This document shows positions 1 through 64,000 of a stretch of 64,000 nucleotides of DNA, in pieces. The notes under the pieces are model-generated. The model saw only the letters and a list, made by a program, of their open reading frames with translations. It had not been told where the DNA came from and did no database searches. The stretch spans positions 1,833-65,832 of the forward strand of contig JAEWER010000037.1 of NCBI GenBank assembly GCA_023389255.1. The letters are read 5' to 3'. Each line of letters begins with the position of its first letter. Position 1 is the first letter of the stretch. The translations under genes were made by a program, and so were the position numbers. This DNA is from Bacillota bacterium. Lineage in GTDB: Bacteria > Bacillota > Clostridia > Saccharofermentanales > DTU023.

Positions 1-744
1 GTAGCTAGTATCAAAATAGCCGAGCTCTAAAGTGTTCTGTAATTTTTCTCGTTGCTTGATGATGTCAATCAAGGAGCGATAATTAGCGTTTAATGCTTGC
101 AATTTCTTTTCGTCACTTAGGCTTTGCAAGCTCGCTAACAATTGCTCAACACTGTCAATACGCCGTTTAATCCAGACACTCTCCGCATTAGTAGTCGGCT
201 GATGTTGCGCTAGGATCTTAATATATGCCTTAAACGTTGTCTCGTAATCACTAGTGATGTTTCGACACAATTGCTCGATTGCTGCATTAGCTAAAATTAC
301 ATGTCTTTCATCTTCCCTAGCGTAAATCGGACTAAAGTGATTGTTTAAAAGCTCGTACAAAATACCGCTACCGCCACTCCTAGTATTCAGGTGTTGTTTA
401 CGGTAGGTTTGCAAGATCTTTAGCTGCAGTTGCAGAAGTTGCATTGAACTAGGTGAACTATGGGGTGTGAACTCCCCTTTCATACTCTTAGCTTTTTGTT
501 GTTCTTTTTGCAGATAAGCTAAATTACTCTCTACATTCTTGATTTGCTCTTCGATGTCTTGATCGATTTCCGCAGTGCTTAAATCAGCGGTACTCACCAG
601 ATCGTTAAAGCTTTTCAGTGATATATAGCCGATGCCTGTGATTAAGCAGGTAAACAGCACCATTATGAGCAAAATGATCCACGTAACAGGACGCAGAATT
701 ATTTTGCGCATTTCGTTGCTGAGTAACGCACATCCCTTTTGCAT
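1..744 (-). CDS. ABC-transporter-associated membrane protein, N-terminal part only (gene runs off the window start)
   Basis: Absent from the ORF track because it is truncated by the window edge. My translation from the ATG at 744..742 reads MQKGCALLSNEMRKIILRPVTWIILLIMVLFTCLITGIGY..., one N-terminal TM helix followed by a long Q/L/E-rich helical region, and stays open to nt 1. Its ATG overlaps the TAA of the upstream ATPase gene (TAATG). Confidence 0.55.
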   Translation of the reverse strand, partial: MQKGCALLSNEMRKIILRPVTWIILLIMVLFTCLITGIGYISLKSFNDLVSTADLSTAEIDQDIEEQIKNVESNLAYLQKEQQKAKSMKGEFTPHSSPSSMQLLQLQLKILQTYRKQHLNTRSGGSGILYELLNNHFSPIYAREDERHVILANAAIEQLCRNITSDYETTFKAYIKILAQHQPTTNAESVWIKRRIDSVEQLLASLQSLSDEKKLQALNANYRSLIDIIKQREKLQNTLELGYFDTSY

Positions 745-1649
745 TACAGCTTTCTCCCTACAGTTTCTAGGAACAACTTTTCTAAGTTGTTTTGCTGATA
801 ATTGATGCGGAAAACAGCACAATCATTGTTGATCAAATGCTTGAGAATGCCAGGTATCTGTGTGGTTAGAGCTGAAAACTGCAAATCACCATCTACGATT
901 TGGCAATCAGTAAAATATTCAACCAATAATTTATGCGCTTTGCTCACTGGCTCTACTTCCATCACATAGTGGTTACGTTGTTGTTTATTTGCCGTGATAT
1001 TCTCAATCTTTTCGATAGCTACCAAGGTGCCTTGATCAATAATACCCACTCGATCACAAATCAATTGCATTTCACTGAGTAGGTGACTGGAAACGAAAAT
1101 AGCTTTCTTCTGTTCATGTGCCAGCTCTTTGAGAATATTACGCAATTCTTGAATACCTGCAGGATCTAAGCCATTGGTTGGCTCATCTAACATCAGTAGT
1201 TTGGGATCATGTAACAACGCCATCGCTAAGCCCAGACGTTGCTTCATACCTAAGGAGTATTTTTTTACTTTATCGTGGATGCGTGTTTCTAGGTGCATCA
1301 AGCGCACTACATAATCTATGCGCTCTGCGTCTACTCCCTGTAATTTTGCGTAAAAACGTAGATTATCCAAGGCAGAAAATTCTAAATACATATCAGGATT
1401 TTCTACAATGCCACCCACATTCGCCATCGCTTTTTCAAAATTTTCTTTCAGATCGATACCGCAAATGCGAATCGTACCAGAATCAGGGGTGAGAAATCCT
1501 AACACCATCTTGATGACTGTAGTTTTACCTGTCCCGTTGGGCCCTAAAAAACCAAAAACTTCTCCAGCATTAACTTGCAAACTTAAGTCTTTGATTACGT
1601 GGTGCTTACGAAAATGCTTGTTGATATGTTCTAATTCCAGGTAAACCAT
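744..1649 (-). CDS. ABC transporter ATP-binding protein (ABC-2/drug-exporter type)
   Basis: Walker A GPNGTGKTT, signature YSLGMKQRLGLA, Walker B LLMLDEPTNGLD. Confidence 0.9.
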   Translation of the reverse strand: MVYLELEHINKHFRKHHVIKDLSLQVNAGEVFGFLGPNGTGKTTVIKMVLGFLTPDSGTIRICGIDLKENFEKAMANVGGIVENPDMYLEFSALDNLRFYAKLQGVDAERIDYVVRLMHLETRIHDKVKKYSLGMKQRLGLAMALLHDPKLLMLDEPTNGLDPAGIQELRNILKELAHEQKKAIFVSSHLLSEMQLICDRVGIIDQGTLVAIEKIENITANKQQRNHYVMEVEPVSKAHKLLVEYFTDCQIVDGDLQFSALTTQIPGILKHLINNDCAVFRINYQQNNLEKLFLETVGRKL

Positions 1650-1651
1650 GA

Positions 1652-2176
1652 CTATCCCCTGCCTTTTTCAACAAAGCGCTCCCACATACTGGTTCCGAGC
1701 AGGCGAAAACCACGCTTAGTTTGCACAAAATAAAAATCACAAACTATATTGCTAGTGTCAACATTCTCGTAATGCCAGAGCATGCTACAACGAAAAGTAT
1801 AGTAATGTTGATGCTGTTCGATTAAGCTGAGATCTTTAATTTCGTATTTTGCTTGCAAAACTGCATTACTACTGAGAAGCGAACGGTATAGCGAGAATAA
1901 CCCCTCAGCTTGTCCATCTAACTGCGCCTGATCTGCTGTGTACCAATAGGGATATTGTTGTACGGCATGAGCGCAAAACTCTAAAGCTGCGCTCTCAGTC
2001 AACTGTTGTTCTTGCAAACTTCGTATGGTGCTATTGACCATATCAGCAAATTCTTCTGTTTGTGGCTCAATGATAGTGCTCAGATTTTCATAATGTTTAA
2101 TCTGGGCATACATATAAAAAAGCATACCCACTAGCACGACTAAGAAAAGAATTACTCCGCGATTAACTTTGCGCAT
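1652..2176 (-). CDS. Membrane-anchored hypothetical protein
   Basis: 174-aa ORF with one N-terminal TM helix (GVILFLVVLVGMLFYMYA). It is packed 2 nt from the ABC ATPase gene. I recognise no motif. Confidence 0.5.
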   Translation of the reverse strand: MRKVNRGVILFLVVLVGMLFYMYAQIKHYENLSTIIEPQTEEFADMVNSTIRSLQEQQLTESAALEFCAHAVQQYPYWYTADQAQLDGQAEGLFSLYRSLLSSNAVLQAKYEIKDLSLIEQHQHYYTFRCSMLWHYENVDTSNIVCDFYFVQTKRGFRLLGTSMWERFVEKGRG

Positions 2177-2203
2177 CTTAGTTCGTCCTCTAGTGGGTAC
2201 AAT

Positions 2204-3886
<1,683 letters not shown>

Positions 3887-3919
3887 TCAACTACTGACTT
3901 AATCCCGCTATAAAGTTAA

Positions 3920-3941
3920 AACGCCTAGGAAACTAGGCGTT
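3920..3941 (-). terminator. Intrinsic terminator downstream of infA
   Basis: Hairpin AACGCCTAG-nnnn-CTAGGCGTT lies 8 nt after the infA stop, followed on the minus strand by TTTAACTTTA. Confidence 0.6.
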
Positions 3942-3948
3942 GTATTTT

Positions 3949-4167
3949 CTATTTGGAGCGCCAAGTGATGCGACCTTTGCTTAAGTCGTAAGGCGATAGC
4001 TCGAGCGTCACATGGTCACCAGTCAAAATCTTGATGTAGTGTTGACGAAGCTTACCCGATAAGTGAGCAATAACTTCATGCCCGTTTTCTAGTTGTACAC
4101 GGAACAGGGTATTAGGTAGAGTATCAACAACTACGCCTTGAACCTCGATCAGATCTTCTCTTGCCAT
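3949..4167 (-). CDS. infA: Translation initiation factor IF-1
   Basis: 72 aa, [41 protein letters not shown]... ATG at 4165..4167 is preceded by AAGGAGAA. The 126-aa ORF in the track is an upstream over-extension. Confidence 0.95.
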
Positions 4168-4198
4168 ATATTCTCCTTGATTACAAAATTCATTGCCT

Positions 4199-4206
4199 AT
4201 TTTACA
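4199..4206 (-). promoter_or_regulatory. Candidate extended -10 promoter for infA
   Basis: Minus strand reads TGTAAAAT (TGn + TAAAAT) about 32 nt upstream of the infA ATG and overlaps the stop codon of the upstream M29 gene. No good -35 element. Confidence 0.35.
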
Positions 4207-5314
4207 CCATGCTAATGGTTTGTTGTAGACAACCTTTGCTAAGTAAATCAATTTGTAAATCTGGTGTACCAAAACAGATATCAAGATGCAGATCGCTTTG
4301 GTTATAAAACTGCGATAATTCAGCTTCACTTTTACCTTGCAGGCAAGGAGTATATGTTAAGGGATAGCTAGCTCCTAAGGCAAAATGACAACCCGCATTT
4401 TCATCGAGTAAGGTATCGTAGTAAACACGCTTAATACGCTGAGCTAAAACTATAGCTATTTCACCTAAATATGCTCTATCCAGACGATCAGCCAACAAGT
4501 TATTCAAAGGTACATAATCGCTTTCAGCTTTTCCCGCCTTAAAAGATAAATTGCAAGGTGCAAATTCTGCTCCTGCGTAACAGAAAGGTCTTTGCGTCAA
4601 AACGTTACCTTCTACCCCATATTTAAGTGGTGCCGTAAAACATTCAAAAGTAGGGAAATTAGGTAAATATTTACGTCTCTCTACACCTTGGCAAATTTGT
4701 CTACCACCAATAAACGGAGCATTGGCAGGTAGCTGAACTCGCAAATCACAAGTACTACTTCTAAAGTGCAAACTATCGATTGTACTTTGATTTAAGCAAC
4801 GCACTAGCGCTTCGATTTTTGCTAGGTCAGATTGATAGTTACGAGTTATTTCACCTAATTCAGCCGCTAATTCCACTTCGCTAAGTTTTAGTTTATTCGC
4901 CCAGGCTTTACTAGCAATTACCGCCGAACAACTCACCACTTTACCTGCTTGGGTTAATTTCTTGAATGGTTTCAGCGCATCTATAAAAGCAAGATAGACT
5001 AGTTCCGATAGCTGTCTTAAGCAACTTTGATTCAATTTAAGAAAGCAAACTCCTTGCCTATGATAAGCACAGAGTTTTGTTGCTAATTTTCCAACGCTAG
5101 CTAGCTTTCCTGTCGACTTAAATTCGGTTTCTAACTCTTCTATTATCAGAGTATCTACGTATGGTCTATTTCCTGAAATAGCAGTAGCCTGACTAACAAG
5201 TTCATTTATATCTAACCCATCAACACACAAAATGTGGAGCTGATCTCCCTTGATCAGCCCCACGCCTAAAGTCAGTAACTTATGTAAATAATCACTATAA
5301 CTATTGCAAACCAT
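4202..5314 (-). CDS. M29-family (AmpS/AmpT/PepS-like) aminopeptidase
   Basis: Family-like motifs [32 protein letters not shown] and [10 protein letters not shown]. The N-terminus [22 protein letters not shown] fits the family when starting at the ATG at 5314 (370 aa). That start overlaps the upstream gene by 14 nt. Confidence 0.6.
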
Positions 5315-6017
5315 ATTCTTTGACCGCTTGATCAATTGCCTGTCTACACTTTGCATAACCAGCTGCAATGCCATCTGGATCTTTGAAGAGAGCAGATGAC
5401 AAAACTACAACATCAGGATTAGTCTCTATCAATGGCGCAATATTATCGTGTCTGATGCCACCATCAATTGATAGCTCACACCTAGGATTACATTCATCAA
5501 TCAATTTTCTCGCTCGTTTCAGCAGATGCACGACTGATCTACGCCAACCCCAATTGTCAGCGCCATCTGTTTCATCGACACCATGAGTGACTACGTGTAG
5601 ACGATCGATATCGTAAATCGACTCTTCGACGAAAGACAAAGGTGTATAGCAACCAATGGTGAGTCCAATTTTTAAGCCACGCTCACGACACCAGTTGATA
5701 ATATATGCCAGCGGTGCACCAATGAAATGTTCAGCTGGAATTATTAACATATTGGCTCCTGCCTTGGCGATTTGATCAATGAACATTACATCCATTGAGC
5801 GTGTGTAAATGTGACATTCAATCGGCTTGTCAGTTACAGGGCGAATACCATCAATAATCTGATAACCACCCATCAGCTTCATATTTTGTAAATCATGCAT
5901 GTCGGCGGCATCTGAATGTACGTAATCAACGCCCGCTTCCACAGCTTGTCTTACTACTTCAGCAATATTGCCATAGTTTACATGTGCTAAACCGGCAGCA
6001 ATTTTAATGTGTTTCAT
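5301..6017 (-). CDS. Ribulose-phosphate 3-epimerase family protein (Rpe/AlsE-like, diverged)
   Basis: Aligns by eye to Rpe: GVDYVHSDAAD (cf. VHFDVMD), IECHIY (cf. IDVHLM), LSIDGGI (cf. LEVDGGV), VLSSALF. ATG at 6017 is preceded by GGGAGGAG. Confidence 0.7.
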   Translation of the reverse strand: MKHIKIAAGLAHVNYGNIAEVVRQAVEAGVDYVHSDAADMHDLQNMKLMGGYQIIDGIRPVTDKPIECHIYTRSMDVMFIDQIAKAGANMLIIPAEHFIGAPLAYIINWCRERGLKIGLTIGCYTPLSFVEESIYDIDRLHVVTHGVDETDGADNWGWRRSVVHLLKRARKLIDECNPRCELSIDGGIRHDNIAPLIETNPDVVVLSSALFKDPDGIAAGYAKCRQAIDQAVKEYGLQ

Positions 6018-6038
6018 AATTTCTCCTCCCAATATGAC

Positions 6039-7673
6039 TTAAGCTAAATTCAGGCGCTCTCGCATGGTGGTAGCAATTTGCCCAACCTGCACGCCATAGA
6101 TAATTTGAAAATTTTTATCTCCTCTCAGCACGCCCTTAGCCTCAAGATGCTCTAGCCAATATTCGGTATCTGCAACTTTTGTGCCGTCAAACACTGTCAC
6201 TCGCAATCTGGTAGCACAGTTACCCACTGCTTCAATATTTTCGCTACCACCAAAGGCAGAAATAATGCGCTCTACTAAATCAGCGGTATCGCTGCTAGTA
6301 GCGCTAGACTTTTCGCTTTTAGCCTGTGCATTTTCAGCTTGCTGGTTGCGATAATCTTGCTTGCTAAACAGCTTGATCTCTGCTTGCTTTTGCTTTCTTC
6401 TACCAGGAGTGGGCAAATCAAAGCGCTTAATTACAAAGCTAAAGACAAAGTAGTACAGCGCAAAGGTTAAAGGCAACAACCACAGCGCATGGATGGCATG
6501 CACTTTATGCGGTTGCGCTAAGTTAGGGATCATGAACAGTAAAGCCGTTCCGTTAATAGATATCTGGAAAAACTCAGCTAGCACATACATCAAACCACAG
6601 AGCGGAGCATAAACTAACCAATACAAAGCAGGTGCTACAAATAAGAAAGTGTATTCAATCGGTTCAGAAATACCGACCAGAGCGAGTGTAAACACTGCAG
6701 GGATCAGAATTGAGGCAACACGCTTCTTGTTTTCGGGTAAGGCTAACTTATACATTGCGAGAGCTGCTCCAGGCAAGCCTGCTAATTGGAAGAGCAATCT
6801 ACCATTAGTAAAATTGCGCACAATATAACCAGTAGCTGTAGCACTAGCCGCTTGTCCATTGATGATGTTTTTAACTCCTTCATACACTACCCCATCAATA
6901 TTCATGGTACCTCCAACCGCTGAATATTCAATTGGGAAAGCGATTAAGTGATGAATACCAAAAGGCAATAACGCCTTATCGAGCGTCCCGAAAACAAAAG
7001 TACCAAAAAGTCCCGAAACACCAATAAAGTGTGTCAAGCTCTGTAACAGATAGGCTAGCAAAGGCCAGAGATAATAAAAGATATAGCCCAAAACCACCGC
7101 ACTGAATGTAACGTTGATAATCACCCAACGCACACCACCAAAGAAAGCAAAAGTATTAGCAAAGCTCTTATCTACCAAGCGGTTGTGTATTAAAGCTGCT
7201 ACCACACCAGAGATCAGGCCTGAAAAGATTCCCATGTTGTAGGTAAAAATGCCCGCCACAGATGTAAACATACTACTGAAATTAAGAGCCGCTTCCTTCG
7301 CCATACCACTAGCTATTAATGCATCCGCTGTTGTTGTTTCAGCGGTATAACCATGAGCTTTCGCTAAGGTTTGCAAACAGACATTAAAAGTGAAAAATAA
7401 GACTACACCAGCAAAAGCTGCCCATCCTTTTTCTTTTTTAGCTAAAGTAAAAGCCACACCTACTGCAAACCAAATCGGCAGATAGTTCATGAAAAGAAAA
7501 CCCATATTGACAAACATGCCAAATAAAGGTTGAAGCCATGAATTCTCTGGTAATAAATAATTGTTGACTGCAGAGCCAATACCGACATAAAAACCGACTA
7601 ACACAAAAAGAATGATGGGAACCATCATAGCGCCAGCAAAGCTCTGCACTTTTTCTTGAAAGCGCTTAAACAT
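6039..7673 (-). CDS. PTS sugar transporter, EIIC-EIIB fusion (glucose/maltose family)
   Basis: A polytopic membrane domain of roughly 430 aa is followed by a Q/S-rich linker and the EIIB(Glc) cysteine motif GNCATRLRVTV. No EIIA domain. Confidence 0.85.
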   Translation of the reverse strand: MFKRFQEKVQSFAGAMMVPIILFVLVGFYVGIGSAVNNYLLPENSWLQPLFGMFVNMGFLFMNYLPIWFAVGVAFTLAKKEKGWAAFAGVVLFFTFNVCLQTLAKAHGYTAETTTADALIASGMAKEAALNFSSMFTSVAGIFTYNMGIFSGLISGVVAALIHNRLVDKSFANTFAFFGGVRWVIINVTFSAVVLGYIFYYLWPLLAYLLQSLTHFIGVSGLFGTFVFGTLDKALLPFGIHHLIAFPIEYSAVGGTMNIDGVVYEGVKNIINGQAASATATGYIVRNFTNGRLLFQLAGLPGAALAMYKLALPENKKRVASILIPAVFTLALVGISEPIEYTFLFVAPALYWLVYAPLCGLMYVLAEFFQISINGTALLFMIPNLAQPHKVHAIHALWLLPLTFALYYFVFSFVIKRFDLPTPGRRKQKQAEIKLFSKQDYRNQQAENAQAKSEKSSATSSDTADLVERIISAFGGSENIEAVGNCATRLRVTVFDGTKVADTEYWLEHLEAKGVLRGDKNFQIIYGVQVGQIATTMRERLNLA

Positions 7674-7700
7674 ACAGCCTCCTCGTTTTTCTTTAACTAT

Positions 7701-7715
7701 AGGAAGACGCTTCCT
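7701..7715. promoter_or_regulatory. Perfect 6-3-6 palindrome in the divergent regulator/PTS intergenic region
   Basis: AGGAAGACGCTTCCT lies 28 nt upstream of the PTS start codon. It is a candidate operator or leader hairpin, and no U-tract follows it. Confidence 0.3.
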
Positions 7716-7766
7716 GTCTCTTTGTCGTTTTTTGCACTTTTAATAGTGAAGATTTAGTCTGTATCT

Positions 7767-9194
7767 ATGCAAAAGATTGTCTACCGTGCTTTAGAATTTT
7801 TAGCCTTACATCGAGAAGAGTTCACTTTGCCAGAGGTGGCAGATCATTGTGAGCGGAGCTTACGAACTCTACACCACTACTTGCCAGAAATAAAAGCAAT
7901 ACTTGCCAATTTAGATATTGAATTAGTACTGGTGCAGGGACATCAAAGTTTTTTACGAGCAACACCTATACAAGTACAAGCTTTATTTGATTTTCTTGCC
8001 AAAGAGAAGCGTGCCAGCAAGGGCACTTCCTTATTTGCCCAAAGACAAGTTAGACTCTGCTACATCTTGCATCGCTTATTAGTCTTAAATCAGCCTATTA
8101 CCAGCAAGGCATTAAGCCAAACCTTGTTGATCTCTAACTCTCAACTACAACAGGACTTAAAAGTGCTAGAACGCCAGCTAATAACCTATGATATTCAGCT
8201 ACTGCGTGATAAATGGCATCGCCTTCGTCTCGAAACAGGAGAAAAACGTACACGAGTAGCTATTTTAGATCTATTGCTGCCGTGGGCAAACGAACACTAT
8301 TTTGGAGACTATCTGCTTTTGCAATGGCAAAGCGATGTTCACTTGCAATACCTAGTCGAGCAATTTTTACACAAGTCATTGCTCAGCTGTGGCTTGGCAG
8401 CACCACTAAAGCAGCAACGCATCGTAGATCTGATCTTAATTTCACTCTACCGCTTAAAACAGGGAAAAATGGTTAAACTTGCACCTAGAACACAACATTT
8501 ATTAGACGACGATTTACTGAAAGCTCTCAAGCAGAGTAGTTCTACCCTAGAGCATGAACTCAAGCTATACATTCCTAAACAAGAATTAATCTATTGGTCT
8601 GCTTTTATCAAGGGACACAATTTTTACCACTCCACTCCCGACACTTACAGCAGTGTACAGTTAAACTGCTTCAACCACATCTACAATCTTTTAGCAGAAA
8701 TTAAACCAGAATTACTCCCAAGGCTCTCTACTGGCTTACTACCTTTTTTAGCAGAAATCAGCCATAGACATAATTTTGATCAGGTCTATCACTTCGATAG
8801 CAACAGCAACAGCCGATTGCTCTTACAAGAAAATGAGATAATAATCCAAAAATTGAATGATCAAATAAAACAAGATCTGGCAATCTCGCTACCCACTAGT
8901 TATCAGGAAAAATTAGCCGTAATTATAGCGACACTAGCCCTACCGAATAAAAACAAACTCAAATTGAAAATATATCGTCAGCTAGAAACAGTAATCTGTG
9001 ATTATAATTTGGCTCTCATCTCACAACTTTATGCTGACTGGCAGGAAGTTAAAACAGAAGATCAAGCCGATGCTGTAATATGTTTTGGCAATCAGCAAAC
9101 AAACGTAGAGAATAAACCTTGTTTTGTGATAAACAGTGTTCTTTCTCATAAACAAGCTAAACAGCTTGCTCTAAAGCTACTAGATTTACTCTAA
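7767..9194 (+). CDS. PTS-operon transcriptional regulator (HTH + Mga/PRD-like helical region + C-terminal EIIB-like segment)
   Basis: Two N-terminal wHTH-like segments (FTLPEVADHCERSLRTLHHYL; ITSKALSQTLLISNSQLQQDLKVLE). The gene is divergent from the PTS gene. Domain assignment is by resemblance only. Confidence 0.55.
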   Translation: MQKIVYRALEFLALHREEFTLPEVADHCERSLRTLHHYLPEIKAILANLDIELVLVQGHQSFLRATPIQVQALFDFLAKEKRASKGTSLFAQRQVRLCYILHRLLVLNQPITSKALSQTLLISNSQLQQDLKVLERQLITYDIQLLRDKWHRLRLETGEKRTRVAILDLLLPWANEHYFGDYLLLQWQSDVHLQYLVEQFLHKSLLSCGLAAPLKQQRIVDLILISLYRLKQGKMVKLAPRTQHLLDDDLLKALKQSSSTLEHELKLYIPKQELIYWSAFIKGHNFYHSTPDTYSSVQLNCFNHIYNLLAEIKPELLPRLSTGLLPFLAEISHRHNFDQVYHFDSNSNSRLLLQENEIIIQKLNDQIKQDLAISLPTSYQEKLAVIIATLALPNKNKLKLKIYRQLETVICDYNLALISQLYADWQEVKTEDQADAVICFGNQQTNVENKPCFVINSVLSHKQAKQLALKLLDLL

Positions 9195-9215
9195 AACTAG
9201 CTGCGCTACTCTGAA

Positions 9216-9656
9216 CTATCTGAGTTGCTCCAAAGCTCGACGAATTTCACTATCTAGATAACTCTTTGGTGCAGATTTAGGTAGTTTAGTACGCTTTTTC
9301 TTTGCTTCTCTCTGCCAGGTAAAGCTAGTATCCTTTTGGCATAACTCAGCAAAATCAGTACGCAACTGCTCGACTTGCTCAAGGCTATAGAGTGGCTGAA
9401 TTGGTCTGATATGCTTGAGTGATTTTAATTTAGCGTTAGCTAAGGGATGATGTTCTCCATCCACCAACCATACTCCATATAGATCATCTGCACGCTCAAC
9501 TAAATCGATTACCAAGTAGTAACGACCTTTATCGTGGCCAGCGATTGCTTGCACAGCAATACCCACTAAACTCGTACAACCTTGCAACGCTTCTCTTTCA
9601 ACTCGATTGCATTTTTGACGTATCGGCAACTTCATGTTCAGTTTGCTTATCCTCAA
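9216..9656 (-). CDS. KOW-domain RNA-binding protein (the map-infA-associated type)
   Basis: Core GIAVQAIAGHDKGRYYLVIDLV...VWLVDGEHHPLANAKLKSLKHIRP and its position directly after map. Start is uncertain: TTG at 9656 or ATG at 9635. Confidence 0.6.
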   Translation of the reverse strand: MRISKLNMKLPIRQKCNRVEREALQGCTSLVGIAVQAIAGHDKGRYYLVIDLVERADDLYGVWLVDGEHHPLANAKLKSLKHIRPIQPLYSLEQVEQLRTDFAELCQKDTSFTWQREAKKKRTKLPKSAPKSYLDSEIRRALEQLR

Positions 9657-9663
9657 TAGCTAC

Positions 9664-10473
9664 TTACTCTTTGCTCTGATAAGCATATTCTGGATGTGCC
9701 AGCGCTTCAGCTTTGGTTAACGATAAAACTTTAGGACCTGCAGGTGTTACTACAAAACAATTTTCGTAGTGAGCAGCTGGGCTACCATCCAAAGTGACAA
9801 TGGTCCACTCGTCGCTTTCTATACCAATACGGTAATCACCCAAGGTAACCATAGGTTCTAAACACAGGGTCATACCAGCTTCCAAGCGTAAACCTCTACC
9901 AGGATTACCATAATTGAGTAGTTCTGGGCCCTCATGTAGATTGCGACCCAGTCCATGACCACTCATTTCTCGCACAATGCCAAAACCATGCTTTTCACAA
10001 TGAACTTGCACAGCATGAGAGATATCGCCAATGCGCTTACCCAAGACAGCTTGCTCTAATCCTAGCCAAAATGACTCTTCGGTAACTCTAACTAGTTCCC
10101 TAACTCGTGCATCTACTTCTCCCACACAAAAAGTACGACAAGCATCTGCCATGTACAGATCTAGCTCGCACCCCACATCGACCGACACAATATCTCCAGA
10201 CTGAATAATACGATCTTTACGGGGAATGCCATGCACTACTTCATCGTTAACAGAAACACATGCTGAACCAGGAAACGGTGGTGTACCATAGTTGAGAAAA
10301 TTAGGTTTTGCACCGTGTTCCGCAATAATCTTGAACACCAAATCGTCGATATCCTTAGTGGAAATTCCAGGGCGAATGAAATTTTCGCAGGCTTCAAAAA
10401 TGCGTGCCACAACTTGGTTTGCACGATACATTAGTTCTACTTCGTGTTCGCTTTTAATGAAAATTTTATCCAT
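9664..10473 (-). CDS. map: Methionine aminopeptidase, type I
   Basis: 269 aa with the pita-bread motifs DVGCELDLYMADACRT, SGHGLGRNLHEGP and LEPMV. Confidence 0.95.
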   Translation of the reverse strand: MDKIFIKSEHEVELMYRANQVVARIFEACENFIRPGISTKDIDDLVFKIIAEHGAKPNFLNYGTPPFPGSACVSVNDEVVHGIPRKDRIIQSGDIVSVDVGCELDLYMADACRTFCVGEVDARVRELVRVTEESFWLGLEQAVLGKRIGDISHAVQVHCEKHGFGIVREMSGHGLGRNLHEGPELLNYGNPGRGLRLEAGMTLCLEPMVTLGDYRIGIESDEWTIVTLDGSPAAHYENCFVVTPAGPKVLSLTKAEALAHPEYAYQSKE

Positions 10474-10488
10474 AGTGCTTATTGTTAT

Positions 10489-11130
10489 CTATTCCTCTGC
10501 TAATTCTGCCAAAGCACAAGCTAAAACTTCTTCTGGGCTTTGCATGGAGTCAATGCTGATTAGCTGATTATCTGTGCGATAGTAGTCAATCACCGGTTCT
10601 GTTTGGCGATAATAAACTTTCAAACGTTTCTTGATAGTTTCGGGCTTATCGTCATCTCTTTGCACCAAGCGAGTACCACAAATATCGCAAATACCAGCAA
10701 CTTTAGGAGGCTTGATCAAGAGGTTATAACTCGCACCACATTCGGGACAAACCCAACGATTAGAGATGCGTTCAACGATAATATCCTCATCGACACTCAG
10801 CGCTATAGTATGCGTTACTTTGCGCCCTAAGCGATCCATCATCACATGTAGCTCTTTGGCTTGTTCCAAGTTGCGCGGATAGCCGTCTAAGATAAAGCCC
10901 TTCTCGGCTTGTTTCAGACGCTCAAAGAGCATCTGATCTGTAATCTCATTAGGCACCAATTTGCCTTGATCAATGTACTTCTTAGCTTCTATGCCTAAGG
11001 GTGTTTGTTCACTGATGTTCTTACGAAACAAATCGCCGGTTGAGATGTGCTCCAAATCTAATTTGGTCAGCAGATTTTTCGCCAGTGTGCCTTTACCTGA
11101 GCCAGGCGCACCTAACAACACGATATTCAT
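10489..11130 (-). CDS. adk: Adenylate kinase (zinc-lid type)
   Basis: P-loop GAPGSGKGT, and lid CPECGASY...CDICG. Confidence 0.97.
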   Translation of the reverse strand: MNIVLLGAPGSGKGTLAKNLLTKLDLEHISTGDLFRKNISEQTPLGIEAKKYIDQGKLVPNEITDQMLFERLKQAEKGFILDGYPRNLEQAKELHVMMDRLGRKVTHTIALSVDEDIIVERISNRWVCPECGASYNLLIKPPKVAGICDICGTRLVQRDDDKPETIKKRLKVYYRQTEPVIDYYRTDNQLISIDSMQSPEEVLACALAELAEE

Positions 11131-11162
11131 AAACTTCCTCGATGTGTGGAGATATACAATTT

Positions 11163-11168
11163 AGTATA
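11163..11168 (-). promoter_or_regulatory. Candidate -10 element (TATACT) for adk-map
   Basis: TATACT on the minus strand lies 32 nt upstream of the adk ATG and just downstream of the giant-gene terminator. Only weak -35 candidates are present (TAGACT at 19-nt spacing). Confidence 0.3.
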
Positions 11169-11198
11169 ACGCAAAGCAGGCGCAAAAAGTCTAGCCAT

Positions 11199-11229
11199 AA
11201 AAAAAGGCGTTGCTCTTAAGAGCAACGCC
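11199..11229 (-). terminator. Intrinsic terminator of the giant surface-protein gene
   Basis: GGCGTTGCTC-TTAA-GAGCAACGCC (10-bp stem) followed by T7 on the minus strand, 20 nt after the stop codon. Confidence 0.85.
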
Positions 11230-11249
11230 TAGAACAGCTATATTTTCGC

Positions 11250-14200
11250 TTAGCGCTTAGTTTGTTTTTTGCGAACCACTACAGCTAGACCTGCTAGGGC
11301 GATCAATACAGTAAGTAATCCAGTTGCACCTGCTACCTCACCCGTTCTCGGTACAATGCTATTCACAATGTTTTGAACTTGGCTCGGCATGACTACATTC
11401 TCTGTTCTGCTGGGCACGGGTTCTGCAATCTTGCTGTAGACCAACTTGATCACTTGCTCACCCTTGACTACTTTGCCCTTGAGCGGTGCAGAATCATCTG
11501 CCAACTTCTCGTACTTGTAACCATCGATGGTGATGGGTTCGTAGCTGTACTCTGTGCCTACTGCGACATCAGTGAATACTACTTGTCTCTCGACATCTGG
11601 GATTGCCTTACCATCTTCATCCACAAACTCAACTGTTACGCTACCACGCTCTAAGTCGGTGAATAAGGTGAATACAGTAGGCTCAGTAATCTTATGTGCT
11701 AGTACTTCTTCATCTGTGAGTTTGTCCTCACCACCTGCGATGCTCCAATGGCTGAAGTAATAGACATCAGGTTGCAACAAGTCGAACTCAGGCAGTGCCA
11801 CTTTCATCTCATCAAAGAATTCACCATCTTTGAGGCTGGTTCCTTCCTTGACAAAGTACTCAGGAACATCACCCTTGAATGCCACTTTGTCTTGTTGCTC
11901 TAACGGTACCTCGAAGCTCACCTTGTGATAAGTATCGACTAGGATCTTCACTTCTACATTCGGATCGACAAACTCATAGTTCAGCGGATCGATTACGGTA
12001 TATCCATCTGGACCAACCACTGCAAAGTCTGTTGCTTTGTACTTGTGCAGACCGTCTGTTCCATCAGTATTCAAGATAGGCAAGTCTGACGGATCAGCGA
12101 TAGGCTCACCGTAGAGTACAGTGACTTCGCGCTCGTTGGGTACCTCAGCATTGCTGGGGTTAGTAAATGTATTGATATCTGTCTTGAACTTGATGCGGAC
12201 AGTGCTGTCATAAGTCAGCTGACTGTCGCTCAAGGTACTTTCAACCGCTCCCATGGAGTTACGTTCAACACGTACTTTTAATAACTTGCCGTGGAATTGA
12301 CGGATCAGGTTAGACGGAATATCAAACACGACTTTACCGTCAACCACTTTACCGATAATCGCATCGGGTGTTGGTGTTGAGGTGCTGTAAACAATCTCAG
12401 ACACCAGCGTTGCTTCTGCTTCTGTTTCAGTCGTAGTGGCTGTATTAGCATTGCTATTTACAGCAGGCTTTTCGTTAGTTTCAGCAGAAGTTGATGCATT
12501 GTTAGTTTCTGGGCTGTTAGCCGGTTGCTCTGTGCTGTTAGCCGGTTGCTCTGTGCTGTTAGCGCTTTCATTGCTTGCTACAACACCAGAACCATTTTCG
12601 GCAGGTTGTGCCCCTACTTCACCAGCTACATTTTCTGCGCCAACTTCATTGGTTGTATCAGCCTCATTTTCCGTACCATTCTCTGTATTAGAAACTGAAC
12701 TGTTAGACGTATCAGCGCTATTTTCGTCTGTTGCGGGTTGAGCGTTAGCGTTGCTTTCAGTAGCATCGCTCTCGGCATGGTTGCTCTCAGCTACATTTTC
12801 GCTGGGCTGATTTACTGCTTCATTGCCTGTTGTAGCGTTATCTTCAGAAGCTACTAGCTTATTCTCAGCAGATTTATCACTGGTCTCGGTATTGGTTGCG
12901 GGTTTAGCTTCAGTCGGCTTTTCTGCTTCAGGTTTATTCACTACGTTTGTAGCACCAGAAGTCTTCCAAACATGACCAACTTCACCACCAGTATTGCTCA
13001 GATCTTCAACTGCGATCGGGCTACCATCAACACTGCTCAGCTTATTTCCATTTTCATCTGTCAGATAGTAGATAACGCTACCTTGTTCAGCTGCACTGGT
13101 ATTGAACCAGCTATCGGGCAATTCAGCGGTCACTTTGAAACCATCTTGCCCCAAATTCTTCGCATAGGGCAGATATGTTGCAACGAAGAGCATGTCGTGA
13201 TCAATCACTTTATCACCACGCATCAGTTTACTAGTCTCGTTATCTAACCACAGCGTACCCTTAAATTCTTCATACTCACTGATCAAAGGTTTGACCAGAT
13301 CGCTGGTTAACTTAGCAGCTTTCTTCTTGACGTAGTACTTAACTGTATTGCTATTCACTGCTTCACCAAATTCACCAGCATCAAATAGCACTGTTACGTA
13401 GCCAGCTGGGCGACTCTCAACGTCCTCGGCAGGAATAATATCGTCTTGATCTACGTGGTAGAAGAATGTTACTGGCTGATTGATGGGGTAAGCTTTGACA
13501 CCGGCATCGTCCAATTCCTCTGTCCCCTGGTTGGCTTGCCACTTCAGGAAGTGGTAGTTACCAACAGGTGAGATAGAGGCAATTTTATTGGTGCCTAAGT
13601 TGCTACCGTGCTCAATGTAGTAGACAGGTACTTGATCATCGTATCTAGCGTAATCGTTAGATGACTCAGCAATGGCAAATGTGACCTTGTGGAAAGTTTT
13701 GTTATTAACTGTCACGTGGTTAGTTTTTGCCACAAACTGATGTGCTGTCGGATTAAAGTCTTCGCTGTCTTCTGTGCTGTAACCTGTTTGTTCATAACGG
13801 TTGTTGTCTTCAGCATCCTTGGTGATGATGGTGGGCAACTCATTCTTATCGACGCTTGCGCCATACATCACTTTAACCACTCTCTTCTTAGGAGATTTAG
13901 AATCGTTACCATTGGTCAAGGAAACTTTTGCTTCAAAGACTACTTCAACCATGCTGTCATAAGTGACGCCTGTGGTGCTAATAGTATTTTCATCGTCACC
14001 ACGTGCCACCATGACATGCAAATCTTTACCATTCAACTTTTCAATCACGTTCGGCTGAGTGCCAGTAGGAATTTCAAAGGTGATGGTATTGTCTTCTCCA
14101 ATCTTGCCTGTAATAGCCTTTTGCGGATCTAAGTCCCTGGTCAGAGTGCCATCTTTGCTGACGTAGTAGGTTACAGGTGTGCCGTTTTCATCACCCTGCA

Positions 14201-17200
14201 CAACAAGGTATGATCCCAGACCATTTCTCTCGTCATCACCTAAGCTATTAGGCAATTTGGCGGTGATGTTGAAACCATCCTCTTCTTGTTCTACCTCTGT
14301 TGCAACTGGCAGATACTTAGCGGTGATGGTGTAAGGCTTGTTTTCATCCTGGATCAGCTCGCTCAATTTGCTTGCTTCCTTAATCACAACATCCTTAGCA
14401 TCCACCCATGAAGTATGCACATAATTGCTTTCAGGTTCTAAATTCGCCTTAGCATCAAAACGCTTGATCAGATCACCAGCGGTCAGTACAGAATTACGGA
14501 TACGTACTAAGAAGACAAAATCAGCGTCTTTTTTAATCTTGCCGTGTTCACCTGCATCGAAGACCACAGTGTAATAACCAGGTTTGGTTACTCTCGGATC
14601 TTTACCAGGAATGACCTCAGGACCATTTGCATAAGATGCGTTAAAGGTCAGATTTACATTTTGAATTACGGTTTCTTCTGGTACCGGACTCCACTTATCA
14701 AACACTTGTCCGTTAGGAGCATTGGGTTCGCTTACAGCTAATTGTGAAGCCTTGATGTTCTTGTTTTTAGCTACCCAGAATTTCTTCTGTTTGACGTTGT
14801 TAGCAAACGAACCGTCCTTAGCATCAAAGATGACTTCGACGTAACCGAAGGGAGGTGTGGTACCCTCTGGATCAGGGATAATGTTCTCACTCTCGACGTA
14901 CAGATAAATATCTGTGTTGTCATTGATCGTTATTGCCGGCACCTCAGTAGCTGATTCGTACTTGGTTGTGCCATTGTCTGCTGACCAGTAGGCGAACTCA
15001 AAGACATCATGTGCCATGGTGGCACTAGGCATCGTGATGGGGTTACCATCAAAGGTTTCGTTCTCATCTAAGTCCGTGGTTTCTTTGACATAGTACTCTG
15101 TGGTACCAGTTAAACTTGCTTGTTCACTATGTTTAGGCAGGAAGCGCACGCGGTAGTAGGTATCGAAGTTAACCATGATCTGCTCCACTTTATCGGGAGA
15201 GGTTGCGGTGAACTCTTTGCCTAGCAGTGCATCTTTAGCCAATTTCTTTTCCGTCTTGTAATCGTAGCTTGCGATCTTGTACTTAGCATGTGTGGTTGCA
15301 TCTGCCACATCGCTGATGGTGGGCAGATCACCCTGCTGCAAGCTTGAACCATAGACCACGTTCACAGTTTTGAGTTTAGCGTTAGCCCCTGTCTTATCAT
15401 CACCATTGGTAAAGTCACGAACTTGGGATACGAACTGCACCTTGACAGTACCTACATACGTAAAGTCAGTAGCGCTGGAGGTGGTGTATTCGCCTTTCTC
15501 AATGCGTACTTTCATGGTTTTACCGTTGAGAACTGCCACATCATCAGGCTTGATATTAAAGACAACGCCGTCCTTAGTAATCTCGCCAGTAATGGGTGTA
15601 CCATCGCTACCTTTGACGATGACAGGCTGGTTATTCTCATTTTGCTCGGTCAGGAAGACTTCGTAAGAAGCATAATCGCTTTCTTGTAAGTCTTCGGGCA
15701 ATTTAGCCGTGATATTCCATGTTTTATTGCCGTCAGCATCAGTTGCTTGTGCAGGTGCGCTGGCAACAGGAATGTAATCGGCAACCAGAGTTGTTTTAGA
15801 CTCAGTGATAGCTGCTGTGCTCTCAGCTAGCTTAATTGGTTGACCATCTTTTAACCAAGTGGTGAACTCATATCCTGCGGTTTGATTATCTGCATACTTG
15901 TTCGGGACTGGTGTTGGTGCATACCCTTTGATGTCGTTAAGTGACTTGCTGACGTCATCTCTCAAATGCACAACATTTTGTGTGTTAGGTGCAAAGGTAC
16001 CGTACTTGCCAGAGTTAAACACAACTCTCTTGTCGTAACCCGGCAACTCTTCGTCTTGATCACCAGTTTGAATTTCAGGCATATCACCAAAGATAGCATT
16101 TACAGCATCATTACCTGTGAAATCTTTATCGATTACAGTTGTATCTGCAACACTGTATCGGTTAAATACATACCCTGGTTTGGCGGTCGGATTTTCTACG
16201 CCTAACTCATTCAACTTCTTAGTTGCTGTTTTTAGTACCCAAACTTTGCGCTCTTGTACTTGAGCTTGGTTGAGAGTCCAATAACCCTTAGTGGCATCGG
16301 CCTTAAACACTACTTCATAGAAGTCGTTAGGCTTGGAACCATTAGGATCTAAGACGACTTCTTTAGGTAAGAATCTCACATCGTATTGCACTGGACCAGT
16401 AACTGTTTCTTTGTCCATATCAGCAACTTTGACACCGTTCTTAGCAAAGCCATCAGCTGCATAAACCTTTGCATCGTTCTCTTGAATCGTGGGAACTGTC
16501 AAGCTACCACCATCAAATAGTGGAGCCTTATTAACATTGCTTCCCTTAAGGGCGTAGTAGACAAGGCTTGAATCGCTTTTGTTTTCGAAACTACCTTTGT
16601 TGCTATCAACAACAAACTTAACCTTGGAATAGGTGTCATAAGCTACTGCAATCGCTACCTGTCGCTCAGTCTGTTTATCGTTATTGACATCAACAGCCGT
16701 ATTGCCATTCATGTAAGGGTTGGTGCTGCTCAATTTGTACTTGTTATCTGGTTCTGTGCCTTCGTCAGACTCCTTAATTGTGGGCAAACTACCGCTTAAG
16801 GTTGAGCCATAATCAATTGCAACCGACTTCTGTTCATTATTACCAGCATCACCGTCAGTAAATTGTGAAGCATTGGTGCTGTAGACTACGTGAACTTTGC
16901 CATCATAGGCAACATTCATTGGATTACTCACGGCTTGATCGCCCAATGAGTTCTCCGAAATGGCCTTGAGATTTTTACCATCTAAATTCTTGATGGTAGG
17001 ATTGCCCGTGTTGGGTATCTCTGTAGGAATTGTGAACTTAACAGTTTTGCTTGCCAAATCAACTGTACCTGTTAAATATTCTTGATCGGCACTGGGTGAG
17101 GTAACTGGCATGCCATCTTTTCCTAATCTATTGCCACTGTCATCGGTGAGATAAAAAGTGACACCAGCCAAATCTTCTTCTGTTACGTCGCTTGGAAGTG

Positions 17201-20200
17201 TGGAAACAATATTCCAACCATTAGTAGTACCTGCGACATAGTCTTCTTGTCTAACTGACTGCAAGATGGGTAAGAAACTAGCCGTAAACACCGTATCAGC
17301 AGTAAAGTTAGCACCACTTTCACCAAAAGTCATTTGGTTATGATCTGTCGTATCTTGTGTAGGATCGTAAAACTTAGTTTGACCTCCGACTTTGTAGGTC
17401 CACTTGTCTGTTTTCTGATAATTCGTTTCTTGCCCAGCTTTGGCACTAACTTGAGGCTTAACTATATCCTTATTACCTAATTGAACAAGTGGATTAGCTT
17501 TTTTATTGATGAAGTATGCTGTTACTTGATCTTTACCGTCTACTAGTTTAAATTCTCCATGATCACTAGGTAGGAAGCTCACTTCTAGGTATTTATCAGG
17601 ATCAGGATTTTCCATCTCTCCTACTTTAGGAATAACATCGCTTTGCAGAATGTATTCAACATCTAAAGTACGTCTGCTTTTCATGAGCAACGATGAATAT
17701 CCTTTCATGGCTTCATCATTTAATCTGCGCTCATATATTTCTTTCGTTCCGTCAGCATTAATAACTTCAAGTTTCTTAGGTACGATAGAATCTTTGTCTG
17801 CTTTATCTACTTCTGCCGCTAAAATATTGACACTTGCGCCGATAACAGAGTTAAAACCATACACAGCTCTAGCTTTGCCGGTGTCGGTAGCAGACTTCTT
17901 TAAAATGTGTCTTACAGCAAACTGTGTACCGTCTGTGTTTTCATCATCGCTGTAAACAGCTTGCAAAGTAAATGTATCAATCAGACGATTACCATGCTTA
18001 TCTGAGATGCGCAAGACAGCTCCTTCACTGCCATTAGCATTTATTTGATGCAGAGTTCTGATGTCCACCTCTTGACCAGGTAGCAATCTATACCCAGTGT
18101 CTGTAATTTGTTCACCATTTTCTACATCTAGTTTCCAGTGTAAAAAGGTATGACCTTGCTTTACGGGTTTACCTAAAGGCACACGAATAATAGGGTTACC
18201 TTCAACGTTCAAAAGATATCTGCCGTAATCTTTTGGGTTTTCAACCACGGTGTTTCTTTGTGGCATTTCCACCCCTGATGGTGCTGAACCCCCATCTAAA
18301 TCGAAGCCTAATGGCGTCTGTAATAATCTAGACTGAATACCAACAACATTCATGCCACCATAACGCACATGTTTGTTGTCTCCATCCGTAAAGCTTGAAC
18401 CCCAAGCAAAGATGGGGAATTCACCATAGAAACCATAATTAGGTGCCTGCGATTCATTCGGTTTCAATTGAGGCCATGCCTCAACACCGTGAATAGGCGA
18501 CACCGTGTCATCACTAAAGAACGGTGCACCATAACCATTTTTAACATTGCCACGCAACTTAATTTTGGGATCAGCAGCTTCATAAATTCCTGGTCTACCA
18601 CCTGATAGACCTTCCTTAACTAAGGCAGGTCCATCAATCCAAGCGCTACCACCAGCATCAAGCCATTTCAGTTGAGGGTTATGGCTACCATCAGCTTCAT
18701 TTATTTTGGAAGCATGAACTTGCACATCTTCTATACCGTAATTGTTATACAGTCCAACCTTGGTCAAGTTGGTAGTTGCCCATTCCGTATCCACATTAAT
18801 ACTTGTTGGTACGTTTTCAATTTTTATATTGTAAGCGAGGCGCATGGAGTTGAAATAACCTTCCCTACCACCCCAATCGTTGTGATAACTGCCTGATTGG
18901 TTACCCGGAACAATCTCACCATTGTTGTATGTCCAACTCAACAAATTGCCTTGGTAATTCGAAGGTTTAGCATCCATAATCTGAATACTAACTTTAGCTC
19001 CAGCCAAGGGACCATGTTCAATGGTAATTTCATTCTTTTGATTTATTACCTTTTGCTGGATCTGACTGTTATACCACTTCAAGAAACCTTGATCATGATT
19101 GTCCTTACCATACGCATGCCAATAGGGATCCCAACCTTCACCTTGTGCAAAAGCACTGACAATACCCGGATAGGCTTTGTACTTATAACCTCTATTCCCA
19201 TCATATCGGGGTCTACCTAGTAGGTTAGGGTCTTCTTGAGGATAAACAGATGGACCAAAGCGACCAAAAGGTTGTGGTGCACCAACTACAGTAGCGCTAG
19301 CTCCTTTGTCAGACGAAAACCATACAGCACCCAACAATGACATGATATTGCCAAAAGCATTTTCGTCTACACGGTCATGGTATGCCTTAATATTAACCGT
19401 ATCACCAAAACGGTAGTTTTGTTGCGAAGAATCAATTGCTACTTTGGTATCTCTGTATTGGAAGTTCTTGCCATTACCACGATTCCAGTCATGAGAATTG
19501 CCACTGACATCTCTAATTGTCAACGTTCCTTTGTCTCTAGCAGATAAACGCACTGCAACTTTTTTGCCTTCGTTGACTGTTAATTTGTAACGCAATACCG
19601 TTCTATCAGGAGAAGAAATATCTTCTAATACCTCAACTTGTGCATTTTGTGTACCACTTGCATCGATAGCAACAAGAGGTTCATAGTCACGTCTAACTGA
19701 AACAGTAAAACTAGCTATGGCATGACCATTCTTAAATTCTGCATAATCTGGACCTTGATAGGCAAGACTGCCATGGTTCTCTACTACATATGAAATAGGC
19801 ACAATGCTAGCTGTGGGATAATATTCAAAATAAATTCGGTTAGTTACACCTTCGGATTTACTGTAAGGATAAGAGTGTTCAACTTTCTCCTCTACAACAT
19901 TTCCCTGTTCATTCAATTCTTTTATGTTGAAGAAAACTCGATCAGATGTTTGGGGTTGCGAGTTTGAATCTAATACTAATGAACCATCTGAGTTATATTC
20001 CTTAACATTACGCAACTCAGCCTTAGTAATCTCCAGCTTATTAGCATTAGCAGGTTTGAGATTATCAATTATATAAGCACGAATAAACTCATATCCTGGG
20101 ATTACCGGTGCAGTTTTCGCATTGATAACTCCACCCTTGAACTCAACAGAGCTCATTGAGGATAAAGTTGTCTCACCATCAATAGTTCGAATTTTAAGGC

Positions 20201-20318
20201 CAACCCTAATTGGTTGAGTCAACTCTTCTGCCCACAATTGCTTGGGTAAATCAAACCAGAAACTAGCAACAAGTAAAACTGCTAGACAAATGGCTACAAC
20301 TCTTCGTGTTTTCTTCAT
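11250..20318 (-). CDS. Giant cell-wall-anchored surface protein (3,022 aa) with signal peptide, Flg_new/Listeria-Bacteroides-type repeats, a MucBP domain and an LPXTG-like anchor
   Basis: Single uninterrupted ORF. ATG at 20318 is preceded by AAGGAGAA; the track start at 20339 is a TTG. Signal peptide MKKTRRVVAICLAVLLVASFWF. C-terminal VPRTG + hydrophobic helix + RKKQTKR. Confidence 0.9.
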   Translation of the reverse strand: MKKTRRVVAICLAVLLVASFWFDLPKQLWAEELTQPIRVGLKIRTIDGETTLSSMSSVEFKGGVINAKTAPVIPGYEFIRAYIIDNLKPANANKLEITKAELRNVKEYNSDGSLVLDSNSQPQTSDRVFFNIKELNEQGNVVEEKVEHSYPYSKSEGVTNRIYFEYYPTASIVPISYVVENHGSLAYQGPDYAEFKNGHAIASFTVSVRRDYEPLVAIDASGTQNAQVEVLEDISSPDRTVLRYKLTVNEGKKVAVRLSARDKGTLTIRDVSGNSHDWNRGNGKNFQYRDTKVAIDSSQQNYRFGDTVNIKAYHDRVDENAFGNIMSLLGAVWFSSDKGASATVVGAPQPFGRFGPSVYPQEDPNLLGRPRYDGNRGYKYKAYPGIVSAFAQGEGWDPYWHAYGKDNHDQGFLKWYNSQIQQKVINQKNEITIEHGPLAGAKVSIQIMDAKPSNYQGNLLSWTYNNGEIVPGNQSGSYHNDWGGREGYFNSMRLAYNIKIENVPTSINVDTEWATTNLTKVGLYNNYGIEDVQVHASKINEADGSHNPQLKWLDAGGSAWIDGPALVKEGLSGGRPGIYEAADPKIKLRGNVKNGYGAPFFSDDTVSPIHGVEAWPQLKPNESQAPNYGFYGEFPIFAWGSSFTDGDNKHVRYGGMNVVGIQSRLLQTPLGFDLDGGSAPSGVEMPQRNTVVENPKDYGRYLLNVEGNPIIRVPLGKPVKQGHTFLHWKLDVENGEQITDTGYRLLPGQEVDIRTLHQINANGSEGAVLRISDKHGNRLIDTFTLQAVYSDDENTDGTQFAVRHILKKSATDTGKARAVYGFNSVIGASVNILAAEVDKADKDSIVPKKLEVINADGTKEIYERRLNDEAMKGYSSLLMKSRRTLDVEYILQSDVIPKVGEMENPDPDKYLEVSFLPSDHGEFKLVDGKDQVTAYFINKKANPLVQLGNKDIVKPQVSAKAGQETNYQKTDKWTYKVGGQTKFYDPTQDTTDHNQMTFGESGANFTADTVFTASFLPILQSVRQEDYVAGTTNGWNIVSTLPSDVTEEDLAGVTFYLTDDSGNRLGKDGMPVTSPSADQEYLTGTVDLASKTVKFTIPTEIPNTGNPTIKNLDGKNLKAISENSLGDQAVSNPMNVAYDGKVHVVYSTNASQFTDGDAGNNEQKSVAIDYGSTLSGSLPTIKESDEGTEPDNKYKLSSTNPYMNGNTAVDVNNDKQTERQVAIAVAYDTYSKVKFVVDSNKGSFENKSDSSLVYYALKGSNVNKAPLFDGGSLTVPTIQENDAKVYAADGFAKNGVKVADMDKETVTGPVQYDVRFLPKEVVLDPNGSKPNDFYEVVFKADATKGYWTLNQAQVQERKVWVLKTATKKLNELGVENPTAKPGYVFNRYSVADTTVIDKDFTGNDAVNAIFGDMPEIQTGDQDEELPGYDKRVVFNSGKYGTFAPNTQNVVHLRDDVSKSLNDIKGYAPTPVPNKYADNQTAGYEFTTWLKDGQPIKLAESTAAITESKTTLVADYIPVASAPAQATDADGNKTWNITAKLPEDLQESDYASYEVFLTEQNENNQPVIVKGSDGTPITGEITKDGVVFNIKPDDVAVLNGKTMKVRIEKGEYTTSSATDFTYVGTVKVQFVSQVRDFTNGDDKTGANAKLKTVNVVYGSSLQQGDLPTISDVADATTHAKYKIASYDYKTEKKLAKDALLGKEFTATSPDKVEQIMVNFDTYYRVRFLPKHSEQASLTGTTEYYVKETTDLDENETFDGNPITMPSATMAHDVFEFAYWSADNGTTKYESATEVPAITINDNTDIYLYVESENIIPDPEGTTPPFGYVEVIFDAKDGSFANNVKQKKFWVAKNKNIKASQLAVSEPNAPNGQVFDKWSPVPEETVIQNVNLTFNASYANGPEVIPGKDPRVTKPGYYTVVFDAGEHGKIKKDADFVFLVRIRNSVLTAGDLIKRFDAKANLEPESNYVHTSWVDAKDVVIKEASKLSELIQDENKPYTITAKYLPVATEVEQEEDGFNITAKLPNSLGDDERNGLGSYLVVQGDENGTPVTYYVSKDGTLTRDLDPQKAITGKIGEDNTITFEIPTGTQPNVIEKLNGKDLHVMVARGDDENTISTTGVTYDSMVEVVFEAKVSLTNGNDSKSPKKRVVKVMYGASVDKNELPTIITKDAEDNNRYEQTGYSTEDSEDFNPTAHQFVAKTNHVTVNNKTFHKVTFAIAESSNDYARYDDQVPVYYIEHGSNLGTNKIASISPVGNYHFLKWQANQGTEELDDAGVKAYPINQPVTFFYHVDQDDIIPAEDVESRPAGYVTVLFDAGEFGEAVNSNTVKYYVKKKAAKLTSDLVKPLISEYEEFKGTLWLDNETSKLMRGDKVIDHDMLFVATYLPYAKNLGQDGFKVTAELPDSWFNTSAAEQGSVIYYLTDENGNKLSSVDGSPIAVEDLSNTGGEVGHVWKTSGATNVVNKPEAEKPTEAKPATNTETSDKSAENKLVASEDNATTGNEAVNQPSENVAESNHAESDATESNANAQPATDENSADTSNSSVSNTENGTENEADTTNEVGAENVAGEVGAQPAENGSGVVASNESANSTEQPANSTEQPANSPETNNASTSAETNEKPAVNSNANTATTTETEAEATLVSEIVYSTSTPTPDAIIGKVVDGKVVFDIPSNLIRQFHGKLLKVRVERNSMGAVESTLSDSQLTYDSTVRIKFKTDINTFTNPSNAEVPNEREVTVLYGEPIADPSDLPILNTDGTDGLHKYKATDFAVVGPDGYTVIDPLNYEFVDPNVEVKILVDTYHKVSFEVPLEQQDKVAFKGDVPEYFVKEGTSLKDGEFFDEMKVALPEFDLLQPDVYYFSHWSIAGGEDKLTDEEVLAHKITEPTVFTLFTDLERGSVTVEFVDEDGKAIPDVERQVVFTDVAVGTEYSYEPITIDGYKYEKLADDSAPLKGKVVKGEQVIKLVYSKIAEPVPSRTENVVMPSQVQNIVNSIVPRTGEVAGATGLLTVLIALAGLAVVVRKKQTKR
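11253..11354 (-). other. Sortase sorting signal (VPRTG variant of LPXTG, TM helix, basic tail)
   Basis: IVPRTGEVAGATGLLTVLIALAGLAVVVRKKQTKR at the extreme C-terminus. Confidence 0.8.
11445..11645 (-). other. MucBP-like domain
   Basis: GSVTVEFVDEDGKAIPDVERQVVFTDVAVGTEYSYEPITIDGYKYEKLADDSAPLKGKVVKGEQVIKLVYSK matches the MucBP pattern (vtv.YvdedGk...G..y....i.GY.l......G.......v.YvY.k). Confidence 0.7.
12411..12938 (-). repeat. 176-aa low-complexity (N/S/T/E/A-rich, acidic) segment inserted in super-repeat 4
   Basis: NKPEAEKPTEAKPATNTETSDKSAENK...NSNANTATTTETEAEA lies between VGHVWKTSGATNVV and TLVSEIVYSTSTP. The other three units have no equivalent segment at this point. Confidence 0.8.
12513..12563. 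repeat. 21-bp perfect tandem repeat (2.4 copies)
   Basis: GCTGTTAGCCGGTTGCTCTGT occurs at 12513..12533 and 12534..12554, then a partial copy. It encodes the ANSTEQP heptad repeats. Confidence 0.9.
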
Positions 20319-20397
20319 ACAATTCTCCTTCAGGCACAACTTTCCAAAGTGAGAATCATTTTATTCTTTTAGCTACTGGTCACATAAGTAAATTTCG

Positions 20398-20411
20398 AAA
20401 AAAAAAAAAAA
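20398..20411. repeat. A14/T14 homopolymer upstream of the giant gene
   Basis: 14 consecutive A on the plus strand (T14 on the coding strand), 80 nt upstream of the ATG at 20318. Confidence 0.95.
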
Positions 20412-20523
20412 TAAGCATTGTTTGTAACTTAAGGAACTTTTGTCTTGCAAAATTTATCCGTAGGCAAGCATATCAAAAAACATGTGATTTGGATTATCGC
20501 ATAAGATGCTGGATAACTTAAGT

Positions 20524-20549
20524 AAAAAAAAGAGGGGGCATTCCCCCTC
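20524..20549 (-). terminator. Intrinsic terminator immediately after secY
   Basis: GAGGGGG-AATG-CCCCCTC followed by T8 on the minus strand, 23 nt after the secY stop. Confidence 0.85.
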
Positions 20550-20572
20550 GTGCGAATATAAATTTGTGTTAA

Positions 20573-21886
20573 TTAACGATCTAAGAAACCTTTGTAATGA
20601 CGCATCATCATCTGCGACTCTAATTGATTTACTAGATCCATTGCTACACCCACCACAATCAAGATAGCGGTACCACCAAACCACAAGGCATTACTGGTGC
20701 TGGTAGTGACGCTCATCACCATGGGGAATAGCACGATAACTACTAAGAAAATTGATTCCACCCAGCTGATGCGACGAGCAGTCTTAGTAATGAACTCTGC
20801 TGTCGGTCTGCCCGGACGAATACCAGGGATAAAACCACCATTTTTTTGTAAATTATTCGAGATCTCAATCGGATTAAATGAAATCAATGAATAAAAGAAT
20901 GTAAAGCCTACAATCAAAATGGCATAGAGTGGATAGTAGATCGGATTATGGTTAAAGTTCAAGAACCATTGAGAAATAGGTCCTTTACCACCAGTCAACG
21001 AAGCGATGAACGAAGGCACCAACATAACATTCAAGGCAAAAATTACTGGTAATACACCAGACTGATTCACCTTGATAGGCAAGTAAGTGCTTTGACCACC
21101 ATACAGCTTTCGACCTACAACACGTTTGGCATACGACACATGAATGCGACGTTCTGATGATTGAATGAAAACAACCAAAGCTATAGCCAAAATGAATACT
21201 ACAATTACCAACAATACGCCTAACAGAGCAATAATCATATTACGCTCATCAATCCAGTTCATGAATGTTAGGTACAAATTCTGGATCATGCTGGGGAATC
21301 TGCTCAAGATACCGACAAAGATAATCAAAGAAATACCGTTGCCAATACCACGCTCGTTGATTTGTTCACCCAACCACATGATGAAGGCAGAACCAGCAGT
21401 GAAGCTTGCAATAACAACAATTGCATTCAACCAGCTAGGCAATGAACTGGCACTAGCATCTTTGGTAGCTGACCAATAAGCAAAACTCATCACCAAAGAA
21501 ATTGCGATAGTGAAATAACGAGTAATCTTTTGGATCTTCTTTCTACCACTCTCACCTTCTTGTGCTAAACGTTCCAGCGCAGGGATCGCCACGGTCAACA
21601 ACTGCATGATAATTGAAGCGTTAACATAAGGCTGAATACCTAGAGCAAAAATGGGAATTGCTCTAACGTGTTCACCGGTTAAAGAAACACCCGAAACGAT
21701 CTCGAGGAAGTTACCGAACTGACCAAAATTTCTGATCAGTTCAGTAAACTTTTCAACACTGATACCGGGTACAGGTACTGCTGCACCCAAGCGATATACC
21801 AAGATGGCAAAAATGGTGAATAAAATCTTCTTGCGCAGATCTTGAATTTTGAAAGCATTACGTAAGGTATCTAACATGCTACCCAT
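20573..21886 (-). CDS. secY: Preprotein translocase subunit SecY
   Basis: 437-aa polytopic protein directly after rplO. ATG is preceded by AGGAGG. Confidence 0.95.
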   Translation of the reverse strand: MGSMLDTLRNAFKIQDLRKKILFTIFAILVYRLGAAVPVPGISVEKFTELIRNFGQFGNFLEIVSGVSLTGEHVRAIPIFALGIQPYVNASIIMQLLTVAIPALERLAQEGESGRKKIQKITRYFTIAISLVMSFAYWSATKDASASSLPSWLNAIVVIASFTAGSAFIMWLGEQINERGIGNGISLIIFVGILSRFPSMIQNLYLTFMNWIDERNMIIALLGVLLVIVVFILAIALVVFIQSSERRIHVSYAKRVVGRKLYGGQSTYLPIKVNQSGVLPVIFALNVMLVPSFIASLTGGKGPISQWFLNFNHNPIYYPLYAILIVGFTFFYSLISFNPIEISNNLQKNGGFIPGIRPGRPTAEFITKTARRISWVESIFLVVIVLFPMVMSVTTSTSNALWFGGTAILIVVGVAMDLVNQLESQMMMRHYKGFLDR

Positions 21887-21896
21887 GTTTTACCTC

Positions 21897-22373
21897 CTAT
21901 GCCTCGACTTTAGCCTTGCGTTGTTTAGTAACCTCAACACTACCGCCGGCTTGCTCAATTTTCTGACGTGCACTCTCTGTGCAGGCAGCAACTTGTACAG
22001 TCAGCTTCTTGTTCAACTCACCACGTCCCAAGATTTTGATACCATCGTGAACCTTAGGAATCGTTAAGACGCCAGATTCATGAATGGTATGGGCATTGAC
22101 CACATCACCATCGTTGAAACGGTTCAAATCTTCGATGTTGATCTCGTGATAATGTAAAGCAAAACGTTTGTTGTTAAACCCACGCTTAGGTAATCTTCTG
22201 TACAAAGGCATCTGACCACCCTCGAATTGAGGACGGACACCGCCACCTGAACGAGCATTTTGACCCTTGTGACCACGGCCAGCAGTCTTACCATTACCTG
22301 AACTATGACCGCGACCTTTACGCCAAGCTTTTTGACGTGCACCGGGAGTAGCTTTCAGCTCATTTAACTTCAT
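21897..22373 (-). CDS. rplO: 50S ribosomal protein L15
   Basis: [38 protein letters not shown], in the expected operon position. Confidence 0.95.
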
Positions 22374-22385
22374 CGTCTACCTCCT

Positions 22386-22564
22386 TATGCTTCCTTGACG
22401 GTCACCATGTGTGAGACTTTTGCGATTTGACCTCTAGTTGAGGGTAAATCATGATGCTCGACGGTTTGACCGATTTTCTTTAAACCAAGTGCCTGTAACA
22501 CAGCCTTTTGACGCTTGTTAGCGGAAGCTACGCTACGAGCTAAAGTGATTTGTAATTTAGCCAT
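22386..22564 (-). pseudogene. rpmD: 50S ribosomal protein L30 gene with an interrupted reading frame (1 nt short)
   Basis: The ATG at 22564 (SD GGAGG upstream) gives MAKLQITLARSVASANKRQKA, then runs into a TAA at 22483..22481. The rest of L30 (LQALGLKKIGQTVEHHDLPSTRGQIAKVSHMVTVKEA, stop at 22388..22386) is in the -1 frame. The span is 179 nt where 180 is expected, and the junction is at GCT-GG-TTA (about 22500). Confidence 0.75.
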
Positions 22565-22574
22565 CGATAACCTC

Positions 22575-23132
22575 CTACAGAATCTCTTCTACTGATTTAC
22601 CGCGCTTTTGTGCGATCATCTCAGGTGAGTACAGATTCTTCAAACCTTCTAATGCGGCATTACACATATTGTTGGGGTTGTTGGTACCCAGTGACTTAGT
22701 TCTAATATCTCTGATACCTGCCAATTCACAAATAGCACGTACAGGACCACCAGCGATAACACCAGTTCCTTCTGGTGCTGGTTTGAGTAAAACCTTACCG
22801 GCACCGAAGTGACCTAGTACTTCGTGCGGAATGGTGGTGCCGCTCAGAGGTACTTCGATCATGTTCTTTCTAGCACGATCAACACCCTTGCGGATAGCAT
22901 CAGGAATTTCTGCAGCTTTACCTAAGCCCTTACCAACATGTCCTTGACCATCGCCAGCAATGACCAGAGCGGTAAAACGGAAGTTACGACCACCTTTTAC
23001 AGTTTTCGCAACACGACCGATATGAATGACACGCTCTTGAATTCCATCATTACGTTCATCACGTTGACGGCGCTCACGACGACGACCTTGACCTTTTTTC
23101 TCTTGTCTTTCTCTATCTTTTTCGTTTGCCAT
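22575..23132 (-). CDS. rpsE: 30S ribosomal protein S5
   Basis: [30 protein letters not shown], with a basic N-terminal extension. Confidence 0.96.
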
Positions 23133-23141
23133 TGCGCCCTC

Positions 23142-23501
23142 CTAGAAATTCAGACCTGCTTCACGTGCGCCTTCTGCTACTGCAGCAACACGTCCATGGT
23201 AGATGTAACCACCACGATCGAAAACTACACGCTCAATTCCTGCTTCTAATGCACGCTTTGCGACTAACTCACCGACCTTCTTAGCGGCTTCTTTGTTGCC
23301 ACCGCTAGCTGCTAGCTCTTTCTCTAAAGAAGAAGCAGATACTAAAGTCTTGCCAGCTTCATCGTCGATAACTTGTGCATAGATGTTCTTCAAACTGCGG
23401 AAGACACAGAGTCTAGGGCAAGTAGCGGTACCGCTCAGATGCTTTCTGACTCTTTTGTGCTTGCGCAAACGAATTTGATTCTTACTTAATTTGTTAGCCA
23501 T
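23142..23501 (-). CDS. rplR: 50S ribosomal protein L18
   Basis: [35 protein letters not shown]. Confidence 0.96.
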
Positions 23502-23520
23502 AAATCATCATCCTTCCCGC

Positions 23521-24063
23521 TTATGCACCAGTCTTGCCTTCCTTCAGGCGCAGAACTTCGTAATCATACTTAATACCTTTACCTTTGTAGGCATCAGGTA
23601 CACGACGTGCACGAATCTTGGCTGCAACTTCACCGACTAATTGCTTGTCAGCGCCTTTAACCAAAATTCTGTTTTCTTGAGGCACTTCAAAGGTGATACC
23701 TTCAGGTTGTTCGATCTCAACTGGGTGAGATAAACCCAAGCTTAAGACTAACTTCTTACCCTGCATAGTGGCACGATAACCGATACCGTTAATCTCCAAA
23801 GTCTTTTGGAAACCTTCGCTCACACCAGTTACCATGTTCTGCACCAGAGAACGAGTCAGACCATGTAAAGCCTTTGACTCTTTCTCATCGTTGACACGCT
23901 TGACCAGCAATTTGCCAGCTTCTTTGTCGTACTCAACTGAAATGCGCTCATGAATAGTTTGTTTTAACTCGGTGTTGCCTTTCTTAACGGTCAGCTCTTG
24001 ACCATTGATAGCAACATCAACACCAGCAGGAACGACTACTGGTTTATTGCCAATTCTTGACAT
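23521..24063 (-). CDS. rplF: 50S ribosomal protein L6
   Basis: MSRIGNKPVVVPAGVDV, 180 aa. Confidence 0.96.
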   Translation of the reverse strand: MSRIGNKPVVVPAGVDVAINGQELTVKKGNTELKQTIHERISVEYDKEAGKLLVKRVNDEKESKALHGLTRSLVQNMVTGVSEGFQKTLEINGIGYRATMQGKKLVLSLGLSHPVEIEQPEGITFEVPQENRILVKGADKQLVGEVAAKIRARRVPDAYKGKGIKYDYEVLRLKEGKTGA

Positions 24064-24111
24064 ATTTCCTCCTCTTAAGATTGCAACCCCGTGGGGTCTT
24101 TTCAGAGTTGA

Positions 24112-24507
24112 TTACCAAACGAACAGCATGACTTCGCCGCCAATGCCCAACTTACGAGCCTTTTTGCAAGTCATCACACCTTGTGATGTGGAAATAATAG
24201 CAATACCTAAGCCACCCAAGACTTCAGGCAACTCAGTGCTATTTGCATAAACTCTTAAACCAGGTTTTGAGATGCGACGCAGGCCAGAAATAACAGGGCG
24301 CTTACCTTGATATTTCAAAGTAATACGTAATGCGCCTTGTTTGCCATCCTCAATTTTTTCTACCTTTTCAATATAACCTTGCTCTTGCAGAATCTCAGCA
24401 ATGTCTTGCTTTAGACGACTAGCAGGAACATCGCAAGTCGCATGACCAGCACGGCTGGCATTGCGGATGCGGGTTAACATATCAGCAATTGTATCTGTAA
24501 TTTGCAT
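24112..24507 (-). CDS. rpsH: 30S ribosomal protein S8
   Basis: [14 protein letters not shown]. Confidence 0.96.
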
Positions 24508-24524
24508 TATGATCTCCTTTCCGC

Positions 24525-24710
24525 TTACCAGCTGGCTTTACGCACGCCAGGGATCTGACCTTTGTATGCTAACTCACGGAAGCAAAGACGGCAGATACCG
24601 TATTTACGCATGTATGAATGCGGACGACCGCACAGTTGGCAACGATTATGTTGACGAGTGGAAAACTTTGCAGGCTTAGCTGCTTTAATTTTCATCGAAG
24701 TTTTTGCCAT
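24525..24710 (-). CDS. rpsN: 30S ribosomal protein S14, type Z (zinc-binding, 61 aa)
   Basis: [25 protein letters not shown] contains two CxxC pairs. Confidence 0.95.
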
Positions 24711-24719
24711 GGTTCCTCC

Positions 24720-25262
24720 CTATTTACGAAACGGCATACCCAGACCGCTGAGTAAAGCTCTTGCTTCTTCATCGGTCTCTGCACTGGTGACGATAATGAT
24801 ATCTAAACCTCTGATCTTCTCAACCTTATCGTAGTCGATTTCAGGGAAGATCAACTGTTCTTTAGCACCCATAGCATAGTTGCCATGGCCGTCAAATGAA
24901 TTGGGGTTAATACCACGGAAGTCGCGGGTACGAGGTAGCGCAATGCTGATAAGTTTATCTAAGAACTCATACATTCTCTTACCACGAATGGTTACCTTAG
25001 CACCGATCTCCATACCTTCACGAATTTTGAAGTTTGCGATGGATTTACGTGCTTTAGTTACCACAGCCTTTTGACCTGCAATGGTGGTTAAATCACGCAC
25101 AGCACCTTCGATTGCTTTGGAGTTCTCCTTAGCATCGCCGACACCCATGTTGAGAACAATCTTCTCCAGTTTAGGAATCTCCATACTGGAAGAATAGTTA
25201 AATTGCTCTTTCAGTTGAGGTACTACTTCATCGAAATATTTTTTTGCTAAACGATTATCCAT
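24720..25262 (-). CDS. rplE: 50S ribosomal protein L5
   Basis: [16 protein letters not shown], 180 aa. Confidence 0.96.
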
Positions 25263-25273
25263 GAATCTTCCCC

Positions 25274-25612
25274 CTACTTAGCCGACTTAACAGTGTCGAT
25301 AACTTCGCCACTGGCTTTGCTGTAACGTACTTTTTCGCCATTCTCTAACACACGGTAACCGACTTTGGTCGGACGTTTGGTCTTAGGACAGACCAACATA
25401 ACATTAGAGCTAGAGATCGGAGCCTCTTGGTGAGTAATACCACCCTGTTGGGCTGCAGATCTAGGTTTTACGTGCTTGGTGACAATGTTGACACCCTCGA
25501 CGATGACTTTTTGCTTCTTAGGTAAAACGGCTAAAACTTTACCAGTTTTACCACGATCTTTACCTGTTAAGACATAGACATTGTCATTTACTTTTACATG
25601 TACTTTAGCCAT
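25274..25612 (-). CDS. rplX: 50S ribosomal protein L24
   Basis: KOW motif [14 protein letters not shown]. Confidence 0.95.
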
Positions 25613-25624
25613 CTCAAATCCTCC

Positions 25625-25993
25625 TTATAACACTTCAGGGGCGAGAGACAGAATCTTCATGTAATTCTTCTCACGTAATTCTCTGGCGATCGGACCGAAG
25701 ATACGAGTGCCTTGAGGGTTACCATCTTCTTTGATGATAACAGCGGCATTCTCATCGAAACGGATCAAGCTACCATCGGGACGACGAACACCATTCTTGG
25801 TACGCACGATAACAGCTTTGACCACATCACCAGCCTTGACTACACCACCAGGAGTGGCTTCCTTGACTGAGCAGACAATAACATCACCGATATTGGCATA
25901 TTTGCGTTTGGTGCCACCCAGCACCTTAATGCACATAAGCTTTCTGGCGCCGGTATTGTCCGCGGATTTCAAATATGATTGTAATTGGATCAT
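25625..25993 (-). CDS. rplN: 50S ribosomal protein L14
   Basis: [27 protein letters not shown]. Confidence 0.97.
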
Positions 25994-26013
25994 TTTTCCT
26001 CCTAGGATCCGGC

Positions 26014-26268
26014 TTATTTAGCCTTCTCGATAACTTTGACCAGTCTCCAACGCTTATCTTTACTCAAAGGACGAGTTTCCATGATACGGACGGTATCACC
26101 AATACCGCATTCATTTTGTTCATCATGAGCTTTCAGACGAATGGTGCGTTTTACATACTTCTTATACAGGGGATGACGCACATGCTCGGTAACAGCAACA
26201 ACAATCGTCTTATCCATCTTGTCAGAAACGACAATTCCTGTTCTTTGCTTTCTTAAATTTCTTTCCAT
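26014..26268 (-). CDS. rpsQ: 30S ribosomal protein S17
   Basis: [21 protein letters not shown]. Confidence 0.95.
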
Positions 26269-26471
26269 TATGCGTTCTCTCCTGCCAATTCTCTCTCGCG
26301 CAAAATAGTTTTGACACGAGCGATATCACGCTTAACTGCTTTGAGTTGTTGCGGATTCTCTAACTGGTTTGTTACGTGTTGGAATCTCAACTTGAAGAGT
26401 TGTTCCTTGAGTTCAGCGAGCTCTTTATGCAGATCAGCTTCGCTCATTTGGCGCAGATTACTTGCTTTCAT
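26268..26471 (-). CDS. rpmC: 50S ribosomal protein L29
   Basis: [26 protein letters not shown]. Confidence 0.95.
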
Positions 26472-27024
26472 TTTGCTCAGCCTCCTTCTTCTCAGCTGCT
26501 AACTCAGCCTGGTGTTGGGCGCTCTCTTCAGCGGCCATTTCCTTCTCTTCTTCAATCTGTTCGATTACTTCAGTTTGCACTTCAGAGAACTTGTCTAACT
26601 CATCTTCAGTCAACTCAACTTTACCGACCACAAATTTGGTCTTACAAGGTAGTTTGTGTGAAGCTAGGCGGAAAGCCTCTCTAGCAACAGTTTCGCCGAC
26701 ACCAGCCAGTTCGAACAACACACGACCCGGCTTGACGACTGCTACCCAGTAATCGGGTGAACCTTTACCGGAACCCATGCGGGTTTCAGCAGGCTTCTTA
26801 GAAACAGATTTATCAGGGAATACCTTGATCCAAACTTTACCACCACGGCGCAGATAACGGTTGATAGCAATACGAGCAGCCTCGATTTGATTGCCGGTCA
26901 TCCAGCAGGGCTCTAAGGCTTGCAGACCGTATTGTCCATAAGCAACAGTGTTACCACGAGTAGCTTTGCCTTTCATGCGACCACGGTGCTGTCTTCTATA
27001 TTTAACTCTCTTAGGCATTAACAT
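26458..27024 (-). CDS. rplP: 50S ribosomal protein L16 with a long acidic C-terminal extension
   Basis: [19 protein letters not shown]...KLPCKTKFV, followed by about 50 further residues rich in E/A/Q. 188 aa in total. Confidence 0.95.
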
Positions 27025-27695
27025 TAGAGATTGCCTCCTTCCGCAGCCTCGTCGTTCTTAGGCATAGGAATAATCTCACCTTTGTAGATCCAAACCTTGC
27101 AACCAATACGACCAGCGGTTGTGTTGGCCTCTGCGAAGCCGTAGTCAATGTCAGCTCTCAGAGTATGCAGAGGAATGGTACCCTCGTGATATTGTTCGCT
27201 TCTGGCGATTTCAGCACCGCCTAAGCGACCAGAACACATAGTCTTAATTCCTTTGGCGCCACCCTTCATGGATCTGCTGATGGCTTGCTTCATTGCACGA
27301 CGGAAAGAAACGCGTTCTTCCAATTGTTGAGCAATATTCTCAGCTACTAATTGTGCATCCAACTCAGGAGCTGTAACTTCTTTAACATTCAAAAGGAACT
27401 CATGACCAAATTTCTTAGCGAGTTTCTTCTTGAGATTATCAATCTCAGAACCTTGGCGACCAATAACGATACCAGGTTTTGCAGTTGAAATAGTGATAAC
27501 AGTTCTCTTATCACCTTCACGCTCAATTTCGATACGAGAAACGCCAGCCTTGAAAGTCTCTTTCTTGACGAAGTCACGAATCTTCTTATCTTCGACTAAG
27601 TAACGAGCGAAATCTTTTTTATCTGCGTACCAACGGGTATCCCAATCTTTGATTACGCCAACACGTAAGCCATGAGGATTTACTTTTTGACCCAT
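27024..27695 (-). CDS. rpsC: 30S ribosomal protein S3
   Basis: [13 protein letters not shown]. Confidence 0.97.
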
Positions 27696-27703
27696 ACTGC
27701 CTC

Positions 27704-28183
27704 CTACGCCTCTCTCTCTTTCAATACAACCTCGATGTTAGCGGTACGCTTCAAGATCGGCGAAGCACTACCTTTACCACGAGGAATGTAACGTTTCATA
27801 TGAGGACCTTTACCGACGCTTACTTCTGCAACATACAGATTGTCACGGTTCAGGTTGTTGTTGTTCACGGCGTTAGCAGCTGCAGATCTGACCAATTTGA
27901 GCAAAATGGGACAGGCTGCCTTGGGCACATAACGCAGAATCGCTTCTGCTTCACGCAGGTCTTTACCAATAATAATGTCACGCACGATGCTGACCTTGGA
28001 AGGGCTGATACGAACGCGCGAGATCGAAGCTACACCACGATCTTTACCAATGCCCAGAACTTTACGCTCTTTTTTACTCAGCATCGGTTTTTTGGCTGAC
28101 TTGCGGGTGGTCGCATAGAAATCGGCGACCAATTGTTCGCGGTTGTCAAGCAACTCTTGCTTGCTCATAACCTTCTTTTCCAC
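27704..28183 (-). CDS. rplV: 50S ribosomal protein L22 with an N-terminal extension of about 50 aa
   Basis: The conserved core starts near [13 protein letters not shown]. The GTG start at 28183 lies 6 nt after AAGGAGGA. Confidence 0.9.
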
Positions 28184-28197
28184 AATCGTCCTCCTTC

Positions 28198-28479
28198 TTA
28201 ACGACGACCAGCTGATTTCTCAGAACCAGCGTGACCACGGAATGTTCTGGTAGGTGCAAACTCACCTAACTTATGACCAACCATCTCTTCAGTGATGTAC
28301 ACAGGAACATGCTTACGACCATCGTGTACGGCAATGGTATGACCTACCATCTCAGGGAAGATGGTTGAAGAACGTGACCAAGTTCTGATAACTTTGCGCT
28401 CGTTCTTCTCGTTCATCTCATTGATACGACGCATCAGAGCGGCTTCGACAAAATAACCTTTCTTAATTGAACGACTCAT
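28198..28479 (-). CDS. rpsS: 30S ribosomal protein S19
   Basis: [11 protein letters not shown]...[17 protein letters not shown]. Confidence 0.97.
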
Positions 28480-28491
28480 TAGCTAGCCTCC

Positions 28492-29322
28492 CTATTTCTT
28501 ACGTCTTCTGACAATGTATTGGTCAGACTTCTTATTCTTCTTACGGGTTTTCTTACCCAGAGTGGGTTTACCCCAAGGAGTAAGAGGACCGGGCATACCG
28601 ATGGGCGATTTACCCTCACCACCACCGTGGGGGTGATCACAGGGATTCATAACCACACCACGCACTTTAGGTCTTCTACCTAAGTGACGGCTACGACCAG
28701 CCTTACCGATAGAAATGTTTTCGTGTTCAGCATTGCCTACAGCACCGATGGTTGCTTTGCAGTCTAAGGTGACTAAGCGATATTCGCCAGAAGGTAAACG
28801 CAGTTGTGCAAAACGACCTTCTTTAGCCATCAACTGAGCACTTGCACCAGCTGTTCTAACCATCTGAGCACCCTTGCCAGGCTTTAATTCGATGTTGTGA
28901 ACTAAGGTACCAACAGGGATGTCTTTCAGCTGTTTGCAGTTACCTACTTTGATATCTGCATCTTGACCGCTGACAACTTGCATACCAACTGTCAAACCCT
29001 CAGGAGCTAAGATATAGGACTTAGCACCATCAACATAGTGCAACAGTGCGATACGAGCTGAACGATTGGGATCGTATTCTAAAGCGGCAACATTTGCTAC
29101 GATGCCATCTTTGTTTCTTTTCCAATCGATAATGCGGTAATGCTTACGGTTACCACCACCGCGTCTACGTACGGTGATACGACCATAATTGTTACGACCC
29201 GAATATTTCTTCTTGCTACCGAGCAGAGCTTTCTCAGGCTTTTTGTTGGTCAGCTCTGAAAAATCAGCTACGGTCATCTGCCGTCTAGCAGGTGAAGTCG
29301 GGCGGAAGCTTTTTACTGCCAT
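28492..29322 (-). CDS. rplB: 50S ribosomal protein L2
   Basis: [25 protein letters not shown]; [13 protein letters not shown]. Confidence 0.97.
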
Positions 29323-29344
29323 AAATTCACTCCTTCTCTACGGC

Positions 29345-29698
29345 TTATTGACCAAAACCGAACTCTTCGATAGTGGTCTTATACTTACGATCGCCTTTGA
29401 CTTGAGCGCCACCCTTGCCGGTGTAGACACTTGCCTTAGGAGCTTGATCGATAGTTACAACTGCCTTTTTCCAGGATGCTGTTCTACCCGAGGTATAACC
29501 TTGGCGCTTCAGCTTGCCACGGACATTGACAGTGTTTACTTTAACTACTTTTACTTCGAACAGCTGCTCGATTGCCTGACGAATCTCAGTCTTAGTAGCG
29601 TGTTTGGCAACTGCAAAAGTGTACTTACCCTCAGCAGAAGCCATGGTGCTACGTTCAGTGATTACAGGGCGCAGGATAATATCGTGTGCACTCTTCAT
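29345..29698 (-). CDS. rplW: 50S ribosomal protein L23
   Basis: ILRPVITERS...KYTFAVAKHATKTEIRQAIEQLFEVKV. Confidence 0.95.
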   Translation of the reverse strand: MKSAHDIILRPVITERSTMASAEGKYTFAVAKHATKTEIRQAIEQLFEVKVVKVNTVNVRGKLKRQGYTSGRTASWKKAVVTIDQAPKASVYTGKGGAQVKGDRKYKTTIEEFGFGQ

Positions 29699-30321
29699 TA
29701 GATATACACCTCCTGAACTTTCTCAATCGCTTGCTGGGTGAACAGCACGTTATCGTGCTTGAGCAGATCGTAAACATTCAGAGTACCGACTAAAGTGACG
29801 GTGACACCAGGAATGTTGCGACTGGAGAGTTGAACATTCTTATCATTCTCAGGTAATACAACCAGAGTTGAACCAGCTAACTCTAAAGCACCAAATAAGT
29901 TGACCATTTGCTTGGTTTTAATTTCTGACAGAGTCAGATTATCTAAAACTTTCATGCATTGATCTTGGTAGGTAGCAGCTAAAGCAGATTTCAGAGCTAA
30001 GCGACGCATCTTCTTGGGCAATCTGTAGCTGTAGTCACGAGGTACTGGACCAAAGATGATACCACCACCGACGTGTTGAGCTGAACGGATTGAACCTTGA
30101 CGAGCTCTACCAGTTCCCTTTTGACGATAGGGTTTTCTACCACCACCGCTAACTTCGCTTCTACCCTTTACTTTGCTGGTACCTTGACGACGGTTAGCCA
30201 ATAGGTTAACAACAGCGCGGTGTAAAACATCTTGGTTAGGAGTAATACCGAAGATCTCATCATTAAGTTCGAGATTACCAGTAACCTTGCCTTCCATATT
30301 GTATAAATCAATCTTAGCCAT
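29698..30321 (-). CDS. rplD: 50S ribosomal protein L4
   Basis: RQGTSKVKGRSEVSGGGRKPYRQKGTGRARQGS. Confidence 0.96.
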   Translation of the reverse strand: MAKIDLYNMEGKVTGNLELNDEIFGITPNQDVLHRAVVNLLANRRQGTSKVKGRSEVSGGGRKPYRQKGTGRARQGSIRSAQHVGGGIIFGPVPRDYSYRLPKKMRRLALKSALAATYQDQCMKVLDNLTLSEIKTKQMVNLFGALELAGSTLVVLPENDKNVQLSSRNIPGVTVTLVGTLNVYDLLKHDNVLFTQQAIEKVQEVYI

Positions 30322-30340
30322 TTAAGGTTCCTCCTCTCGC

Positions 30341-30961
30341 TTAATGTGATTTAACCGCAGTACGGATTTCAACTAAACCACCCTTAGGTCCAGGGATAGC
30401 GCCCTTGACAACTAGGATGTTGCGCTCGCCATCGACTTTGACAACACGCAGATTTTGTACAGTTACACGTTCATGACCCATGTGACCAGGCATTTTCTTA
30501 CCTTTGATAACACGTGAAGGTGTAGCTGATGAACCCATTGAACCAGCAGCTCTATGATACTTAGAACCGTGAGTCACAGGTCCACGGCTGAAGTTATGAC
30601 GCTTGATGGCGCCAGCGTAACCTTTACCTTTTGATGTGCCGATTACATCAACTACATCATCAACATTGAACATTTCATCAACTTTCAGTTTTTGACCGAC
30701 TTCATACTCTTGATCGGGCTCAAACTCGCGCAGAACACGCATAGGTTCGCTTTCAGCCTTCGCAAACTGACCTTTGTGAGGTTTGTTTGCTTTCTTGTAC
30801 TCTTCGTAACCAACCTTAACAGCCTTGTAGCCATCGACTTCTTCAGTCTTGTTTTGCACTACAACGATAGGACCGCAATCGATGACGGTTACGGGGGTGC
30901 AAATGCCAGCCTCATCAAACAACTGAGTCATACCGGCTTTTCTACCCAACATGAATTTCAT
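30341..30961 (-). CDS. rplC: 50S ribosomal protein L3
   Basis: GRKAGMTQLFDEAG...GKGYAGAIKRHNF. Confidence 0.96.
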   Translation of the reverse strand: MKFMLGRKAGMTQLFDEAGICTPVTVIDCGPIVVVQNKTEEVDGYKAVKVGYEEYKKANKPHKGQFAKAESEPMRVLREFEPDQEYEVGQKLKVDEMFNVDDVVDVIGTSKGKGYAGAIKRHNFSRGPVTHGSKYHRAAGSMGSSATPSRVIKGKKMPGHMGHERVTVQNLRVVKVDGERNILVVKGAIPGPKGGLVEIRTAVKSH

Positions 30962-31017
30962 TTGAGTTTTCCTCCTTGGTTATTGGTTCGTCTATGCGAA
31001 CATTGACCACAACTGTC

Positions 31018-31329
31018 TTACACTTTGATCTCGATGTTGACACCAGCAGGCATCTCTAAGCCCATCAATGCACTCAGGGTTTGTTGACTGGGTGACAAGA
31101 TGTCGATCAAGCGCTTATGGGTACGAGCCTCAAATTGCTCACGAGAATCTTTGTGTTTGTGAGGAGAACGTAAAATAGTTACGATCTCTTTCTCGGTGGG
31201 CAGGGGGATCGGTCCCGAAACACTTGCGCCAGTCTTGATAGCGGTCTCAACGATACGTGAGGCGCTCTCATCTAGTACATTGTGATCGAATGCCTTTAGG
31301 CGAATACGGATCATTCTGTTAACAGCCAT
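31018..31329 (-). CDS. rpsJ: 30S ribosomal protein S10
   Basis: [24 protein letters not shown]. The true ATG is at 31329; the in-frame upstream ATGGAGGT supplies the SD. Confidence 0.96.
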
Positions 31330-31385
31330 TGTTACCTCCATTGCTGCTAGATCTGCAACTCATCCGGGCGTTTGCTTTTTGTCTA

Positions 31386-31419
31386 TTTAAAAACCCAGCA
31401 ACTCGTCAAAGCGCTGGGT
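31386..31419 (-). terminator. Intrinsic terminator/attenuator inside the S10-operon leader
   Basis: Minus strand reads ACCCAGC-(13 nt)-GCTGGGT followed by TTTTTAAAT, ending about 60 nt upstream of the rpsJ ATG. Confidence 0.6.
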
Positions 31420-31604
31420 ACTATCTCCCGGCTTTGCTGCGCTCTATGCGTTCAGATCTTGTTGAACTAATTCCCTCCGAGTTACCCGCTTCCTTTGCAG
31501 CAAGTAGGCGGCAATCTCGAATTCGTGTTGTGAACATCACAAAACGGCCTTGTTTCAGACCTTTTGCGTCTTTGCGTAGCACGCATACGAACACAACTTG
31601 AAAA

Positions 31605-31633
31605 AGTATACTCTAAAAGCAAGAGCTATGCAA
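31605..31633 (-). promoter_or_regulatory. S10-operon promoter (sigma-70/sigma-A type)
   Basis: Minus strand reads TTGCAT (31633..31628), a 17-nt spacer, then TATACT (31610..31605). This predicts a leader of about 255-270 nt. Confidence 0.7.
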
Positions 31634-31686
31634 GCCTTTTTCTACCAAATTCAGGATATTTTCAGCAATGAATTTAGTTGTATTAA

Positions 31687-32352
31687 TTACTCTGATTTTA
31701 TTACTTGCAAGACACGATACCCTGCAGATTTATCTATTACAACACACTCGCCCGCAAGATTTTTCAAATATTGTTGCAGTGACTTAGCTCCCTGTTTGTT
31801 TTGTACCACTACCCACAATTCTCCATCCAGAGCCAATGCCTCGTAACTTTCTTTTAGTAAGCGATTAACCGTAGCCTTACCCGCCCTGAATGGTGGATTA
31901 GTTGCAATTAAGTGATAGGGAGCATACTCATGTGGTACGCCATCAACAGCTAGCACTTGATGGGGCAGATTTAGATTACGCAAATTATTTTTGGCTAGTT
32001 GAACAGCACGTTCGTTTATATCGCTAGCAAACAGTTCCCAGTTAGGCGTATCTTCATTTTGGCTTTGTTGCAGAATCTGAGATAGTACTAGACTCACAAC
32101 TCCGTTGCCGCAACCGAGATCCAGCACCTTGCATACGTCTACTCCACGAGTTTGTAACAAGGGCAATAAATCATTTTTGTTTTTCAAGTAAGTGCCCAAA
32201 GCTTTGAGCATCAACTCGGTGCCATAATCTAGGCGATCACGACAGAAAGTGCCACTGTCAGTGAGTAAACTAAATTCATATCCAAGCAGAGCAAAGCGGA
32301 TTTGCTTATACTCATGTGGCAAATCCGCTCTACTGTGAAAATAATGATCCAT
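31687..32352 (-). CDS. Class I SAM-dependent (RsmC/YbxB-like) methyltransferase
   Basis: SAM motif VLDLGCGNGVVS and the N-methyltransferase motif NPPFRAG. The family-typical start MDHYF is at the ATG at 32352; the longer track ORF overlaps ileS. Confidence 0.8.
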   Translation of the reverse strand: MDHYFHSRADLPHEYKQIRFALLGYEFSLLTDSGTFCRDRLDYGTELMLKALGTYLKNKNDLLPLLQTRGVDVCKVLDLGCGNGVVSLVLSQILQQSQNEDTPNWELFASDINERAVQLAKNNLRNLNLPHQVLAVDGVPHEYAPYHLIATNPPFRAGKATVNRLLKESYEALALDGELWVVVQNKQGAKSLQQYLKNLAGECVVIDKSAGYRVLQVIKSE

Positions 32353-32383
32353 GCTTCTATCTATATCTTCAGGTAATCTTCTA

Positions 32384-35300
32384 TTAGCGCACAACTTCAA
32401 CGGCAATTTTTAGCTCTTGCTCGTTAATTTTAATCAGTTGTGCTTTAGCGCTTTCAGCATTTACTAGCTCGTCTGCTAATACTTCAGCTTTAATCTGTTC
32501 TGCGTGTTGCTTGATGATAGTTTCTAACTCACCAGCGGTTTGGTAGCTGATCTTAATGTGATCTGTTACCTCAAAACCACTATCTTTACGCAAATTCTGA
32601 ATTTTCGATACCAACTCTCGCACCTGACCTTCTGCAATCAATTCAGGCGTTAAGTTAGTATCTAAAGCTACTACCATGCCTTTATCTTCAGCACTGGCTA
32701 GACCGTCAGCTTTAACACTTTCAACCAACAACTCTTCGGCAGTCAGTTTTTCTTCTGTACCATCAACTACAACAGTTAAGTAACCAGTCTCTTTTAATTC
32801 GCGCATCTTAGCTTGTCCATCTAGACCAGCCAAAGCCTGCTGCAATGCGGGTAGACGTTTGCCAAATTTACGACCTAGCAGTTTGAGTTGAGGTTTGAAA
32901 CGATAGTCTTGCAGACTTGTACCATCGTTAGCTACCACGAATTCTTTGACATTTAGTTCATCTAAAACTAACTCAATATATTCAGGGCTTAGGGTTCTCT
33001 CTCCCACGTAAAACAATTTAGCTAAAGGTTGACGTGTTTTTCTACCTGAATTGGCGCGAGCCGCTCTGCCTAAAGTGACAATATCAAGCACTAATGACAT
33101 CTGCTCTTCCAGCTCTTGATCAACCATGCTTTCATCTGCACTTGGGTAATCAGCTAAATGCACACTGATGGGAGCATCAGGCTCATTGATACGCACTAGG
33201 TTCTGATAGATATCCTCAGTTATAAACGGCGTAAACGGAGCTGCTAACAGTAACACATTCTTTAACACTGTATAGAGTGTTAAGTAGGCATTGATCTTAT
33301 CTTGTTCCATGCCGTTAGCCCAGTAACGCTCACGTCCACGACGCACATACCAGTTGGATACCTCTTCGATAAAATCTTGCAGAGTTTTAGCGGCATTGGT
33401 GATGTCGTAGTTTTGCAGATAGGTATCCACTTGCTTAATCGTAGAATTCATTCGGCTTAAAACCCAACGATCTAAAACTGACAAAGATGCCTTATCTAGT
33501 TGATAATCACAGGCTCTAAATTCATCGATATCGGCATATAGTACGAAAAAAGCATACGTATTTTTCAGGGTGCTCAAGAATTTGCGTTTGCCCTCATTAA
33601 CCGCTGCAATCGAGAAGCGAGCAGGTAGCCACGGTTGACTGTTAGTGTAGAAATACCAGCGTACAGCATCTGCACCCTCGCTATCTAAAACATCCCAAGG
33701 ATTGACTACGTTGCCCTTGTGCTTAGACATTTTGATGCCGTCTTCGTCTAATACCAAGCCCAGAACCAAACAATTTTCAAAGCTGGTGTTGTCAAAGAGC
33801 AAGGTAGCGATAGCTAATTGGGTGTAGAACCAACCACGTGTTTGGTCCATACCCTCTGAGATAAACTGAGCCGGGAAATGACGTTCAAATTTATCTTTGT
33901 TCTCAAACGGATAATGCCATTGAGCAAAAGGCATTGAACCTGAATCAAACCAGCAGTCGATAACCTCTGGCACACGTTGCATATGTTTACCGCACTTAGG
34001 ACATCTGACTTTCACTTCGTCGATGTACGGTTTATGTAATTCAATATTTTCAGGACAATCATCTGCCATCTCACGCAATTCTGCTATTGAACCGATGCAA
34101 TGTTCATGGCCACATTCACATTGCCAGATCGGCAATGGTGTACCCCAGTAGCGTTCACGTGACAGACCCCAATCCACTACATTCTCAATAAAATTACCGA
34201 AACGACCAGTACCGATTGTGGCAGGTAACCAATTGATCTTTTTATTATTGGCTACCAAACGATCCTTAACCTTAGTCATCTCAATAAACCAGGAATGACG
34301 TGCGTAGTAAATTAGCGGAGTATCACAACGCCAACAGAACGGATAGCTATGCTCATAAGCTTTTTCTTTCAGCAATAAACCTTTGTGTTGTAACTCATGA
34401 ATAATGATGGGATCTGCTTCTTTACAGAAGACACCAGGAGCACATTTTACTTCTTGCGGCAAGGTACCATCAGCTTGAACTAGTTGCACAAAGGGCAAAT
34501 TGTAATTACGACCGATACGACCATCGTCTTCACCAAACGCAGGTGCAATATGAACAATACCTGTACCATCAGTCAAGGTTACATATTCATCACAGGTGAT
34601 AAAGAAAGCTTGTTTTTTGCTCTTATTAACTGTTTCTAATGCATAATCAAAAAGTGGCTCATACGCTCTATGCTCTAAATCTTTACCCTTGCAAACCTCT
34701 AAGATAGCTACATCTTCACCAAACACTTCTTCTACTAAAGCTTTGGCTAGGTAGTAGCGATCTTCTCCCACTTGTACCAGTGCATAGTCTTCATTGGGAT
34801 TAACACACAGAGCCACATTAGAAGGCAAAGTCCAGGGCGTAGTTGTCCAAGCAGCAAAATAGGTGTTCGCTTGACTCGGATCACGGAAACGCACGTAAAT
34901 TGAAGTTTCCTTAACATCCTTATATCCCTGCGCTACTTCATGGCTGGACAAAGCAGTACCACAGCGTGGACAGTACGGCAGAATTTTATGACCTTGGTAG
35001 AGCAAACCTTTTTCCCAAATCTGTTTCAGTGCCCACCATTCAGATTCTATATATTCGTTATCGTAAGTGACGTAGGGATGCTCCGTGTCCACCCAAAAGC
35101 CGACACGCTCTGACATCTCTTCCCACTCTTTTTTGTACTTCCAGACGCTTTGTTTACATTCAGAGATAAAGGGTTCGATACCGTAATTCTCGATTTGATC
35201 TTTACCGTTAATGCCCAGTAATTTTTCTACTTCCAATTCAACCGGCAAACCGTGCGTATCCCAGCCTGCTTTACGCAAAACATCGTAACCTTTCATGCTA

Positions 35301-35515
35301 CGGTAGCGCGGAATAATATCTTTGATTACACGAGTTAAAATATGACCGATATGAGGTTTGCCATTCGCTGTGGGCGGACCATCATAAAAAGTGTATGGTT
35401 CTTTACCTGCACGCTGAGCAACTGATTTTTCAAACACTTGTTGCTCACGCCAAAAATCTAAAACCGCTAGTTCTCGCTCTCTTAAATCTAGAGAATTATC
35501 TACTTTTTTATACAT
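32384..35515 (-). CDS. ileS: Isoleucine--tRNA ligase, long (type 2-like) form
   Basis: HIGH motif PPTANGKPHIGH, KMSKS motif KMSKHKGN, 1,043 aa. Confidence 0.96.
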   Translation of the reverse strand: MYKKVDNSLDLRERELAVLDFWREQQVFEKSVAQRAGKEPYTFYDGPPTANGKPHIGHILTRVIKDIIPRYRSMKGYDVLRKAGWDTHGLPVELEVEKLLGINGKDQIENYGIEPFISECKQSVWKYKKEWEEMSERVGFWVDTEHPYVTYDNEYIESEWWALKQIWEKGLLYQGHKILPYCPRCGTALSSHEVAQGYKDVKETSIYVRFRDPSQANTYFAAWTTTPWTLPSNVALCVNPNEDYALVQVGEDRYYLAKALVEEVFGEDVAILEVCKGKDLEHRAYEPLFDYALETVNKSKKQAFFITCDEYVTLTDGTGIVHIAPAFGEDDGRIGRNYNLPFVQLVQADGTLPQEVKCAPGVFCKEADPIIIHELQHKGLLLKEKAYEHSYPFCWRCDTPLIYYARHSWFIEMTKVKDRLVANNKKINWLPATIGTGRFGNFIENVVDWGLSRERYWGTPLPIWQCECGHEHCIGSIAELREMADDCPENIELHKPYIDEVKVRCPKCGKHMQRVPEVIDCWFDSGSMPFAQWHYPFENKDKFERHFPAQFISEGMDQTRGWFYTQLAIATLLFDNTSFENCLVLGLVLDEDGIKMSKHKGNVVNPWDVLDSEGADAVRWYFYTNSQPWLPARFSIAAVNEGKRKFLSTLKNTYAFFVLYADIDEFRACDYQLDKASLSVLDRWVLSRMNSTIKQVDTYLQNYDITNAAKTLQDFIEEVSNWYVRRGRERYWANGMEQDKINAYLTLYTVLKNVLLLAAPFTPFITEDIYQNLVRINEPDAPISVHLADYPSADESMVDQELEEQMSLVLDIVTLGRAARANSGRKTRQPLAKLFYVGERTLSPEYIELVLDELNVKEFVVANDGTSLQDYRFKPQLKLLGRKFGKRLPALQQALAGLDGQAKMRELKETGYLTVVVDGTEEKLTAEELLVESVKADGLASAEDKGMVVALDTNLTPELIAEGQVRELVSKIQNLRKDSGFEVTDHIKISYQTAGELETIIKQHAEQIKAEVLADELVNAESAKAQLIKINEQELKIAVEVVR

Positions 35516-35533
35516 CGTCTATCCTCTCGTGTA

Positions 35534-35557
35534 GAAAAAAAGCGCATTACTGCGCTT
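35534..35557 (-). terminator. Intrinsic terminator between the acyl-CoA ligase gene and ileS
   Basis: AAGCGCA-GTAA-TGCGCTT followed by T7 on the minus strand. The T-tract ends only about 19 nt before the ileS ATG. Confidence 0.7.
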
Positions 35558-35601
35558 GAAAATCAAAACTCTTTTCAGTATATGGTCGTAAATATATAGT
35601 G

Positions 35602-37440
35602 TCAATCTACACACTCGCCATCTGCCGTAATAGCTGTTTTACCACGCTCTTTAAGCAGAGCATGTATTTTATCGAGCTCGGCTTGACGCTTGATTTTGAG
35701 TGTAGTTGTAGAGATAAAGTCTCCTGTTTTCCAAATCAGATAGCGCACTTTTTTGTAGACTGGCATCTGCTCATTGATCGCTTCAATCTGCTGGCGAACT
35801 TCTGGTATAAATTCAGCTGGCGTTGTACCATCCGGCAAATGATCTACATCAATTTTTAGTAAGGCACAGATGTCGATATTGCCACGGTTATTTTCTTCTC
35901 CAAACACAATAGACTGACTCACACCAGTTATTTGATTGATTAAGTATTCAATCTCTTCAGGGAAGACTTTTTTGCCATTGGTCAATACAATCATGGATTT
36001 GCTTCTGCCTGTTATATGCAAGCAATCATTCTTATCAAAGTAACCAATATCTCCCGTGTAGAACCAGCCATCCTCTGTCATAACTTCTGCTGTAGCAACA
36101 CTATTTTGATAGTAGCCATTCATCAGCGAAGGAGTTTTAACCACTATTTCACCCGGTTGCTCTGGCTCCAAAATAGCACCGCTCTCTATGTCTTCAATCT
36201 TGATCGAGATACCAGGTAAAGGATTACCTACAGAACCAGGTTTCTGACATTTATCGTTACAGCCACAAATCAATGGTGCTGTTTCAGTCAAGCCATAGCC
36301 CATGTAACAATTGATGCCGATGTCTAAAAAGAATTGATTGATCTGAGCATCTAGAGCAGACGCTCCTACAAAGTTATAGCGCAACTCACCTCCCAATTGT
36401 TCGTGAATTGCTTTGAATACTTTTCTTCTCAGATCAATACCCAACTTGCGCAGAAAACGTGTTAATTTAATGGCTTTAGCCAAGCTCTTTTCTTTGCCTT
36501 GAGCTTTCACCTTGTGCATGATTTGTTTGTAAATATTCTCCATAAGCAGAGGAACAGCCAGCAAGACACTGATTTGCCAATCTTTGAGATTGTAGGCGAT
36601 GTAGCGCAAACCATCGTTAATACAAACACAAGCACCCGATGCCCAAATTGCGTACATTCCTAGAGAGCTTTCGAAGATATGATGCAAGGGCAACACAGAT
36701 AAAGATTTATCGGTACATTTAATATCAACGGTCTGCAAGGTCATCGTCACATCTTCAACGATGGCTCGCTGGGAGAGCATGACGCCTTTTGCCATCGTGG
36801 TTGTACCAGAGGTAAAAGATAAAACTGACATCGCTTCACGATCAATCTCTTGTCTTAAATAGATATCGTTACCTTGTGCTAGCTCTGCTCTACCTAAAGC
36901 CATAAGTTCTTCAAGCGAGAAAAAACGTTCATCTACTTGTTTTAACTCTTCTGCTACTTCCAGCGAGTTCATGATTACAATCGCTTTAAGTGGAAGATTT
37001 TCTTGCACTAGGCTCAAGGCTAATTCTTTGAGCTTGTAATCGACAAACATCACTTCTACTAAGCCACGCTGACATAAGTTGATAACTTCTGGAATAGCTA
37101 GTTGCTTGTCCATCGGTACACTGATACCAGCGCCAAGAACCGCTGCATTATGGGCTAAAACCCAAGCGTACGAGTTTTCTCCAATAACTCCAATATGAGT
37201 GCGTTCATTGTGCACAGCTGTTTGTTTCAGCCACCCTTTAGCATAAAGACCCGTTCCTAATTGATTGATCTCACTTTGTAAGTCTTGGTATGTCTTAGTT
37301 ACTGGGAGTTGCTTAGGCTTTAAGCGGTATTGATATGCTATGCGATCGCCATGTAATTCACAGGTTCTAGCTAGCATTTGGCGTATATCATTGTAGTGTT
37401 CTCGCTCATATAAAGCTTTAGCTTGGTAAATATTTGCCAT
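35602..37440 (-). CDS. AMP-dependent synthetase/ligase (long-chain fatty-acid--CoA ligase-like)
   Basis: AMP-binding signature LSFTSGTTTMAKGV. ATG at 37440 is preceded by AGGAGA. Confidence 0.85.
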   Translation of the reverse strand: MANIYQAKALYEREHYNDIRQMLARTCELHGDRIAYQYRLKPKQLPVTKTYQDLQSEINQLGTGLYAKGWLKQTAVHNERTHIGVIGENSYAWVLAHNAAVLGAGISVPMDKQLAIPEVINLCQRGLVEVMFVDYKLKELALSLVQENLPLKAIVIMNSLEVAEELKQVDERFFSLEELMALGRAELAQGNDIYLRQEIDREAMSVLSFTSGTTTMAKGVMLSQRAIVEDVTMTLQTVDIKCTDKSLSVLPLHHIFESSLGMYAIWASGACVCINDGLRYIAYNLKDWQISVLLAVPLLMENIYKQIMHKVKAQGKEKSLAKAIKLTRFLRKLGIDLRRKVFKAIHEQLGGELRYNFVGASALDAQINQFFLDIGINCYMGYGLTETAPLICGCNDKCQKPGSVGNPLPGISIKIEDIESGAILEPEQPGEIVVKTPSLMNGYYQNSVATAEVMTEDGWFYTGDIGYFDKNDCLHITGRSKSMIVLTNGKKVFPEEIEYLINQITGVSQSIVFGEENNRGNIDICALLKIDVDHLPDGTTPAEFIPEVRQQIEAINEQMPVYKKVRYLIWKTGDFISTTTLKIKRQAELDKIHALLKERGKTAITADGECVD

Positions 37441-37499
37441 AAGTTCTCCTAGCTCAATGTTCCCTTTCAGTTTAATAAGACAGAATTGTGAACTCAAGA

Positions 37500-38996
37500 T
37501 TATTGGTTACCAGACACGAAGAAATCAGTTAAGAAAGCAATTTTCCTAGCAATTATTTCATCTATACGATTAGTATAATCACGTATGTCCTTGGGGTTGA
37601 TCGAGCGCTCCACTCGCTCACCACTCACTAATTTGCTGGAAGCTCCACTCCCCACCCCGATCACCGTACGGCGATCCGACATCATGCCTACGTTGTATAG
37701 GCAGGCGTGCCCAGCTTTAGCGAACCCCGTATTCTCTAAGCCTGCACGAACGTTTTTCTGTCTATACATGTAGTAAGGTGCATAGCCATGCCTTTTGAGC
37801 AAAGCAATGGCAGAGGCCATAGCCTTTGCCATCTCTTGTTCGGGGAAGCGGATGCTTTGGAAATCTTCAGCACTACGCAACTTGAAATAAGCGCCACGCT
37901 TCAGTGAGAGTGTATGTACAGTTATGCTTTCAGGAGCGAGATCCAGTAATTGATTTAGGGAGTCAGCAAACATATTTTTACTCTCACCTGGTAACCCCAA
38001 AATTAAATCCATGTTGATATGTCTATAACCCAGTTCCCGTGCAAGCGTAAAACAATGTAGAGCCTCTTCTACACTATGATCTCTACCAATTCTTGCCAAA
38101 GTAAGATTGTGCATTGTCTGTGGATTAATGCAGATACGTGCCTCGGGCATCACAGCTTTAATCGCTTGTAATTTGCTTTTACTAATTGAATCGGGTCTCC
38201 CTGCTTCTACCGTCATTTCAGCATCAGCAAGCATGGGTAAAGTTTGGGCAATTTTGCTGATCAAAGGATTAAAAAGATCTTCACTGGGGCTAGTCGGTGT
38301 ACCACCACCCATGTAAAACGCACTGAGATCTAATCGCTGGCTCCTAAGAAAATCACAGACAGCCTCAAGCTCTTTGATCACTGCGTCCAAATAAGGAGCT
38401 AGATTTTGCTCTTGTTTCTCCGCATCAACACAAATAAAACTGCAATAGGCACAGCGACTATTACAGAAAGGTATGCCTAAATATAGCAAAGGATTATTCT
38501 CTGGCAAGCGAGCTAAGCTCTCAGCTTCTGCTTCTGCTACTTCCAGCGCCAGCTCCGCTTTATCTTCTGCTACATACCAATGCTTGTGGAGGTAATCTTT
38601 AGCTTCTTGCCAATCACCTGCCGTTCGCTGTAGCTCTCTGGCCGCTACTAAACTGGGGCGAATGCCCGTCAGTGATCCCCAGGGGAAAGCAATACCTGTG
38701 TAAGCAGAAAAAATAGCGTATGCTTGTCGCTTTAATTCACGTCTCAGCAATTTACCTGAAACTTCTGCACTTTGTGGATAAAGCTTTTCACCATTTAGCT
38801 CCAAGTAACTTTGTACTTGATAAAAGGTGCTTTCAGCTAATAAATCAATTTCTTGCCACGGCATATCTACACTAGAAACTAAAAAACAATCTTCTGCTTC
38901 ATAAGCTCTAGCATTCTGATCAAAAAACAAACGATATACTTCGTTGAGCAAAACTGTATCTGAGTAGTTGTATAACTTAACCGTTGGAATCTGCAT
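37500..38996 (-). CDS. Radical SAM protein, HemZ/HemN-like (oxygen-independent coproporphyrinogen dehydrogenase family)
   Basis: CxxxCxxC cluster motif GIPFCNSRCAYCSF. ATG at 38996 (MQIPTV...) lies 5 nt after AGGTGG. Confidence 0.8.
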   Translation of the reverse strand: MQIPTVKLYNYSDTVLLNEVYRLFFDQNARAYEAEDCFLVSSVDMPWQEIDLLAESTFYQVQSYLELNGEKLYPQSAEVSGKLLRRELKRQAYAIFSAYTGIAFPWGSLTGIRPSLVAARELQRTAGDWQEAKDYLHKHWYVAEDKAELALEVAEAEAESLARLPENNPLLYLGIPFCNSRCAYCSFICVDAEKQEQNLAPYLDAVIKELEAVCDFLRSQRLDLSAFYMGGGTPTSPSEDLFNPLISKIAQTLPMLADAEMTVEAGRPDSISKSKLQAIKAVMPEARICINPQTMHNLTLARIGRDHSVEEALHCFTLARELGYRHINMDLILGLPGESKNMFADSLNQLLDLAPESITVHTLSLKRGAYFKLRSAEDFQSIRFPEQEMAKAMASAIALLKRHGYAPYYMYRQKNVRAGLENTGFAKAGHACLYNVGMMSDRRTVIGVGSGASSKLVSGERVERSINPKDIRDYTNRIDEIIARKIAFLTDFFVSGNQ

Positions 38997-38998
38997 TT

Positions 38999-39754
38999 CT
39001 ACCACCTAAACAAATAGCCAATCAAGTATAACGCAAGCAATAGCAATGGCTGATGAATCAGATAAATAGGTAGCGCATGTTTGCCCATCCAGGCTAAGAG
39101 TGAACGCCGTAAAAATGGGTATTTCATTTGTAAAGTATGATCTAAGCTTGCAAGCTTCTCTCTGTAACACTTGGCGCTCCAGACACCAAGACAAAACCAG
39201 CCAGCCCAGGGAAACAACGGCAAGTAATCTCCCATATTAGGAGCATTCGCTACACCCATGCCCAGAGGCAAGAGCCAACCAGGCAACTGATCTGCGCCTA
39301 ACCATGACAAGGAATATCTGTTGAGACAGAAACAAAATAAAGCGATCAATAACCATACCTTAGCTGTTAGATGTTGTCTAAAAAAGGCATAAAACAAACT
39401 ACAGACAGCGAGCAAGTGTAAGACTTGAAATATCATTACATATCCAGCGCCTAGGTAATGTTCTATACCTAGCGATACTACTGTAATCAACACAGCGACC
39501 AAACTCAAACGCAAACATCGCTTGAACGGTCTTTTACTCAGGCTACAACTGAATCCTGCCAAACCGACAAAACTAGCAATAATAAATGGATGAATTGTTA
39601 GCTGAAACCAATCGGCTTCTATAAAGATGCCCCAAGGCTTCTGCCAGATGTGAATCAGATCAAAACAGGTATGGTGTACTAACATACCCAAAATAGCTAA
39701 TCCACGCCACCAATCAATTATAAATATACGTTTTGTAAGACGTTTAGCCTGCAC
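38999..39754 (-). CDS. DUF1624/heparan-alpha-glucosaminide N-acetyltransferase-like membrane protein
   Basis: IDWWRGLAILGMLVHH and multiple TM helices. I favour the GTG start at 39754 (SD AGGTGG) because the longer ORF (to 39811) contains the ppdK terminator hairpin. Confidence 0.6.
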   Translation of the reverse strand: MQAKRLTKRIFIIDWWRGLAILGMLVHHTCFDLIHIWQKPWGIFIEADWFQLTIHPFIIASFVGLAGFSCSLSKRPFKRCLRLSLVAVLITVVSLGIEHYLGAGYVMIFQVLHLLAVCSLFYAFFRQHLTAKVWLLIALFCFCLNRYSLSWLGADQLPGWLLPLGMGVANAPNMGDYLPLFPWAGWFCLGVWSAKCYREKLASLDHTLQMKYPFLRRSLLAWMGKHALPIYLIHQPLLLLALYLIGYLFRW

Positions 39755-39776
39755 AACTTCCCACCTATTATTAAAA

Positions 39777-39805
39777 TGCGAAAAGGCATGGAAGCCATGC
39801 CTTTT
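39777..39805 (-). terminator. Intrinsic terminator of ppdK
   Basis: AAAAGGCATGG-CTT-CCATGCCTTTT then CGCATTTTAA on the minus strand, 48 nt after the ppdK stop. Confidence 0.65.
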
Positions 39806-39852
39806 CATCATACATACAACAGCTTAGCTAAACTAGCTCTGCTAGTTAAAAG

Positions 39853-42474
39853 CTAACGAGGATTTTTGATTTGAGCTTGAGCTGCTGCCAACTTAGCGAT
39901 AGGTACACGATAAGGTGAGCAAGACACATAGTCGAAGCCTAAGCCATGGCAGAACTCAACTGAAGACGGATCACCACCGTGCTCACCACAAATACCTAAG
40001 TGGATATTGGGGTTCACAGGACGTGATTTCTCAGCTGCAATCTTCATCAACTGACCGACACCGTTAGTATCTAACTTAGCGGTAGGATCGTTTTCGAAGA
40101 TACCCTTTTGATAGTATGCTTCCAGAATTGCACCAGCATCGTCACGAGATAGACCATAGGTCATCTGAGTCAAGTCGTTGGTACCGAAGCTGTAGAAGTC
40201 AGCTTTGGTAGCGATTTGATCAGCAGTCAGTGCGGCTCTAGGAATCTCGATCATGGTACCGATGTGGTATTCCAGCTTGGTGTTGTGCTCTGCTAAGACA
40301 GCTTCAGCGGCATCAGTGATGACGCTACGCAGTAAAGCTAACTCTTTCACATCACAGACTAAGGGGACCATGATCTCAGGTACAACTGTAAACTCTTCAT
40401 CAGATGCTTCAATGGCGGCACTGATGATAGCTCTGGTCTGCATTTCTGCAATTTCAGGATAGGTTACAGCCAGACGGCAACCACGGTGACCCAACATGGG
40501 GTTCAGCTCGTGCAGATCGTTGATCTTGGTCTTTAACTCATCAACTGTAATCTCTAATTCGCGTGCCAGTTCAGCGATTTCGTGTTCGCTGGTGGGCAGG
40601 AATTCGTGCAGAGGCGGATCCAGTAAACGGATGGTTACAGGTAAACCTTTCATGGCTTTGAAGATGTTCAAGAAGTCATCTTTTTGGAAAGGTAAAATCT
40701 TTGCCAAAGCTCTTCTTCTGGCTTCAACGTCTTTAGCAACAATCATTTGACGGAAAGCAAAGATACGCTCAGGTTCAAAGAACATGTGCTCTGTTCTGAC
40801 CAGACCGATACCTTGTGCACCTAAGCTACGAGCAATCTCTGCATCGTGAGGTGTATCGGCATTGGTTCTGACTTCCAATTTACGGATTTCATCAGTCCAT
40901 TCCATGATCTTTTTGAAGTTCTCGGACATTTGAGCTTCAACTGTGTCGATGGCACCAGCATAGATATAACCAGTTGAACCATCTAAAGAGATCATGTCGC
41001 CTTCGCGATATTCCTTACCTGCAACGGTCATGGTTTTCTTCTCAGCATTGATGGAGATCTCAGCACAACCTGATACGCAGCATTTACCCATACCACGAGC
41101 AACAACGGCTGCGTGTGAAGTCATACCACCACGAACGGTCAGAATACCTTGAGCAGCATTCATACCTTGAATATCTTCAGGTGAAGTTTCATTACGAACT
41201 AAGATTACTTCTGCACCATTATCTGCTTGAGCTTGTGCATCTTCAGCAGTGAAGACGATATGACCAGCAGCAGCACCAGGTGAAGCAGGTAAACCCTTAG
41301 CGATGGGGGTAGCAGCTGCTAAAGCCTTGGTATCAAATGTGGGGTGCAACAGAGTATCCAATTGTTTGGGGTCAATTTGCATCAGAGCTTTCTTTTTATC
41401 GATGATGCCTTCTTCCACCATTTCTACTGCAACTCTTAAAGCTGCGGTAGCGGTACGCTTACCGTTACGAGTTTGCAACATGAACAGTTGTCCACGTTCA
41501 ATGGTGAATTCCATATCTTGCATATCACCGTAGTGTTTCTCTAACTTTAAGGCAATGTCATGGAATTGCTCATATGCTTCAGGCATTTGCTCTTTTAAGT
41601 GAGACATGGGGGACGGAGTACGGATACCAGCAACAACGTCCTCACCTTGAGCATTGATCAAGTATTCACCGTACAAGACATTCTCACCTGTGGAAGGGTT
41701 TCTGGTGAAAGCAACGCCAGTACCAGAATCATTACCCATGTTGCCGTAGACCATTTGTTGGACGTTAACGGCAGTACCCCAGCTGGCAGGAATATCATTC
41801 ATACGACGATAATATATGGCACGATCGTTATTCCAAGAGCGGAAAACAGCGGTGACAGATGCCAGTAATTGTTCCATGGGGTCGGTGGGGAATGAAGAAC
41901 CGTGTTTCTCGGCATAAACCTTCTTGAAACGCTCAACTACTTCCACCATGGCATCTGCATCTAAGTCAGAATCTAATTTAACGCCTTTGGCTTCTTTAAC
42001 AGCTTCTAACTCAGCTTCAAAGAAATCACTGTGGATTTCCATAACCACATCACCAAACATCATGATGAAACGGCGGTAGCTATCTAATGCGAATCTGCGA
42101 TTACCAGTTAACTCGGCTAAACCTTCGACAACTTCATCGTTCAAACCTAAATTCAGAACGGTGTCCATCATACCAGGCATGGAAGCTCTTGCACCTGAAC
42201 GTACAGAAACCAGCAGAGGGTTCTTCGGATCGCCGAAAGTACGATTGGTGATTTTTTCCAGATCTTTGACGGCAGTTTTGATTTGCTCTTGAATTTCACT
42301 CGAAATCTTCTTGCCATCTTCATAGTACTTGTTACAGGCATCGGTGGTGACAGTGAAACCTTGAGGTACGGGCAAACCTAAATTGGTCATTTCTGCCAAG
42401 TTAGCACCCTTGCCACCTAACACGTTGCGCATGGTTGCGTTACCTTCTTTGAATAGGTAAACAAACTTGCTCAT
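39853..42474 (-). CDS. ppdK: Pyruvate, phosphate dikinase
   Basis: 873 aa. Phosphohistidine motif GGMTSHAAVVARG and C-terminal CGEHGGDP. Confidence 0.96.
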   Translation of the reverse strand: MSKFVYLFKEGNATMRNVLGGKGANLAEMTNLGLPVPQGFTVTTDACNKYYEDGKKISSEIQEQIKTAVKDLEKITNRTFGDPKNPLLVSVRSGARASMPGMMDTVLNLGLNDEVVEGLAELTGNRRFALDSYRRFIMMFGDVVMEIHSDFFEAELEAVKEAKGVKLDSDLDADAMVEVVERFKKVYAEKHGSSFPTDPMEQLLASVTAVFRSWNNDRAIYYRRMNDIPASWGTAVNVQQMVYGNMGNDSGTGVAFTRNPSTGENVLYGEYLINAQGEDVVAGIRTPSPMSHLKEQMPEAYEQFHDIALKLEKHYGDMQDMEFTIERGQLFMLQTRNGKRTATAALRVAVEMVEEGIIDKKKALMQIDPKQLDTLLHPTFDTKALAAATPIAKGLPASPGAAAGHIVFTAEDAQAQADNGAEVILVRNETSPEDIQGMNAAQGILTVRGGMTSHAAVVARGMGKCCVSGCAEISINAEKKTMTVAGKEYREGDMISLDGSTGYIYAGAIDTVEAQMSENFKKIMEWTDEIRKLEVRTNADTPHDAEIARSLGAQGIGLVRTEHMFFEPERIFAFRQMIVAKDVEARRRALAKILPFQKDDFLNIFKAMKGLPVTIRLLDPPLHEFLPTSEHEIAELARELEITVDELKTKINDLHELNPMLGHRGCRLAVTYPEIAEMQTRAIISAAIEASDEEFTVVPEIMVPLVCDVKELALLRSVITDAAEAVLAEHNTKLEYHIGTMIEIPRAALTADQIATKADFYSFGTNDLTQMTYGLSRDDAGAILEAYYQKGIFENDPTAKLDTNGVGQLMKIAAEKSRPVNPNIHLGICGEHGGDPSSVEFCHGLGFDYVSCSPYRVPIAKLAAAQAQIKNPR

Positions 42475-42498
42475 TATTTCCTCCTTTTCAGCTGGTTA

Positions 42499-43890
42499 CT
42501 ACCAGATGAACTTTTCTACAAAATAATTTTCTAGTTCCGCAATTGGCATGCGGACTTGCTCCATCGAATCACGTTCACGCACTGTGACTTGACCATCTTC
42601 CACTGACTCGAAGTCAAAAGTGACACAGTAGGGAGTACCGATCTCATCTTGACGACGATAACGCTTGCCAATAGATTGACGATCGTCAAATTCAACTGCA
42701 AAACGCTTGCTCAATTGCTCATAAACTGCCATGGCTTGCTCGCTCAACTTAGCGGACAGAGGCAATACAGCAATTTTGACAGGGGCAATGGCTGGATGGA
42801 AACGTAAAACTGTACGGACTTCACCGTTCTCTAGTTCTTCTTCGTCATAGGCTGCACATAAGAATGCTAGCAACATACGATCGACACCCAAAGACGGCTC
42901 AATGACGTACGGGATATATTCTTCATTGGTGTGAGGATCACGATACATCAGGTTCTTTTTCGAATGCTCAATGTGTTGTTTGAGATCATAATCAGTACGA
43001 TCTGCAATACCCCACAGTTCACCCCAACCAAACGGGAAGTGGAATTCAAAATCAGTAGTTGCTTTAGAATAGAAAGCTAACTCCTCAGGCTCATGATCTC
43101 TAAGGCGCAATTGCTCTTCGGGAATGCCTAAGTTCAAAAGCCAATCTCTACAGAATTGGCGCCAGTAGGCAAACCACTCTAAATCGGTGCCTGGCTCACA
43201 GAAGAATTCCAACTCCATCTGTTCAAATTCACGAGTGCGGAAAATAAAGTTACCGGGCGTAATCTCATTACGGAAAGACTTACCGATTTGACAAATACCA
43301 AAAGGTAATTTCCTACGCGAAGAACGTTGCACATTGCGGAAATTAACAAAGATACCTTGTGCTGTTTCTGGTCTTAAATAGACTGTGGCAGCACTGTCTT
43401 CTGTTACACCTTGGAAAGTCTTGAACATTAAGTTGAACTTACGAATGGAAGTGAAATCATGCTTACCACATTGCGGACATGGTACTTCATGTTCCAAGAT
43501 GAAAGCCTGTAGCTCAGCCTCTCCCATGGCTTCCACATTAATATCAAGGCCATTTTCCTTGGCAAATTCTTCTACCAATTGATCAGCTCTAAAACGAGCT
43601 TTGCAATTTTTGCAGTCGATCATCGGATCAGAAAAACTAGATACGTGACCTGATGCCACCCAAGTTTCAGGGTTCATCAGAATGGCACAATCTAAACCCA
43701 CATTATGTGGATTCTGCGTAACAAACTTTTGCCACCATGCCTCTTTAACATTGCGTTTTAACTCAGCACCATAAGGTCCATAGTCCCAAGTATTAGCTAA
43801 GCCACCATAAATATCAGATCCAGGATAAACAAATCCTCTGTTCTTAGCTAAGGCAACTATGGTCTCCATCGATTTAGCTTCGGGCTTCAT
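42499..43890 (-). CDS. glyQS: Glycine--tRNA ligase (homodimeric alpha2 type)
   Basis: [34 protein letters not shown], 463 aa. Confidence 0.95.
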
Positions 43891-43902
43891 ATGTCCTCGC
43901 TA

Positions 43903-44412
43903 TTATGCTTCTTCGCTTTCGTCGCCTATTTCTTCGGCGCGTTTTTGTTGTGCTTGTGCGACAGACTGTGCGACAGCTTCTGCATATTCCTGCATGCTGG
44001 ACTCGCTGATCTGTTGTTCACGTTTGGCTACCATTTGTACTAATTGTTCAGCCATAGATTGCGCTTTATTTTCACGCTCTTCTAAGTCCGTTACAGGCAA
44101 AATCGGCAGACGTCTGGGAGTATCTTTAAAGTCCTCTTGATTAACTTTCTGCTTCGCTCTTTCAGCTGCAATCTGATTGAGCTCTACTTCTGGAATCAGG
44201 GGTACAACCACATTGACTCGGCCGTTGACATAGTCCACATTCTGAGCTGCTAATTCAGAAGCAGCTAAAGTGACCATGCTTTGATTTTCGACCTCTGCCA
44301 TGGGGCAAGCACCATCTACCAGCTGACGAGCTCGTTTGGCTGTGAGCATAGATAAGACATAACGGTTATCTACACGAGGTAATAATTCTTCAATCGGTGG
44401 TTTTACTAGCAT
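43903..44412 (-). CDS. rpoZ: DNA-directed RNA polymerase subunit omega with a long C-terminal extension
   Basis: N-terminal PPIEELLPRVDNRYVLSMLTAKRARQL, 169 aa in total, in the gmk-rpoZ synteny. Confidence 0.85.
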   Translation of the reverse strand: MLVKPPIEELLPRVDNRYVLSMLTAKRARQLVDGACPMAEVENQSMVTLAASELAAQNVDYVNGRVNVVVPLIPEVELNQIAAERAKQKVNQEDFKDTPRRLPILPVTDLEERENKAQSMAEQLVQMVAKREQQISESSMQEYAEAVAQSVAQAQQKRAEEIGDESEEA

Positions 44413-44477
44413 GTTCGCTCCTTATTAACGCTTATGTTGATTATCTTATATTTCTTTAACTCTGACTAGTTAGCCAA

Positions 44478-45152
44478 TTATTCGCTTAGATTTTGTGTAG
44501 CTCTTTGCTCCATCTGGGCAAAATCTACTTTCAATTCGCTGATCGCCTGTTTTTGCCGTCTCACTTTGCACGATTCTGCTAACAGAATAGATCTAAATCT
44601 AGCAAGACTATTTTCTAACACATCGTTGATCAACAAATAATCGAACTTCTCCACATTATCTAGCTCTTGCACCGCTTGTTGCAATCTCTGTTCAATAATG
44701 TGGGCTGGTTCTGTACCTCTACCCGTTAAACGATTACGCAACACTTCTAAATTCTCAGGAATAACAAACACTAAGACCGCAGCTTCTGGGAATAGTTCTT
44801 TTACCCTAAAGCCTCCAGCAATCGTGATATCCAACACAACATTTTTTCCAGACGCTAATTGTTCACGAATAGGCGGTGCAGGCGTTCCATAATAATTATC
44901 TAGATACTCATCGTATTCTAGAATTTCTCCTGCCTCTAATTGTCTTTCAAACTCTTCTCGAGAACAAAAGTAATAGTGTTCTCCGTGCTTCTCCCCTAAT
45001 CTGGGTTCTCTAGTTGTTTGTGAGATGGATAAAAATAAATTGGGAATATTTTCCAATAAGCCTGAAATCAACGTACCCTTACCTGCTCCTGAAGGACCAC
45101 AAACGCATAACAGCAAGCCGTTGCTCTGAAGTAAAGAATCTTTTTCTCTCAC
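44478..45152 (-). CDS. gmk: Guanylate kinase
   Basis: GPSGAGKGTL...TTREPRLGEKHGEHYYF. GTG start. Confidence 0.93.
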   Translation of the reverse strand: MREKDSLLQSNGLLLCVCGPSGAGKGTLISGLLENIPNLFLSISQTTREPRLGEKHGEHYYFCSREEFERQLEAGEILEYDEYLDNYYGTPAPPIREQLASGKNVVLDITIAGGFRVKELFPEAAVLVFVIPENLEVLRNRLTGRGTEPAHIIEQRLQQAVQELDNVEKFDYLLINDVLENSLARFRSILLAESCKVRRQKQAISELKVDFAQMEQRATQNLSE

Positions 45153-45226
45153 AAAATGCCTCTTAAATTCATATTAGGGAATTCAATTAATAAGCCTACT
45201 CAAAACGCCTGTAAATGTCTAGTTTT

Positions 45227-45484
45227 TTACTCTGCTAATGTTTTCTTAAGCTCCTGCATCAGAGTTTTCTCATCCAAAGAACTGAGCACAACATGATCAC
45301 TGTCCATTACCAGCACACCTGCTGTTTTCTTACCAGCTGTAGCATCGATCAAGTTGCCACGCTCTCTCGCCTCCCTGATCATGCGCCTAATCGGTGCAGA
45401 ATCCGGTGGCCCTACAATCGCTAACACTCGATTGGCAATAACACAGCTATCTGAACCGATACTAAGGATTTGAATCTTTTCCAT
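45227..45484 (-). CDS. remA: RemA/YlzA (DUF370) family regulator
   Basis: NRVLAIVGPPDSAPIRRMIREARERGNLIDATAGKKTAGVLVMDSDHVVLS. Confidence 0.9.
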   Translation of the reverse strand: MEKIQILSIGSDSCVIANRVLAIVGPPDSAPIRRMIREARERGNLIDATAGKKTAGVLVMDSDHVVLSSLDEKTLMQELKKTLAE

Positions 45485-45492
45485 ATCCCCAC

Positions 45493-46437
45493 CTATTCGA
45501 TATTTTGAATCTGTTCTCTGAATTGTTCGACTAACCCTTTGAGCTGGATAACTTGCTCCGTGATGGCAACATAATTCGCTTTAGAGCCAATGGTATTGGT
45601 TTCTCTATTTAACTCCTGGGCTAAAAAATCTAATTGCTTACCCCACACAGCAAAGTCAGTAGCATGTGGTTTGTTCTCAGCTTTTGCCTCTTCTAACCAC
45701 TGCTTGTATTTACGCAAATGATCATCGAGTCTGACAAGTTCTTCGTCGATGCAACATTTATCCGCAAAAATAGCTATTTCGTTCAAAAGACGCTGCTTGG
45801 GATAGTATTCTTCGTAATCTTCAGCTAGCAATTGTTCGATGCGTTTAGCTAGTCTTTCTTGAAACTGTGGTACAACCTGCGGTGCAAGTTGTTTAATATT
45901 TTCCACTATTTCCGCCATCTGTAGACCTTTGTCCTCTAGATCTCTGCGGATGCTCTCACCCTCGGCTTGACGCATGACAATTAAATTAAAGCAAGCCTTT
46001 TCTACAGTAGCTAGCAAAGCTTCTTTATCCAAATCAGAGAGCTCACTAATACTATTGTTAACCACTACGCCTGAACGCTCTGCTAAAGCAAGAACTAGAG
46101 GATCACTCACAGGAAGATTGACCAATTTTGCTAGTTGCTGATAAATAGCAAACTGCTCCTTAGCAGCATCTAGTTGCAACTTTCCCGTTGCGCTATCTTC
46201 TCCCACTAAATGTTCTTGCTCACTAGCTTTAGGCGCTGTGGTGATCACTACATTGAGCTTGCCACGCTTCAAATAAGTTTTGAGCAATTTCAAAATATCT
46301 GGTTCTAAACAGATAAAATCACGACTCATCGAACAGTTACATTCGAGGTAGCGAGAATTAACTGCTTTAATCTCTACTTTTATCTCGGTGGTGGTAGTTG
46401 CTCCATAAGCAACACCATAGCCAGTCATACTGCGCAT
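45493..46437 (-). CDS. yicC: YicC/YloC family protein
   Basis: The family start MRSMTGYG is at the ATG at 46437 (SD GGAGG). C-terminal RETNTIGSKA motif. Confidence 0.9.
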   Translation of the reverse strand: MRSMTGYGVAYGATTTTEIKVEIKAVNSRYLECNCSMSRDFICLEPDILKLLKTYLKRGKLNVVITTAPKASEQEHLVGEDSATGKLQLDAAKEQFAIYQQLAKLVNLPVSDPLVLALAERSGVVVNNSISELSDLDKEALLATVEKACFNLIVMRQAEGESIRRDLEDKGLQMAEIVENIKQLAPQVVPQFQERLAKRIEQLLAEDYEEYYPKQRLLNEIAIFADKCCIDEELVRLDDHLRKYKQWLEEAKAENKPHATDFAVWGKQLDFLAQELNRETNTIGSKANYVAITEQVIQLKGLVEQFREQIQNIE

Positions 46438-46512
46438 AAATACCTCCTCGTTCATTTTAGCGGAGATCATCTCTCACTGGTTATAATGAATAAAAAAGAT
46501 TGAGGAGTTACT

Positions 46513-47238
46513 ATGTCGGCAAAGATTTGGGCGCATCGCGGTGCCAGCTATGATTTCCCCGAAAACAGTATGATCGCTTTTGAACAAGCAGTTATACAGC
46601 AAGCAGATGGTATTGAACTAGACGTCCAACAAACTAAAGATGGCGTTTTAGTAATCTATCATGACGAACATCTGGGACGACTCACAGGTAAAAACGCTCT
46701 GTTAAAAGATTTGACTTGGGCAGAATTGCAAACTTTGAATATTTGCCAAACTTCTAGTAATCATGCTGATCAAGTTTGTCGCATTCCTAAGTTCAGTGAT
46801 TTTCTCTCTTGGTTTGCAACGCAAAATATCGAATTAAATATTGAAATCAAAAATGGTGCCTACCCCATACCCGGCGTAGAAAAGCGTTTGCTCCAGGAGA
46901 TAGAGAACTTACACTTAGAAAATCGCATCATCTTCAGTTCTTTCAATCACTTAAGTATGAAAGAAATAAAAGAACTGAATCCTGAAGTTCGTTGTGGCCT
47001 GCTTTATCTGGCACAACTTTATCGACCTTGGGAATATGCTAACAGTCTAGGGGTCGATGCCTTACACCCGATGAAAGCCAGTCTGCTCTATCCTGATTTT
47101 GTCAATATTTGCCATGACTCAGGCTTAGCCGTGCATCCTTGGACTATAGACGATGAAGCAGAATTAAAGCTCGCTTTTAGTCTAAACCCTGATGCTGTAA
47201 TCACAAACCGACCTGCTTTTGCCAGAAAATTGAGGTAA
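46513..47238 (+). CDS. Glycerophosphodiester phosphodiesterase (cytoplasmic, no signal peptide)
   Basis: IWAHRGASYDFPENSMIAFEQA...IELDVQQTKDG...HD matches the GDPD motifs. Confidence 0.88.
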   Translation: MSAKIWAHRGASYDFPENSMIAFEQAVIQQADGIELDVQQTKDGVLVIYHDEHLGRLTGKNALLKDLTWAELQTLNICQTSSNHADQVCRIPKFSDFLSWFATQNIELNIEIKNGAYPIPGVEKRLLQEIENLHLENRIIFSSFNHLSMKEIKELNPEVRCGLLYLAQLYRPWEYANSLGVDALHPMKASLLYPDFVNICHDSGLAVHPWTIDDEAELKLAFSLNPDAVITNRPAFARKLR

Positions 47239-47240
47239 AC

Positions 47241-48545
47241 ATGAAATTGAATTACAAACGCACTCTTTTACTGGGCTTTGGCTTTCTAGCCAGCCAATTA
47301 GCGTGGAGTTTATATAACAGTTTTGTTCCCGTAATGCTAGAACATCGTTTCGCTTTAAGCACCACTTTGATCGGTATTATCATGACGATCGATAACATGT
47401 TCGGCGTTATCTTTCAGCCTCTTGTTGGCGCATATAGCGACAAGACTAACACTCGTTTCGGCAGACGCATGCCCTGGTTGATGGTAGGCATACCCTTATC
47501 CGCTATCTTCTTTGCGCTCATTCCGCGCATGTTTAACTTTGGCTTGATGATCACCATGTTGATTTGTTTCAACCTGTTGATGTCTTTATGGCGCTCACCC
47601 GTAATCGCCTTAATGCCCGATTTAACTCCCGCACCTTTGCGCAGTAAAGCTAACGGTGTAATCAATTTTATGGGTGGTATCGGTAGCATCATTGCTTTCG
47701 GCGCTGGCGGCTATCTCTCCGCCCACGTAGACGATACAAATGGTGCAAGCTTTTTGCTGGGATCAGGCTTGATGATGTTCGCTTTAATCATGTTGCTCTG
47801 CTTTATCCGTGAACCTAAATCTCCTCTCGCTCCGAGCACAGATGAAGTTGATGATGACAACATGCTCGGTGTCTTCAAGGCGATTTTGGGTCAAAAAAAT
47901 CAGCATTTAGATAAGAGTGAAAAACGTAGCTTGTGGTTGATTCTACTCGCTATCTTCTTTTGGTTTTGCGCCTACAACTGTATCGAAACTTTCTTCACAC
48001 TATACGCTGTCAATGTGTTAGGGGTTGATAAAGGTAGAGCAACAATGATGCTCACAGCATTCTCACTCTCCTTTGTCATCTTCGCTATACCGGCTGGCTT
48101 AACCGCTGGTAAACTGGGACGCAAGCGCACCATTTTAATCGGTTTAGTAATTATGATTGGTCTACTCACCCCGATGGCTTTAATCAATTCTTGGTTACCT
48201 TTACTCGGTGGCATAAGCCCAGTCGTACCTGCCATCATTTTGTTAGCAATTTCTGGTGCAGGTTGGGCAATGGTCAACATCAACTCTCTACCTATGGTGG
48301 TAGATATGGCGGATAACTCATCGATCGGACGCTTTACTGGATATTACTACTTCTTCTCTTTTACAGCATCTATTTTCAGTCCAATTCTCTTTGGTGCCAT
48401 CCGTGATCTAACCCAAAATTATAGTTTGCTCTTCGTCTATGCCATCATCTGCTATGCCTTGGCAACCATCTGCATTTTAGGTGTCAAAAATGGCCATGGT
48501 GAAGTGAGTAAAACACATTCACAAAGTGCAGTAGAAAGTGCTTAG
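47241..48545 (+). CDS. MFS/GPH-type transporter (SLC45/sucrose-transporter-like signature)
   Basis: 12-TM-type profile. YSDKTNTRFGRRMPW resembles the GPH/SUC motif D-x-x-x-x-R-F-G-R-R-R-P. Confidence 0.75.
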   Translation: MKLNYKRTLLLGFGFLASQLAWSLYNSFVPVMLEHRFALSTTLIGIIMTIDNMFGVIFQPLVGAYSDKTNTRFGRRMPWLMVGIPLSAIFFALIPRMFNFGLMITMLICFNLLMSLWRSPVIALMPDLTPAPLRSKANGVINFMGGIGSIIAFGAGGYLSAHVDDTNGASFLLGSGLMMFALIMLLCFIREPKSPLAPSTDEVDDDNMLGVFKAILGQKNQHLDKSEKRSLWLILLAIFFWFCAYNCIETFFTLYAVNVLGVDKGRATMMLTAFSLSFVIFAIPAGLTAGKLGRKRTILIGLVIMIGLLTPMALINSWLPLLGGISPVVPAIILLAISGAGWAMVNINSLPMVVDMADNSSIGRFTGYYYFFSFTASIFSPILFGAIRDLTQNYSLLFVYAIICYALATICILGVKNGHGEVSKTHSQSAVESA

Positions 48546-48552
48546 GTGACAG

Positions 48553-49425
48553 GTGAAAATATTCGCTTTAGCTGATTTACACTTAGGTAATCAAGTGGGA
48601 AAATCCATGCATAAATTCGGTCCTAAGTGGGAAAATCATGAACAACGCATCGCTGATAATTTAGCTAAAGTAGCAACCGATGAAGATATTCTGCTACTAG
48701 CAGGTGATTTATCTTGGGCATTACACTTGTCAGAAGCAGAAAAAGATATGCGCTATATCGCTTCTTTGCCAGGGAGAAAAATCTTGCTTCGGGGTAACCA
48801 CGACTATTGGTGGACAACCATTAGCAAAGTACAACACGCCTTACAAAACTGGGGCTTAGCAGAACAAATTTTTCTTTTACAAAATAATGCCATACGCATT
48901 AGTGCTCAAGGTGAATTAAGTGGCATAGGCACTGGCTTTACTAGTAATAAGCAAACTGCTCAAGCTAAACGCAATTCTCTAAAAGAGAAACGGGTAAACG
49001 ATGCTTGTGTAGCAGACACTAACCCCGCTTCAACTGCGACTAAGCCGGGAATTGTAATTGCAGGCACTCGTGGCTGGAAACGACCAGATGATAACTCTTG
49101 GAAACAATCAGAAGATTTGCGTATTCTCAACCGTGAAGAACAACGTCTAACCAGCTCGCTAGAGCTAGCAAGGGCACTCAAACAACCTGGTGATTTGCTT
49201 GTTGCGATGCTTCACTATCCACCATTTGGCAAAAATTTGTTACCAACAAGCTACACAAATTTACTCAGCGATTATGGAGTAAAGCGTTGTGTTTTTGGTC
49301 ACATCCATTCGCCTGGACCCCAAGTCGTACACAATTTGGCGCTCAATGGTGTTAATTACGATATTGTGGCTTGTGACCAAGTAAATTGTGAGCCACTGTT
49401 ACTCTATGATTCATGCGCCCCATGA
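48553..49425 (+). CDS. Metallophosphoesterase
   Basis: GTG start; ALADLHLG...AGDLS...GNHDYWW...GHIH motifs. Its 3' end overlaps the convergent uvrC by 22 nt. Confidence 0.8.
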   Translation: MKIFALADLHLGNQVGKSMHKFGPKWENHEQRIADNLAKVATDEDILLLAGDLSWALHLSEAEKDMRYIASLPGRKILLRGNHDYWWTTISKVQHALQNWGLAEQIFLLQNNAIRISAQGELSGIGTGFTSNKQTAQAKRNSLKEKRVNDACVADTNPASTATKPGIVIAGTRGWKRPDDNSWKQSEDLRILNREEQRLTSSLELARALKQPGDLLVAMLHYPPFGKNLLPTSYTNLLSDYGVKRCVFGHIHSPGPQVVHNLALNGVNYDIVACDQVNCEPLLLYDSCAP

Positions 49426-51290
49426 AAATGTTGGTAAATAGCTTCTGCTGTCTTGTGATCTATCTGTGGACAAGCATTTAATTCAGCAAGGCTGGCTTCA
49501 GCGATATTCTTAATGGAGCGGAAATGTTGTAACAAAGCTTTGCGTCTAACTTTGCCGACACCGGCGATGTTCTCCAGTGAATAACGCAAAACACGCTTTT
49601 CACCTAACTTTTTTTGCAATCTTCCAGCAAAACGATGGGCTTCATCTTGGATAGCCGTAAGCAAGCGCAAAAGACCAATGTGTTTGGCGCGTACTAATGG
49701 ATCTAATCCTGTATCTTCTGCCTGTTGTAAAGTGGCACGTAGTTCTAAAATGGTGCCATCTTCACTCACTAACCCGCGCGTACGGTGGCGCTCATCTTTA
49801 ACAATACCAGCTAGTGGAATCTGTGGTGCTAGCTGATCTCTTATCGGCTTAACCGCATTGAGATGACCGATCCCGCCATCAATTAAAATCAATTGTGGTG
49901 TGTGGGCAAAATCGTCATCGCCTAGGCGCTTCAATCTCCTTTCAAGCACAGAACGCATAGCTTCATAGTCATCTATTTCGCCTATTTGTACTTTAAAATG
50001 ACGATAAAGCGAACGCTTAGGTTTTCCGTCCGTGAATACTACCATGGAAGCTGCTCTATCACTCTTACCTAAATTGGCTATATCAAAAGCTTCAATGCGC
50101 TGTGGCACTTGCTCTAAACCGAGTTCATCAGTTAAGTTTTGCATGGCTTCTTCTGTGCTGTTTCCGCCCGTGCCCATCAGTGTGTGGCGCTTCAAACTCT
50201 CGCTGGCGTTGGTTTGTGCCATCTCTAAAATTCTTTTTTTGTCGCCACGCTTCGGTATATATAACTGTACTTTTTTCCCTGCAGAGTGCTGTAAAAACTC
50301 CACCAGCAAATCTTGGTTTTCTAGTGTTGTCGGTATTAGAATTTGGCGTGGCACATAATTTTGTTCTCCATACCATCGGCGCAAATAGTTGCTTAGAATC
50401 TCAGCTTCACTCTCATTTTGATCAGCCAAAAAATTGGCTGAAGAACCTACCATGCGCCCTTGTCTAATCTCTAATCTCTGAACACAAATTTCACTATCGT
50501 TACGAGCTATAGCAACTGCATCAAGTTCTGTATCATCAGTAGTAACGATAACTTGCTTTTCGACCAGTGATTGTACGGCATAAAGGCGATCCCGCCACAG
50601 AGCAGCTTGCTCAAAGTTTAATTCGTTCGATGCTTTTTGCATCCGTTGTTTAATCTCATTGATTACTTGGCTATAGTTACCATCAAGAAAACTGCACACT
50701 TGCTCTATCAATTGGTTATATTCTTCTTCGCTCACTTCTCCTGTACATGGACCTATGCATCTGCCAATGTGCAAATAAAGACATGGCTTTTTCTTACCGA
50801 TATCTCGAGGGAATTGTCTTTTGCAGGTGCGCAAAGGATAAATACGGTGCAGGGCTTGCAAGGCACGATTTAAGTCACCTGCTAAGTAGGGACCATAGAA
50901 TTTAGCGCCCAATTCTTTGTCGCTGTCTTGATGAAAAACCTTAAAAACACGTGGATACATCTCTTGCAAAGTGACTTTGATATACGGATATTCTTTGTCG
51001 TCACGCAACAAGATATTGTAGTGCGGTCGGTACTGCTTGATTAAATTGTTTTCTAGAATGAGCGCTTCTAGTTCATTATTACAGACCACATACTCGAAGT
51101 CGGCAATGTGTGAAATCATTGCTAACACTTTGCGATCACCTGTCGGGTTAGGTCTGAAGTATGATTGCAAACGCTTGGGCAAATTCTTCGCTTTGCCCAC
51201 ATAAATAACAGAGCCGCTGTCATCCTTCATCAGGTAGACACCCGGCTCTTTAGGTATTAAATCTAAACGTGCGTCAAAACGCTTTTGCAT
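49404..51290 (-). CDS. uvrC: Excinuclease ABC subunit C
   Basis: GIY-YIG module PGVYLMKDDSGSVIYVGKAKNLPKRLQSYF, 628 aa. Confidence 0.96.
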   Translation of the reverse strand: MQKRFDARLDLIPKEPGVYLMKDDSGSVIYVGKAKNLPKRLQSYFRPNPTGDRKVLAMISHIADFEYVVCNNELEALILENNLIKQYRPHYNILLRDDKEYPYIKVTLQEMYPRVFKVFHQDSDKELGAKFYGPYLAGDLNRALQALHRIYPLRTCKRQFPRDIGKKKPCLYLHIGRCIGPCTGEVSEEEYNQLIEQVCSFLDGNYSQVINEIKQRMQKASNELNFEQAALWRDRLYAVQSLVEKQVIVTTDDTELDAVAIARNDSEICVQRLEIRQGRMVGSSANFLADQNESEAEILSNYLRRWYGEQNYVPRQILIPTTLENQDLLVEFLQHSAGKKVQLYIPKRGDKKRILEMAQTNASESLKRHTLMGTGGNSTEEAMQNLTDELGLEQVPQRIEAFDIANLGKSDRAASMVVFTDGKPKRSLYRHFKVQIGEIDDYEAMRSVLERRLKRLGDDDFAHTPQLILIDGGIGHLNAVKPIRDQLAPQIPLAGIVKDERHRTRGLVSEDGTILELRATLQQAEDTGLDPLVRAKHIGLLRLLTAIQDEAHRFAGRLQKKLGEKRVLRYSLENIAGVGKVRRKALLQHFRSIKNIAEASLAELNACPQIDHKTAEAIYQHFHGAHES

Positions 51291-51550
51291 TACATTTCCG
51301 GATTGACTAAGTAATCACAGATAGATGCCAATGCTTCTTGCTCATCTGGACCTTCTGCGGTCACTACAATCTCCATACCATTCTCGATACCTAAGGACAT
51401 TACGCCCAATAAGCTCTTGGCATTGGCTCTACGATCGCCACGTGAAAGATACATCGTTGATTGAAAGAGCGATGCTTTTTGAATCAACATGGCTGTTGAT
51501 TTCATCTGCATTCCATCTACACAAGAAAAAATAACTGAGTCTGTTACCAT
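51290..51550 (-). CDS. crh: HPr-like protein of the Crh type (Gln15, Ser46)
   Basis: 86 aa from the ATG at 51550 (SD GGAGGGG). It aligns along its whole length with HPr/Crh. GMQMKST replaces GLHARPA (no His15) and the regulatory-site context NAKSLLGVMSLG is kept. Its stop overlaps the uvrC ATG (TAATG). Confidence 0.8.
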   Translation of the reverse strand: MVTDSVIFSCVDGMQMKSTAMLIQKASLFQSTMYLSRGDRRANAKSLLGVMSLGIENGMEIVVTAEGPDEQEALASICDYLVNPEM

Positions 51551-51642
51551 AATCCCCTCCTGCTTGCTTACCGTTGATCTTGCTGACGTGCAGACCAAAG
51601 CAATCATGTGGTGGCACGTTACTAAAAAAGTCTAATAAAAAA

Positions 51643-51670
51643 ATTGTACTAGTTTTTGAACCGTTGTAAA
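51643..51670 (-). promoter_or_regulatory. Candidate promoter of the crh-uvrC unit
   Basis: Minus strand reads TTTACA, a 16-nt spacer, then TACAAT, about 95 nt upstream of the crh ATG. Confidence 0.5.
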
Positions 51671-51710
51671 GTCACTAATTAGGCAATCTTAGTTCAAGTG
51701 GCAGAAGTAT

Positions 51711-52487
51711 CTATAGTTCCAACGCATACGTTATCATTGCCAGCACCGCAGCTGAAGCTGTCTCCGTACGCAAAATACGAGAACCTAGACTGACACAAAC
51801 AGCTCCCATACTCTTGACCTGTGCAATTTCTTTAGCGCTAAAACCACCCTCAGGGCCAATAAAAAAACTAATACTTTTTGCCTCTTTGGCTGTAGCAGGC
51901 ATTGCCACTAATTCCTGTCTTAAGTTCTCTAAGTAGCTACGCAAAGTTAAAGTTTCTTCCGCTTCCCAGGGAATTAACACACCTGCTTGACCGCTTGTTG
52001 CAACTGCTTGTTTTAAGGCAAATTCAAAGTTCAACGGCATATGTACTTGTACTAAACTCGATCTGCCAGATTGTTTACAGGCAGCTTCTGCAACTCTTTG
52101 CCAGCGTTCTACTTTTTTAGTAGCTTTTTTCTCATCTATGCGCACTACACAATTAGTGAAAGCAACAGGGGTAATACTAGTAACACCTAGTTCCACTGCC
52201 TGCCTGATGATCAAGTCCATTTTGTCACCTTTAGGAATACCTTGATACAAATGGATTTTACTGGGTAATTCGCACTCACCTTGCCAGCTTCGCAAGGATA
52301 CGACTGTAACTACATTATTTGTAATTGCTGTAATAGCAACAAGATGTTCTCTTGAGATCTGATCTACAACCACCAGTTGATCATCTACTTGGTAGCGCAA
52401 AGACTTCAGAAGATGTTTGGCATCTTCTGTTTTTAGCTCAAAACTCTGCCCTGCTTGTACAGGGAAATCGACAAAACATTTTCGCAT
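51711..52487 (-). CDS. rsmE: 16S rRNA (uracil1498-N3)-methyltransferase
   Basis: C-terminal FFIGPEGGFSAKEI motif, 258 aa. Confidence 0.85.
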   Translation of the reverse strand: MRKCFVDFPVQAGQSFELKTEDAKHLLKSLRYQVDDQLVVVDQISREHLVAITAITNNVVTVVSLRSWQGECELPSKIHLYQGIPKGDKMDLIIRQAVELGVTSITPVAFTNCVVRIDEKKATKKVERWQRVAEAACKQSGRSSLVQVHMPLNFEFALKQAVATSGQAGVLIPWEAEETLTLRSYLENLRQELVAMPATAKEAKSISFFIGPEGGFSAKEIAQVKSMGAVCVSLGSRILRTETASAAVLAMITYALEL

Positions 52488-52492
52488 AGTTA

Positions 52493-52528
52493 ATTATAAA
52501 TAAGAACCCAGAGCGTGGCCCTGGGTTC
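52493..52528 (-). terminator. Intrinsic terminator after the ABC permease gene
   Basis: GAACCCAG-(9 nt)-CTGGGTTC followed by TTATTTATAATT on the minus strand. Confidence 0.65.
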
Positions 52529-52538
52529 TCTGTGTTTC

Positions 52539-52599
52539 TGTGTGCATAGATTTAAGTAAAAATCTATATGTTTAATTCAGCACGGTTCCTATGCACACA
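52539..52599. repeat. 11-bp inverted repeat with a 39-nt spacer
   Basis: TGTGTGCATAG (52539..52549) pairs with CTATGCACACA (52589..52599). An inner 8-bp AT hairpin (ATAGATTT/AAATCTAT) shares the ATAG bases. TTTTTATTT follows on the plus strand. Confidence 0.8.
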
Positions 52600-52651
52600 T
52601 TTTTATTTAGGATTACTTCTAGAATTGCACGAAGGATCAAACAAGTCAACC

Positions 52652-54328
52652 CTACATAACTAGATCTTTATCCTTTGAAATCTTCATAAATAAGAGCAGA
52701 GACAAAGCGGTGATGGCACTCAGAATTGTAGACATAGCCGCCGCCACACCATAATTACCTCGTGAAACTGAAACGTAAATCTGAATTGTCAGCGTAATAG
52801 TTGCGAAGTTGTACAGCAAAATCGCCGATGACAGCTCGGTAATAATGGAAATCCAACTGAGCAAAGCACCAGACACGATACCGTTAAACATCATCGGTAA
52901 AGTTACTTTGAAAAAGGCGGTCAATCTACTACAGCCAAGTGACATGGCCGCTTCTTCAATCGACATCGGTATCTGTTGCAAAATAGCAATCGAAGATCTA
53001 GTGGTGTAAGCATTACGTCTGATAACTAAAGCAATGATCATGATGCTATAAGTGCCAACCAGCACCAACGGCTGACGATTAAAGGCAACAACCAAAGAAA
53101 TTGCGACAACCGCACCAGGAATAACGTAAGGAATCATCGTCATAATATCGATTAAGCGATTGATGAAGTTATTACGTCTGACCACAAGGTAGGCGATCAG
53201 CACAGAGATAACGATAATCATGACCAAGGCTAGCGCACCGATCAATACAGTGTTGAGCACAGCTCGACCTATCAGATCCCAAGCAGTGCTATAAGAATCT
53301 AAGGAGTAGCCAGAAACAAATATTTTGCCCGATGTTTTACGGAATGAATTGTAGATAACATACAGTTGTGGTGCATAGGCAACAAATACAACCAAGTAAC
53401 AAAAGACATGGATCAAGATATTACCTACTCCCTTAGCCTTTTTCGGACTGACTGGATGCAAGGCATTAATAGTAAATTGGAACTTACCGTTGACCCACTT
53501 TTGGATGACGAAAATTACTGTAGTAATCAGAATTGCCAACACGCTGACGGCAGCTGCAAAGTTCTTATCACCACCCGTTTCGTTCATGAATTGGTTGTAG
53601 ATCTCAACTGGGAATGTGCGATAACCTTCACCTATAAACAGCGGTGTACCAAAATCAGCAAAGGCACGCATGAAGATCATCAAAGCGGCCGCTAAAATGG
53701 TGGGTATGCACAGCGGAATAATTACTGTAATAAAACGTTTGAACCCGGCACACCCCAAACTTTCACTGGCTTCAAGCAATGAATTATCCAATGATTTCAG
53801 CGCACCATTGACATACAAGAATACGAGTGGGAAGAGTTGTAAACACAGAACTAAGACGATGCCCTTAAAGCCGTAAATCGTTCCCAAGCGAATACCAAAA
53901 GTATCTTTTAAGAAACTTGTAATCAGGCCATTTCTACCTAGCAACAAAATCCAGGAATAAGCACCAATGAACGGTGCAGACATACTGCATAATACGATAA
54001 TGATATTGAGCAAGCCTTTACCCCTAATCTTAAACATGCAGAAGAAATAGGCTAAAGGAACACCAATTATCAAGGTAATTACAGTTACTACAAACGAGAG
54101 CATAAAAGAATTGCCCACCGTTTTGAGATAGTAACTTTCACTAAAAAATTTAATGAAGTGATCTAAAGTAAAACCACCTGCGCTGGACATAAAAGAATCA
54201 CGCAAGAGAATTACTAAGGGATAAATTAAAAAGAGCAAATTAAGGCAGAGCAACACCAAAGTGATAACTGTCCAGGCATCACGTTTGGGGTTCACACGAC
54301 CTGTACTTCTCGCTTTACTGCGCAACAT
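52652..54328 (-). CDS. ABC transporter permease, duplicated (two-domain) type as in Fe3+/thiamine/polyamine-class importers
   Basis: 558 aa with about 12 TM helices in two homologous halves. Adjacent to a PotA/FbpC-like ATPase and an SBP. Confidence 0.8.
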   Translation of the reverse strand: MLRSKARSTGRVNPKRDAWTVITLVLLCLNLLFLIYPLVILLRDSFMSSAGGFTLDHFIKFFSESYYLKTVGNSFMLSFVVTVITLIIGVPLAYFFCMFKIRGKGLLNIIIVLCSMSAPFIGAYSWILLLGRNGLITSFLKDTFGIRLGTIYGFKGIVLVLCLQLFPLVFLYVNGALKSLDNSLLEASESLGCAGFKRFITVIIPLCIPTILAAALMIFMRAFADFGTPLFIGEGYRTFPVEIYNQFMNETGGDKNFAAAVSVLAILITTVIFVIQKWVNGKFQFTINALHPVSPKKAKGVGNILIHVFCYLVVFVAYAPQLYVIYNSFRKTSGKIFVSGYSLDSYSTAWDLIGRAVLNTVLIGALALVMIIVISVLIAYLVVRRNNFINRLIDIMTMIPYVIPGAVVAISLVVAFNRQPLVLVGTYSIMIIALVIRRNAYTTRSSIAILQQIPMSIEEAAMSLGCSRLTAFFKVTLPMMFNGIVSGALLSWISIITELSSAILLYNFATITLTIQIYVSVSRGNYGVAAAMSTILSAITALSLLLFMKISKDKDLVM

Positions 54329-54330
54329 CT

Positions 54331-55440
54331 TTATTCACCTTGCCCTAGAGAAACGCTATAACTTTGCTCACCGTCTTCGCTATAAATGTTGATTTTATCT
54401 AGCTTCAGACCAAGTTTTAGCTCAGTTCCCTCAGCAAAAATCTCATCTATAGCAGACTCTTGCACAATCTCCACAGGTGTACCGTCTGCTAAAGTCAAGA
54501 AGTAATGCGTATTCAAGCCTAGGAAAACTGCGGAGTTAACACGTGCTGTGATCGTCGCTTCATCATTCGTTGTGTTGTCTAAGATCACAAACTCTTCTGG
54601 TCTGATAGATACTTGCACTTTACCAATTTGTGCCTTATCTGCCAGTCTAGGCAAAGTAAAATTAGCACCTGCTACTTGCAAACTATAAGCACTTCCCTCT
54701 TTTTGTAGTTCAGCAGAGAGCAAATTAGTATGTCCAATAAAGTTAGCTACAAAAGTGTTCGCTGGACGCTGGTACAGTTCTTTGGGCGAACCGATTTGTT
54801 GAATCACACCATCTTTCATGACGGCAATGCGATCGGAAATAGCCATCGCCTCTTCTTGATCATGAGTAACATAGACAGTAGTAATACCAATTTCACGTTG
54901 AATTTCACGAATTGCCTGACGCATGTCCACACGCAACTTAGCATCTAAGTTAGATAGAGGTTCATCCATCAATAGCACATCAGGCTCAATCACCAAAGCT
55001 CTAGCCAAGGCAACACGCTGTTGTTGACCACCAGACAAGCGTTCTGGCAGGCGATCACGATATTGATCTATTTTCATCAGACCTAAGAAACGATCTGTTC
55101 TGCTCTGCATCTCGTCTTTAGGAACTTTACGATTTTTCAGACCAAAAGCAACATTTTTTTCGACTGTCAGATGGGGGAAAACTGCATAGTTTTGGAACAC
55201 CATACCAATATTGCGCTTAGCTGGTTCTAGATCGTTGATTACCAAATCATTGAACTTAAAGGTGCCACCTTCTATAGAGTTAAACCCTGCAATCATACGC
55301 AACAAGGTAGTTTTACCACAACCAGATGGACCTAGCAAAGTAAAAAATTCACCATCTTTAATGTGCAAATTCAAATTAGGAATGATGGTCAAATCGCCGT
55401 AACGTTTGACCGCATTCTCGATGTAAATATTTACGCTCAT
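54331..55440 (-). CDS. ABC transporter ATP-binding protein (PotA/FbpC-like with a C-terminal TOBE-type domain)
   Basis: GPSGCGKTT, LSGGQQQRVALARAL, LLMDEP; 369 aa. Confidence 0.9.
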   Translation of the reverse strand: MSVNIYIENAVKRYGDLTIIPNLNLHIKDGEFFTLLGPSGCGKTTLLRMIAGFNSIEGGTFKFNDLVINDLEPAKRNIGMVFQNYAVFPHLTVEKNVAFGLKNRKVPKDEMQSRTDRFLGLMKIDQYRDRLPERLSGGQQQRVALARALVIEPDVLLMDEPLSNLDAKLRVDMRQAIREIQREIGITTVYVTHDQEEAMAISDRIAVMKDGVIQQIGSPKELYQRPANTFVANFIGHTNLLSAELQKEGSAYSLQVAGANFTLPRLADKAQIGKVQVSIRPEEFVILDNTTNDEATITARVNSAVFLGLNTHYFLTLADGTPVEIVQESAIDEIFAEGTELKLGLKLDKINIYSEDGEQSYSVSLGQGE

Positions 55441-55501
55441 ACTCTTCTCTCAAAAACATAGGCAAGATAAATCTTGCCTATGTCTATGCTCACAAAATTG
55501 C

Positions 55502-56566
55502 TTATTTGTTGACTAAAGATAACCACTTTTCTTGGAATTCACTCTTGTGCTCGGATGTGTATTCCAAATCTTCAAACACCTGATTCAACTCACTGAAAGG
55601 TTTCATGAACTTACTCTCATTGGTGAATTTAGGATTAATGGTACGAATAGTGGTGCCAGCCAGTGCTTTTTGTGCACTATCTGATTGCAAGAAATCCATG
55701 AATTTCTTAGCATTTTCCATATTGGGGGCATTTTTAACGATGGCACTACCACCAGGTAGCCAGACACAACCCTCTTGCGGATAGACTAACTTAATATTAG
55801 GAGCACCGTTTTCTAGTAGCGTAATGCAAGGATCTTCATAGGAGACACCCACTGCATATTCGCCATCTGCTGTTCCTTTGTAGATCTGAGATGATGAAGA
55901 AATGATGGTGCCATTTAATTGTTGCACAAATTTATCGACAAATTCCCATGCCTTATCATCAAATGCCTTATCGCCCATAACTGTCAGCATATTAGTCAAT
56001 TCAGCATAAGCACTAGATGATGCAGTAGCATCGCCCATAGCGATATGTCCTTTGAGTTCAGGACGTAACAGATCGGCATAACCCTTAAACTCATCAGGAT
56101 TTAAGCCCAGCTCTTGGAACACTTCAGTGTTGAGTAACAACGCCGCACTTCCCGATAATTTATAGCTGGTGATGAAACCTGTAGTATTTCTATATTCTTC
56201 AGGTAATTTTTCATCATTAACTGAGACATATTTTTCCCACAGATCAGGGTTGGTCTTATAGAAGCCTAAATTGATAGCTCCCCAGTTAACGTCAGCTTGG
56301 GGATTTTCTTTTTCAGCCGCGATACGTGCTAAGACATCGCCTGTACCCATGGACTGCAAAACCACCTTAATACCAGTTTCTTGCTCAAACAAAGGAATTA
56401 AGGCATTAACTTCATCATCTTGGTTGGGGGAATAGATAACCAGCTTACCAGCATCAGCTTTTTGCTCTGCTTGTCCCGTACTCTCTGTTTTTTGTTGGCT
56501 TGAACCACAGCCGACCAAAAGCAACATCATAACGATAGCGGTCAGCAAGGCAAGTGTTTTCTTCAT
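55502..56566 (-). CDS. ABC transporter substrate-binding lipoprotein (Fe3+/polyamine-class family 1 SBP)
   Basis: Lipobox LLLVGCGSS, 354 aa, first gene of the ABC operon. Confidence 0.8.
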   Translation of the reverse strand: MKKTLALLTAIVMMLLLVGCGSSQQKTESTGQAEQKADAGKLVIYSPNQDDEVNALIPLFEQETGIKVVLQSMGTGDVLARIAAEKENPQADVNWGAINLGFYKTNPDLWEKYVSVNDEKLPEEYRNTTGFITSYKLSGSAALLLNTEVFQELGLNPDEFKGYADLLRPELKGHIAMGDATASSSAYAELTNMLTVMGDKAFDDKAWEFVDKFVQQLNGTIISSSSQIYKGTADGEYAVGVSYEDPCITLLENGAPNIKLVYPQEGCVWLPGGSAIVKNAPNMENAKKFMDFLQSDSAQKALAGTTIRTINPKFTNESKFMKPFSELNQVFEDLEYTSEHKSEFQEKWLSLVNK

Positions 56567-57045
56567 ATATCCTCCTGCATATCCTGTTTTTATCTTTAAG
56601 ATGAGATATGCATGTGCTTAAAGTCTAACAGAGACATGACTGCTTTTGCCCTAGTCAAATTAAAAGAAATATTTGCAACTTTTTACCAAGACAACTATCT
56701 TTGCTTTCAGCTTGTGCTGTAGATTAGGAAAAAGAATTGATATACTATCAAACTTAAATTAACTCTTACTGTAACAACACTTGCAGGTAAACAAATCACC
56801 CACTTGCCTATGTTCCTTTATTAGATACTTCTAGGAGCTCTACTCGCCCAACCTAGTACAGAATATGTACAAGAATGTCTACAGGATTATTTAGATCGGG
56901 GGTTTGCGACAGAAATTTTAACTGATGCTTTTTCTCGCTCCACAAGCGAGTAGTTTTGGACCTCTATCCCACAAAAATTGCAACTGTTTTCTCTATAATT
57001 AAGTTATCACTTGAGACTGGCATTTTCTGCTACAGAGGAGATAGT

Positions 57046-58689
57046 ATGATCAACTTAGATACATTGAACTACAAGCGGTTGCGACAGCACACACTCACTT
57101 TGCTGCTGGCTTCCGTGGCGCTCGTTTCTTTATTTTTATTAACAGGATGTGCCAATAAATCTGACGCAGTTAAGATCAACTTTTCCTGGGACATAGACTT
57201 AGGCGAAGAAACTGTTAAATCTCCCTTAGCTGTCCAGATCACAGGCAAAAATATTCAGCAGGAAGAGATCAACCAACTATGCTTAATTTGGCCAGCACAG
57301 GATGCTAAAAGCAACACAGCTTCAGCTATCCTACTGCCTGGTGATTATGTCTTGAACTACGTTTCACTCATCGACAGCAAGGACACTCTATATCGCATTG
57401 AAGCCGATAAGGATCTACATATTCCCACTTTGCAAGAACGCACAACTAAACCTTTATCTGATGCGCTACTACAAATGAAAATAATCTCAGAAAAAGAGAT
57501 CAGCCAAGAAACAATTACCTCTACCCAAGTAAAACTGAAAATGATTTTAAGCCAGAACATCCAGGTTTCTTGTAATCGTGATTTTGATCTAGAAAAACTG
57601 AGAGAAATTTTTGTGTCTTCAAACAACGAAACCAAGACACCTGCGTCTCCGGATAACACTGCCACTACTACCTCTACTAACCAAGCAGAGACAACGTCAG
57701 ATGATTACAACCAGGTACTGCAAGCTTATTTAGACGTAATTAAAAATCCAACTGAGTATATTAAAAAAGAACGTATTTTAGACTCGTCCTCTGGCATATC
57801 TTCTGATCCCAATCAAGGTTTTAATTATCTGCTTGTTCCTCTTTCGTCTGACGGACCTCCTGCTCTTTTAATCGGTGCCGAGTATAGTGTTTCTACGGGA
57901 TATGATCGCACCCAGGAATTATTATGGATAGCGAGCTGGGACCAAAGTAAACAACAGTGCAAAATCTTAAATTACGACGATCCAATCGTACTCAAATTTC
58001 AAACCGGCACTCATTTTAGTGTGATTTTTTCTAATTCCCAAGATAATGAACAAGCAATTTATTACACCACCAACTCTACCGACCAAAGTACAAATCCTGT
58101 ACTCAAATACCACATTAAAGAGGGCAAACTAGTTGCAGAAAAGTTCTCTGATGATAATTCAACTATTGATAATAGAACTTGTGAAACTCTGAATCTCATA
58201 CCCACCTGGGATACTCATTATTTGTTTCAAACATTAGTTCCTAAAAATGAATTGGCAACAGTTTGGGAAGAATATAAGAAGCAACGATTAGCAGAATCTA
58301 CCCAAGACCTAATCTATACCGGTCAACTACGCTATTTCAAAAACGAAGAATCCTTGGCTGAATATCAAGGATTGAGTGAACAAATGATAAACATGTTTTC
58401 CTCTAGCCAATATAAAAGGCAACACCTAATTCTAGTTTTTGATAAACCTAGAACCGTAACCGCTTATTCTGTTGGTAGTCAAGAATACCGTACTGTAGAT
58501 AATAATACTATGCTAGGGTTATTCAATGAATCTCCTGGCACAATGGATAATATTTTAAATTATTTAGACCAGAAACACGCAACTGTAATTTGTAACGAAT
58601 ATGGCTATTGGCAGTCGGATGTTTCCCTCCCAATGTCAGAACCACGTTTAGGCGACAAAAATAAAATCGAAGAACTTCTTATAGATTAA
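57046..58689 (+). CDS. Lipoprotein of unknown function (547 aa)
   Basis: ATG at 57046 lies 6 nt after GAGGAG. Signal and lipobox LLLASVALVSLFLLTGC. The track ORF starts upstream at a TTG. I recognise no motif. Confidence 0.65.
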   Translation: MINLDTLNYKRLRQHTLTLLLASVALVSLFLLTGCANKSDAVKINFSWDIDLGEETVKSPLAVQITGKNIQQEEINQLCLIWPAQDAKSNTASAILLPGDYVLNYVSLIDSKDTLYRIEADKDLHIPTLQERTTKPLSDALLQMKIISEKEISQETITSTQVKLKMILSQNIQVSCNRDFDLEKLREIFVSSNNETKTPASPDNTATTTSTNQAETTSDDYNQVLQAYLDVIKNPTEYIKKERILDSSSGISSDPNQGFNYLLVPLSSDGPPALLIGAEYSVSTGYDRTQELLWIASWDQSKQQCKILNYDDPIVLKFQTGTHFSVIFSNSQDNEQAIYYTTNSTDQSTNPVLKYHIKEGKLVAEKFSDDNSTIDNRTCETLNLIPTWDTHYLFQTLVPKNELATVWEEYKKQRLAESTQDLIYTGQLRYFKNEESLAEYQGLSEQMINMFSSSQYKRQHLILVFDKPRTVTAYSVGSQEYRTVDNNTMLGLFNESPGTMDNILNYLDQKHATVICNEYGYWQSDVSLPMSEPRLGDKNKIEELLID

Positions 58690-58690
58690 A

Positions 58691-58714
58691 AGAGCCCCTA
58701 GCGGGCTCTTTTTT
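58691..58714. terminator. Bidirectional intrinsic terminator between convergent genes
   Basis: AGAGCCC-CTAGC-GGGCTCT is flanked by an A-run on one side and T5 on the other. Confidence 0.75.
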
Positions 58715-58731
58715 AGTGAAAAAATTTAATT

Positions 58732-59943
58732 TTACTCTGGCATCTCCACCGTAGGCACGCCCTTAGCATTAGGTCCAAAATGCTTAAGTAATACTAAGTC
58801 TTCTGTGGGGCTGGGGTTGCTGATGCGTACTCCCGCGTTAGCTGCTTCTGCCGAAACAAAAAATTCGTCTGAACTCTGTTCGCCAAAACGCAGTAAAGTT
58901 GGCGTTTCACACACATGTGCTCCAAATGTGCCATGTCCTTGAATAAAGATACAGCCATAAGCCACATCATCTTGCATCACTACGCTCTGATTCGGTTTAA
59001 TTACCGTCTCTTTAGCAGATACATATGGATTACCGTAAACAATCCAGCTCTCTTTGTAGCGTTCATCCTCCTGAATAAGTACAGGTGGACGGAAGTAGTG
59101 TTTCTTGTAGTGAGGATCTAAATTCTTCTCCCAATCCAGCAGATCAAACACTGCATCAATATCGCCTTTTTCCTCTGCTGGCAACTCTTCATCTAACATT
59201 TCTGGAGGATAAATCTCACCAGAAACCACATTTTCAAAGACGGAGTTTACATCGGAATTCCATTGTGGCTCGTAAGTCAAAACGGAAGCTGGTGCATGAA
59301 TTACACCCGGAGCAGTGTACCAACCAGTTCCCAATTCCACACGATAGGCACGTGATAACTCGGTGATGCGAGTATCGTCGGTGGCGAACTTACGGATACG
59401 CTCTTTAACTTCTTCTGGTGTAGTATCGGGATCAAAGCCAAAATATGTATAATTTGCTTCGCCAAAATGGTTATTTAACTGTTTAGGGAAGAAATAGCAT
59501 TCTGGCTTACCTAGCTTACCTACACGTGCTGCCTTTTCAAAGGTTAAATGCAGGTGATGAAATAATGGATTCAAGTTATCGAAGAACTTTGAATACATCG
59601 GCCAACCTTGATATTCTGCCCACAGATCTTCACCTACTAACTGTTCTTTTAACTCATCGACAGCTTCTTTGAGCGAAAATTTCTCGTCGCTGTTGTAATC
59701 TACAGCTACATAGCTCAAGCCCTCATCCGGTTTAGCTTTTGGTCCGTTTTGCGCTACGATAGTCGAAGCAAACCAGCGCTCGGTAATAGAACCACGCTCG
59801 ATGCCATAAGCATAATAATCATCTGGATGTAATTTAAGACGGTGTCCTGCTTTGCCAAAACGTCGAGGCACAAATGTTGGCATTAAGCGTAAAATACCTT
59901 GACCTTTAACAAAAGTTTTTCGGATCAATTCAGCTTTAGACAT
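58732..59943 (-). CDS. Class I phosphomannose-isomerase-like cupin sugar isomerase (uncharacterised subfamily)
   Basis: PMI-type blocks recognisable by eye: FHHLHL (cf. QVHP), GKPECYFF (cf. GKtEaWyi), APGVIHAP...TYEPQWNSDV (cf. aGtvHAi...EiQqsSD). 403 aa. Confidence 0.55.
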   Translation of the reverse strand: MSKAELIRKTFVKGQGILRLMPTFVPRRFGKAGHRLKLHPDDYYAYGIERGSITERWFASTIVAQNGPKAKPDEGLSYVAVDYNSDEKFSLKEAVDELKEQLVGEDLWAEYQGWPMYSKFFDNLNPLFHHLHLTFEKAARVGKLGKPECYFFPKQLNNHFGEANYTYFGFDPDTTPEEVKERIRKFATDDTRITELSRAYRVELGTGWYTAPGVIHAPASVLTYEPQWNSDVNSVFENVVSGEIYPPEMLDEELPAEEKGDIDAVFDLLDWEKNLDPHYKKHYFRPPVLIQEDERYKESWIVYGNPYVSAKETVIKPNQSVVMQDDVAYGCIFIQGHGTFGAHVCETPTLLRFGEQSSDEFFVSAEAANAGVRISNPSPTEDLVLLKHFGPNAKGVPTVEMPE

Positions 59944-60365
59944 TAGATAACACCTTTCTGTAAGAGAATGTTAGCGTAGCGTGCTGTTGTGCCTGTCTGC
60001 ACTAACACATAGGATTTTTTCGACAGATCGTAAAAATCGTGACGATCTACTAATTCAACTTGTTCTTGTGTAACTCCTTTTTCAGCTAAAGTCGCAAAGA
60101 ACTCGTCCCAGATTTCGGGTCTATTTTCGGTGGGAAGATGGCGCATCAACACAACGGGATGCTCAACAAACTCATCTATTGGCATCAGCTCCACAATGGC
60201 TTTGAGTAAATCTGTAACTTCAACTCCGGGCAATCTGATTACGCGCTCATTATTGCTAGCTGAGGGGTAATTTGCATCTACTAAAATAATGCGATCTGCA
60301 TGACCCATTTCCATCAAGCATTTCATCAAGTCAGGGGTAATGATGGGTGAAATTCCGTACAACAT
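59943..60365 (-). CDS. RbsD/FucU family sugar mutarotase
   Basis: MLYGISPIITPDLMKCLMEMGHADRIILVDANYPS. ATG at 60365 lies 5 nt after AAGGAG. Its stop overlaps the next gene's ATG (TAATG). Confidence 0.85.
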   Translation of the reverse strand: MLYGISPIITPDLMKCLMEMGHADRIILVDANYPSASNNERVIRLPGVEVTDLLKAIVELMPIDEFVEHPVVLMRHLPTENRPEIWDEFFATLAEKGVTQEQVELVDRHDFYDLSKKSYVLVQTGTTARYANILLQKGVI

Positions 60366-60428
60366 AATTGCTCCTTTAGATAGTAGTGCCAACCATGCCG
60401 TTTAGCGACTGGTGGGCATATGGGAATT

Positions 60429-60454
60429 AGAGAGCACTCCAAAGAGCGCTCTCT
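60429..60454 (-). other. Intercistronic stem-loop between the SBP and mutarotase genes
   Basis: 11-bp stem AGAGAGCACTC/GAGCGCTCTCT (one G-U pair) with a 4-nt loop and no U-tract. Possibly an mRNA stability or processing element. Confidence 0.4.
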
Positions 60455-60463
60455 AAAAGTTAA

Positions 60464-61435
60464 TTATTTTTTGATCATGACGATGTCGATAGGAACTTTA
60501 TCCTCAACAGTCTCGCCTTTCATGAACTTATCGGCACAAACCACAGCTTGTTTGCCCATTTCTACAGTTTGTTGTTCGACAGTGTATAACATTTCACCTT
60601 TATCAACTGCTTCTTTAGCATCGTCGGTTGCATCAAAGCCACCAACTACGATATCTTGACCAGGTTTCTTACCTGCGCCAGAAATTGCCTGAATTGCACC
60701 TAAAGCCATCTCGTCATTAGCAGCAATAATACCTTTGATACCAGGATGTGCTTGTAAAATATCTTCGGTAACTGTCAAACCCTCTGTTCTGTCATAGTTA
60801 GCAGTTTGGTCAGCAACCACGCTTACTTTGTCTTTTAAGACATTCATGAAACCTTGGTAGCGATCGATAGCGGATGATGCACCTAAAATACCTTGTAGCA
60901 CTGCGATATCAGCGCCCTCACCAACTTTAGCTAAGAATTCTTTAGCTGCAGCTTCACCAGCTTTGACGTTATCGGTACCGATGTAGGTGTCGACAGTAAC
61001 ATCTTCTACATAGCGGTCAACAGCGATAACTTTGATGCCTTTGGCTTGAGCATCTTTAACTGCAGGAGCAATAGCAGCTGAATCTTCGGGGTTGATGATC
61101 AGAACTTTGATACCTTTGGAAATTAAATCTTCTACGTCTGAAGTCTGTTTAGCTGAGTCATTATCAGCACTGACTACAGTCAGATCTAAACCCATTTCCT
61201 TAGCAGTAGCTTTGGCGCTATCAGCCATGGAAACGAAGAAAGGATTGTTCAGCGTTGAGATCGAAAAACCGATGGCACCAGTAGCACCCTCTGTCTTAGC
61301 ACCAACAGAAGCTTGAGTGCCTGTACCAGCTGCTTTGGTTGCATCAGTTTTTTGGTCATCAGTTTTAACGCAACCAACCAAGCAACCTACTACTAGCAAG
61401 CTAGCAACGATTAAAGATAATAATTTGCGTTTCAT
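60464..61435 (-). CDS. Sugar ABC transporter substrate-binding lipoprotein (RbsB-like, PBP type I)
   Basis: Lipobox LLVVGCLVGC, followed by GAIGFSISTLNNPFFVSM, typical of ribose-class binding proteins. Confidence 0.85.
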   Translation of the reverse strand: MKRKLLSLIVASLLVVGCLVGCVKTDDQKTDATKAAGTGTQASVGAKTEGATGAIGFSISTLNNPFFVSMADSAKATAKEMGLDLTVVSADNDSAKQTSDVEDLISKGIKVLIINPEDSAAIAPAVKDAQAKGIKVIAVDRYVEDVTVDTYIGTDNVKAGEAAAKEFLAKVGEGADIAVLQGILGASSAIDRYQGFMNVLKDKVSVVADQTANYDRTEGLTVTEDILQAHPGIKGIIAANDEMALGAIQAISGAGKKPGQDIVVGGFDATDDAKEAVDKGEMLYTVEQQTVEMGKQAVVCADKFMKGETVEDKVPIDIVMIKK

Positions 61436-61473
61436 AATTCCTCCTTAAGAAACGAACAATATTGATATCGCAA

Positions 61474-62430
61474 CTAACGGTTGCGATCTGATAACACGGA
61501 AATCAGGATAACTACACCCTTAACCACATCTTGGTAATAGGACGAAACACCCATAACGTTTAGACCATTGCTGAGTACCGCAATAATCAAAATACCGATT
61601 AAAGTACCCGAAATTTTGCCTCTACCACCACTCATACTGGTGCCACCCAAAGCTGTGGCTGCGATAGCATCTAGCTCAAAACCTTGACCCATGGTGGGCT
61701 GCGCTGAGCCACCTAAACGGGATAAGAGAATCAAACCAGCAATAGCAGACATCAAGCCTGAAAGGCTGTAGACAATCATTTTGGTGCGATCGATATTCAC
61801 ACCAGCTAAGCTGGCTGCTTTCGCATTGCTACCCACTGCATAAACATAACGTCCAAAACTTGTTTTATGGAGCAGGAAGAAGAACACAGCAAAAGCGACA
61901 CCTAAAATCCACACAGGTACGGGGATGCCAAGAATGTAACCTTTACCGATAATAGTCAAAAAATACAGTTGATCTGGAGTACCAAGGCGTGAGATGGGTT
62001 TACCGCCACAATAAATCATGTCAATACCACGATAGATAGTCATGGTGACCAAGGTAGCGATAAATGGTTGTAAACGACCTTTGGTGATTAAGAAGCCACT
62101 GATGAAACCGAGCCCAACACCTATTAATAAAACCAGAAACACTGCTGGTACAGTGGGCACACCCGACTTGATAATACCAGCCCCCAGCATGGCGGTCAGA
62201 CCCAAAACGGAACCTACTGATAGATCGATACCTGAAGTCAAAATAACTGCAGTCATACCGAATGCGATTAAGCCATTGATGGATGCTTGGCGAATCAGCG
62301 AAATGATGTTGTCTACGGTAGCGAATTCGGACTTAGCTACACTCATGAAGATCACCAAAAGAATTAAGGCGATCAAAGAACCATAATTACCTAATGCTAT
62401 TTTTCGTTTTAAAAAGACTTTGTCGTTCAT
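61474..62430 (-). CDS. Sugar ABC transporter permease (RbsC-like)
   Basis: 318 aa, polytopic. GIDLSVGS motif of the ribose/xylose-class permeases. Confidence 0.88.
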   Translation of the reverse strand: MNDKVFLKRKIALGNYGSLIALILLVIFMSVAKSEFATVDNIISLIRQASINGLIAFGMTAVILTSGIDLSVGSVLGLTAMLGAGIIKSGVPTVPAVFLVLLIGVGLGFISGFLITKGRLQPFIATLVTMTIYRGIDMIYCGGKPISRLGTPDQLYFLTIIGKGYILGIPVPVWILGVAFAVFFFLLHKTSFGRYVYAVGSNAKAASLAGVNIDRTKMIVYSLSGLMSAIAGLILLSRLGGSAQPTMGQGFELDAIAATALGGTSMSGGRGKISGTLIGILIIAVLSNGLNVMGVSSYYQDVVKGVVILISVLSDRNR

Positions 62431-63917
62431 GCAACCTCTCCTCCAGCCGCTAGTGTCATAATTTTTTCTTGATCGGCTTCAGCTCGCTGTAAAAAGCCAC
62501 TCACTTTGCCCTCACGTACCACCATAATGCGATCGCTCATGCCTAAAACCTCCGGCATATCTGACGATACAAAGATGACGCCAGCTCCTTGCTCAGCCAA
62601 CACATTAATTAGCTGATAAATTTCTTTCTTGGCACCAACATCAACGCCTCTGGTAGGTTCATCTAAAATAAGAACTTTAGGATGGTTGGCAATCCACTTA
62701 GCAAATACTACTTTTTGTTGGTTACCGCCACTGAGTTCCACACATAACTGATGACGATTACTGCATCTAATGCGTAGATCTTGCACATAACTTTCACTCA
62801 AATTAATCTCTTTGTGGCGGTTGATAATAAAACCGTGATCTACAATTTGCTCAATGTTATTCAGTGAGATGTTGCGCTGAATAGAATCTTCGAGCAACAA
62901 ACCTTCTACCTTGCGGTCTTCAGTTATGAAGCCTATTCCCTGGTTTTTCGCTTGTTTGGGATTCTTAATTTGTATCGCTTTACCATCAATTTTGACTGTG
63001 CCCGTAACTCCGTGCATATCGCCAAAGATAGCGTGCATAATCTCTGTTCTGCCCGCACCCATCAAGCCGTAAACACCTAAAACTTCACCCGCCCTAACAT
63101 CAAAATTGATGTCTTGAAAATAGCTAGGATGAGTTAGTTGCTCTACTACAAATTTTATTTCTCCGATCTGGTGCTTGCGCTCAGGATATTGCTCGCCAAT
63201 CTCTCTGCCGATCATCATCCGAACTAGCTCTTGCATATCAGTTTCAGCAATCGGTCTTGTACCAATGTATTCGCCATCACGCAAGACAGTAACTCGATCA
63301 CAGAGCAAAAAGATCTCTTCCATACGGTGAGATATGTAGACGATAGAAACTCCTTGTTGCTTCAGCTGTCTAATAACGCTAAATAAAATTTCTGTTTCAC
63401 TAGCTGAGAGAGCTGCTGTAGGCTCATCCATGATGATAACCTTAGCTTCAGCCATCAACGCCTTGGCAATTTCCACCATCTGTTGTTGACCTACAGATAG
63501 TTGGCTCATAACTTGACTTGGTTTAATTGAAGAACCTAAGCGTTTTAAGATGGCTTCGCATTCCTTGTTCATCTGTGCTTTATTCAGATAGCCGAGAGCG
63601 TTCTTAATCTCCTTACCCAAGAACATGTTTTCTTGCACTGTTAGATCTGGAATAGCATTGTTTTCTTGATAGATAAAGACAATACCAGCCTTTTCTGCTT
63701 CTCGCGGATGCTTAAATTCAACTTCTTGACCATCTACTTTAACCACACCAGCATCTCTCTTATAGACACCAGTCAAGATCTTCATCAAAGTTGACTTGCC
63801 CGCACCATTTTCTCCCATCAAAGCATGCACTTCGCCATCTCTTATTTCTAGACAGGCATTTTGCAAAACTTTGACCGTAGAAAAGGCTTTGTCTATTCCT
63901 TTCATTTCAATTTGCAT
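62427..63917 (-). CDS. Sugar ABC transporter ATP-binding protein, duplicated (RbsA-like)
   Basis: Two cassettes: GENGAGKST/LSVGQQQMVEIAKAL/IIMDEPT and GLMGAGRTE/LSGGNQQKVVFAKW/LILDEPTRGVD. Confidence 0.92.
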   Translation of the reverse strand: MQIEMKGIDKAFSTVKVLQNACLEIRDGEVHALMGENGAGKSTLMKILTGVYKRDAGVVKVDGQEVEFKHPREAEKAGIVFIYQENNAIPDLTVQENMFLGKEIKNALGYLNKAQMNKECEAILKRLGSSIKPSQVMSQLSVGQQQMVEIAKALMAEAKVIIMDEPTAALSASETEILFSVIRQLKQQGVSIVYISHRMEEIFLLCDRVTVLRDGEYIGTRPIAETDMQELVRMMIGREIGEQYPERKHQIGEIKFVVEQLTHPSYFQDINFDVRAGEVLGVYGLMGAGRTEIMHAIFGDMHGVTGTVKIDGKAIQIKNPKQAKNQGIGFITEDRKVEGLLLEDSIQRNISLNNIEQIVDHGFIINRHKEINLSESYVQDLRIRCSNRHQLCVELSGGNQQKVVFAKWIANHPKVLILDEPTRGVDVGAKKEIYQLINVLAEQGAGVIFVSSDMPEVLGMSDRIMVVREGKVSGFLQRAEADQEKIMTLAAGGEVA

Positions 63918-63926
63918 AGTTACCTC

Positions 63927-64000
63927 TTAGTAGCGAACTTGCCAATAGTCGTGCAATGCTTGGCGCACCACTTGGTAAGCTCGATATTTTTGTTCATATA
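63927..64000 (-). CDS. 3' end of an unidentified upstream gene (continues beyond the window)
   Basis: My translation of the minus strand gives ...YEQKYRAYQVVRQALHDYWQVRY, with a stop at 63929..63927, 9 nt before the ABC ATPase start. The fragment is too short to assign. Confidence 0.35.
   Translation of the reverse strand, partial: YEQKYRAYQVVRQALHDYWQVRY

Follow-up and report, generated by a model that had tools for sequence, protein, structure and literature searches.

We favour, with moderate confidence, the reading of the four-gene locus described here as the minimal core of a conserved and widespread, uncharacterised catabolic cluster family of Bacillota, which would take up a conjugate of a sugar with an amino acid or peptide through the PTS. 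The locus encodes an EIICB permease, an Rpe-like protein, an M29-like peptidase and a divergent regulator, and is located in a 64-kb stretch of DNA, the whole of which is referred to as the window. The association of these genes is conserved and withstands rearrangement in related clusters. Furthermore, the peptidase that accompanies them suggests that the imported sugar carries an amino acid or a short peptide.

Gene content and control region of the locus

The features of the locus are listed in Table 1. As an earlier note on this DNA had described, the coordinates and Pfam matches place the EIICB, Rpe-like and M29 genes in close succession on the minus strand. Reading of the sequence gave a gap of 21 nt between EIICB and Rpe-like genes and, again as described, an overlap of 14 nt between the last two, which couples M29 translation to the Rpe-like gene, with the Rpe stop at 5301-5303 and the M29 ATG at 5314-5312. 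All four ORFs are intact and possess an RBS or translational coupling. In the ORF list the Rpe-like frame was extended to 6032, an upstream TTG; this extension was rejected, and the start was assigned to MKHIK with the RBS GGGAGGAG upstream. The M29 stop is followed after 34 nt by the infA start, with no terminator seen in this interval and a terminator-like hairpin only 3' of infA, at 3920-3941.

Table 1. Features of the four-gene locus and its flanks (positions in the window).
Feature	Position	Strand	Length	Remarks
infA	3949-4167	minus		downstream flank; TIGR00008, 111 bits
M29-like	4202-5314	minus	370 aa	
Hairpin with U-rich tail	5234-5263	minus		inside 5' part of the M29 ORF
Rpe-like	5301-6017	minus	238 aa	
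EIICB	6039-7673	minus	544 aa	first gene of the operon
Second cre-like site, TTGAAAGCGCTTAAA	7656-7670	plus		overlaps EIICB codons 2-6
Shared control region, EIICB/regulator	7674-7766		93 nt	from sequence reading
Palindrome 6-3-6, AGGAAG-ACG-CTTCCT	7701-7715			perfect inverted repeat
Regulator, Mga/HTH	7767-9194	plus	475 aa	divergent from EIICB
Small orphan protein ("KOW")	9216-9635	minus		upstream flank; convergent with the regulator gene

The locus had been called an island, a term that holds for its position only, as its GC content equals that of the flanks and no flanking repeats were found. The "KOW" label given to the orphan protein derives only from its position and from a motif of B. 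subtilis YbzG; the protein has no match in Pfam or NCBIfam and no homologue but itself among 5.8 billion proteins. In other samples of the species, the segment 5257-16886 is 99.8-100% identical; these contigs reach only the first 58 nt of the M29 gene, and two independent same-species assemblies stop at 5257 and 5295.

The identities of the genes are clear, and the catalytic residue contexts read earlier in the translations are all retained. The EIICB protein matches PTS_EIIC (PF02378, 160.7 bits) and PTS_EIIB (PF00367, 50.9 bits) and carries the motifs GNCATRLRV and GISEPIEY. Its best NCBIfam models are MalX (290.7), alpha-glucoside (289.9), PtsG (260.8) and NagE (260.3), all scored far under their cut-offs of 553-632. 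On these scores it is assigned to the Glc-family PTS permeases, as a subfamily of its own, and it shares 58-64% identity with the EIICB proteins of related clusters.

The Rpe-like protein matches Ribul_P_3_epim (PF00834, 88.8 bits) and falls below the cut-offs of TIGR01163 rpe (91.9 against 212.6) and AlsE (68.9 against 271). In the alignment the ligand residues H34-x-D36, H69 and D185 are kept, but DETDGxDNWGWRR stands in place of the PGFGGQ loop of Rpe. Mean column identity in this family is 87%, with at least 120 relatives at 74-100% among the matches listed; identity is 70-82% to the Rpe-like proteins of related clusters and 21% to E. coli SgcE. We assign it as a metal-dependent TIM-barrel protein whose highly conserved family is separate from Rpe, AlsE and SgcE.

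The M29 protein matches Peptidase_M29 (PF02073, 153.8 bits). Its alignment to AmpS and PepS, with residue roles taken from PMC7023490, revealed a complete EEHYHD catalytic set (E224, E285, H310, Y317, H343 and D345). The AF2 model (pLDDT 88.2, pTM 0.88) was matched by Foldseek to AmpS, PepS and AmpT at TM 0.76-0.82, and the fold family also includes non-peptidases, namely the NicX dioxygenase and crocagin proteins. The intact catalytic set and the confident M29-fold model make the protein look active. Among 1.84 billion representatives, the window protein alone was found below 1e-30. Additionally, the hairpin inside its ORF (12-bp stem, dG -22.3 kcal/mol, z = -4.72) was equalled in stability by 0 of 200 shuffles and could be an internal attenuator.

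The divergent gene had been described as an HTH/PRD-like regulator. Scores were above the Pfam cut-offs for HTH_11 (27 bits) and for Mga (26.3 bits), but not for PRD (18.1 bits against 23), and the PRD histidines conserved in relatives are not retained in the alignment, so that the PRD-like region is degenerate. The AcpB/EbpR/MafR model reached 44 bits, short of its cut-off of 130, and the regulators of L001, L004, L008 and L010 are 25-29% identical to that of the window. The control region contains the EIICB RBS, GGAGG, at 7680-7684. The palindrome reported earlier is present, but a role as a cre-like box is more likely for it than one as operator of the regulator, because in a leader alignment of the window with L115, L122, L125 and L127 it aligns with TGTAAGCGTTTTCC of L115, L125 and L127, located there between a TATAAT box and the RBS. 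Its RNA structure was not significant (z = -0.73). The second cre-like site, TTGAAAGCGCTTAAA, has one mismatch to WTGNAANCGNWNNCW; such matches occur in the window at chance frequency, with 38 found against 34.4 expected.

Related clusters and their peptidases

The genes neighbouring the Rpe-like family were counted in 85 loci. Fe-ADH was present in 61, a Mga/PRD regulator in 44, a Glc-type EIICB in 36, YitT in 35, a TnaA/TPL-like lyase in 31, M20 in 25 and M29 in 12; transketolase, an FSA/transaldolase-type enzyme and HAD phosphatase are also frequent in related clusters. Among these typical cluster genes, Fe-ADH, EIIA, YitT and HAD have no counterpart in the window. Homologues of EIIA, Fe-ADH and the lyase are absent across its 64 kb, and HbpS-like, GFO, FSA/transaldolase and transketolase genes are also missing from it.

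Clusters with orthologous EIICB (58-64% identity) were identified in Erysipelotrichaceae MAGs, Jeotgalibaca, Faecalicoccus, Clostridioides and gut metagenomes. When these loci were reduced to 20 non-redundant groups, a peptidase was present in 19, of which 14 encode an M20 dipeptidase and 5 an M29 protein, while none encodes both and one encodes neither. The M20/M29 partnership is therefore near-obligate and mutually exclusive, with M20 filling the place of M29 in most clusters. This bears out the co-occurrence of M29, EIICB and Rpe-like genes that the earlier note had proposed to look for.

The M29 relatives found beside orthologous EIICB and Rpe-like genes show at least three different arrangements of the genes, in genomic surroundings that are unrelated. 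The M29 gene follows the regulator in L001 and L010 and Rpe in the window, is the only gene separating the regulator from Fe-ADH in L115-L129, and lies beside GFO in L008. The L001 and L010 clusters comprise EIICB-EIIA-lyase-Fe-ADH-Rpe plus regulator-M29-HbpS-GFO, and the EIICB-EIIA-TnaA-like lyase arrangement is shared by L001, L008 and L010. A second minimal cluster, L124, consists of EIICB-M20-regulator-Rpe alone and has no Fe-ADH within 10 kb. Versions with other transporters either encode an OppA-like family-5 binding protein and an APH-like kinase or are extended by an M3 oligoendopeptidase, Xaa-Pro-dipeptidase-like amidohydrolases and another M29-like protein. In marine versions a fructose-type PTS accompanies the lyase, Fe-ADH and Rpe-like genes, and both M20 and M29 are missing, which indicates that the peptidase is not universal to the Rpe-like module.

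Phylogenetic placement, the other analysis that had been suggested, separated the cluster-linked M29 proteins from housekeeping M29 in 98 of 100 NJ bootstraps, with the window protein inside the cluster-linked clade at 29-34% identity to its relatives. Within this clade it groups with the L001 and L010 proteins (98/100); it forms a very long branch, at about 30% identity against 60-80% for its neighbours, and the NJ tree may be affected by long-branch attraction. Conserved positions are altered in the clade, among them the one preceding the ligand Glu (E to Q or F), W128 (to S) and Y299 (to Q); this fits a changed substrate. Between L001 and L004 the M29 proteins share 58% identity and the EIICB proteins 91%, so that fast evolution of M29 is a property of the clade.

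Proposed pathway and alternative explanations

We infer the conjugate substrate, the order of steps, the epimerase reaction and the CcpA control as follows. The EIICB permease, together with an EIIA-Glc supplied from elsewhere in the genome, would import and phosphorylate the sugar-amino-acid or sugar-peptide conjugate; EIIA-Glc is often encoded apart from EIICB genes. The M29 protein, as a cytosolic di-metal exopeptidase, would then cleave the amino-acyl or peptide bond, a role that a PepV/Sapep-type M20 dipeptidase would play in most relatives. The Rpe-like protein would perform enediolate chemistry adjacent to the carbonyl of the phosphorylated sugar part, in the simplest form a 3-epimerisation of a ketose phosphate to a central metabolite. 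Expression would be switched on by the divergent Mga-type activator and probably repressed by CcpA at the cre-like box in the EIICB leader.

A substrate of this kind had been suggested earlier, and the peptidase partnership, the OppA-like and kinase versions and the tryptophanase-like lyase are in its favour. The absence of a deglycase from the locus speaks against a classical Amadori route. More broadly, no EIIA, glycosidase, kinase or deglycase gene was found there, as already reported; with deglycase, glycosidase, deaminase and kinase all missing from the locus, a classical route for Amadori compounds, muropeptides or amino sugars would be incomplete. The lack of the otherwise frequent Fe-ADH and of EIIA, YitT, HAD and HbpS-like genes, the marine versions without a peptidase, the long branch of the window M29 and the degenerate PRD of the regulator also count against the proposed pathway. 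We found no equivalog model and no paper that assigns a substrate to any cluster member, and the gene association would fit a conjugate and co-regulated but separate sugar and peptide functions alike.

The main competing explanation, which we regard as rather unlikely, is a plain route for a rare ketose, a pentitol-derived or an alpha-glucoside-like sugar. The Rpe-like protein would epimerise its phosphate ester, and M29 or M20 could act as a non-peptide hydrolase (deacylase or esterase), supply amino acids in response to the same nutritional cue, or have a moonlighting or regulatory role, as suspected for E. coli SgcX, FrvX and YpdE/F. In E. coli, three PTS operons encode M42 or M24 aminopeptidases, and in one of these operons an Rpe-family epimerase is encoded as well; deletion of sgc caused no growth defect on 190 Biolog carbon sources (PMC13343008). 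The transketolase, FSA/transaldolase and HAD phosphatase genes of the relatives are typical of pentose and ketose phosphate metabolism, the M29 fold hosts non-peptidase chemistry, and the marine versions do without either peptidase. However, a dispensable helper would hardly explain a near-obligate and mutually exclusive partnership in 19 of 20 groups. M20 and M29 are, moreover, exopeptidases that cleave short peptides whose amino terminus is free, and the catalytic set is complete here. The same Rpe-like/Fe-ADH module also occurs together with OppA-like transporters and additional peptidases.

It is improbable, in our judgement, that the locus is a decaying remnant of a larger cluster of the L001/L010 type, with a defunct pathway and a drifting M29 and regulator. 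The Fe-ADH, EIIA, lyase, HbpS-like and GFO genes of such a cluster would have been lost, M29 (~30% identity) and the regulator are far more diverged than EIICB (~60%) and the Rpe-like protein, the PRD region has degenerated, and the M29 ORF contains a strong terminator-like hairpin. Against decay stand the intact and translatable ORFs, the retained catalytic residues of M29 and Rpe-like proteins, the confident M29 model and the near-identity of other samples of the species (for M29, over its first 58 nt only). The rapid divergence of M29 is also seen between L001 and L004, L124 is an independent minimal cluster, and a separately encoded EIIA-Glc is common among PTS systems. As for a housekeeping M29 gene placed by chance between a sugar operon and infA, M29 enzymes are common cytosolic aminopeptidases in Bacillota and the M29 profile detected 80 genome loci, most of which have no PTS or Rpe-like neighbour. 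Nonetheless, this explanation is disfavoured as very improbable given the overlap with the Rpe-like gene, the position inside the cluster-linked clade and the recurrence of M29 within orthologous clusters in other contexts. Among the loci collected, all from outside the close relatives of the window genome, no M29 gene adjoins infA without a PTS, and infA occurs in just three of these loci, L042, L118 and L129, where 6-7 kb separate it from M29 or Rpe-like genes. The sequence comparisons thus support a functional tie of M29 to EIICB and the Rpe-like protein.

Comparison with known systems

The earlier note knew of no M29 enzymes in PTS operons, but aminopeptidase genes in such operons have precedents long known from E. 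coli and still unexplained (PMC13343008): sgcX/sgcE, frvX and ypdE/ypdF. The sgcXBCQAER operon of E. coli K-12 resembles the window in uniting a PTS permease, the Rpe-family SgcE (PF00834), the metallo-aminopeptidase-family SgcX and a regulator. It differs in having separate IIA, IIB and IIC, of what we take to be the galactitol type, instead of a fused Glc-family EIICB; SgcX belongs to M42 rather than M29, and SgcE is near-canonical for the Rpe family (252 bits). Its regulator has no annotation beyond "putative DNA-binding transcriptional regulator" and is presumably of the DeoR type, and the operon sits in a cryptic prophage island. The substrate and biochemistry of sgc were still unexplained in 2026 (PMC13343008).

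The E. coli operons frvABXR and fryA-ypdE-ypdF-fryCB likewise combine PTS and aminopeptidase genes, but with fructose-type PTS components, without an Rpe-like gene and with M42 (FrvX, YpdE) or M24 (YpdF) peptidases. FrvR has an N-terminal HTH_11 like the window regulator, which lacks the EIIA_2 domain of FrvR. In the frlABCDR operon of E. coli and the gfr and fra systems of Salmonella, a sugar-amino-acid conjugate (ketosamine/Amadori) is imported and phosphorylated; frl includes the 3-epimerase FrlC, and gfr uses a PTS. A deglycase of the SIS type (FrlB, GfrE/F, FraB) is essential to these systems and has no counterpart in the window locus. The PTS of ketosamine systems is of the mannose family, the fold of FrlC differs from that of the window Rpe-like protein, and we know of no M29 or M20 peptidase in frl, gfr or fra.

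A further parallel is E. coli malX, paired with MalY, a PLP-dependent beta-C-S lyase, which recalls the EIICB-EIIA-TnaA-like lyase arrangement of related clusters. MalX is the top named model for the window EIICB, although far under its cut-off of 632, and the PLP fold family of MalY differs from that of TnaA/TPL. Staphylococcus hominis processes the conjugate Cys-Gly-3M3SH first with a PepV-like dipeptidase and afterwards with a C-S lyase; when compared with the model of this dipeptidase, the cluster M20 reaches 214 bits. Both routes have a lyase and no Rpe-like enzyme, whereas the window has an Rpe-like enzyme and no lyase gene.

Also close to the window locus are the Rpe-like/EIICB/M20 clusters delineated here, which are uncharacterised and exemplified by Faecalicoccus pleomorphus, Jeotgalibaca ciconiae and Clostridioides sp. 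They usually include Fe-ADH, YitT, EIIA-Glc, HAD phosphatase and HbpS-like genes, and often FSA/transaldolase and transketolase, all without counterpart in the window, and their peptidase is a PepV/Sapep-type M20 dipeptidase in place of M29. With the window they share the EIICB (~62-64% identity), the Rpe-like protein (77-82%), a Mga/PRD-type regulator and a cytosolic exopeptidase.

Gene order around the island

Minus-strand transcription runs through secY, an LPXTG surface protein gene, adk, map, a small orphan gene, the island, infA and pyrG, in that order (see the table of features). Within the island, the EIICB, Rpe-like and M29 genes form the packed trio described in the earlier note: the true start of the Rpe-like gene (MKHIK, preceded by GGGAGGAG) lies 21 nt past the EIICB stop, the ATG of the M29 gene falls within the Rpe-like gene, 14 nt from its end, and all three products carry the expected Pfam domains. 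The placement between map and infA also stood, but no support was found for the label "KOW" of the small protein next to map: this protein matched no Pfam or NCBIfam family and found only itself among 5.8 billion proteins. As previously described, no EIIA, glycosidase, kinase or deglycase gene was found in the locus.

Features of the island and its surroundings, in window positions
Feature	Position	Strand	Basis
secY	20573-21886	minus	ORF + Pfam/NCBIfam
3029-aa LPXTG surface protein gene	11250-20339	minus	ORF + Pfam/NCBIfam
adk	10489-11130	minus	ORF + Pfam/NCBIfam
map	9664-10473	minus	ORF + Pfam/NCBIfam
Small orphan gene ("KOW")	9216-9635	minus	ORF, no family match
Regulator	7767-9194	plus	HTH_11, Mga
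Divergent control region (93 nt)	7674-7766
Palindrome (6-3-6)	7701-7715		AGGAAG-ACG-CTTCCT
EIICB	6039-7673	minus	PTS_EIIC 160.7 bits, PTS_EIIB 50.9 bits
Second cre-like site	7656-7670
Rpe-like gene	5301-6017	minus	Ribul_P_3_epim 88.8 bits
M29 gene	4202-5314	minus	Peptidase_M29 153.8 bits
Hairpin inside the M29 ORF	5234-5263	minus
Candidate -10 box	4199-4204		TAAAAT
infA	3949-4167	minus	ORF + Pfam/NCBIfam
pyrG	2204-3871	minus	ORF + Pfam/NCBIfam

The genes secY and adk are normally contiguous; here they are split by the gene for a highly repetitive, LPXTG-anchored protein, which together with the PTS island makes two insertions within one conserved operon region. A recent horizontal insertion of the island receives no support from composition, since no GC anomaly and no flanking repeats were found around it. 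On the downstream side, pyrG, and not rpmJ-rpsM-rpsK-rpoA, comes after infA, and a candidate -10 box overlaps the M29 stop codon. Only 34 nt separate the M29 stop from the infA start, with no terminator between them, so read-through from the catabolic operon may partly feed the essential infA gene. In L118 (13826-16064) and L129 (17585-19824), two related loci from another lineage whose clusters are of the M29 type, about 7 kb separate the Rpe-like gene from infA, adk and secY. The cluster is therefore found near the secY-adk-infA region in two distant lineages, a recurrence that may be due to chance (roughly 1% per lineage) or to common descent.

The pyrG, adk and secY genes of the source organism are singletons at 90% identity which, together with the orphan protein without homologues, indicates that sampling of the source lineage is very poor. 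The affinities of the M29 protein and the regulator suggest Erysipelotrichaceae-like Bacillota. The species is also represented by three contigs from other samples, which are 99.8-100% identical over window positions 5257-16886 at most; they cover no more than 58 nt at the start of the M29 gene and do not reach infA. A 12-bp hairpin inside the M29 ORF (dG -22.3 kcal/mol, z = -4.7, matched in stability by 0 of 200 shuffles), followed by AUUUUGUGUG, is located 52-81 nt past the M29 start codon. Two independent same-species assemblies stop at 5257 and 5295, at the hairpin or within about 30 nt of it, and the hairpin could be an internal attenuator or a mere obstacle to sequencing and assembly.

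Related clusters and their exopeptidases

The three best M29 relatives from a word search (29-34% identity) map to Erysipelotrichaceae MAG loci, namely L001/L009, L004/L010 and L008, while a few slightly higher-scoring M29 proteins from an exhaustive HMMER search fell outside the gene-context comparison. These loci encode an EIICB 58-62% identical, an Rpe-like protein 70-71% identical and a Mga/PRD regulator 25-28% identical to those of the window, together with EIIA-Glc, a 461-aa beta-eliminating lyase, an iron-dependent alcohol dehydrogenase (Fe-ADH), an HbpS-like protein and a GFO/IDH/MocA oxidoreductase. In Jeotgalibaca ciconiae, Faecalicoccus pleomorphus and Clostridioides sp., the Rpe-like gene lies beside an orthologous EIICB, a Mga/PRD regulator, Fe-ADH, YitT and a HAD phosphatase, sometimes with FSA/transaldolase and transketolase, and a 460-aa M20 peptidase replaces M29. 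Across the related clusters, the orthologous EIICB is 58-64% identical to that of the window. None of the accessory genes of these clusters has a homologue within the 64-kb window.

A metagenome scan with the Rpe-like family profile added 80 loci, and the neighbouring ORFs of all loci were clustered and annotated by representatives. In the resulting census of 85 loci, the neighbours comprised Fe-ADH (61), a Mga/PRD regulator (44), a Glc-type EIICB (36), YitT (35), a tryptophanase/tyrosine-phenol-lyase-like lyase (31), a Sapep/PepV-like M20 dipeptidase (25) and M29 (12). Near-identical loci were then collapsed into 20 EIICB groups, 14 of which carried M20, five M29, one neither and none both. 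The search for M29, EIICB and Rpe-like co-occurrence proposed in the earlier note thus found an exopeptidase (M20 or M29) in 19 of the 20. The position of the M29 gene differs between lineages, always inside the cluster in the loci surveyed.

The phylogenetic placement that had likewise been proposed put the M29 protein in a cluster-linked clade. In a neighbour-joining tree with 100 bootstraps, cluster-linked and housekeeping M29 proteins separated in 98 replicates, and the window protein grouped with those of L001 and L010 in 98. Neither the word-based search nor the exhaustive HMMER search of 1.84 billion cluster representatives returned an M29 relative above about 40% identity; in the latter, only the window protein itself scored below 1e-30 and the next matches were 30-40% identical. 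Orthology is therefore argued from gene context and the tree.

The window cluster has an orthologous EIICB, an M29 of the linked clade and a regulator 25-29% identical to those of L001, L004, L008 and L010, and by these sequence characters it belongs to a widespread, uncharacterised cluster family. An Fe-ADH gene usually adjoins the Rpe-like gene in this family; the window cluster is without one, and a search across the 64-kb window found no homologue. One other locus, L124, is just as small: M20 takes the place of M29, and a 10-kb surrounding stretch contains no Fe-ADH. Judged from gene content, regulator, EIICB, Rpe-like protein and exopeptidase look like the irreducible core.

Other settings of the Rpe-like gene were also observed. 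About 27 marine metagenome loci (L134-L172), from AT-rich hosts, combine a tryptophanase-like lyase, Fe-ADH and the Rpe-like gene with fructose-type PTS IIA, IIC, IIB and enzyme I; a secreted HExxH metalloprotease sometimes adjoins, and no M20 or M29 gene was found in these loci. This operon, compact and conserved in the order lyase, Fe-ADH, Rpe-like, PTS, recalls frw/ptsA-fsaB-gldA of E. coli. The PTS is replaced in two further forms. One (L096, L097, L131, L150) has an OppA-like family-5 binding protein, permeases and an APH-like kinase, and the other (L142, L148, L159, L164) has a binding protein, a 637-aa M29-like protein, two Xaa-Pro-dipeptidase-like amidohydrolases and an M3 oligoendopeptidase. 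The lyase, OppA-like and peptidase versions indicate that the Rpe-like/Fe-ADH module recurs in association with amino-acid and peptide enzymes and transporters.

Encoded proteins and control region

The EIICB protein consists of an EIIC domain (PF02378) followed by a Glc-type EIIB domain (PF00367), and its translation keeps the phosphorylatable Cys in GNCATRLRV, which bears out its earlier assignment to the Glc family. No known specificity could be assigned, as no threshold was reached among the MalX (290.7 bits, cut-off 632.2), alpha-glucoside (289.9, cut-off 607.3), PtsG (260.8, cut-off 591.8) and NagE (260.3, cut-off 553.2) models.

The Rpe-like protein was rejected as a true Rpe or AlsE because it falls below the equivalog cut-offs of both (TIGR01163, 91.9 against 212.6 bits; AlsE model NF007266, 68.9 against 271). 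It also scores 83.2 against 165 bits with NF004076, and its match to PDB 3CT7 (2e-11) is poorer than that to true Rpe proteins. The H-x-D, H and D ligands noticed earlier were recovered in alignments as H34, D36, H69 and D185, the metal ligands and acid/base residues of Rpe, which are invariant throughout the Rpe-like family. In published Rpe structures, the (N)PGFGGQ loop after strand 6 is the phosphate-binding and capping loop. This PGFGGQ loop becomes DETDGxDNWGWRR in the family; in the alignment with 1TQJ, THGVDETDGADNWGWRR of the window protein stands where Rpe has SVNPGFGGQSF, and, at the GSAxF motif, LSSALF where Rpe has AGSAVF. The window protein carries the family signature HSDAADMHD...ECHIYT...DNWGWRR, is 70-82% identical to family members and agrees with them at 126 of 126 invariant alignment columns. 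Among the relatives listed (n = 120), family identity is 74-100%, with a mean column identity of 87%, and the Faecalicoccus protein occurs in 531 blocks of the assembly collection.

The M29 protein, scored against a cut-off of 27 bits, spans positions 65-393 of the 406 in PF02073, and phmmer against the PDB retrieved AmpS (8e-21), PepS (4e-19) and AmpT (1.6e-15). The retention of catalytic contexts reported in the earlier note extends to the complete EEHYHD set, since alignment to AmpS and PepS recovers E224, E285, H310, Y317, H343 and D345 (E253, E319, H348, Y355, H381 and D383 in AmpS). In LmAmpII, an M29 enzyme of Listeria, every residue of this set is essential (PMC7023490). An AF2 model (pLDDT 88.2, pTM 0.88) recovers the two-domain M29 fold, with Foldseek matches at TM 0.76-0.82 to AmpS, PepS and AmpT, among them 1ZJC (E 1.1e-27, TM 0.79), PepS (TM 0.76-0.80) and AmpT (TM 0.82). 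From alignment and predicted structure, the protein is predicted to be catalytically competent. Directly ahead of the ligand Glu, 19 of 20 housekeeping M29 proteins have E, a position at which seven of ten cluster-clade members have Q and the window protein has F. This is one of several nearly invariant positions changed in the clade, the altered residues including S128, F/Q223 and Q299. Weaker Foldseek matches (TM about 0.44-0.49) were to the 2,5-dihydroxypyridine dioxygenase NicX and the crocagin proteins CgnB and CgnE, a likeness indicating that the M29 fold is not confined to peptidase chemistry.

The divergent gene had been described as an HTH/PRD-like regulator. Its HTH_11 (27 bits, cut-off 25) and Mga (26.3 bits, cut-off 21.1) domains are above threshold, but PRD stays below threshold, with 18.1 bits against a cut-off of 23 and 67-101 bits in relatives. 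In an alignment of only 15-22% identity, the window protein has no His at the columns where the PRDs of relatives carry one. The regulator may no longer respond to PTS phosphorylation.

The palindrome noted earlier in the shared control region proved to be a perfect repeat. Compared with the cre consensus (WTGNAANCGNWNNCW / TGWAANCGNTNWCA), it has two mismatches over the 15-mer, by our own count. The EIICB leaders of the related loci L115, L125 and L127 contain a cre-like box, TGTAAGCGTTTTCC, which matches 13 of 14 consensus positions (again our count), lies between the TATAAT box and the ribosome-binding site, and aligns exactly with the window palindrome. A second cre-like site, with one mismatch, covers EIICB codons 2-6. 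Because cre-like matches occur at chance level across the window (38 observed, 34.4 expected), the argument comes solely from this positional alignment with the leaders of relatives, by which the palindrome probably serves CcpA as a variant cre site and is not the operator to which the divergent regulator binds. A RAT/antiterminator-type mechanism was set aside in favour of a DNA site, as no significant RNA structure was found at the palindrome and no Rfam match in window positions 3500-10000.

Candidate pathway, alternatives and known systems

The best-supported model, to which we give an even chance, is PTS uptake of a conjugate between a sugar and an amino acid or short peptide, with exopeptidase cleavage and Rpe-like conversion. 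Sequence comparison and modelling establish the gene association and the retention of the catalytic residues; we infer the substrate class and order of reactions. EIICB would import and phosphorylate the conjugate, the M29 exopeptidase, standing in for the M20 dipeptidase of most relatives, would cut the amino-acyl bond, and the Rpe-like enzyme would use enediolate chemistry to make a central metabolite from the phosphorylated sugar part. The earlier proposal of a sugar-amino-acid pathway is upheld as to the tie between M29 and the EIICB and Rpe-like genes, seen in both census and clade, but the classical Amadori and muropeptide routes it had named each miss a required enzyme. The clusters lack a SIS deglycase for a classical Amadori substrate; for MurNAc or muropeptides, EIICB is not MurP-like (36.7 bits), and etherase and amidase are absent. 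GlcNAc-Asn was rejected for want of a glycosylasparaginase, N-aminoacyl-glucosamine or bacillithiol for want of a deaminase and glycosidase, and teichoic-acid fragments because the Fe-ADH is unlike glycerol-1-phosphate dehydrogenase (25 bits).

A serious, if unlikely, alternative to conjugate uptake is the import of a plain sugar, with the peptidase-like protein in an auxiliary role. PTS permeases are usually regarded as carriers of plain sugars or polyols. The exopeptidase beside a Glc-type EIICB in nearly all non-redundant groups sampled points to sugar-amino acid or sugar-peptide substrates, candidates being glycated food components and glycoprotein or cell-wall fragments. It is improbable that the window cluster is a decaying remnant of a larger one. 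Neither EIIA nor Fe-ADH is present, the PRD is degenerate and M29 sits on a long branch, all of which speaks against full function; the ORFs are intact, translation is coupled and every catalytic set is complete, which speaks for it. That the M29 gene is a fortuitous neighbour of the PTS genes, given its recurrence in related clusters and its separate clade, is very improbable.

Within conjugate uptake, a complete, hitherto undescribed pathway encoded by the three-gene operon, in which the Rpe-like enzyme acts on the still-conjugated, PTS-phosphorylated substrate, and not on a free ketose phosphate, is a long shot. Metal-assisted enolisation of a ketosamine 6-phosphate could free the amine, making the enzyme a deglycase unrelated to the SIS-type FrlB/GfrF; otherwise, the aglycone could be eliminated from a keto-glycoside. 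Under either option, M29 (M20 in relatives) could pare the attached peptide to a single residue. Such an enzyme would account for the constant absence of a deglycase or glycosidase from the clusters, the conserved Arg/Trp-rich loop replacing the Rpe phosphate/capping loop, the near-obligate peptidase partner, and the OppA-type transporter and APH-like kinase substituting for the PTS.

Clusters of the M20 type are common, and the window cluster, as the smallest gene set retaining the association, offers a convenient experimental system, compact and testable, for what may be a new class of PTS substrates. Among known systems, frl, gfr and fra handle ketosamines, that is, sugar-amino-acid substrates, frl with a 3-epimerase, and all require SIS-type deglycases. 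They have the idea of a conjugate substrate in common with our model, whereas their deglycases are missing here. In the literature searched, no published characterisation of this cluster was found, which is absence of evidence only, and the single relevant paper for a described pathway was on the E. coli sgc transcriptome (PMC13343008).

To the earlier note, M29 aminopeptidases were not familiar members of PTS operons; E. coli K-12 has three PTS operons with peptidase genes. An M42 protein is encoded together with an Rpe-family epimerase in sgcX-sgcB-sgcC-sgcQ-sgcA-sgcE-sgcR, alone in frvA-frvB-frvX-frvR, and with an M24 protein in fryA-ypdE-ypdF-fryC-fryB. The sgc operon, whose substrate and biochemistry were still called unknown in a 2026 study, is induced under nitrogen-containing conditions, and its deletion strain has no growth defect (PMC13343008). 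The window cluster connects to this old puzzle of aminopeptidase genes in PTS operons and brings to it M29 and M20 as further peptidase families, along with a hypothesis that can be tested; an Rpe-like enzyme acting on the conjugate, if real, would be a lead on the aminopeptidase genes of sgc, frv and fry. It differs from the E. coli operons in its Glc-type EIICB, its M29 protein and a distinct epimerase-like family (21% identity to SgcE). The kind as such, a PTS operon that carries an exopeptidase gene, was already known but unsolved; it is the M29 partner and the minimal core that are new.

Follow-up and report, generated by a model that had tools for sequence, protein, structure and literature searches.

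A gene for a putative giant surface adhesin lies between secY and adk in an uncultured Clostridia lineage

In the stretch of 64,000 nucleotides analysed here (the window), secY and adk are separated by a single 9-kb gene for a giant surface protein. The original prediction had read this gene as an accessory insertion that had rewired a core operon, which raises the questions of how the gene came to stand there and whether its arrival changed the operon. The best explanation, with a probability of about 0.72, is that a self-contained giant adhesin gene was inserted just downstream of a pre-existing hairpin after secY, in this uncultured Clostridia lineage only. The event itself is of an ordinary kind, and the head domain of the encoded protein is a rare, undescribed family.

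The secY boundary and the insert

The S10-spc block of the window is intact from rpsJ (31018-31341) to secY, its last gene. The order on the minus strand is then a hairpin with U8, an AT-rich spacer of 205 nt, the Shine-Dalgarno sequence AAGGAGAA, the 3,022-aa ORF, a hairpin with U7, and adk-map:

20573-21886, minus strand: secY (Pfam SecY, E 3e-105)
20524..20549, minus strand: intrinsic-terminator-like hairpin after secY (7 bp, 6 GC, loop AAUG, then U8)
20319..20523, minus strand: AT-rich intergenic sequence 5' of the giant gene, read directly
11250..20318, minus strand: giant surface-protein gene, 3,022 aa (ATG at 20318, stop at 11250)
11198..11230, minus strand: intrinsic-terminator-like hairpin after the giant gene (11 bp, 7 GC, then U7)
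11131..11197, minus strand: adk leader (TATACT at 11168-11163, a TAGACT -35-like hexamer 19 nt upstream, RBS GAGGAAG)
9216..11130, minus strand: native block adk-map-small ORF, orthologous to and collinear with that of relatives

The terminator expected 23 nt past the secY stop is present. Its stem (GAGGGGG-AATG-CCCCCTC) occupies 20549-20532, the T8 run ends at 20524, and the folding energy is -14.8 kcal/mol (z = -3.4). Comparisons with three relatives without the giant gene showed that each has a hairpin-plus-U directly after secY (L085, 83% SecY identity to the window, -18.6 kcal/mol; L086, 75%, -25.6 kcal/mol; L088, 71%, -24.2 kcal/mol). Thus, the secY boundary probably predates the insertion and its hairpin is probably ancestral, and the equally strong hairpins at the same place in the relatives rule out a boundary created by the insertion. 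The proposed rewiring of the core operon holds at best in part, since the secY terminator is already present where the insert is not; being bounded by terminators need not mean being rewired when, as appears to be the case here, the upstream terminator is older than the insert. Most spc-operon transcripts would stop at this hairpin, as they probably do in the relatives. Arrival of the cargo at an existing terminator would also mean that the essential adk, map and infA were not suddenly cut off.

The leader of the giant gene contains a T14 run (20411-20398) and a possible -10 element, TAAAAT, ~34 nt downstream of it. The ribosome-binding site that had been assigned to the giant ORF, AAGGAGAA, was confirmed at 20330-20323, before the ATG. 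A promoter scan of this leader called no site and showed no convincing sigma-70-type promoter, an Rfam search of the 5' intergenic region matched no family, and no riboswitch or leader RNA was found in the two intergenic regions (5' of the giant gene and 5' of adk). At the other end, where a strong terminator had been placed at 11199..11229, an 11-bp stem (11230-11205) followed by T7 lies 19 nt past the stop of the giant gene (-24.8 kcal/mol, z = -5.6). Terminator-like sites across the region are not in excess (12 vs. 9.7 +/- 3.4 in shuffles), and the support for both terminators is their quality and placement, not their number. The inserted gene would have arrived complete with leader, ribosome-binding site and terminator, and its transcription may start mostly within the AT-rich sequence before it.

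Synteny comparisons showed that in the relatives with 75% (L086/L087) and 71% (L088-L090) SecY identity the genes run as secY-(65-81 nt)-adk-map-orf-infA, with orthologous flanking genes. The uninterrupted junction in these relatives points to a lineage-specific insertion, in agreement with the inserted accessory gene of the original prediction. A scan of the genome collection with Adk, in which the best match was 51% identical and no close relatives were found, was used as a cross-phylum baseline. The secY-adk gap is at most 250 nt in 62 of the 72 distant loci (median 62 nt); the other 10, from other phyla, hold unrelated cargo of 0.3-5.8 kb at this position, with LuxR-AAA regulators, three GT2 glycosyltransferases and an acyltransferase. 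A giant gene that was ancestral between secY and adk and then deleted in the relatives is very improbable. The native composition of the gene (see below) would be compatible with such a long residence, without supporting it directly. However, tight secY-adk spacing is seen in the two relatives with data and in the 62 loci across phyla, and among 1.84 billion representatives no orthologue exceeds 38% identity in the head.

In L085, a DUF5067 lipoprotein gene comes after the secY hairpin and has a terminator itself; a converging gene is next, and no adk was found within the 1 kb after secY at which the contig ends. The secY-adk adjacency is thus also absent in the nearest relative, so the junction may have broken before the giant gene came. 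An unlikely alternative goes further, namely that the link was already broken in the ancestor shared with L085, and that the giant gene is the current occupant of a variable region. It would accommodate the gene order of L085, two more breaks nearby in the window genome, and a giant gene that matches the host in codon usage and bears no insertion scars. However, adk-map-orf keep their ancestral order and orientation at a distance of only 9.4 kb from secY, the giant gene alone lies between them, a history of one insertion is the most parsimonious, and adk of L085 may lie further on than its contig reaches.

A GC and codon-usage profile of the giant gene against its flanks, proposed as a check of the original prediction, showed no trace of foreign origin. 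The GC content of 0.43 and GC3 of 0.39 are within the host range, and the codon-usage distance is no greater than that of host genes; a foreign origin by composition was therefore rejected. The original prediction had seen no transposase, integrase or flanking direct repeats, which was borne out near the giant gene, where inverted repeats and tRNA were likewise not found. The gene shows none of the hallmarks of a genomic island (atypical composition, mobility genes, tRNA, flanking repeats).

Mis-assembly of the junction had been named as a result that would overturn the insertion, and a chimeric MAG contig, through assembly or binning, was accordingly considered. The exact 3,022-aa protein is recorded from one NCBI contig only (140,689 bp), a look-up of the exact protein in the contig index gave no record, and position 16886 of the window is a break point in two ENA assemblies; DNA repeats were looked for as a cause of these breaks and not found. 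However, one contig (L001) includes rplR to secY together with 1.36 kb at the 5' end of the giant gene, and three others (L082, L083 and L084) include the 3' end of this gene, adk, map and sequence past them; all four are 99.8-100% identical to the window. Both junctions (secY-giant and giant-adk) are thus reproduced in independent assemblies from three samples, which cover the giant gene except for its central 2.07 kb (16887-18959). The ORF is uninterrupted, and the order of head and then repeats is also found in a homologue on L092. An artefact is therefore very improbable.

The giant protein and its head domain

The protein can be divided into the following parts:

20229..20318, minus strand: Sec-type signal peptide, aa 1-30 (KKTRR, hydrophobic core, LWA/EE), by inspection of the translation
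17619..20201, minus strand: N-terminal head, aa ~40-900 (~860 aa), of a rare, undescribed domain family
11649..17297, minus strand: stalk made of four super-repeats, about 380-500 aa each and diverged from one another (26-35% identical; aa 1008-1507, 1508-1996, 1997-2374 and 2375-2890), from self-BLAST and alignment
12399..13001, minus strand: low-complexity spacer (Ser, Thr, Asn, Glu, Ala), aa ~2440-2640, within repeat 4
11436..11639, minus strand: MucBP domain, aa 2894-2961 (Pfam PF06458, E 1.4e-7, 32.6 bits vs. a cutoff of 23)
11253..11354, minus strand: C-terminal sorting signal, with VPRTG (11354-11340), a hydrophobic segment and RKKQTKR

The N terminus, MKKTRRVVAICLAVLLVASFWFDLPKQLWA followed by EE, reads as a Sec-type signal peptide, through which the giant protein would be exported via Sec. 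The super-repeats contain modules like the Listeria-Bacteroides repeat (a weak Flg_new match). The AF2 model of a repeat unit (pLDDT 61) shows strings of beta domains. Foldseek matched these weakly, and by domain class only, with Ig and ubiquitin-like folds and with two pilus adhesins, PitA and SpaC. The low-complexity spacer holds tandem copies of a 21-nt unit (STEQPAN) at 12508-12563; the only difference between contig L083 and the window is one gap of 21 nt, whose site is likely one unit of this repeat. At the C terminus, the 22 residues after VPRTG (aa 2989-2993) are hydrophobic and precede the basic RKKQTKR. The motif has the P, T and G of LPXTG with V replacing L, and would be the site at which sortase processes the protein. 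Searches of the giant protein with the Pfam Gram_pos_anchor and NCBIfam LPXTG models gave no match, and no sortase was found among the scanned ORFs of the window. The ~860-aa head would be held off the cell by a stalk of ~2,000 aa comprising the four super-repeats, the low-complexity spacer and MucBP.

Sortase-dependent fibrillar or 'periscope' adhesins of Gram-positive bacteria, of which the MucBP-containing mucus-binding proteins of lactobacilli are an example, have a signal peptide, an adhesive N-terminal head, a repetitive stalk and a C-terminal sorting signal. The window protein resembles them in its architecture, with MucBP at the wall end, Listeria-Bacteroides-repeat-like modules and a low-complexity spacer. 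A surface-adhesin reading is reasonable from the sequence because the signal peptide, MucBP and VPRTG occur together and homologues of the protein head pilus operons (see below). To this extent the predicted sortase-anchored adhesin is plausible, whereas the motif is not a canonical LPXTG and the anchor models do not match, in which the protein also departs from the fibrillar adhesins. It further differs from them in a head without a described family, and in stalk repeats that are old and diverged rather than near-identical. MucBP is multi-copy in the mucus-binding (Mub) proteins, whereas the window protein has a single copy that scores above the gathering threshold.

The family of the head was revealed by an exhaustive HMMER search, which found 12 representatives at E<=1e-10 among the 1.84 billion, while a word-based search with the whole giant protein had given one relative. 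The head is 28% identical to the N terminus of P0007 (E 3e-68), and the family has invariant motifs. The C termini of the homologues carry VPETG, VPNTG, VPVTG or IPRTG, a hydrophobic segment and a basic tail. A Pfam and NCBIfam search of the head gave no match. The AF2 model of the head is poor (pLDDT 59.7), and Foldseek comparison with the PDB showed no meaningful fold match (TM about 0.07); matches to cholesterol-dependent cytolysins at this score were discarded as noise. The head is a candidate new adhesin family, very rare and unannotated, common to giant wall-associated proteins and pilus tip adhesins of gut Firmicutes.

FCT pili, such as that of S. pyogenes with Cpa, are encoded by operons of Cpa, SipA, the major pilin FctA and a sortase, with VPPTG and EVPTG motifs, of which VPPTG is a proven sortase motif (PMC3019223). 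Similarly, the short head homologues P0127 and P0129, with VPETG or VPNTG at their ends, come first in operons that also encode DUF7601, a sortase, an FctA-like pilin and an S26 SipA-like protein. The head may be the adhesive module, because head and MucBP in these short relatives take the first place of FCT-like pilus operons, the position of the tip adhesin. The VPRTG of the window protein is also of the VPxTG type seen in the tip adhesin Cpa (VPPTG). Unlike FCT tip adhesins, however, the giant gene has secY and adk as neighbours and no neighbouring pilin, sortase or SipA, and its product is three times longer. No sequence or fold similarity between the head and Cpa was detected, and no thioester or isopeptide domain was identified.

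A second giant member of the family, P0132 (2,621 aa), is encoded on L096, a contig of a distant organism (infA 53% identical), where its gene precedes infA-rpsM-rpsK-rpsD-rpoA-rplQ by 243 nt and is also followed by a hairpin and a T-run. This recurrence suggests that the distal spc/alpha cluster might be advantageous for giant adhesins of this head family and not merely tolerant of insertions. With ~5 other independent contexts, an extra match in a region of ~six junctions has a probability of ~0.015 under uniform placement, as a rough estimate. Possible advantages of the location would be leaky read-through from the most transcribed operon, origin-proximal dosage and production next to secY. 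However, the test is post hoc with n = 2, the contig L096 starts in a Nextera adapter, which limits the view upstream of P0132, and other members of the family lie elsewhere, in pilus operons, after cobW and next to a HAD hydrolase. The secY/adk junction is moreover generally permissive, as the unrelated inserts in 10 of the 72 distant loci show. Selection of the location is thus unlikely.

The adk side and further breaks in the cluster

The region downstream of the giant gene comprises the following features:

10489-11130, minus strand: adk (Pfam ADK, E 7.5e-53)
9664-10473, minus strand: map (Pfam Peptidase_M24)
9216-9656, minus strand: small ORF of 139-146 aa (orf146), with an ortholog in relatives
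4171..9215, mixed strands: second insertion, a 5-kb cassette between map-orf146 and infA
7767-9194, plus strand: Mga/AcpB-EbpR-MafR-like PRD regulator of the second insertion
6039-7673, minus strand: PTS EIICB of the second insertion
5301-6032, minus strand: ribulose-phosphate-epimerase-like gene of the second insertion
4202-5374, minus strand: M29 peptidase-like gene of the second insertion
3949..4170, minus strand: infA, displaced 5 kb from map
3941-3920, minus strand: hairpin after infA, between infA and pyrG
2204-3871: pyrG, after the infA hairpin, in place of rpmJ-rpsM-rpsK-rpoA-rplQ

Transcription of adk had been proposed to restart behind the TATACT element. The element is present, whereas an independent promoter is not supported: only the TAGACT hexamer accompanies it, and the promoter scan neither called the TATACT nor showed a convincing sigma-70-type promoter for adk. 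Judged by consensus, the putative adk promoter is weak, and adk-map would rely on this local promoter, on read-through, or on both. Comparison with L086 gave identities of 52% for adk, 65% for map, 37.5% for the small ORF and 93% for infA, and all four genes are vertical orthologues. An accelerated or xenologous adk was dismissed, since Adk evolves fast in the whole clade (52% identity between the window and L086 vs. 46% between L086 and L088).

The secY-adk-map-infA string, described at the outset as highly conserved, does show secY-adk adjacency in most loci. In the window genome, however, it is also broken by the 5-kb cassette, where the small ORF of the relatives directly abuts infA, and pyrG follows infA. 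The giant-gene insertion is thus one of three breaks that fragment the distal spc/alpha cluster of this genome. Accessory insertions between operons of the ribosomal cluster are a documented evolutionary pattern, as where tusDCB separates rpoBC from str, bfd-bfr and ilv-leu separate str from S10, and nrdHEF separates rplL from rsmC (PMC8046335). The three breaks fit this pattern, in which small insertions first appear at the boundaries of operons, before these are fully disconnected. As in the documented cases, a few accessory genes stand in a conserved cluster without evidence of distant horizontal transfer, and, as in those progressing to full disconnection, infA of the window no longer precedes rpmJ-rpsM. 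In contrast to those cases, where the sites lie between named operons, the site here is internal to the distal spc operon (secY/adk). A single 9-kb gene for a surface protein, equipped with a terminator, makes up the cargo, and the host is an uncultured Clostridia bacterium outside the taxa of that study. The locus would be a clean, datable example, beyond the taxa studied so far, of the erosion of the most conserved gene cluster of bacteria. Within the 5-kb cassette, the Mga-like regulator was considered as a regulator of the adhesin; since it is paired divergently with a PTS EIICB operon, it is more likely to regulate sugar genes locally.

The giant gene between secY and adk

The minus-strand genes of the region run in the order rplO, secY, giant ORF (encoding a putative 3,022-aa surface adhesin), adk and map, with the following features.

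21897-22373, minus: rplO
20573-21886, minus: secY
20549-20524, minus: hairpin GAGGGGG-AAUG-CCCCCUC followed by U8, 23 nt past the secY stop
20330-20323, minus: Shine-Dalgarno sequence (AAGGAGAA) of the giant gene
20318-11250, minus: giant ORF, 3,022 aa, ATG at 20318
11230-11198, minus: hairpin of 11 bp (7 GC) with U7, 19 nt beyond the giant-gene stop
11168-11163, minus: -10-like hexamer TATACT, 33 nt before the adk ATG
11130-10489, minus: adk
10473-9664, minus: map

The two terminators, the Shine-Dalgarno sequence and the TATACT element of the original prediction are thus all present on the minus strand. RNA folding gave -14.8 kcal/mol (z = -3.4) for the post-secY hairpin and -24.8 kcal/mol (z = -5.6) for the hairpin past the giant gene. 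Terminator-like sites show no excess in the region (12 vs. 9.7 in shuffles), so the argument depends on how good and how well placed these two sites are. The adk TATACT site was not called by the promoter scan, and its sole -35-like hexamer, TAGACT, lies 19 nt upstream. Upstream of the giant gene, a T14 homopolymer (20398-20411) precedes a TAAAAT hexamer by ~34 nt and might act as an UP-like element or, if prone to slippage, allow phase variation; its length is identical in L001, the single independent assembly covering it.

The secY-giant gene-adk arrangement is real and not the mis-assembly that the original prediction had considered, as both giant-gene junctions recur in independent assemblies at 99.8-100% identity. 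L001, a Logan contig from SRR13243539, matches the window at 100% identity from rplR across secY and 1.36 kb into the giant gene. The 3' end of the gene, followed by adk, map and beyond, is contained in two ENA contigs from two further samples (L082 and L083, 5.6 kb of the gene each) and in a further Logan contig (L084, 1.3 kb), at 99.8-100% identity. Independent coverage is absent only at 16887-18959, across which the ORF is unbroken, and the order of head and repeats is also found in the homologue on contig L092. L082 and L083 both start exactly at 16886 within the giant gene, where no DNA repeat or low-complexity sequence was found; either strain variation at a branch point or a drop in coverage is possible. 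L083 differs from the window by one 21-nt gap, probably a copy-number difference between samples of one unit in the tandem repeat at 12508-12563, which encodes STEQPAN units.

Comparisons with relatives bear out the proposed insertion. The organism belongs to an uncultured Clostridia lineage. The MAGs that carry its SecY homologues bear the labels Clostridiaceae, Eubacteriales or Clostridiales, and no Adk more than 51% identical was found in the species-level genome collection. In L086 and L087 (SecY 75% identical), secY is followed after 65 nt by adk-map-orf100-infA, and in L088-L090 (71%) after 81 nt by adk-map-orf109-infA-rpsM-rpsK-rpoA-rplQ. The window adk, map, small ORF and infA are ordinary vertical orthologues (Adk identity is 52% between the window and L086 and 46% between L086 and L088). 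The giant gene thus interrupts an ancestral adjacency and is an insertion specific to this lineage. No transposase, integrase, tRNA or flanking direct or inverted repeats were found in the region, in agreement with the original prediction.

The secY-adk junction is permissive in general. In a set of 72 loci spanning many phyla, each with adk downstream of secY, the gap has a median of 62 nt; it is at most 250 nt in 62 loci and 0.3-5.8 kb in 10, with unrelated cargo comprising LuxR-AAA regulators, three GT2 glycosyltransferases, an acyltransferase and DUF proteins. In Solirubrobacterales MAGs (L066, L072, L075 and L078), the 3-5.8 kb gap holds either large opposite-strand LuxR-family AAA regulators or the three glycosyltransferases in tandem.

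The operon boundary and further breaks

The original prediction held that the insertion had rewired the operon. The insertion into secY-adk stands, but the rewiring is overstated, as a strong hairpin with a U-run directly follows secY in all three relatives compared: L086 (AUGUGGCCGC-UUCG-GCGGCCACAU, -25.6 kcal/mol), L088 (-24.2 kcal/mol) and L085 (SecY 83% identical, -18.6 kcal/mol). Comparable elements occur in several other Clostridia and are uncommon elsewhere (8/49 intergenic regions). In L086, the space between the hairpin and the adk ribosome-binding site is too small for a promoter, suggesting that adk is reached there by read-through or from a promoter within secY. Thus, the putative attenuation point is older than the insert, which landed at this boundary rather than creating it. 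In L085 (3995-5061), the closest relative, the hairpin precedes a 198-aa DUF5067 lipoprotein gene, a second hairpin as the terminator of that gene and a converging gene; the contig stops 1 kb past secY, with no adk within that distance. What lies downstream of secY thus varies within the clade.

The composition of the giant gene is native (GC 0.43, GC3 0.39), with a codon-usage distance within the range of 53 other genes. The event is of a known kind, the placement of accessory cargo at the boundary of a ribosomal operon cluster, and matches a published pattern in which the cluster first takes up a few genes between its operons and is fully disconnected later (PMC8046335).

In the string described as conserved, adk and map are kept together, but two further breaks occur, before and after infA.

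9216-9656: small ORF after map
7767-9194, plus: Mga/AcpB-EbpR-MafR-like PRD regulator, divergent from the PTS gene
6039-7673: PTS EIICB
5301-6032: epimerase-like gene
4202-5374: M29-peptidase-like gene
4170-3949, minus: infA
3941-3920: post-infA hairpin

The 5-kb cassette from the PRD regulator to the M29-peptidase-like gene, which parts map-orf146 from infA, represents another insertion into this string. As infA starts 31 nt past the M29 gene, this essential translation factor may share a transcript with the sugar-PTS operon. Beyond infA, the hairpin and pyrG (region 2204-4170) stand in place of rpmJ-rpsM-rpsK-rpoA-rplQ, and the genome must have its alpha operon at another place. The small ORF is longer in the window (139-146 aa) than in relatives (100-109 aa; 37% identical), with a basic C-terminal extension at the point at which the ORF of the relatives abuts or overlaps infA.

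The giant protein and its rare head family

The giant protein is plausibly a fibrillar sortase-type adhesin of a known kind.

aa 1-30: predicted signal peptide, from inspection of the translation
aa ~40-900: head, ~860 aa, without a Pfam or NCBIfam match
aa 1008-2890: stalk, composed of four ancient super-repeats with 26-35% identity
200 aa: low-complexity spacer, including the 21-nt tandem repeat
aa 2894-2961: MucBP domain
C terminus: putative sorting signal (VPRTG, hydrophobic segment, RKKQTKR)

The super-repeats contain modules resembling Listeria-Bacteroides repeats (weak Flg_new match). AF2-type structure prediction was poor (pLDDT 60 for the head and 61 for the repeat unit), and no fold match was found for the predicted head. 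The modelled repeat unit resembles a string of beta domains, weakly similar to the pilus adhesins PitA and SpaC and also to Ig and ubiquitin-like folds.

The head family, the genuinely new element of the locus, appears very rare from sequence searches: a word-based search of 5.8 billion proteins returned one relative, and exhaustive HMMER comparison with 1.84 billion representatives yielded 12 members at E<=1e-10. Invariant motifs include PQPxxRFG, GPLAG, DAKP, TEW, NYGVE, KNGY and GGMN. In short members (~1,000 aa; P0127, P0129 and six metagenome loci), the head is joined to MucBP and a VPETG or VPNTG motif. Their genes open operons that also encode a 402-aa DUF7601 protein, a sortase, and FctA-like and S26 signal-peptidase-like proteins. 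The FCT pilus operons of S. pyogenes, with VPPTG and EVPTG motifs in their subunits, have this layout (PMC3019223). The operon position suggests that the head is probably an adhesive tip module, and VPxTG is a plausible sortase motif; the window protein may be wall-anchored or pilus-borne. The adhesin assignment of the original prediction is thus plausible from the head relatives heading pilus operons, the MucBP domain and the VPxTG-type signal.

Other giant members lie beside a HAD hydrolase gene (L091) and after cobW (L092). The latter (1582-10512), the nearest full-architecture homologue, has a head 32% identical followed by similar repeats. ORF calling splits it in two (976 aa and >2,804 aa, ~400 nt apart) although homology spans the gap; a frameshift, pseudogene formation or misassembly could account for this. 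A 2,621-aa member from a distant organism (P0132, L096 34-8360; infA 53% identical) combines a head of this family with a Rib domain. Its gene is followed by a hairpin with a T-run and, after 243 nt, by infA-rpsM-rpsK-rpsD-rpoA-rplQ. The L096 contig begins in a Nextera adapter (GATGTGTATAAGAGACAG), leaving the gene upstream of P0132 outside it. Two giants of a rare head family in the distal ribosomal cluster are intriguing as a post hoc observation with n=2, and the permissiveness of these junctions can explain the recurrence.
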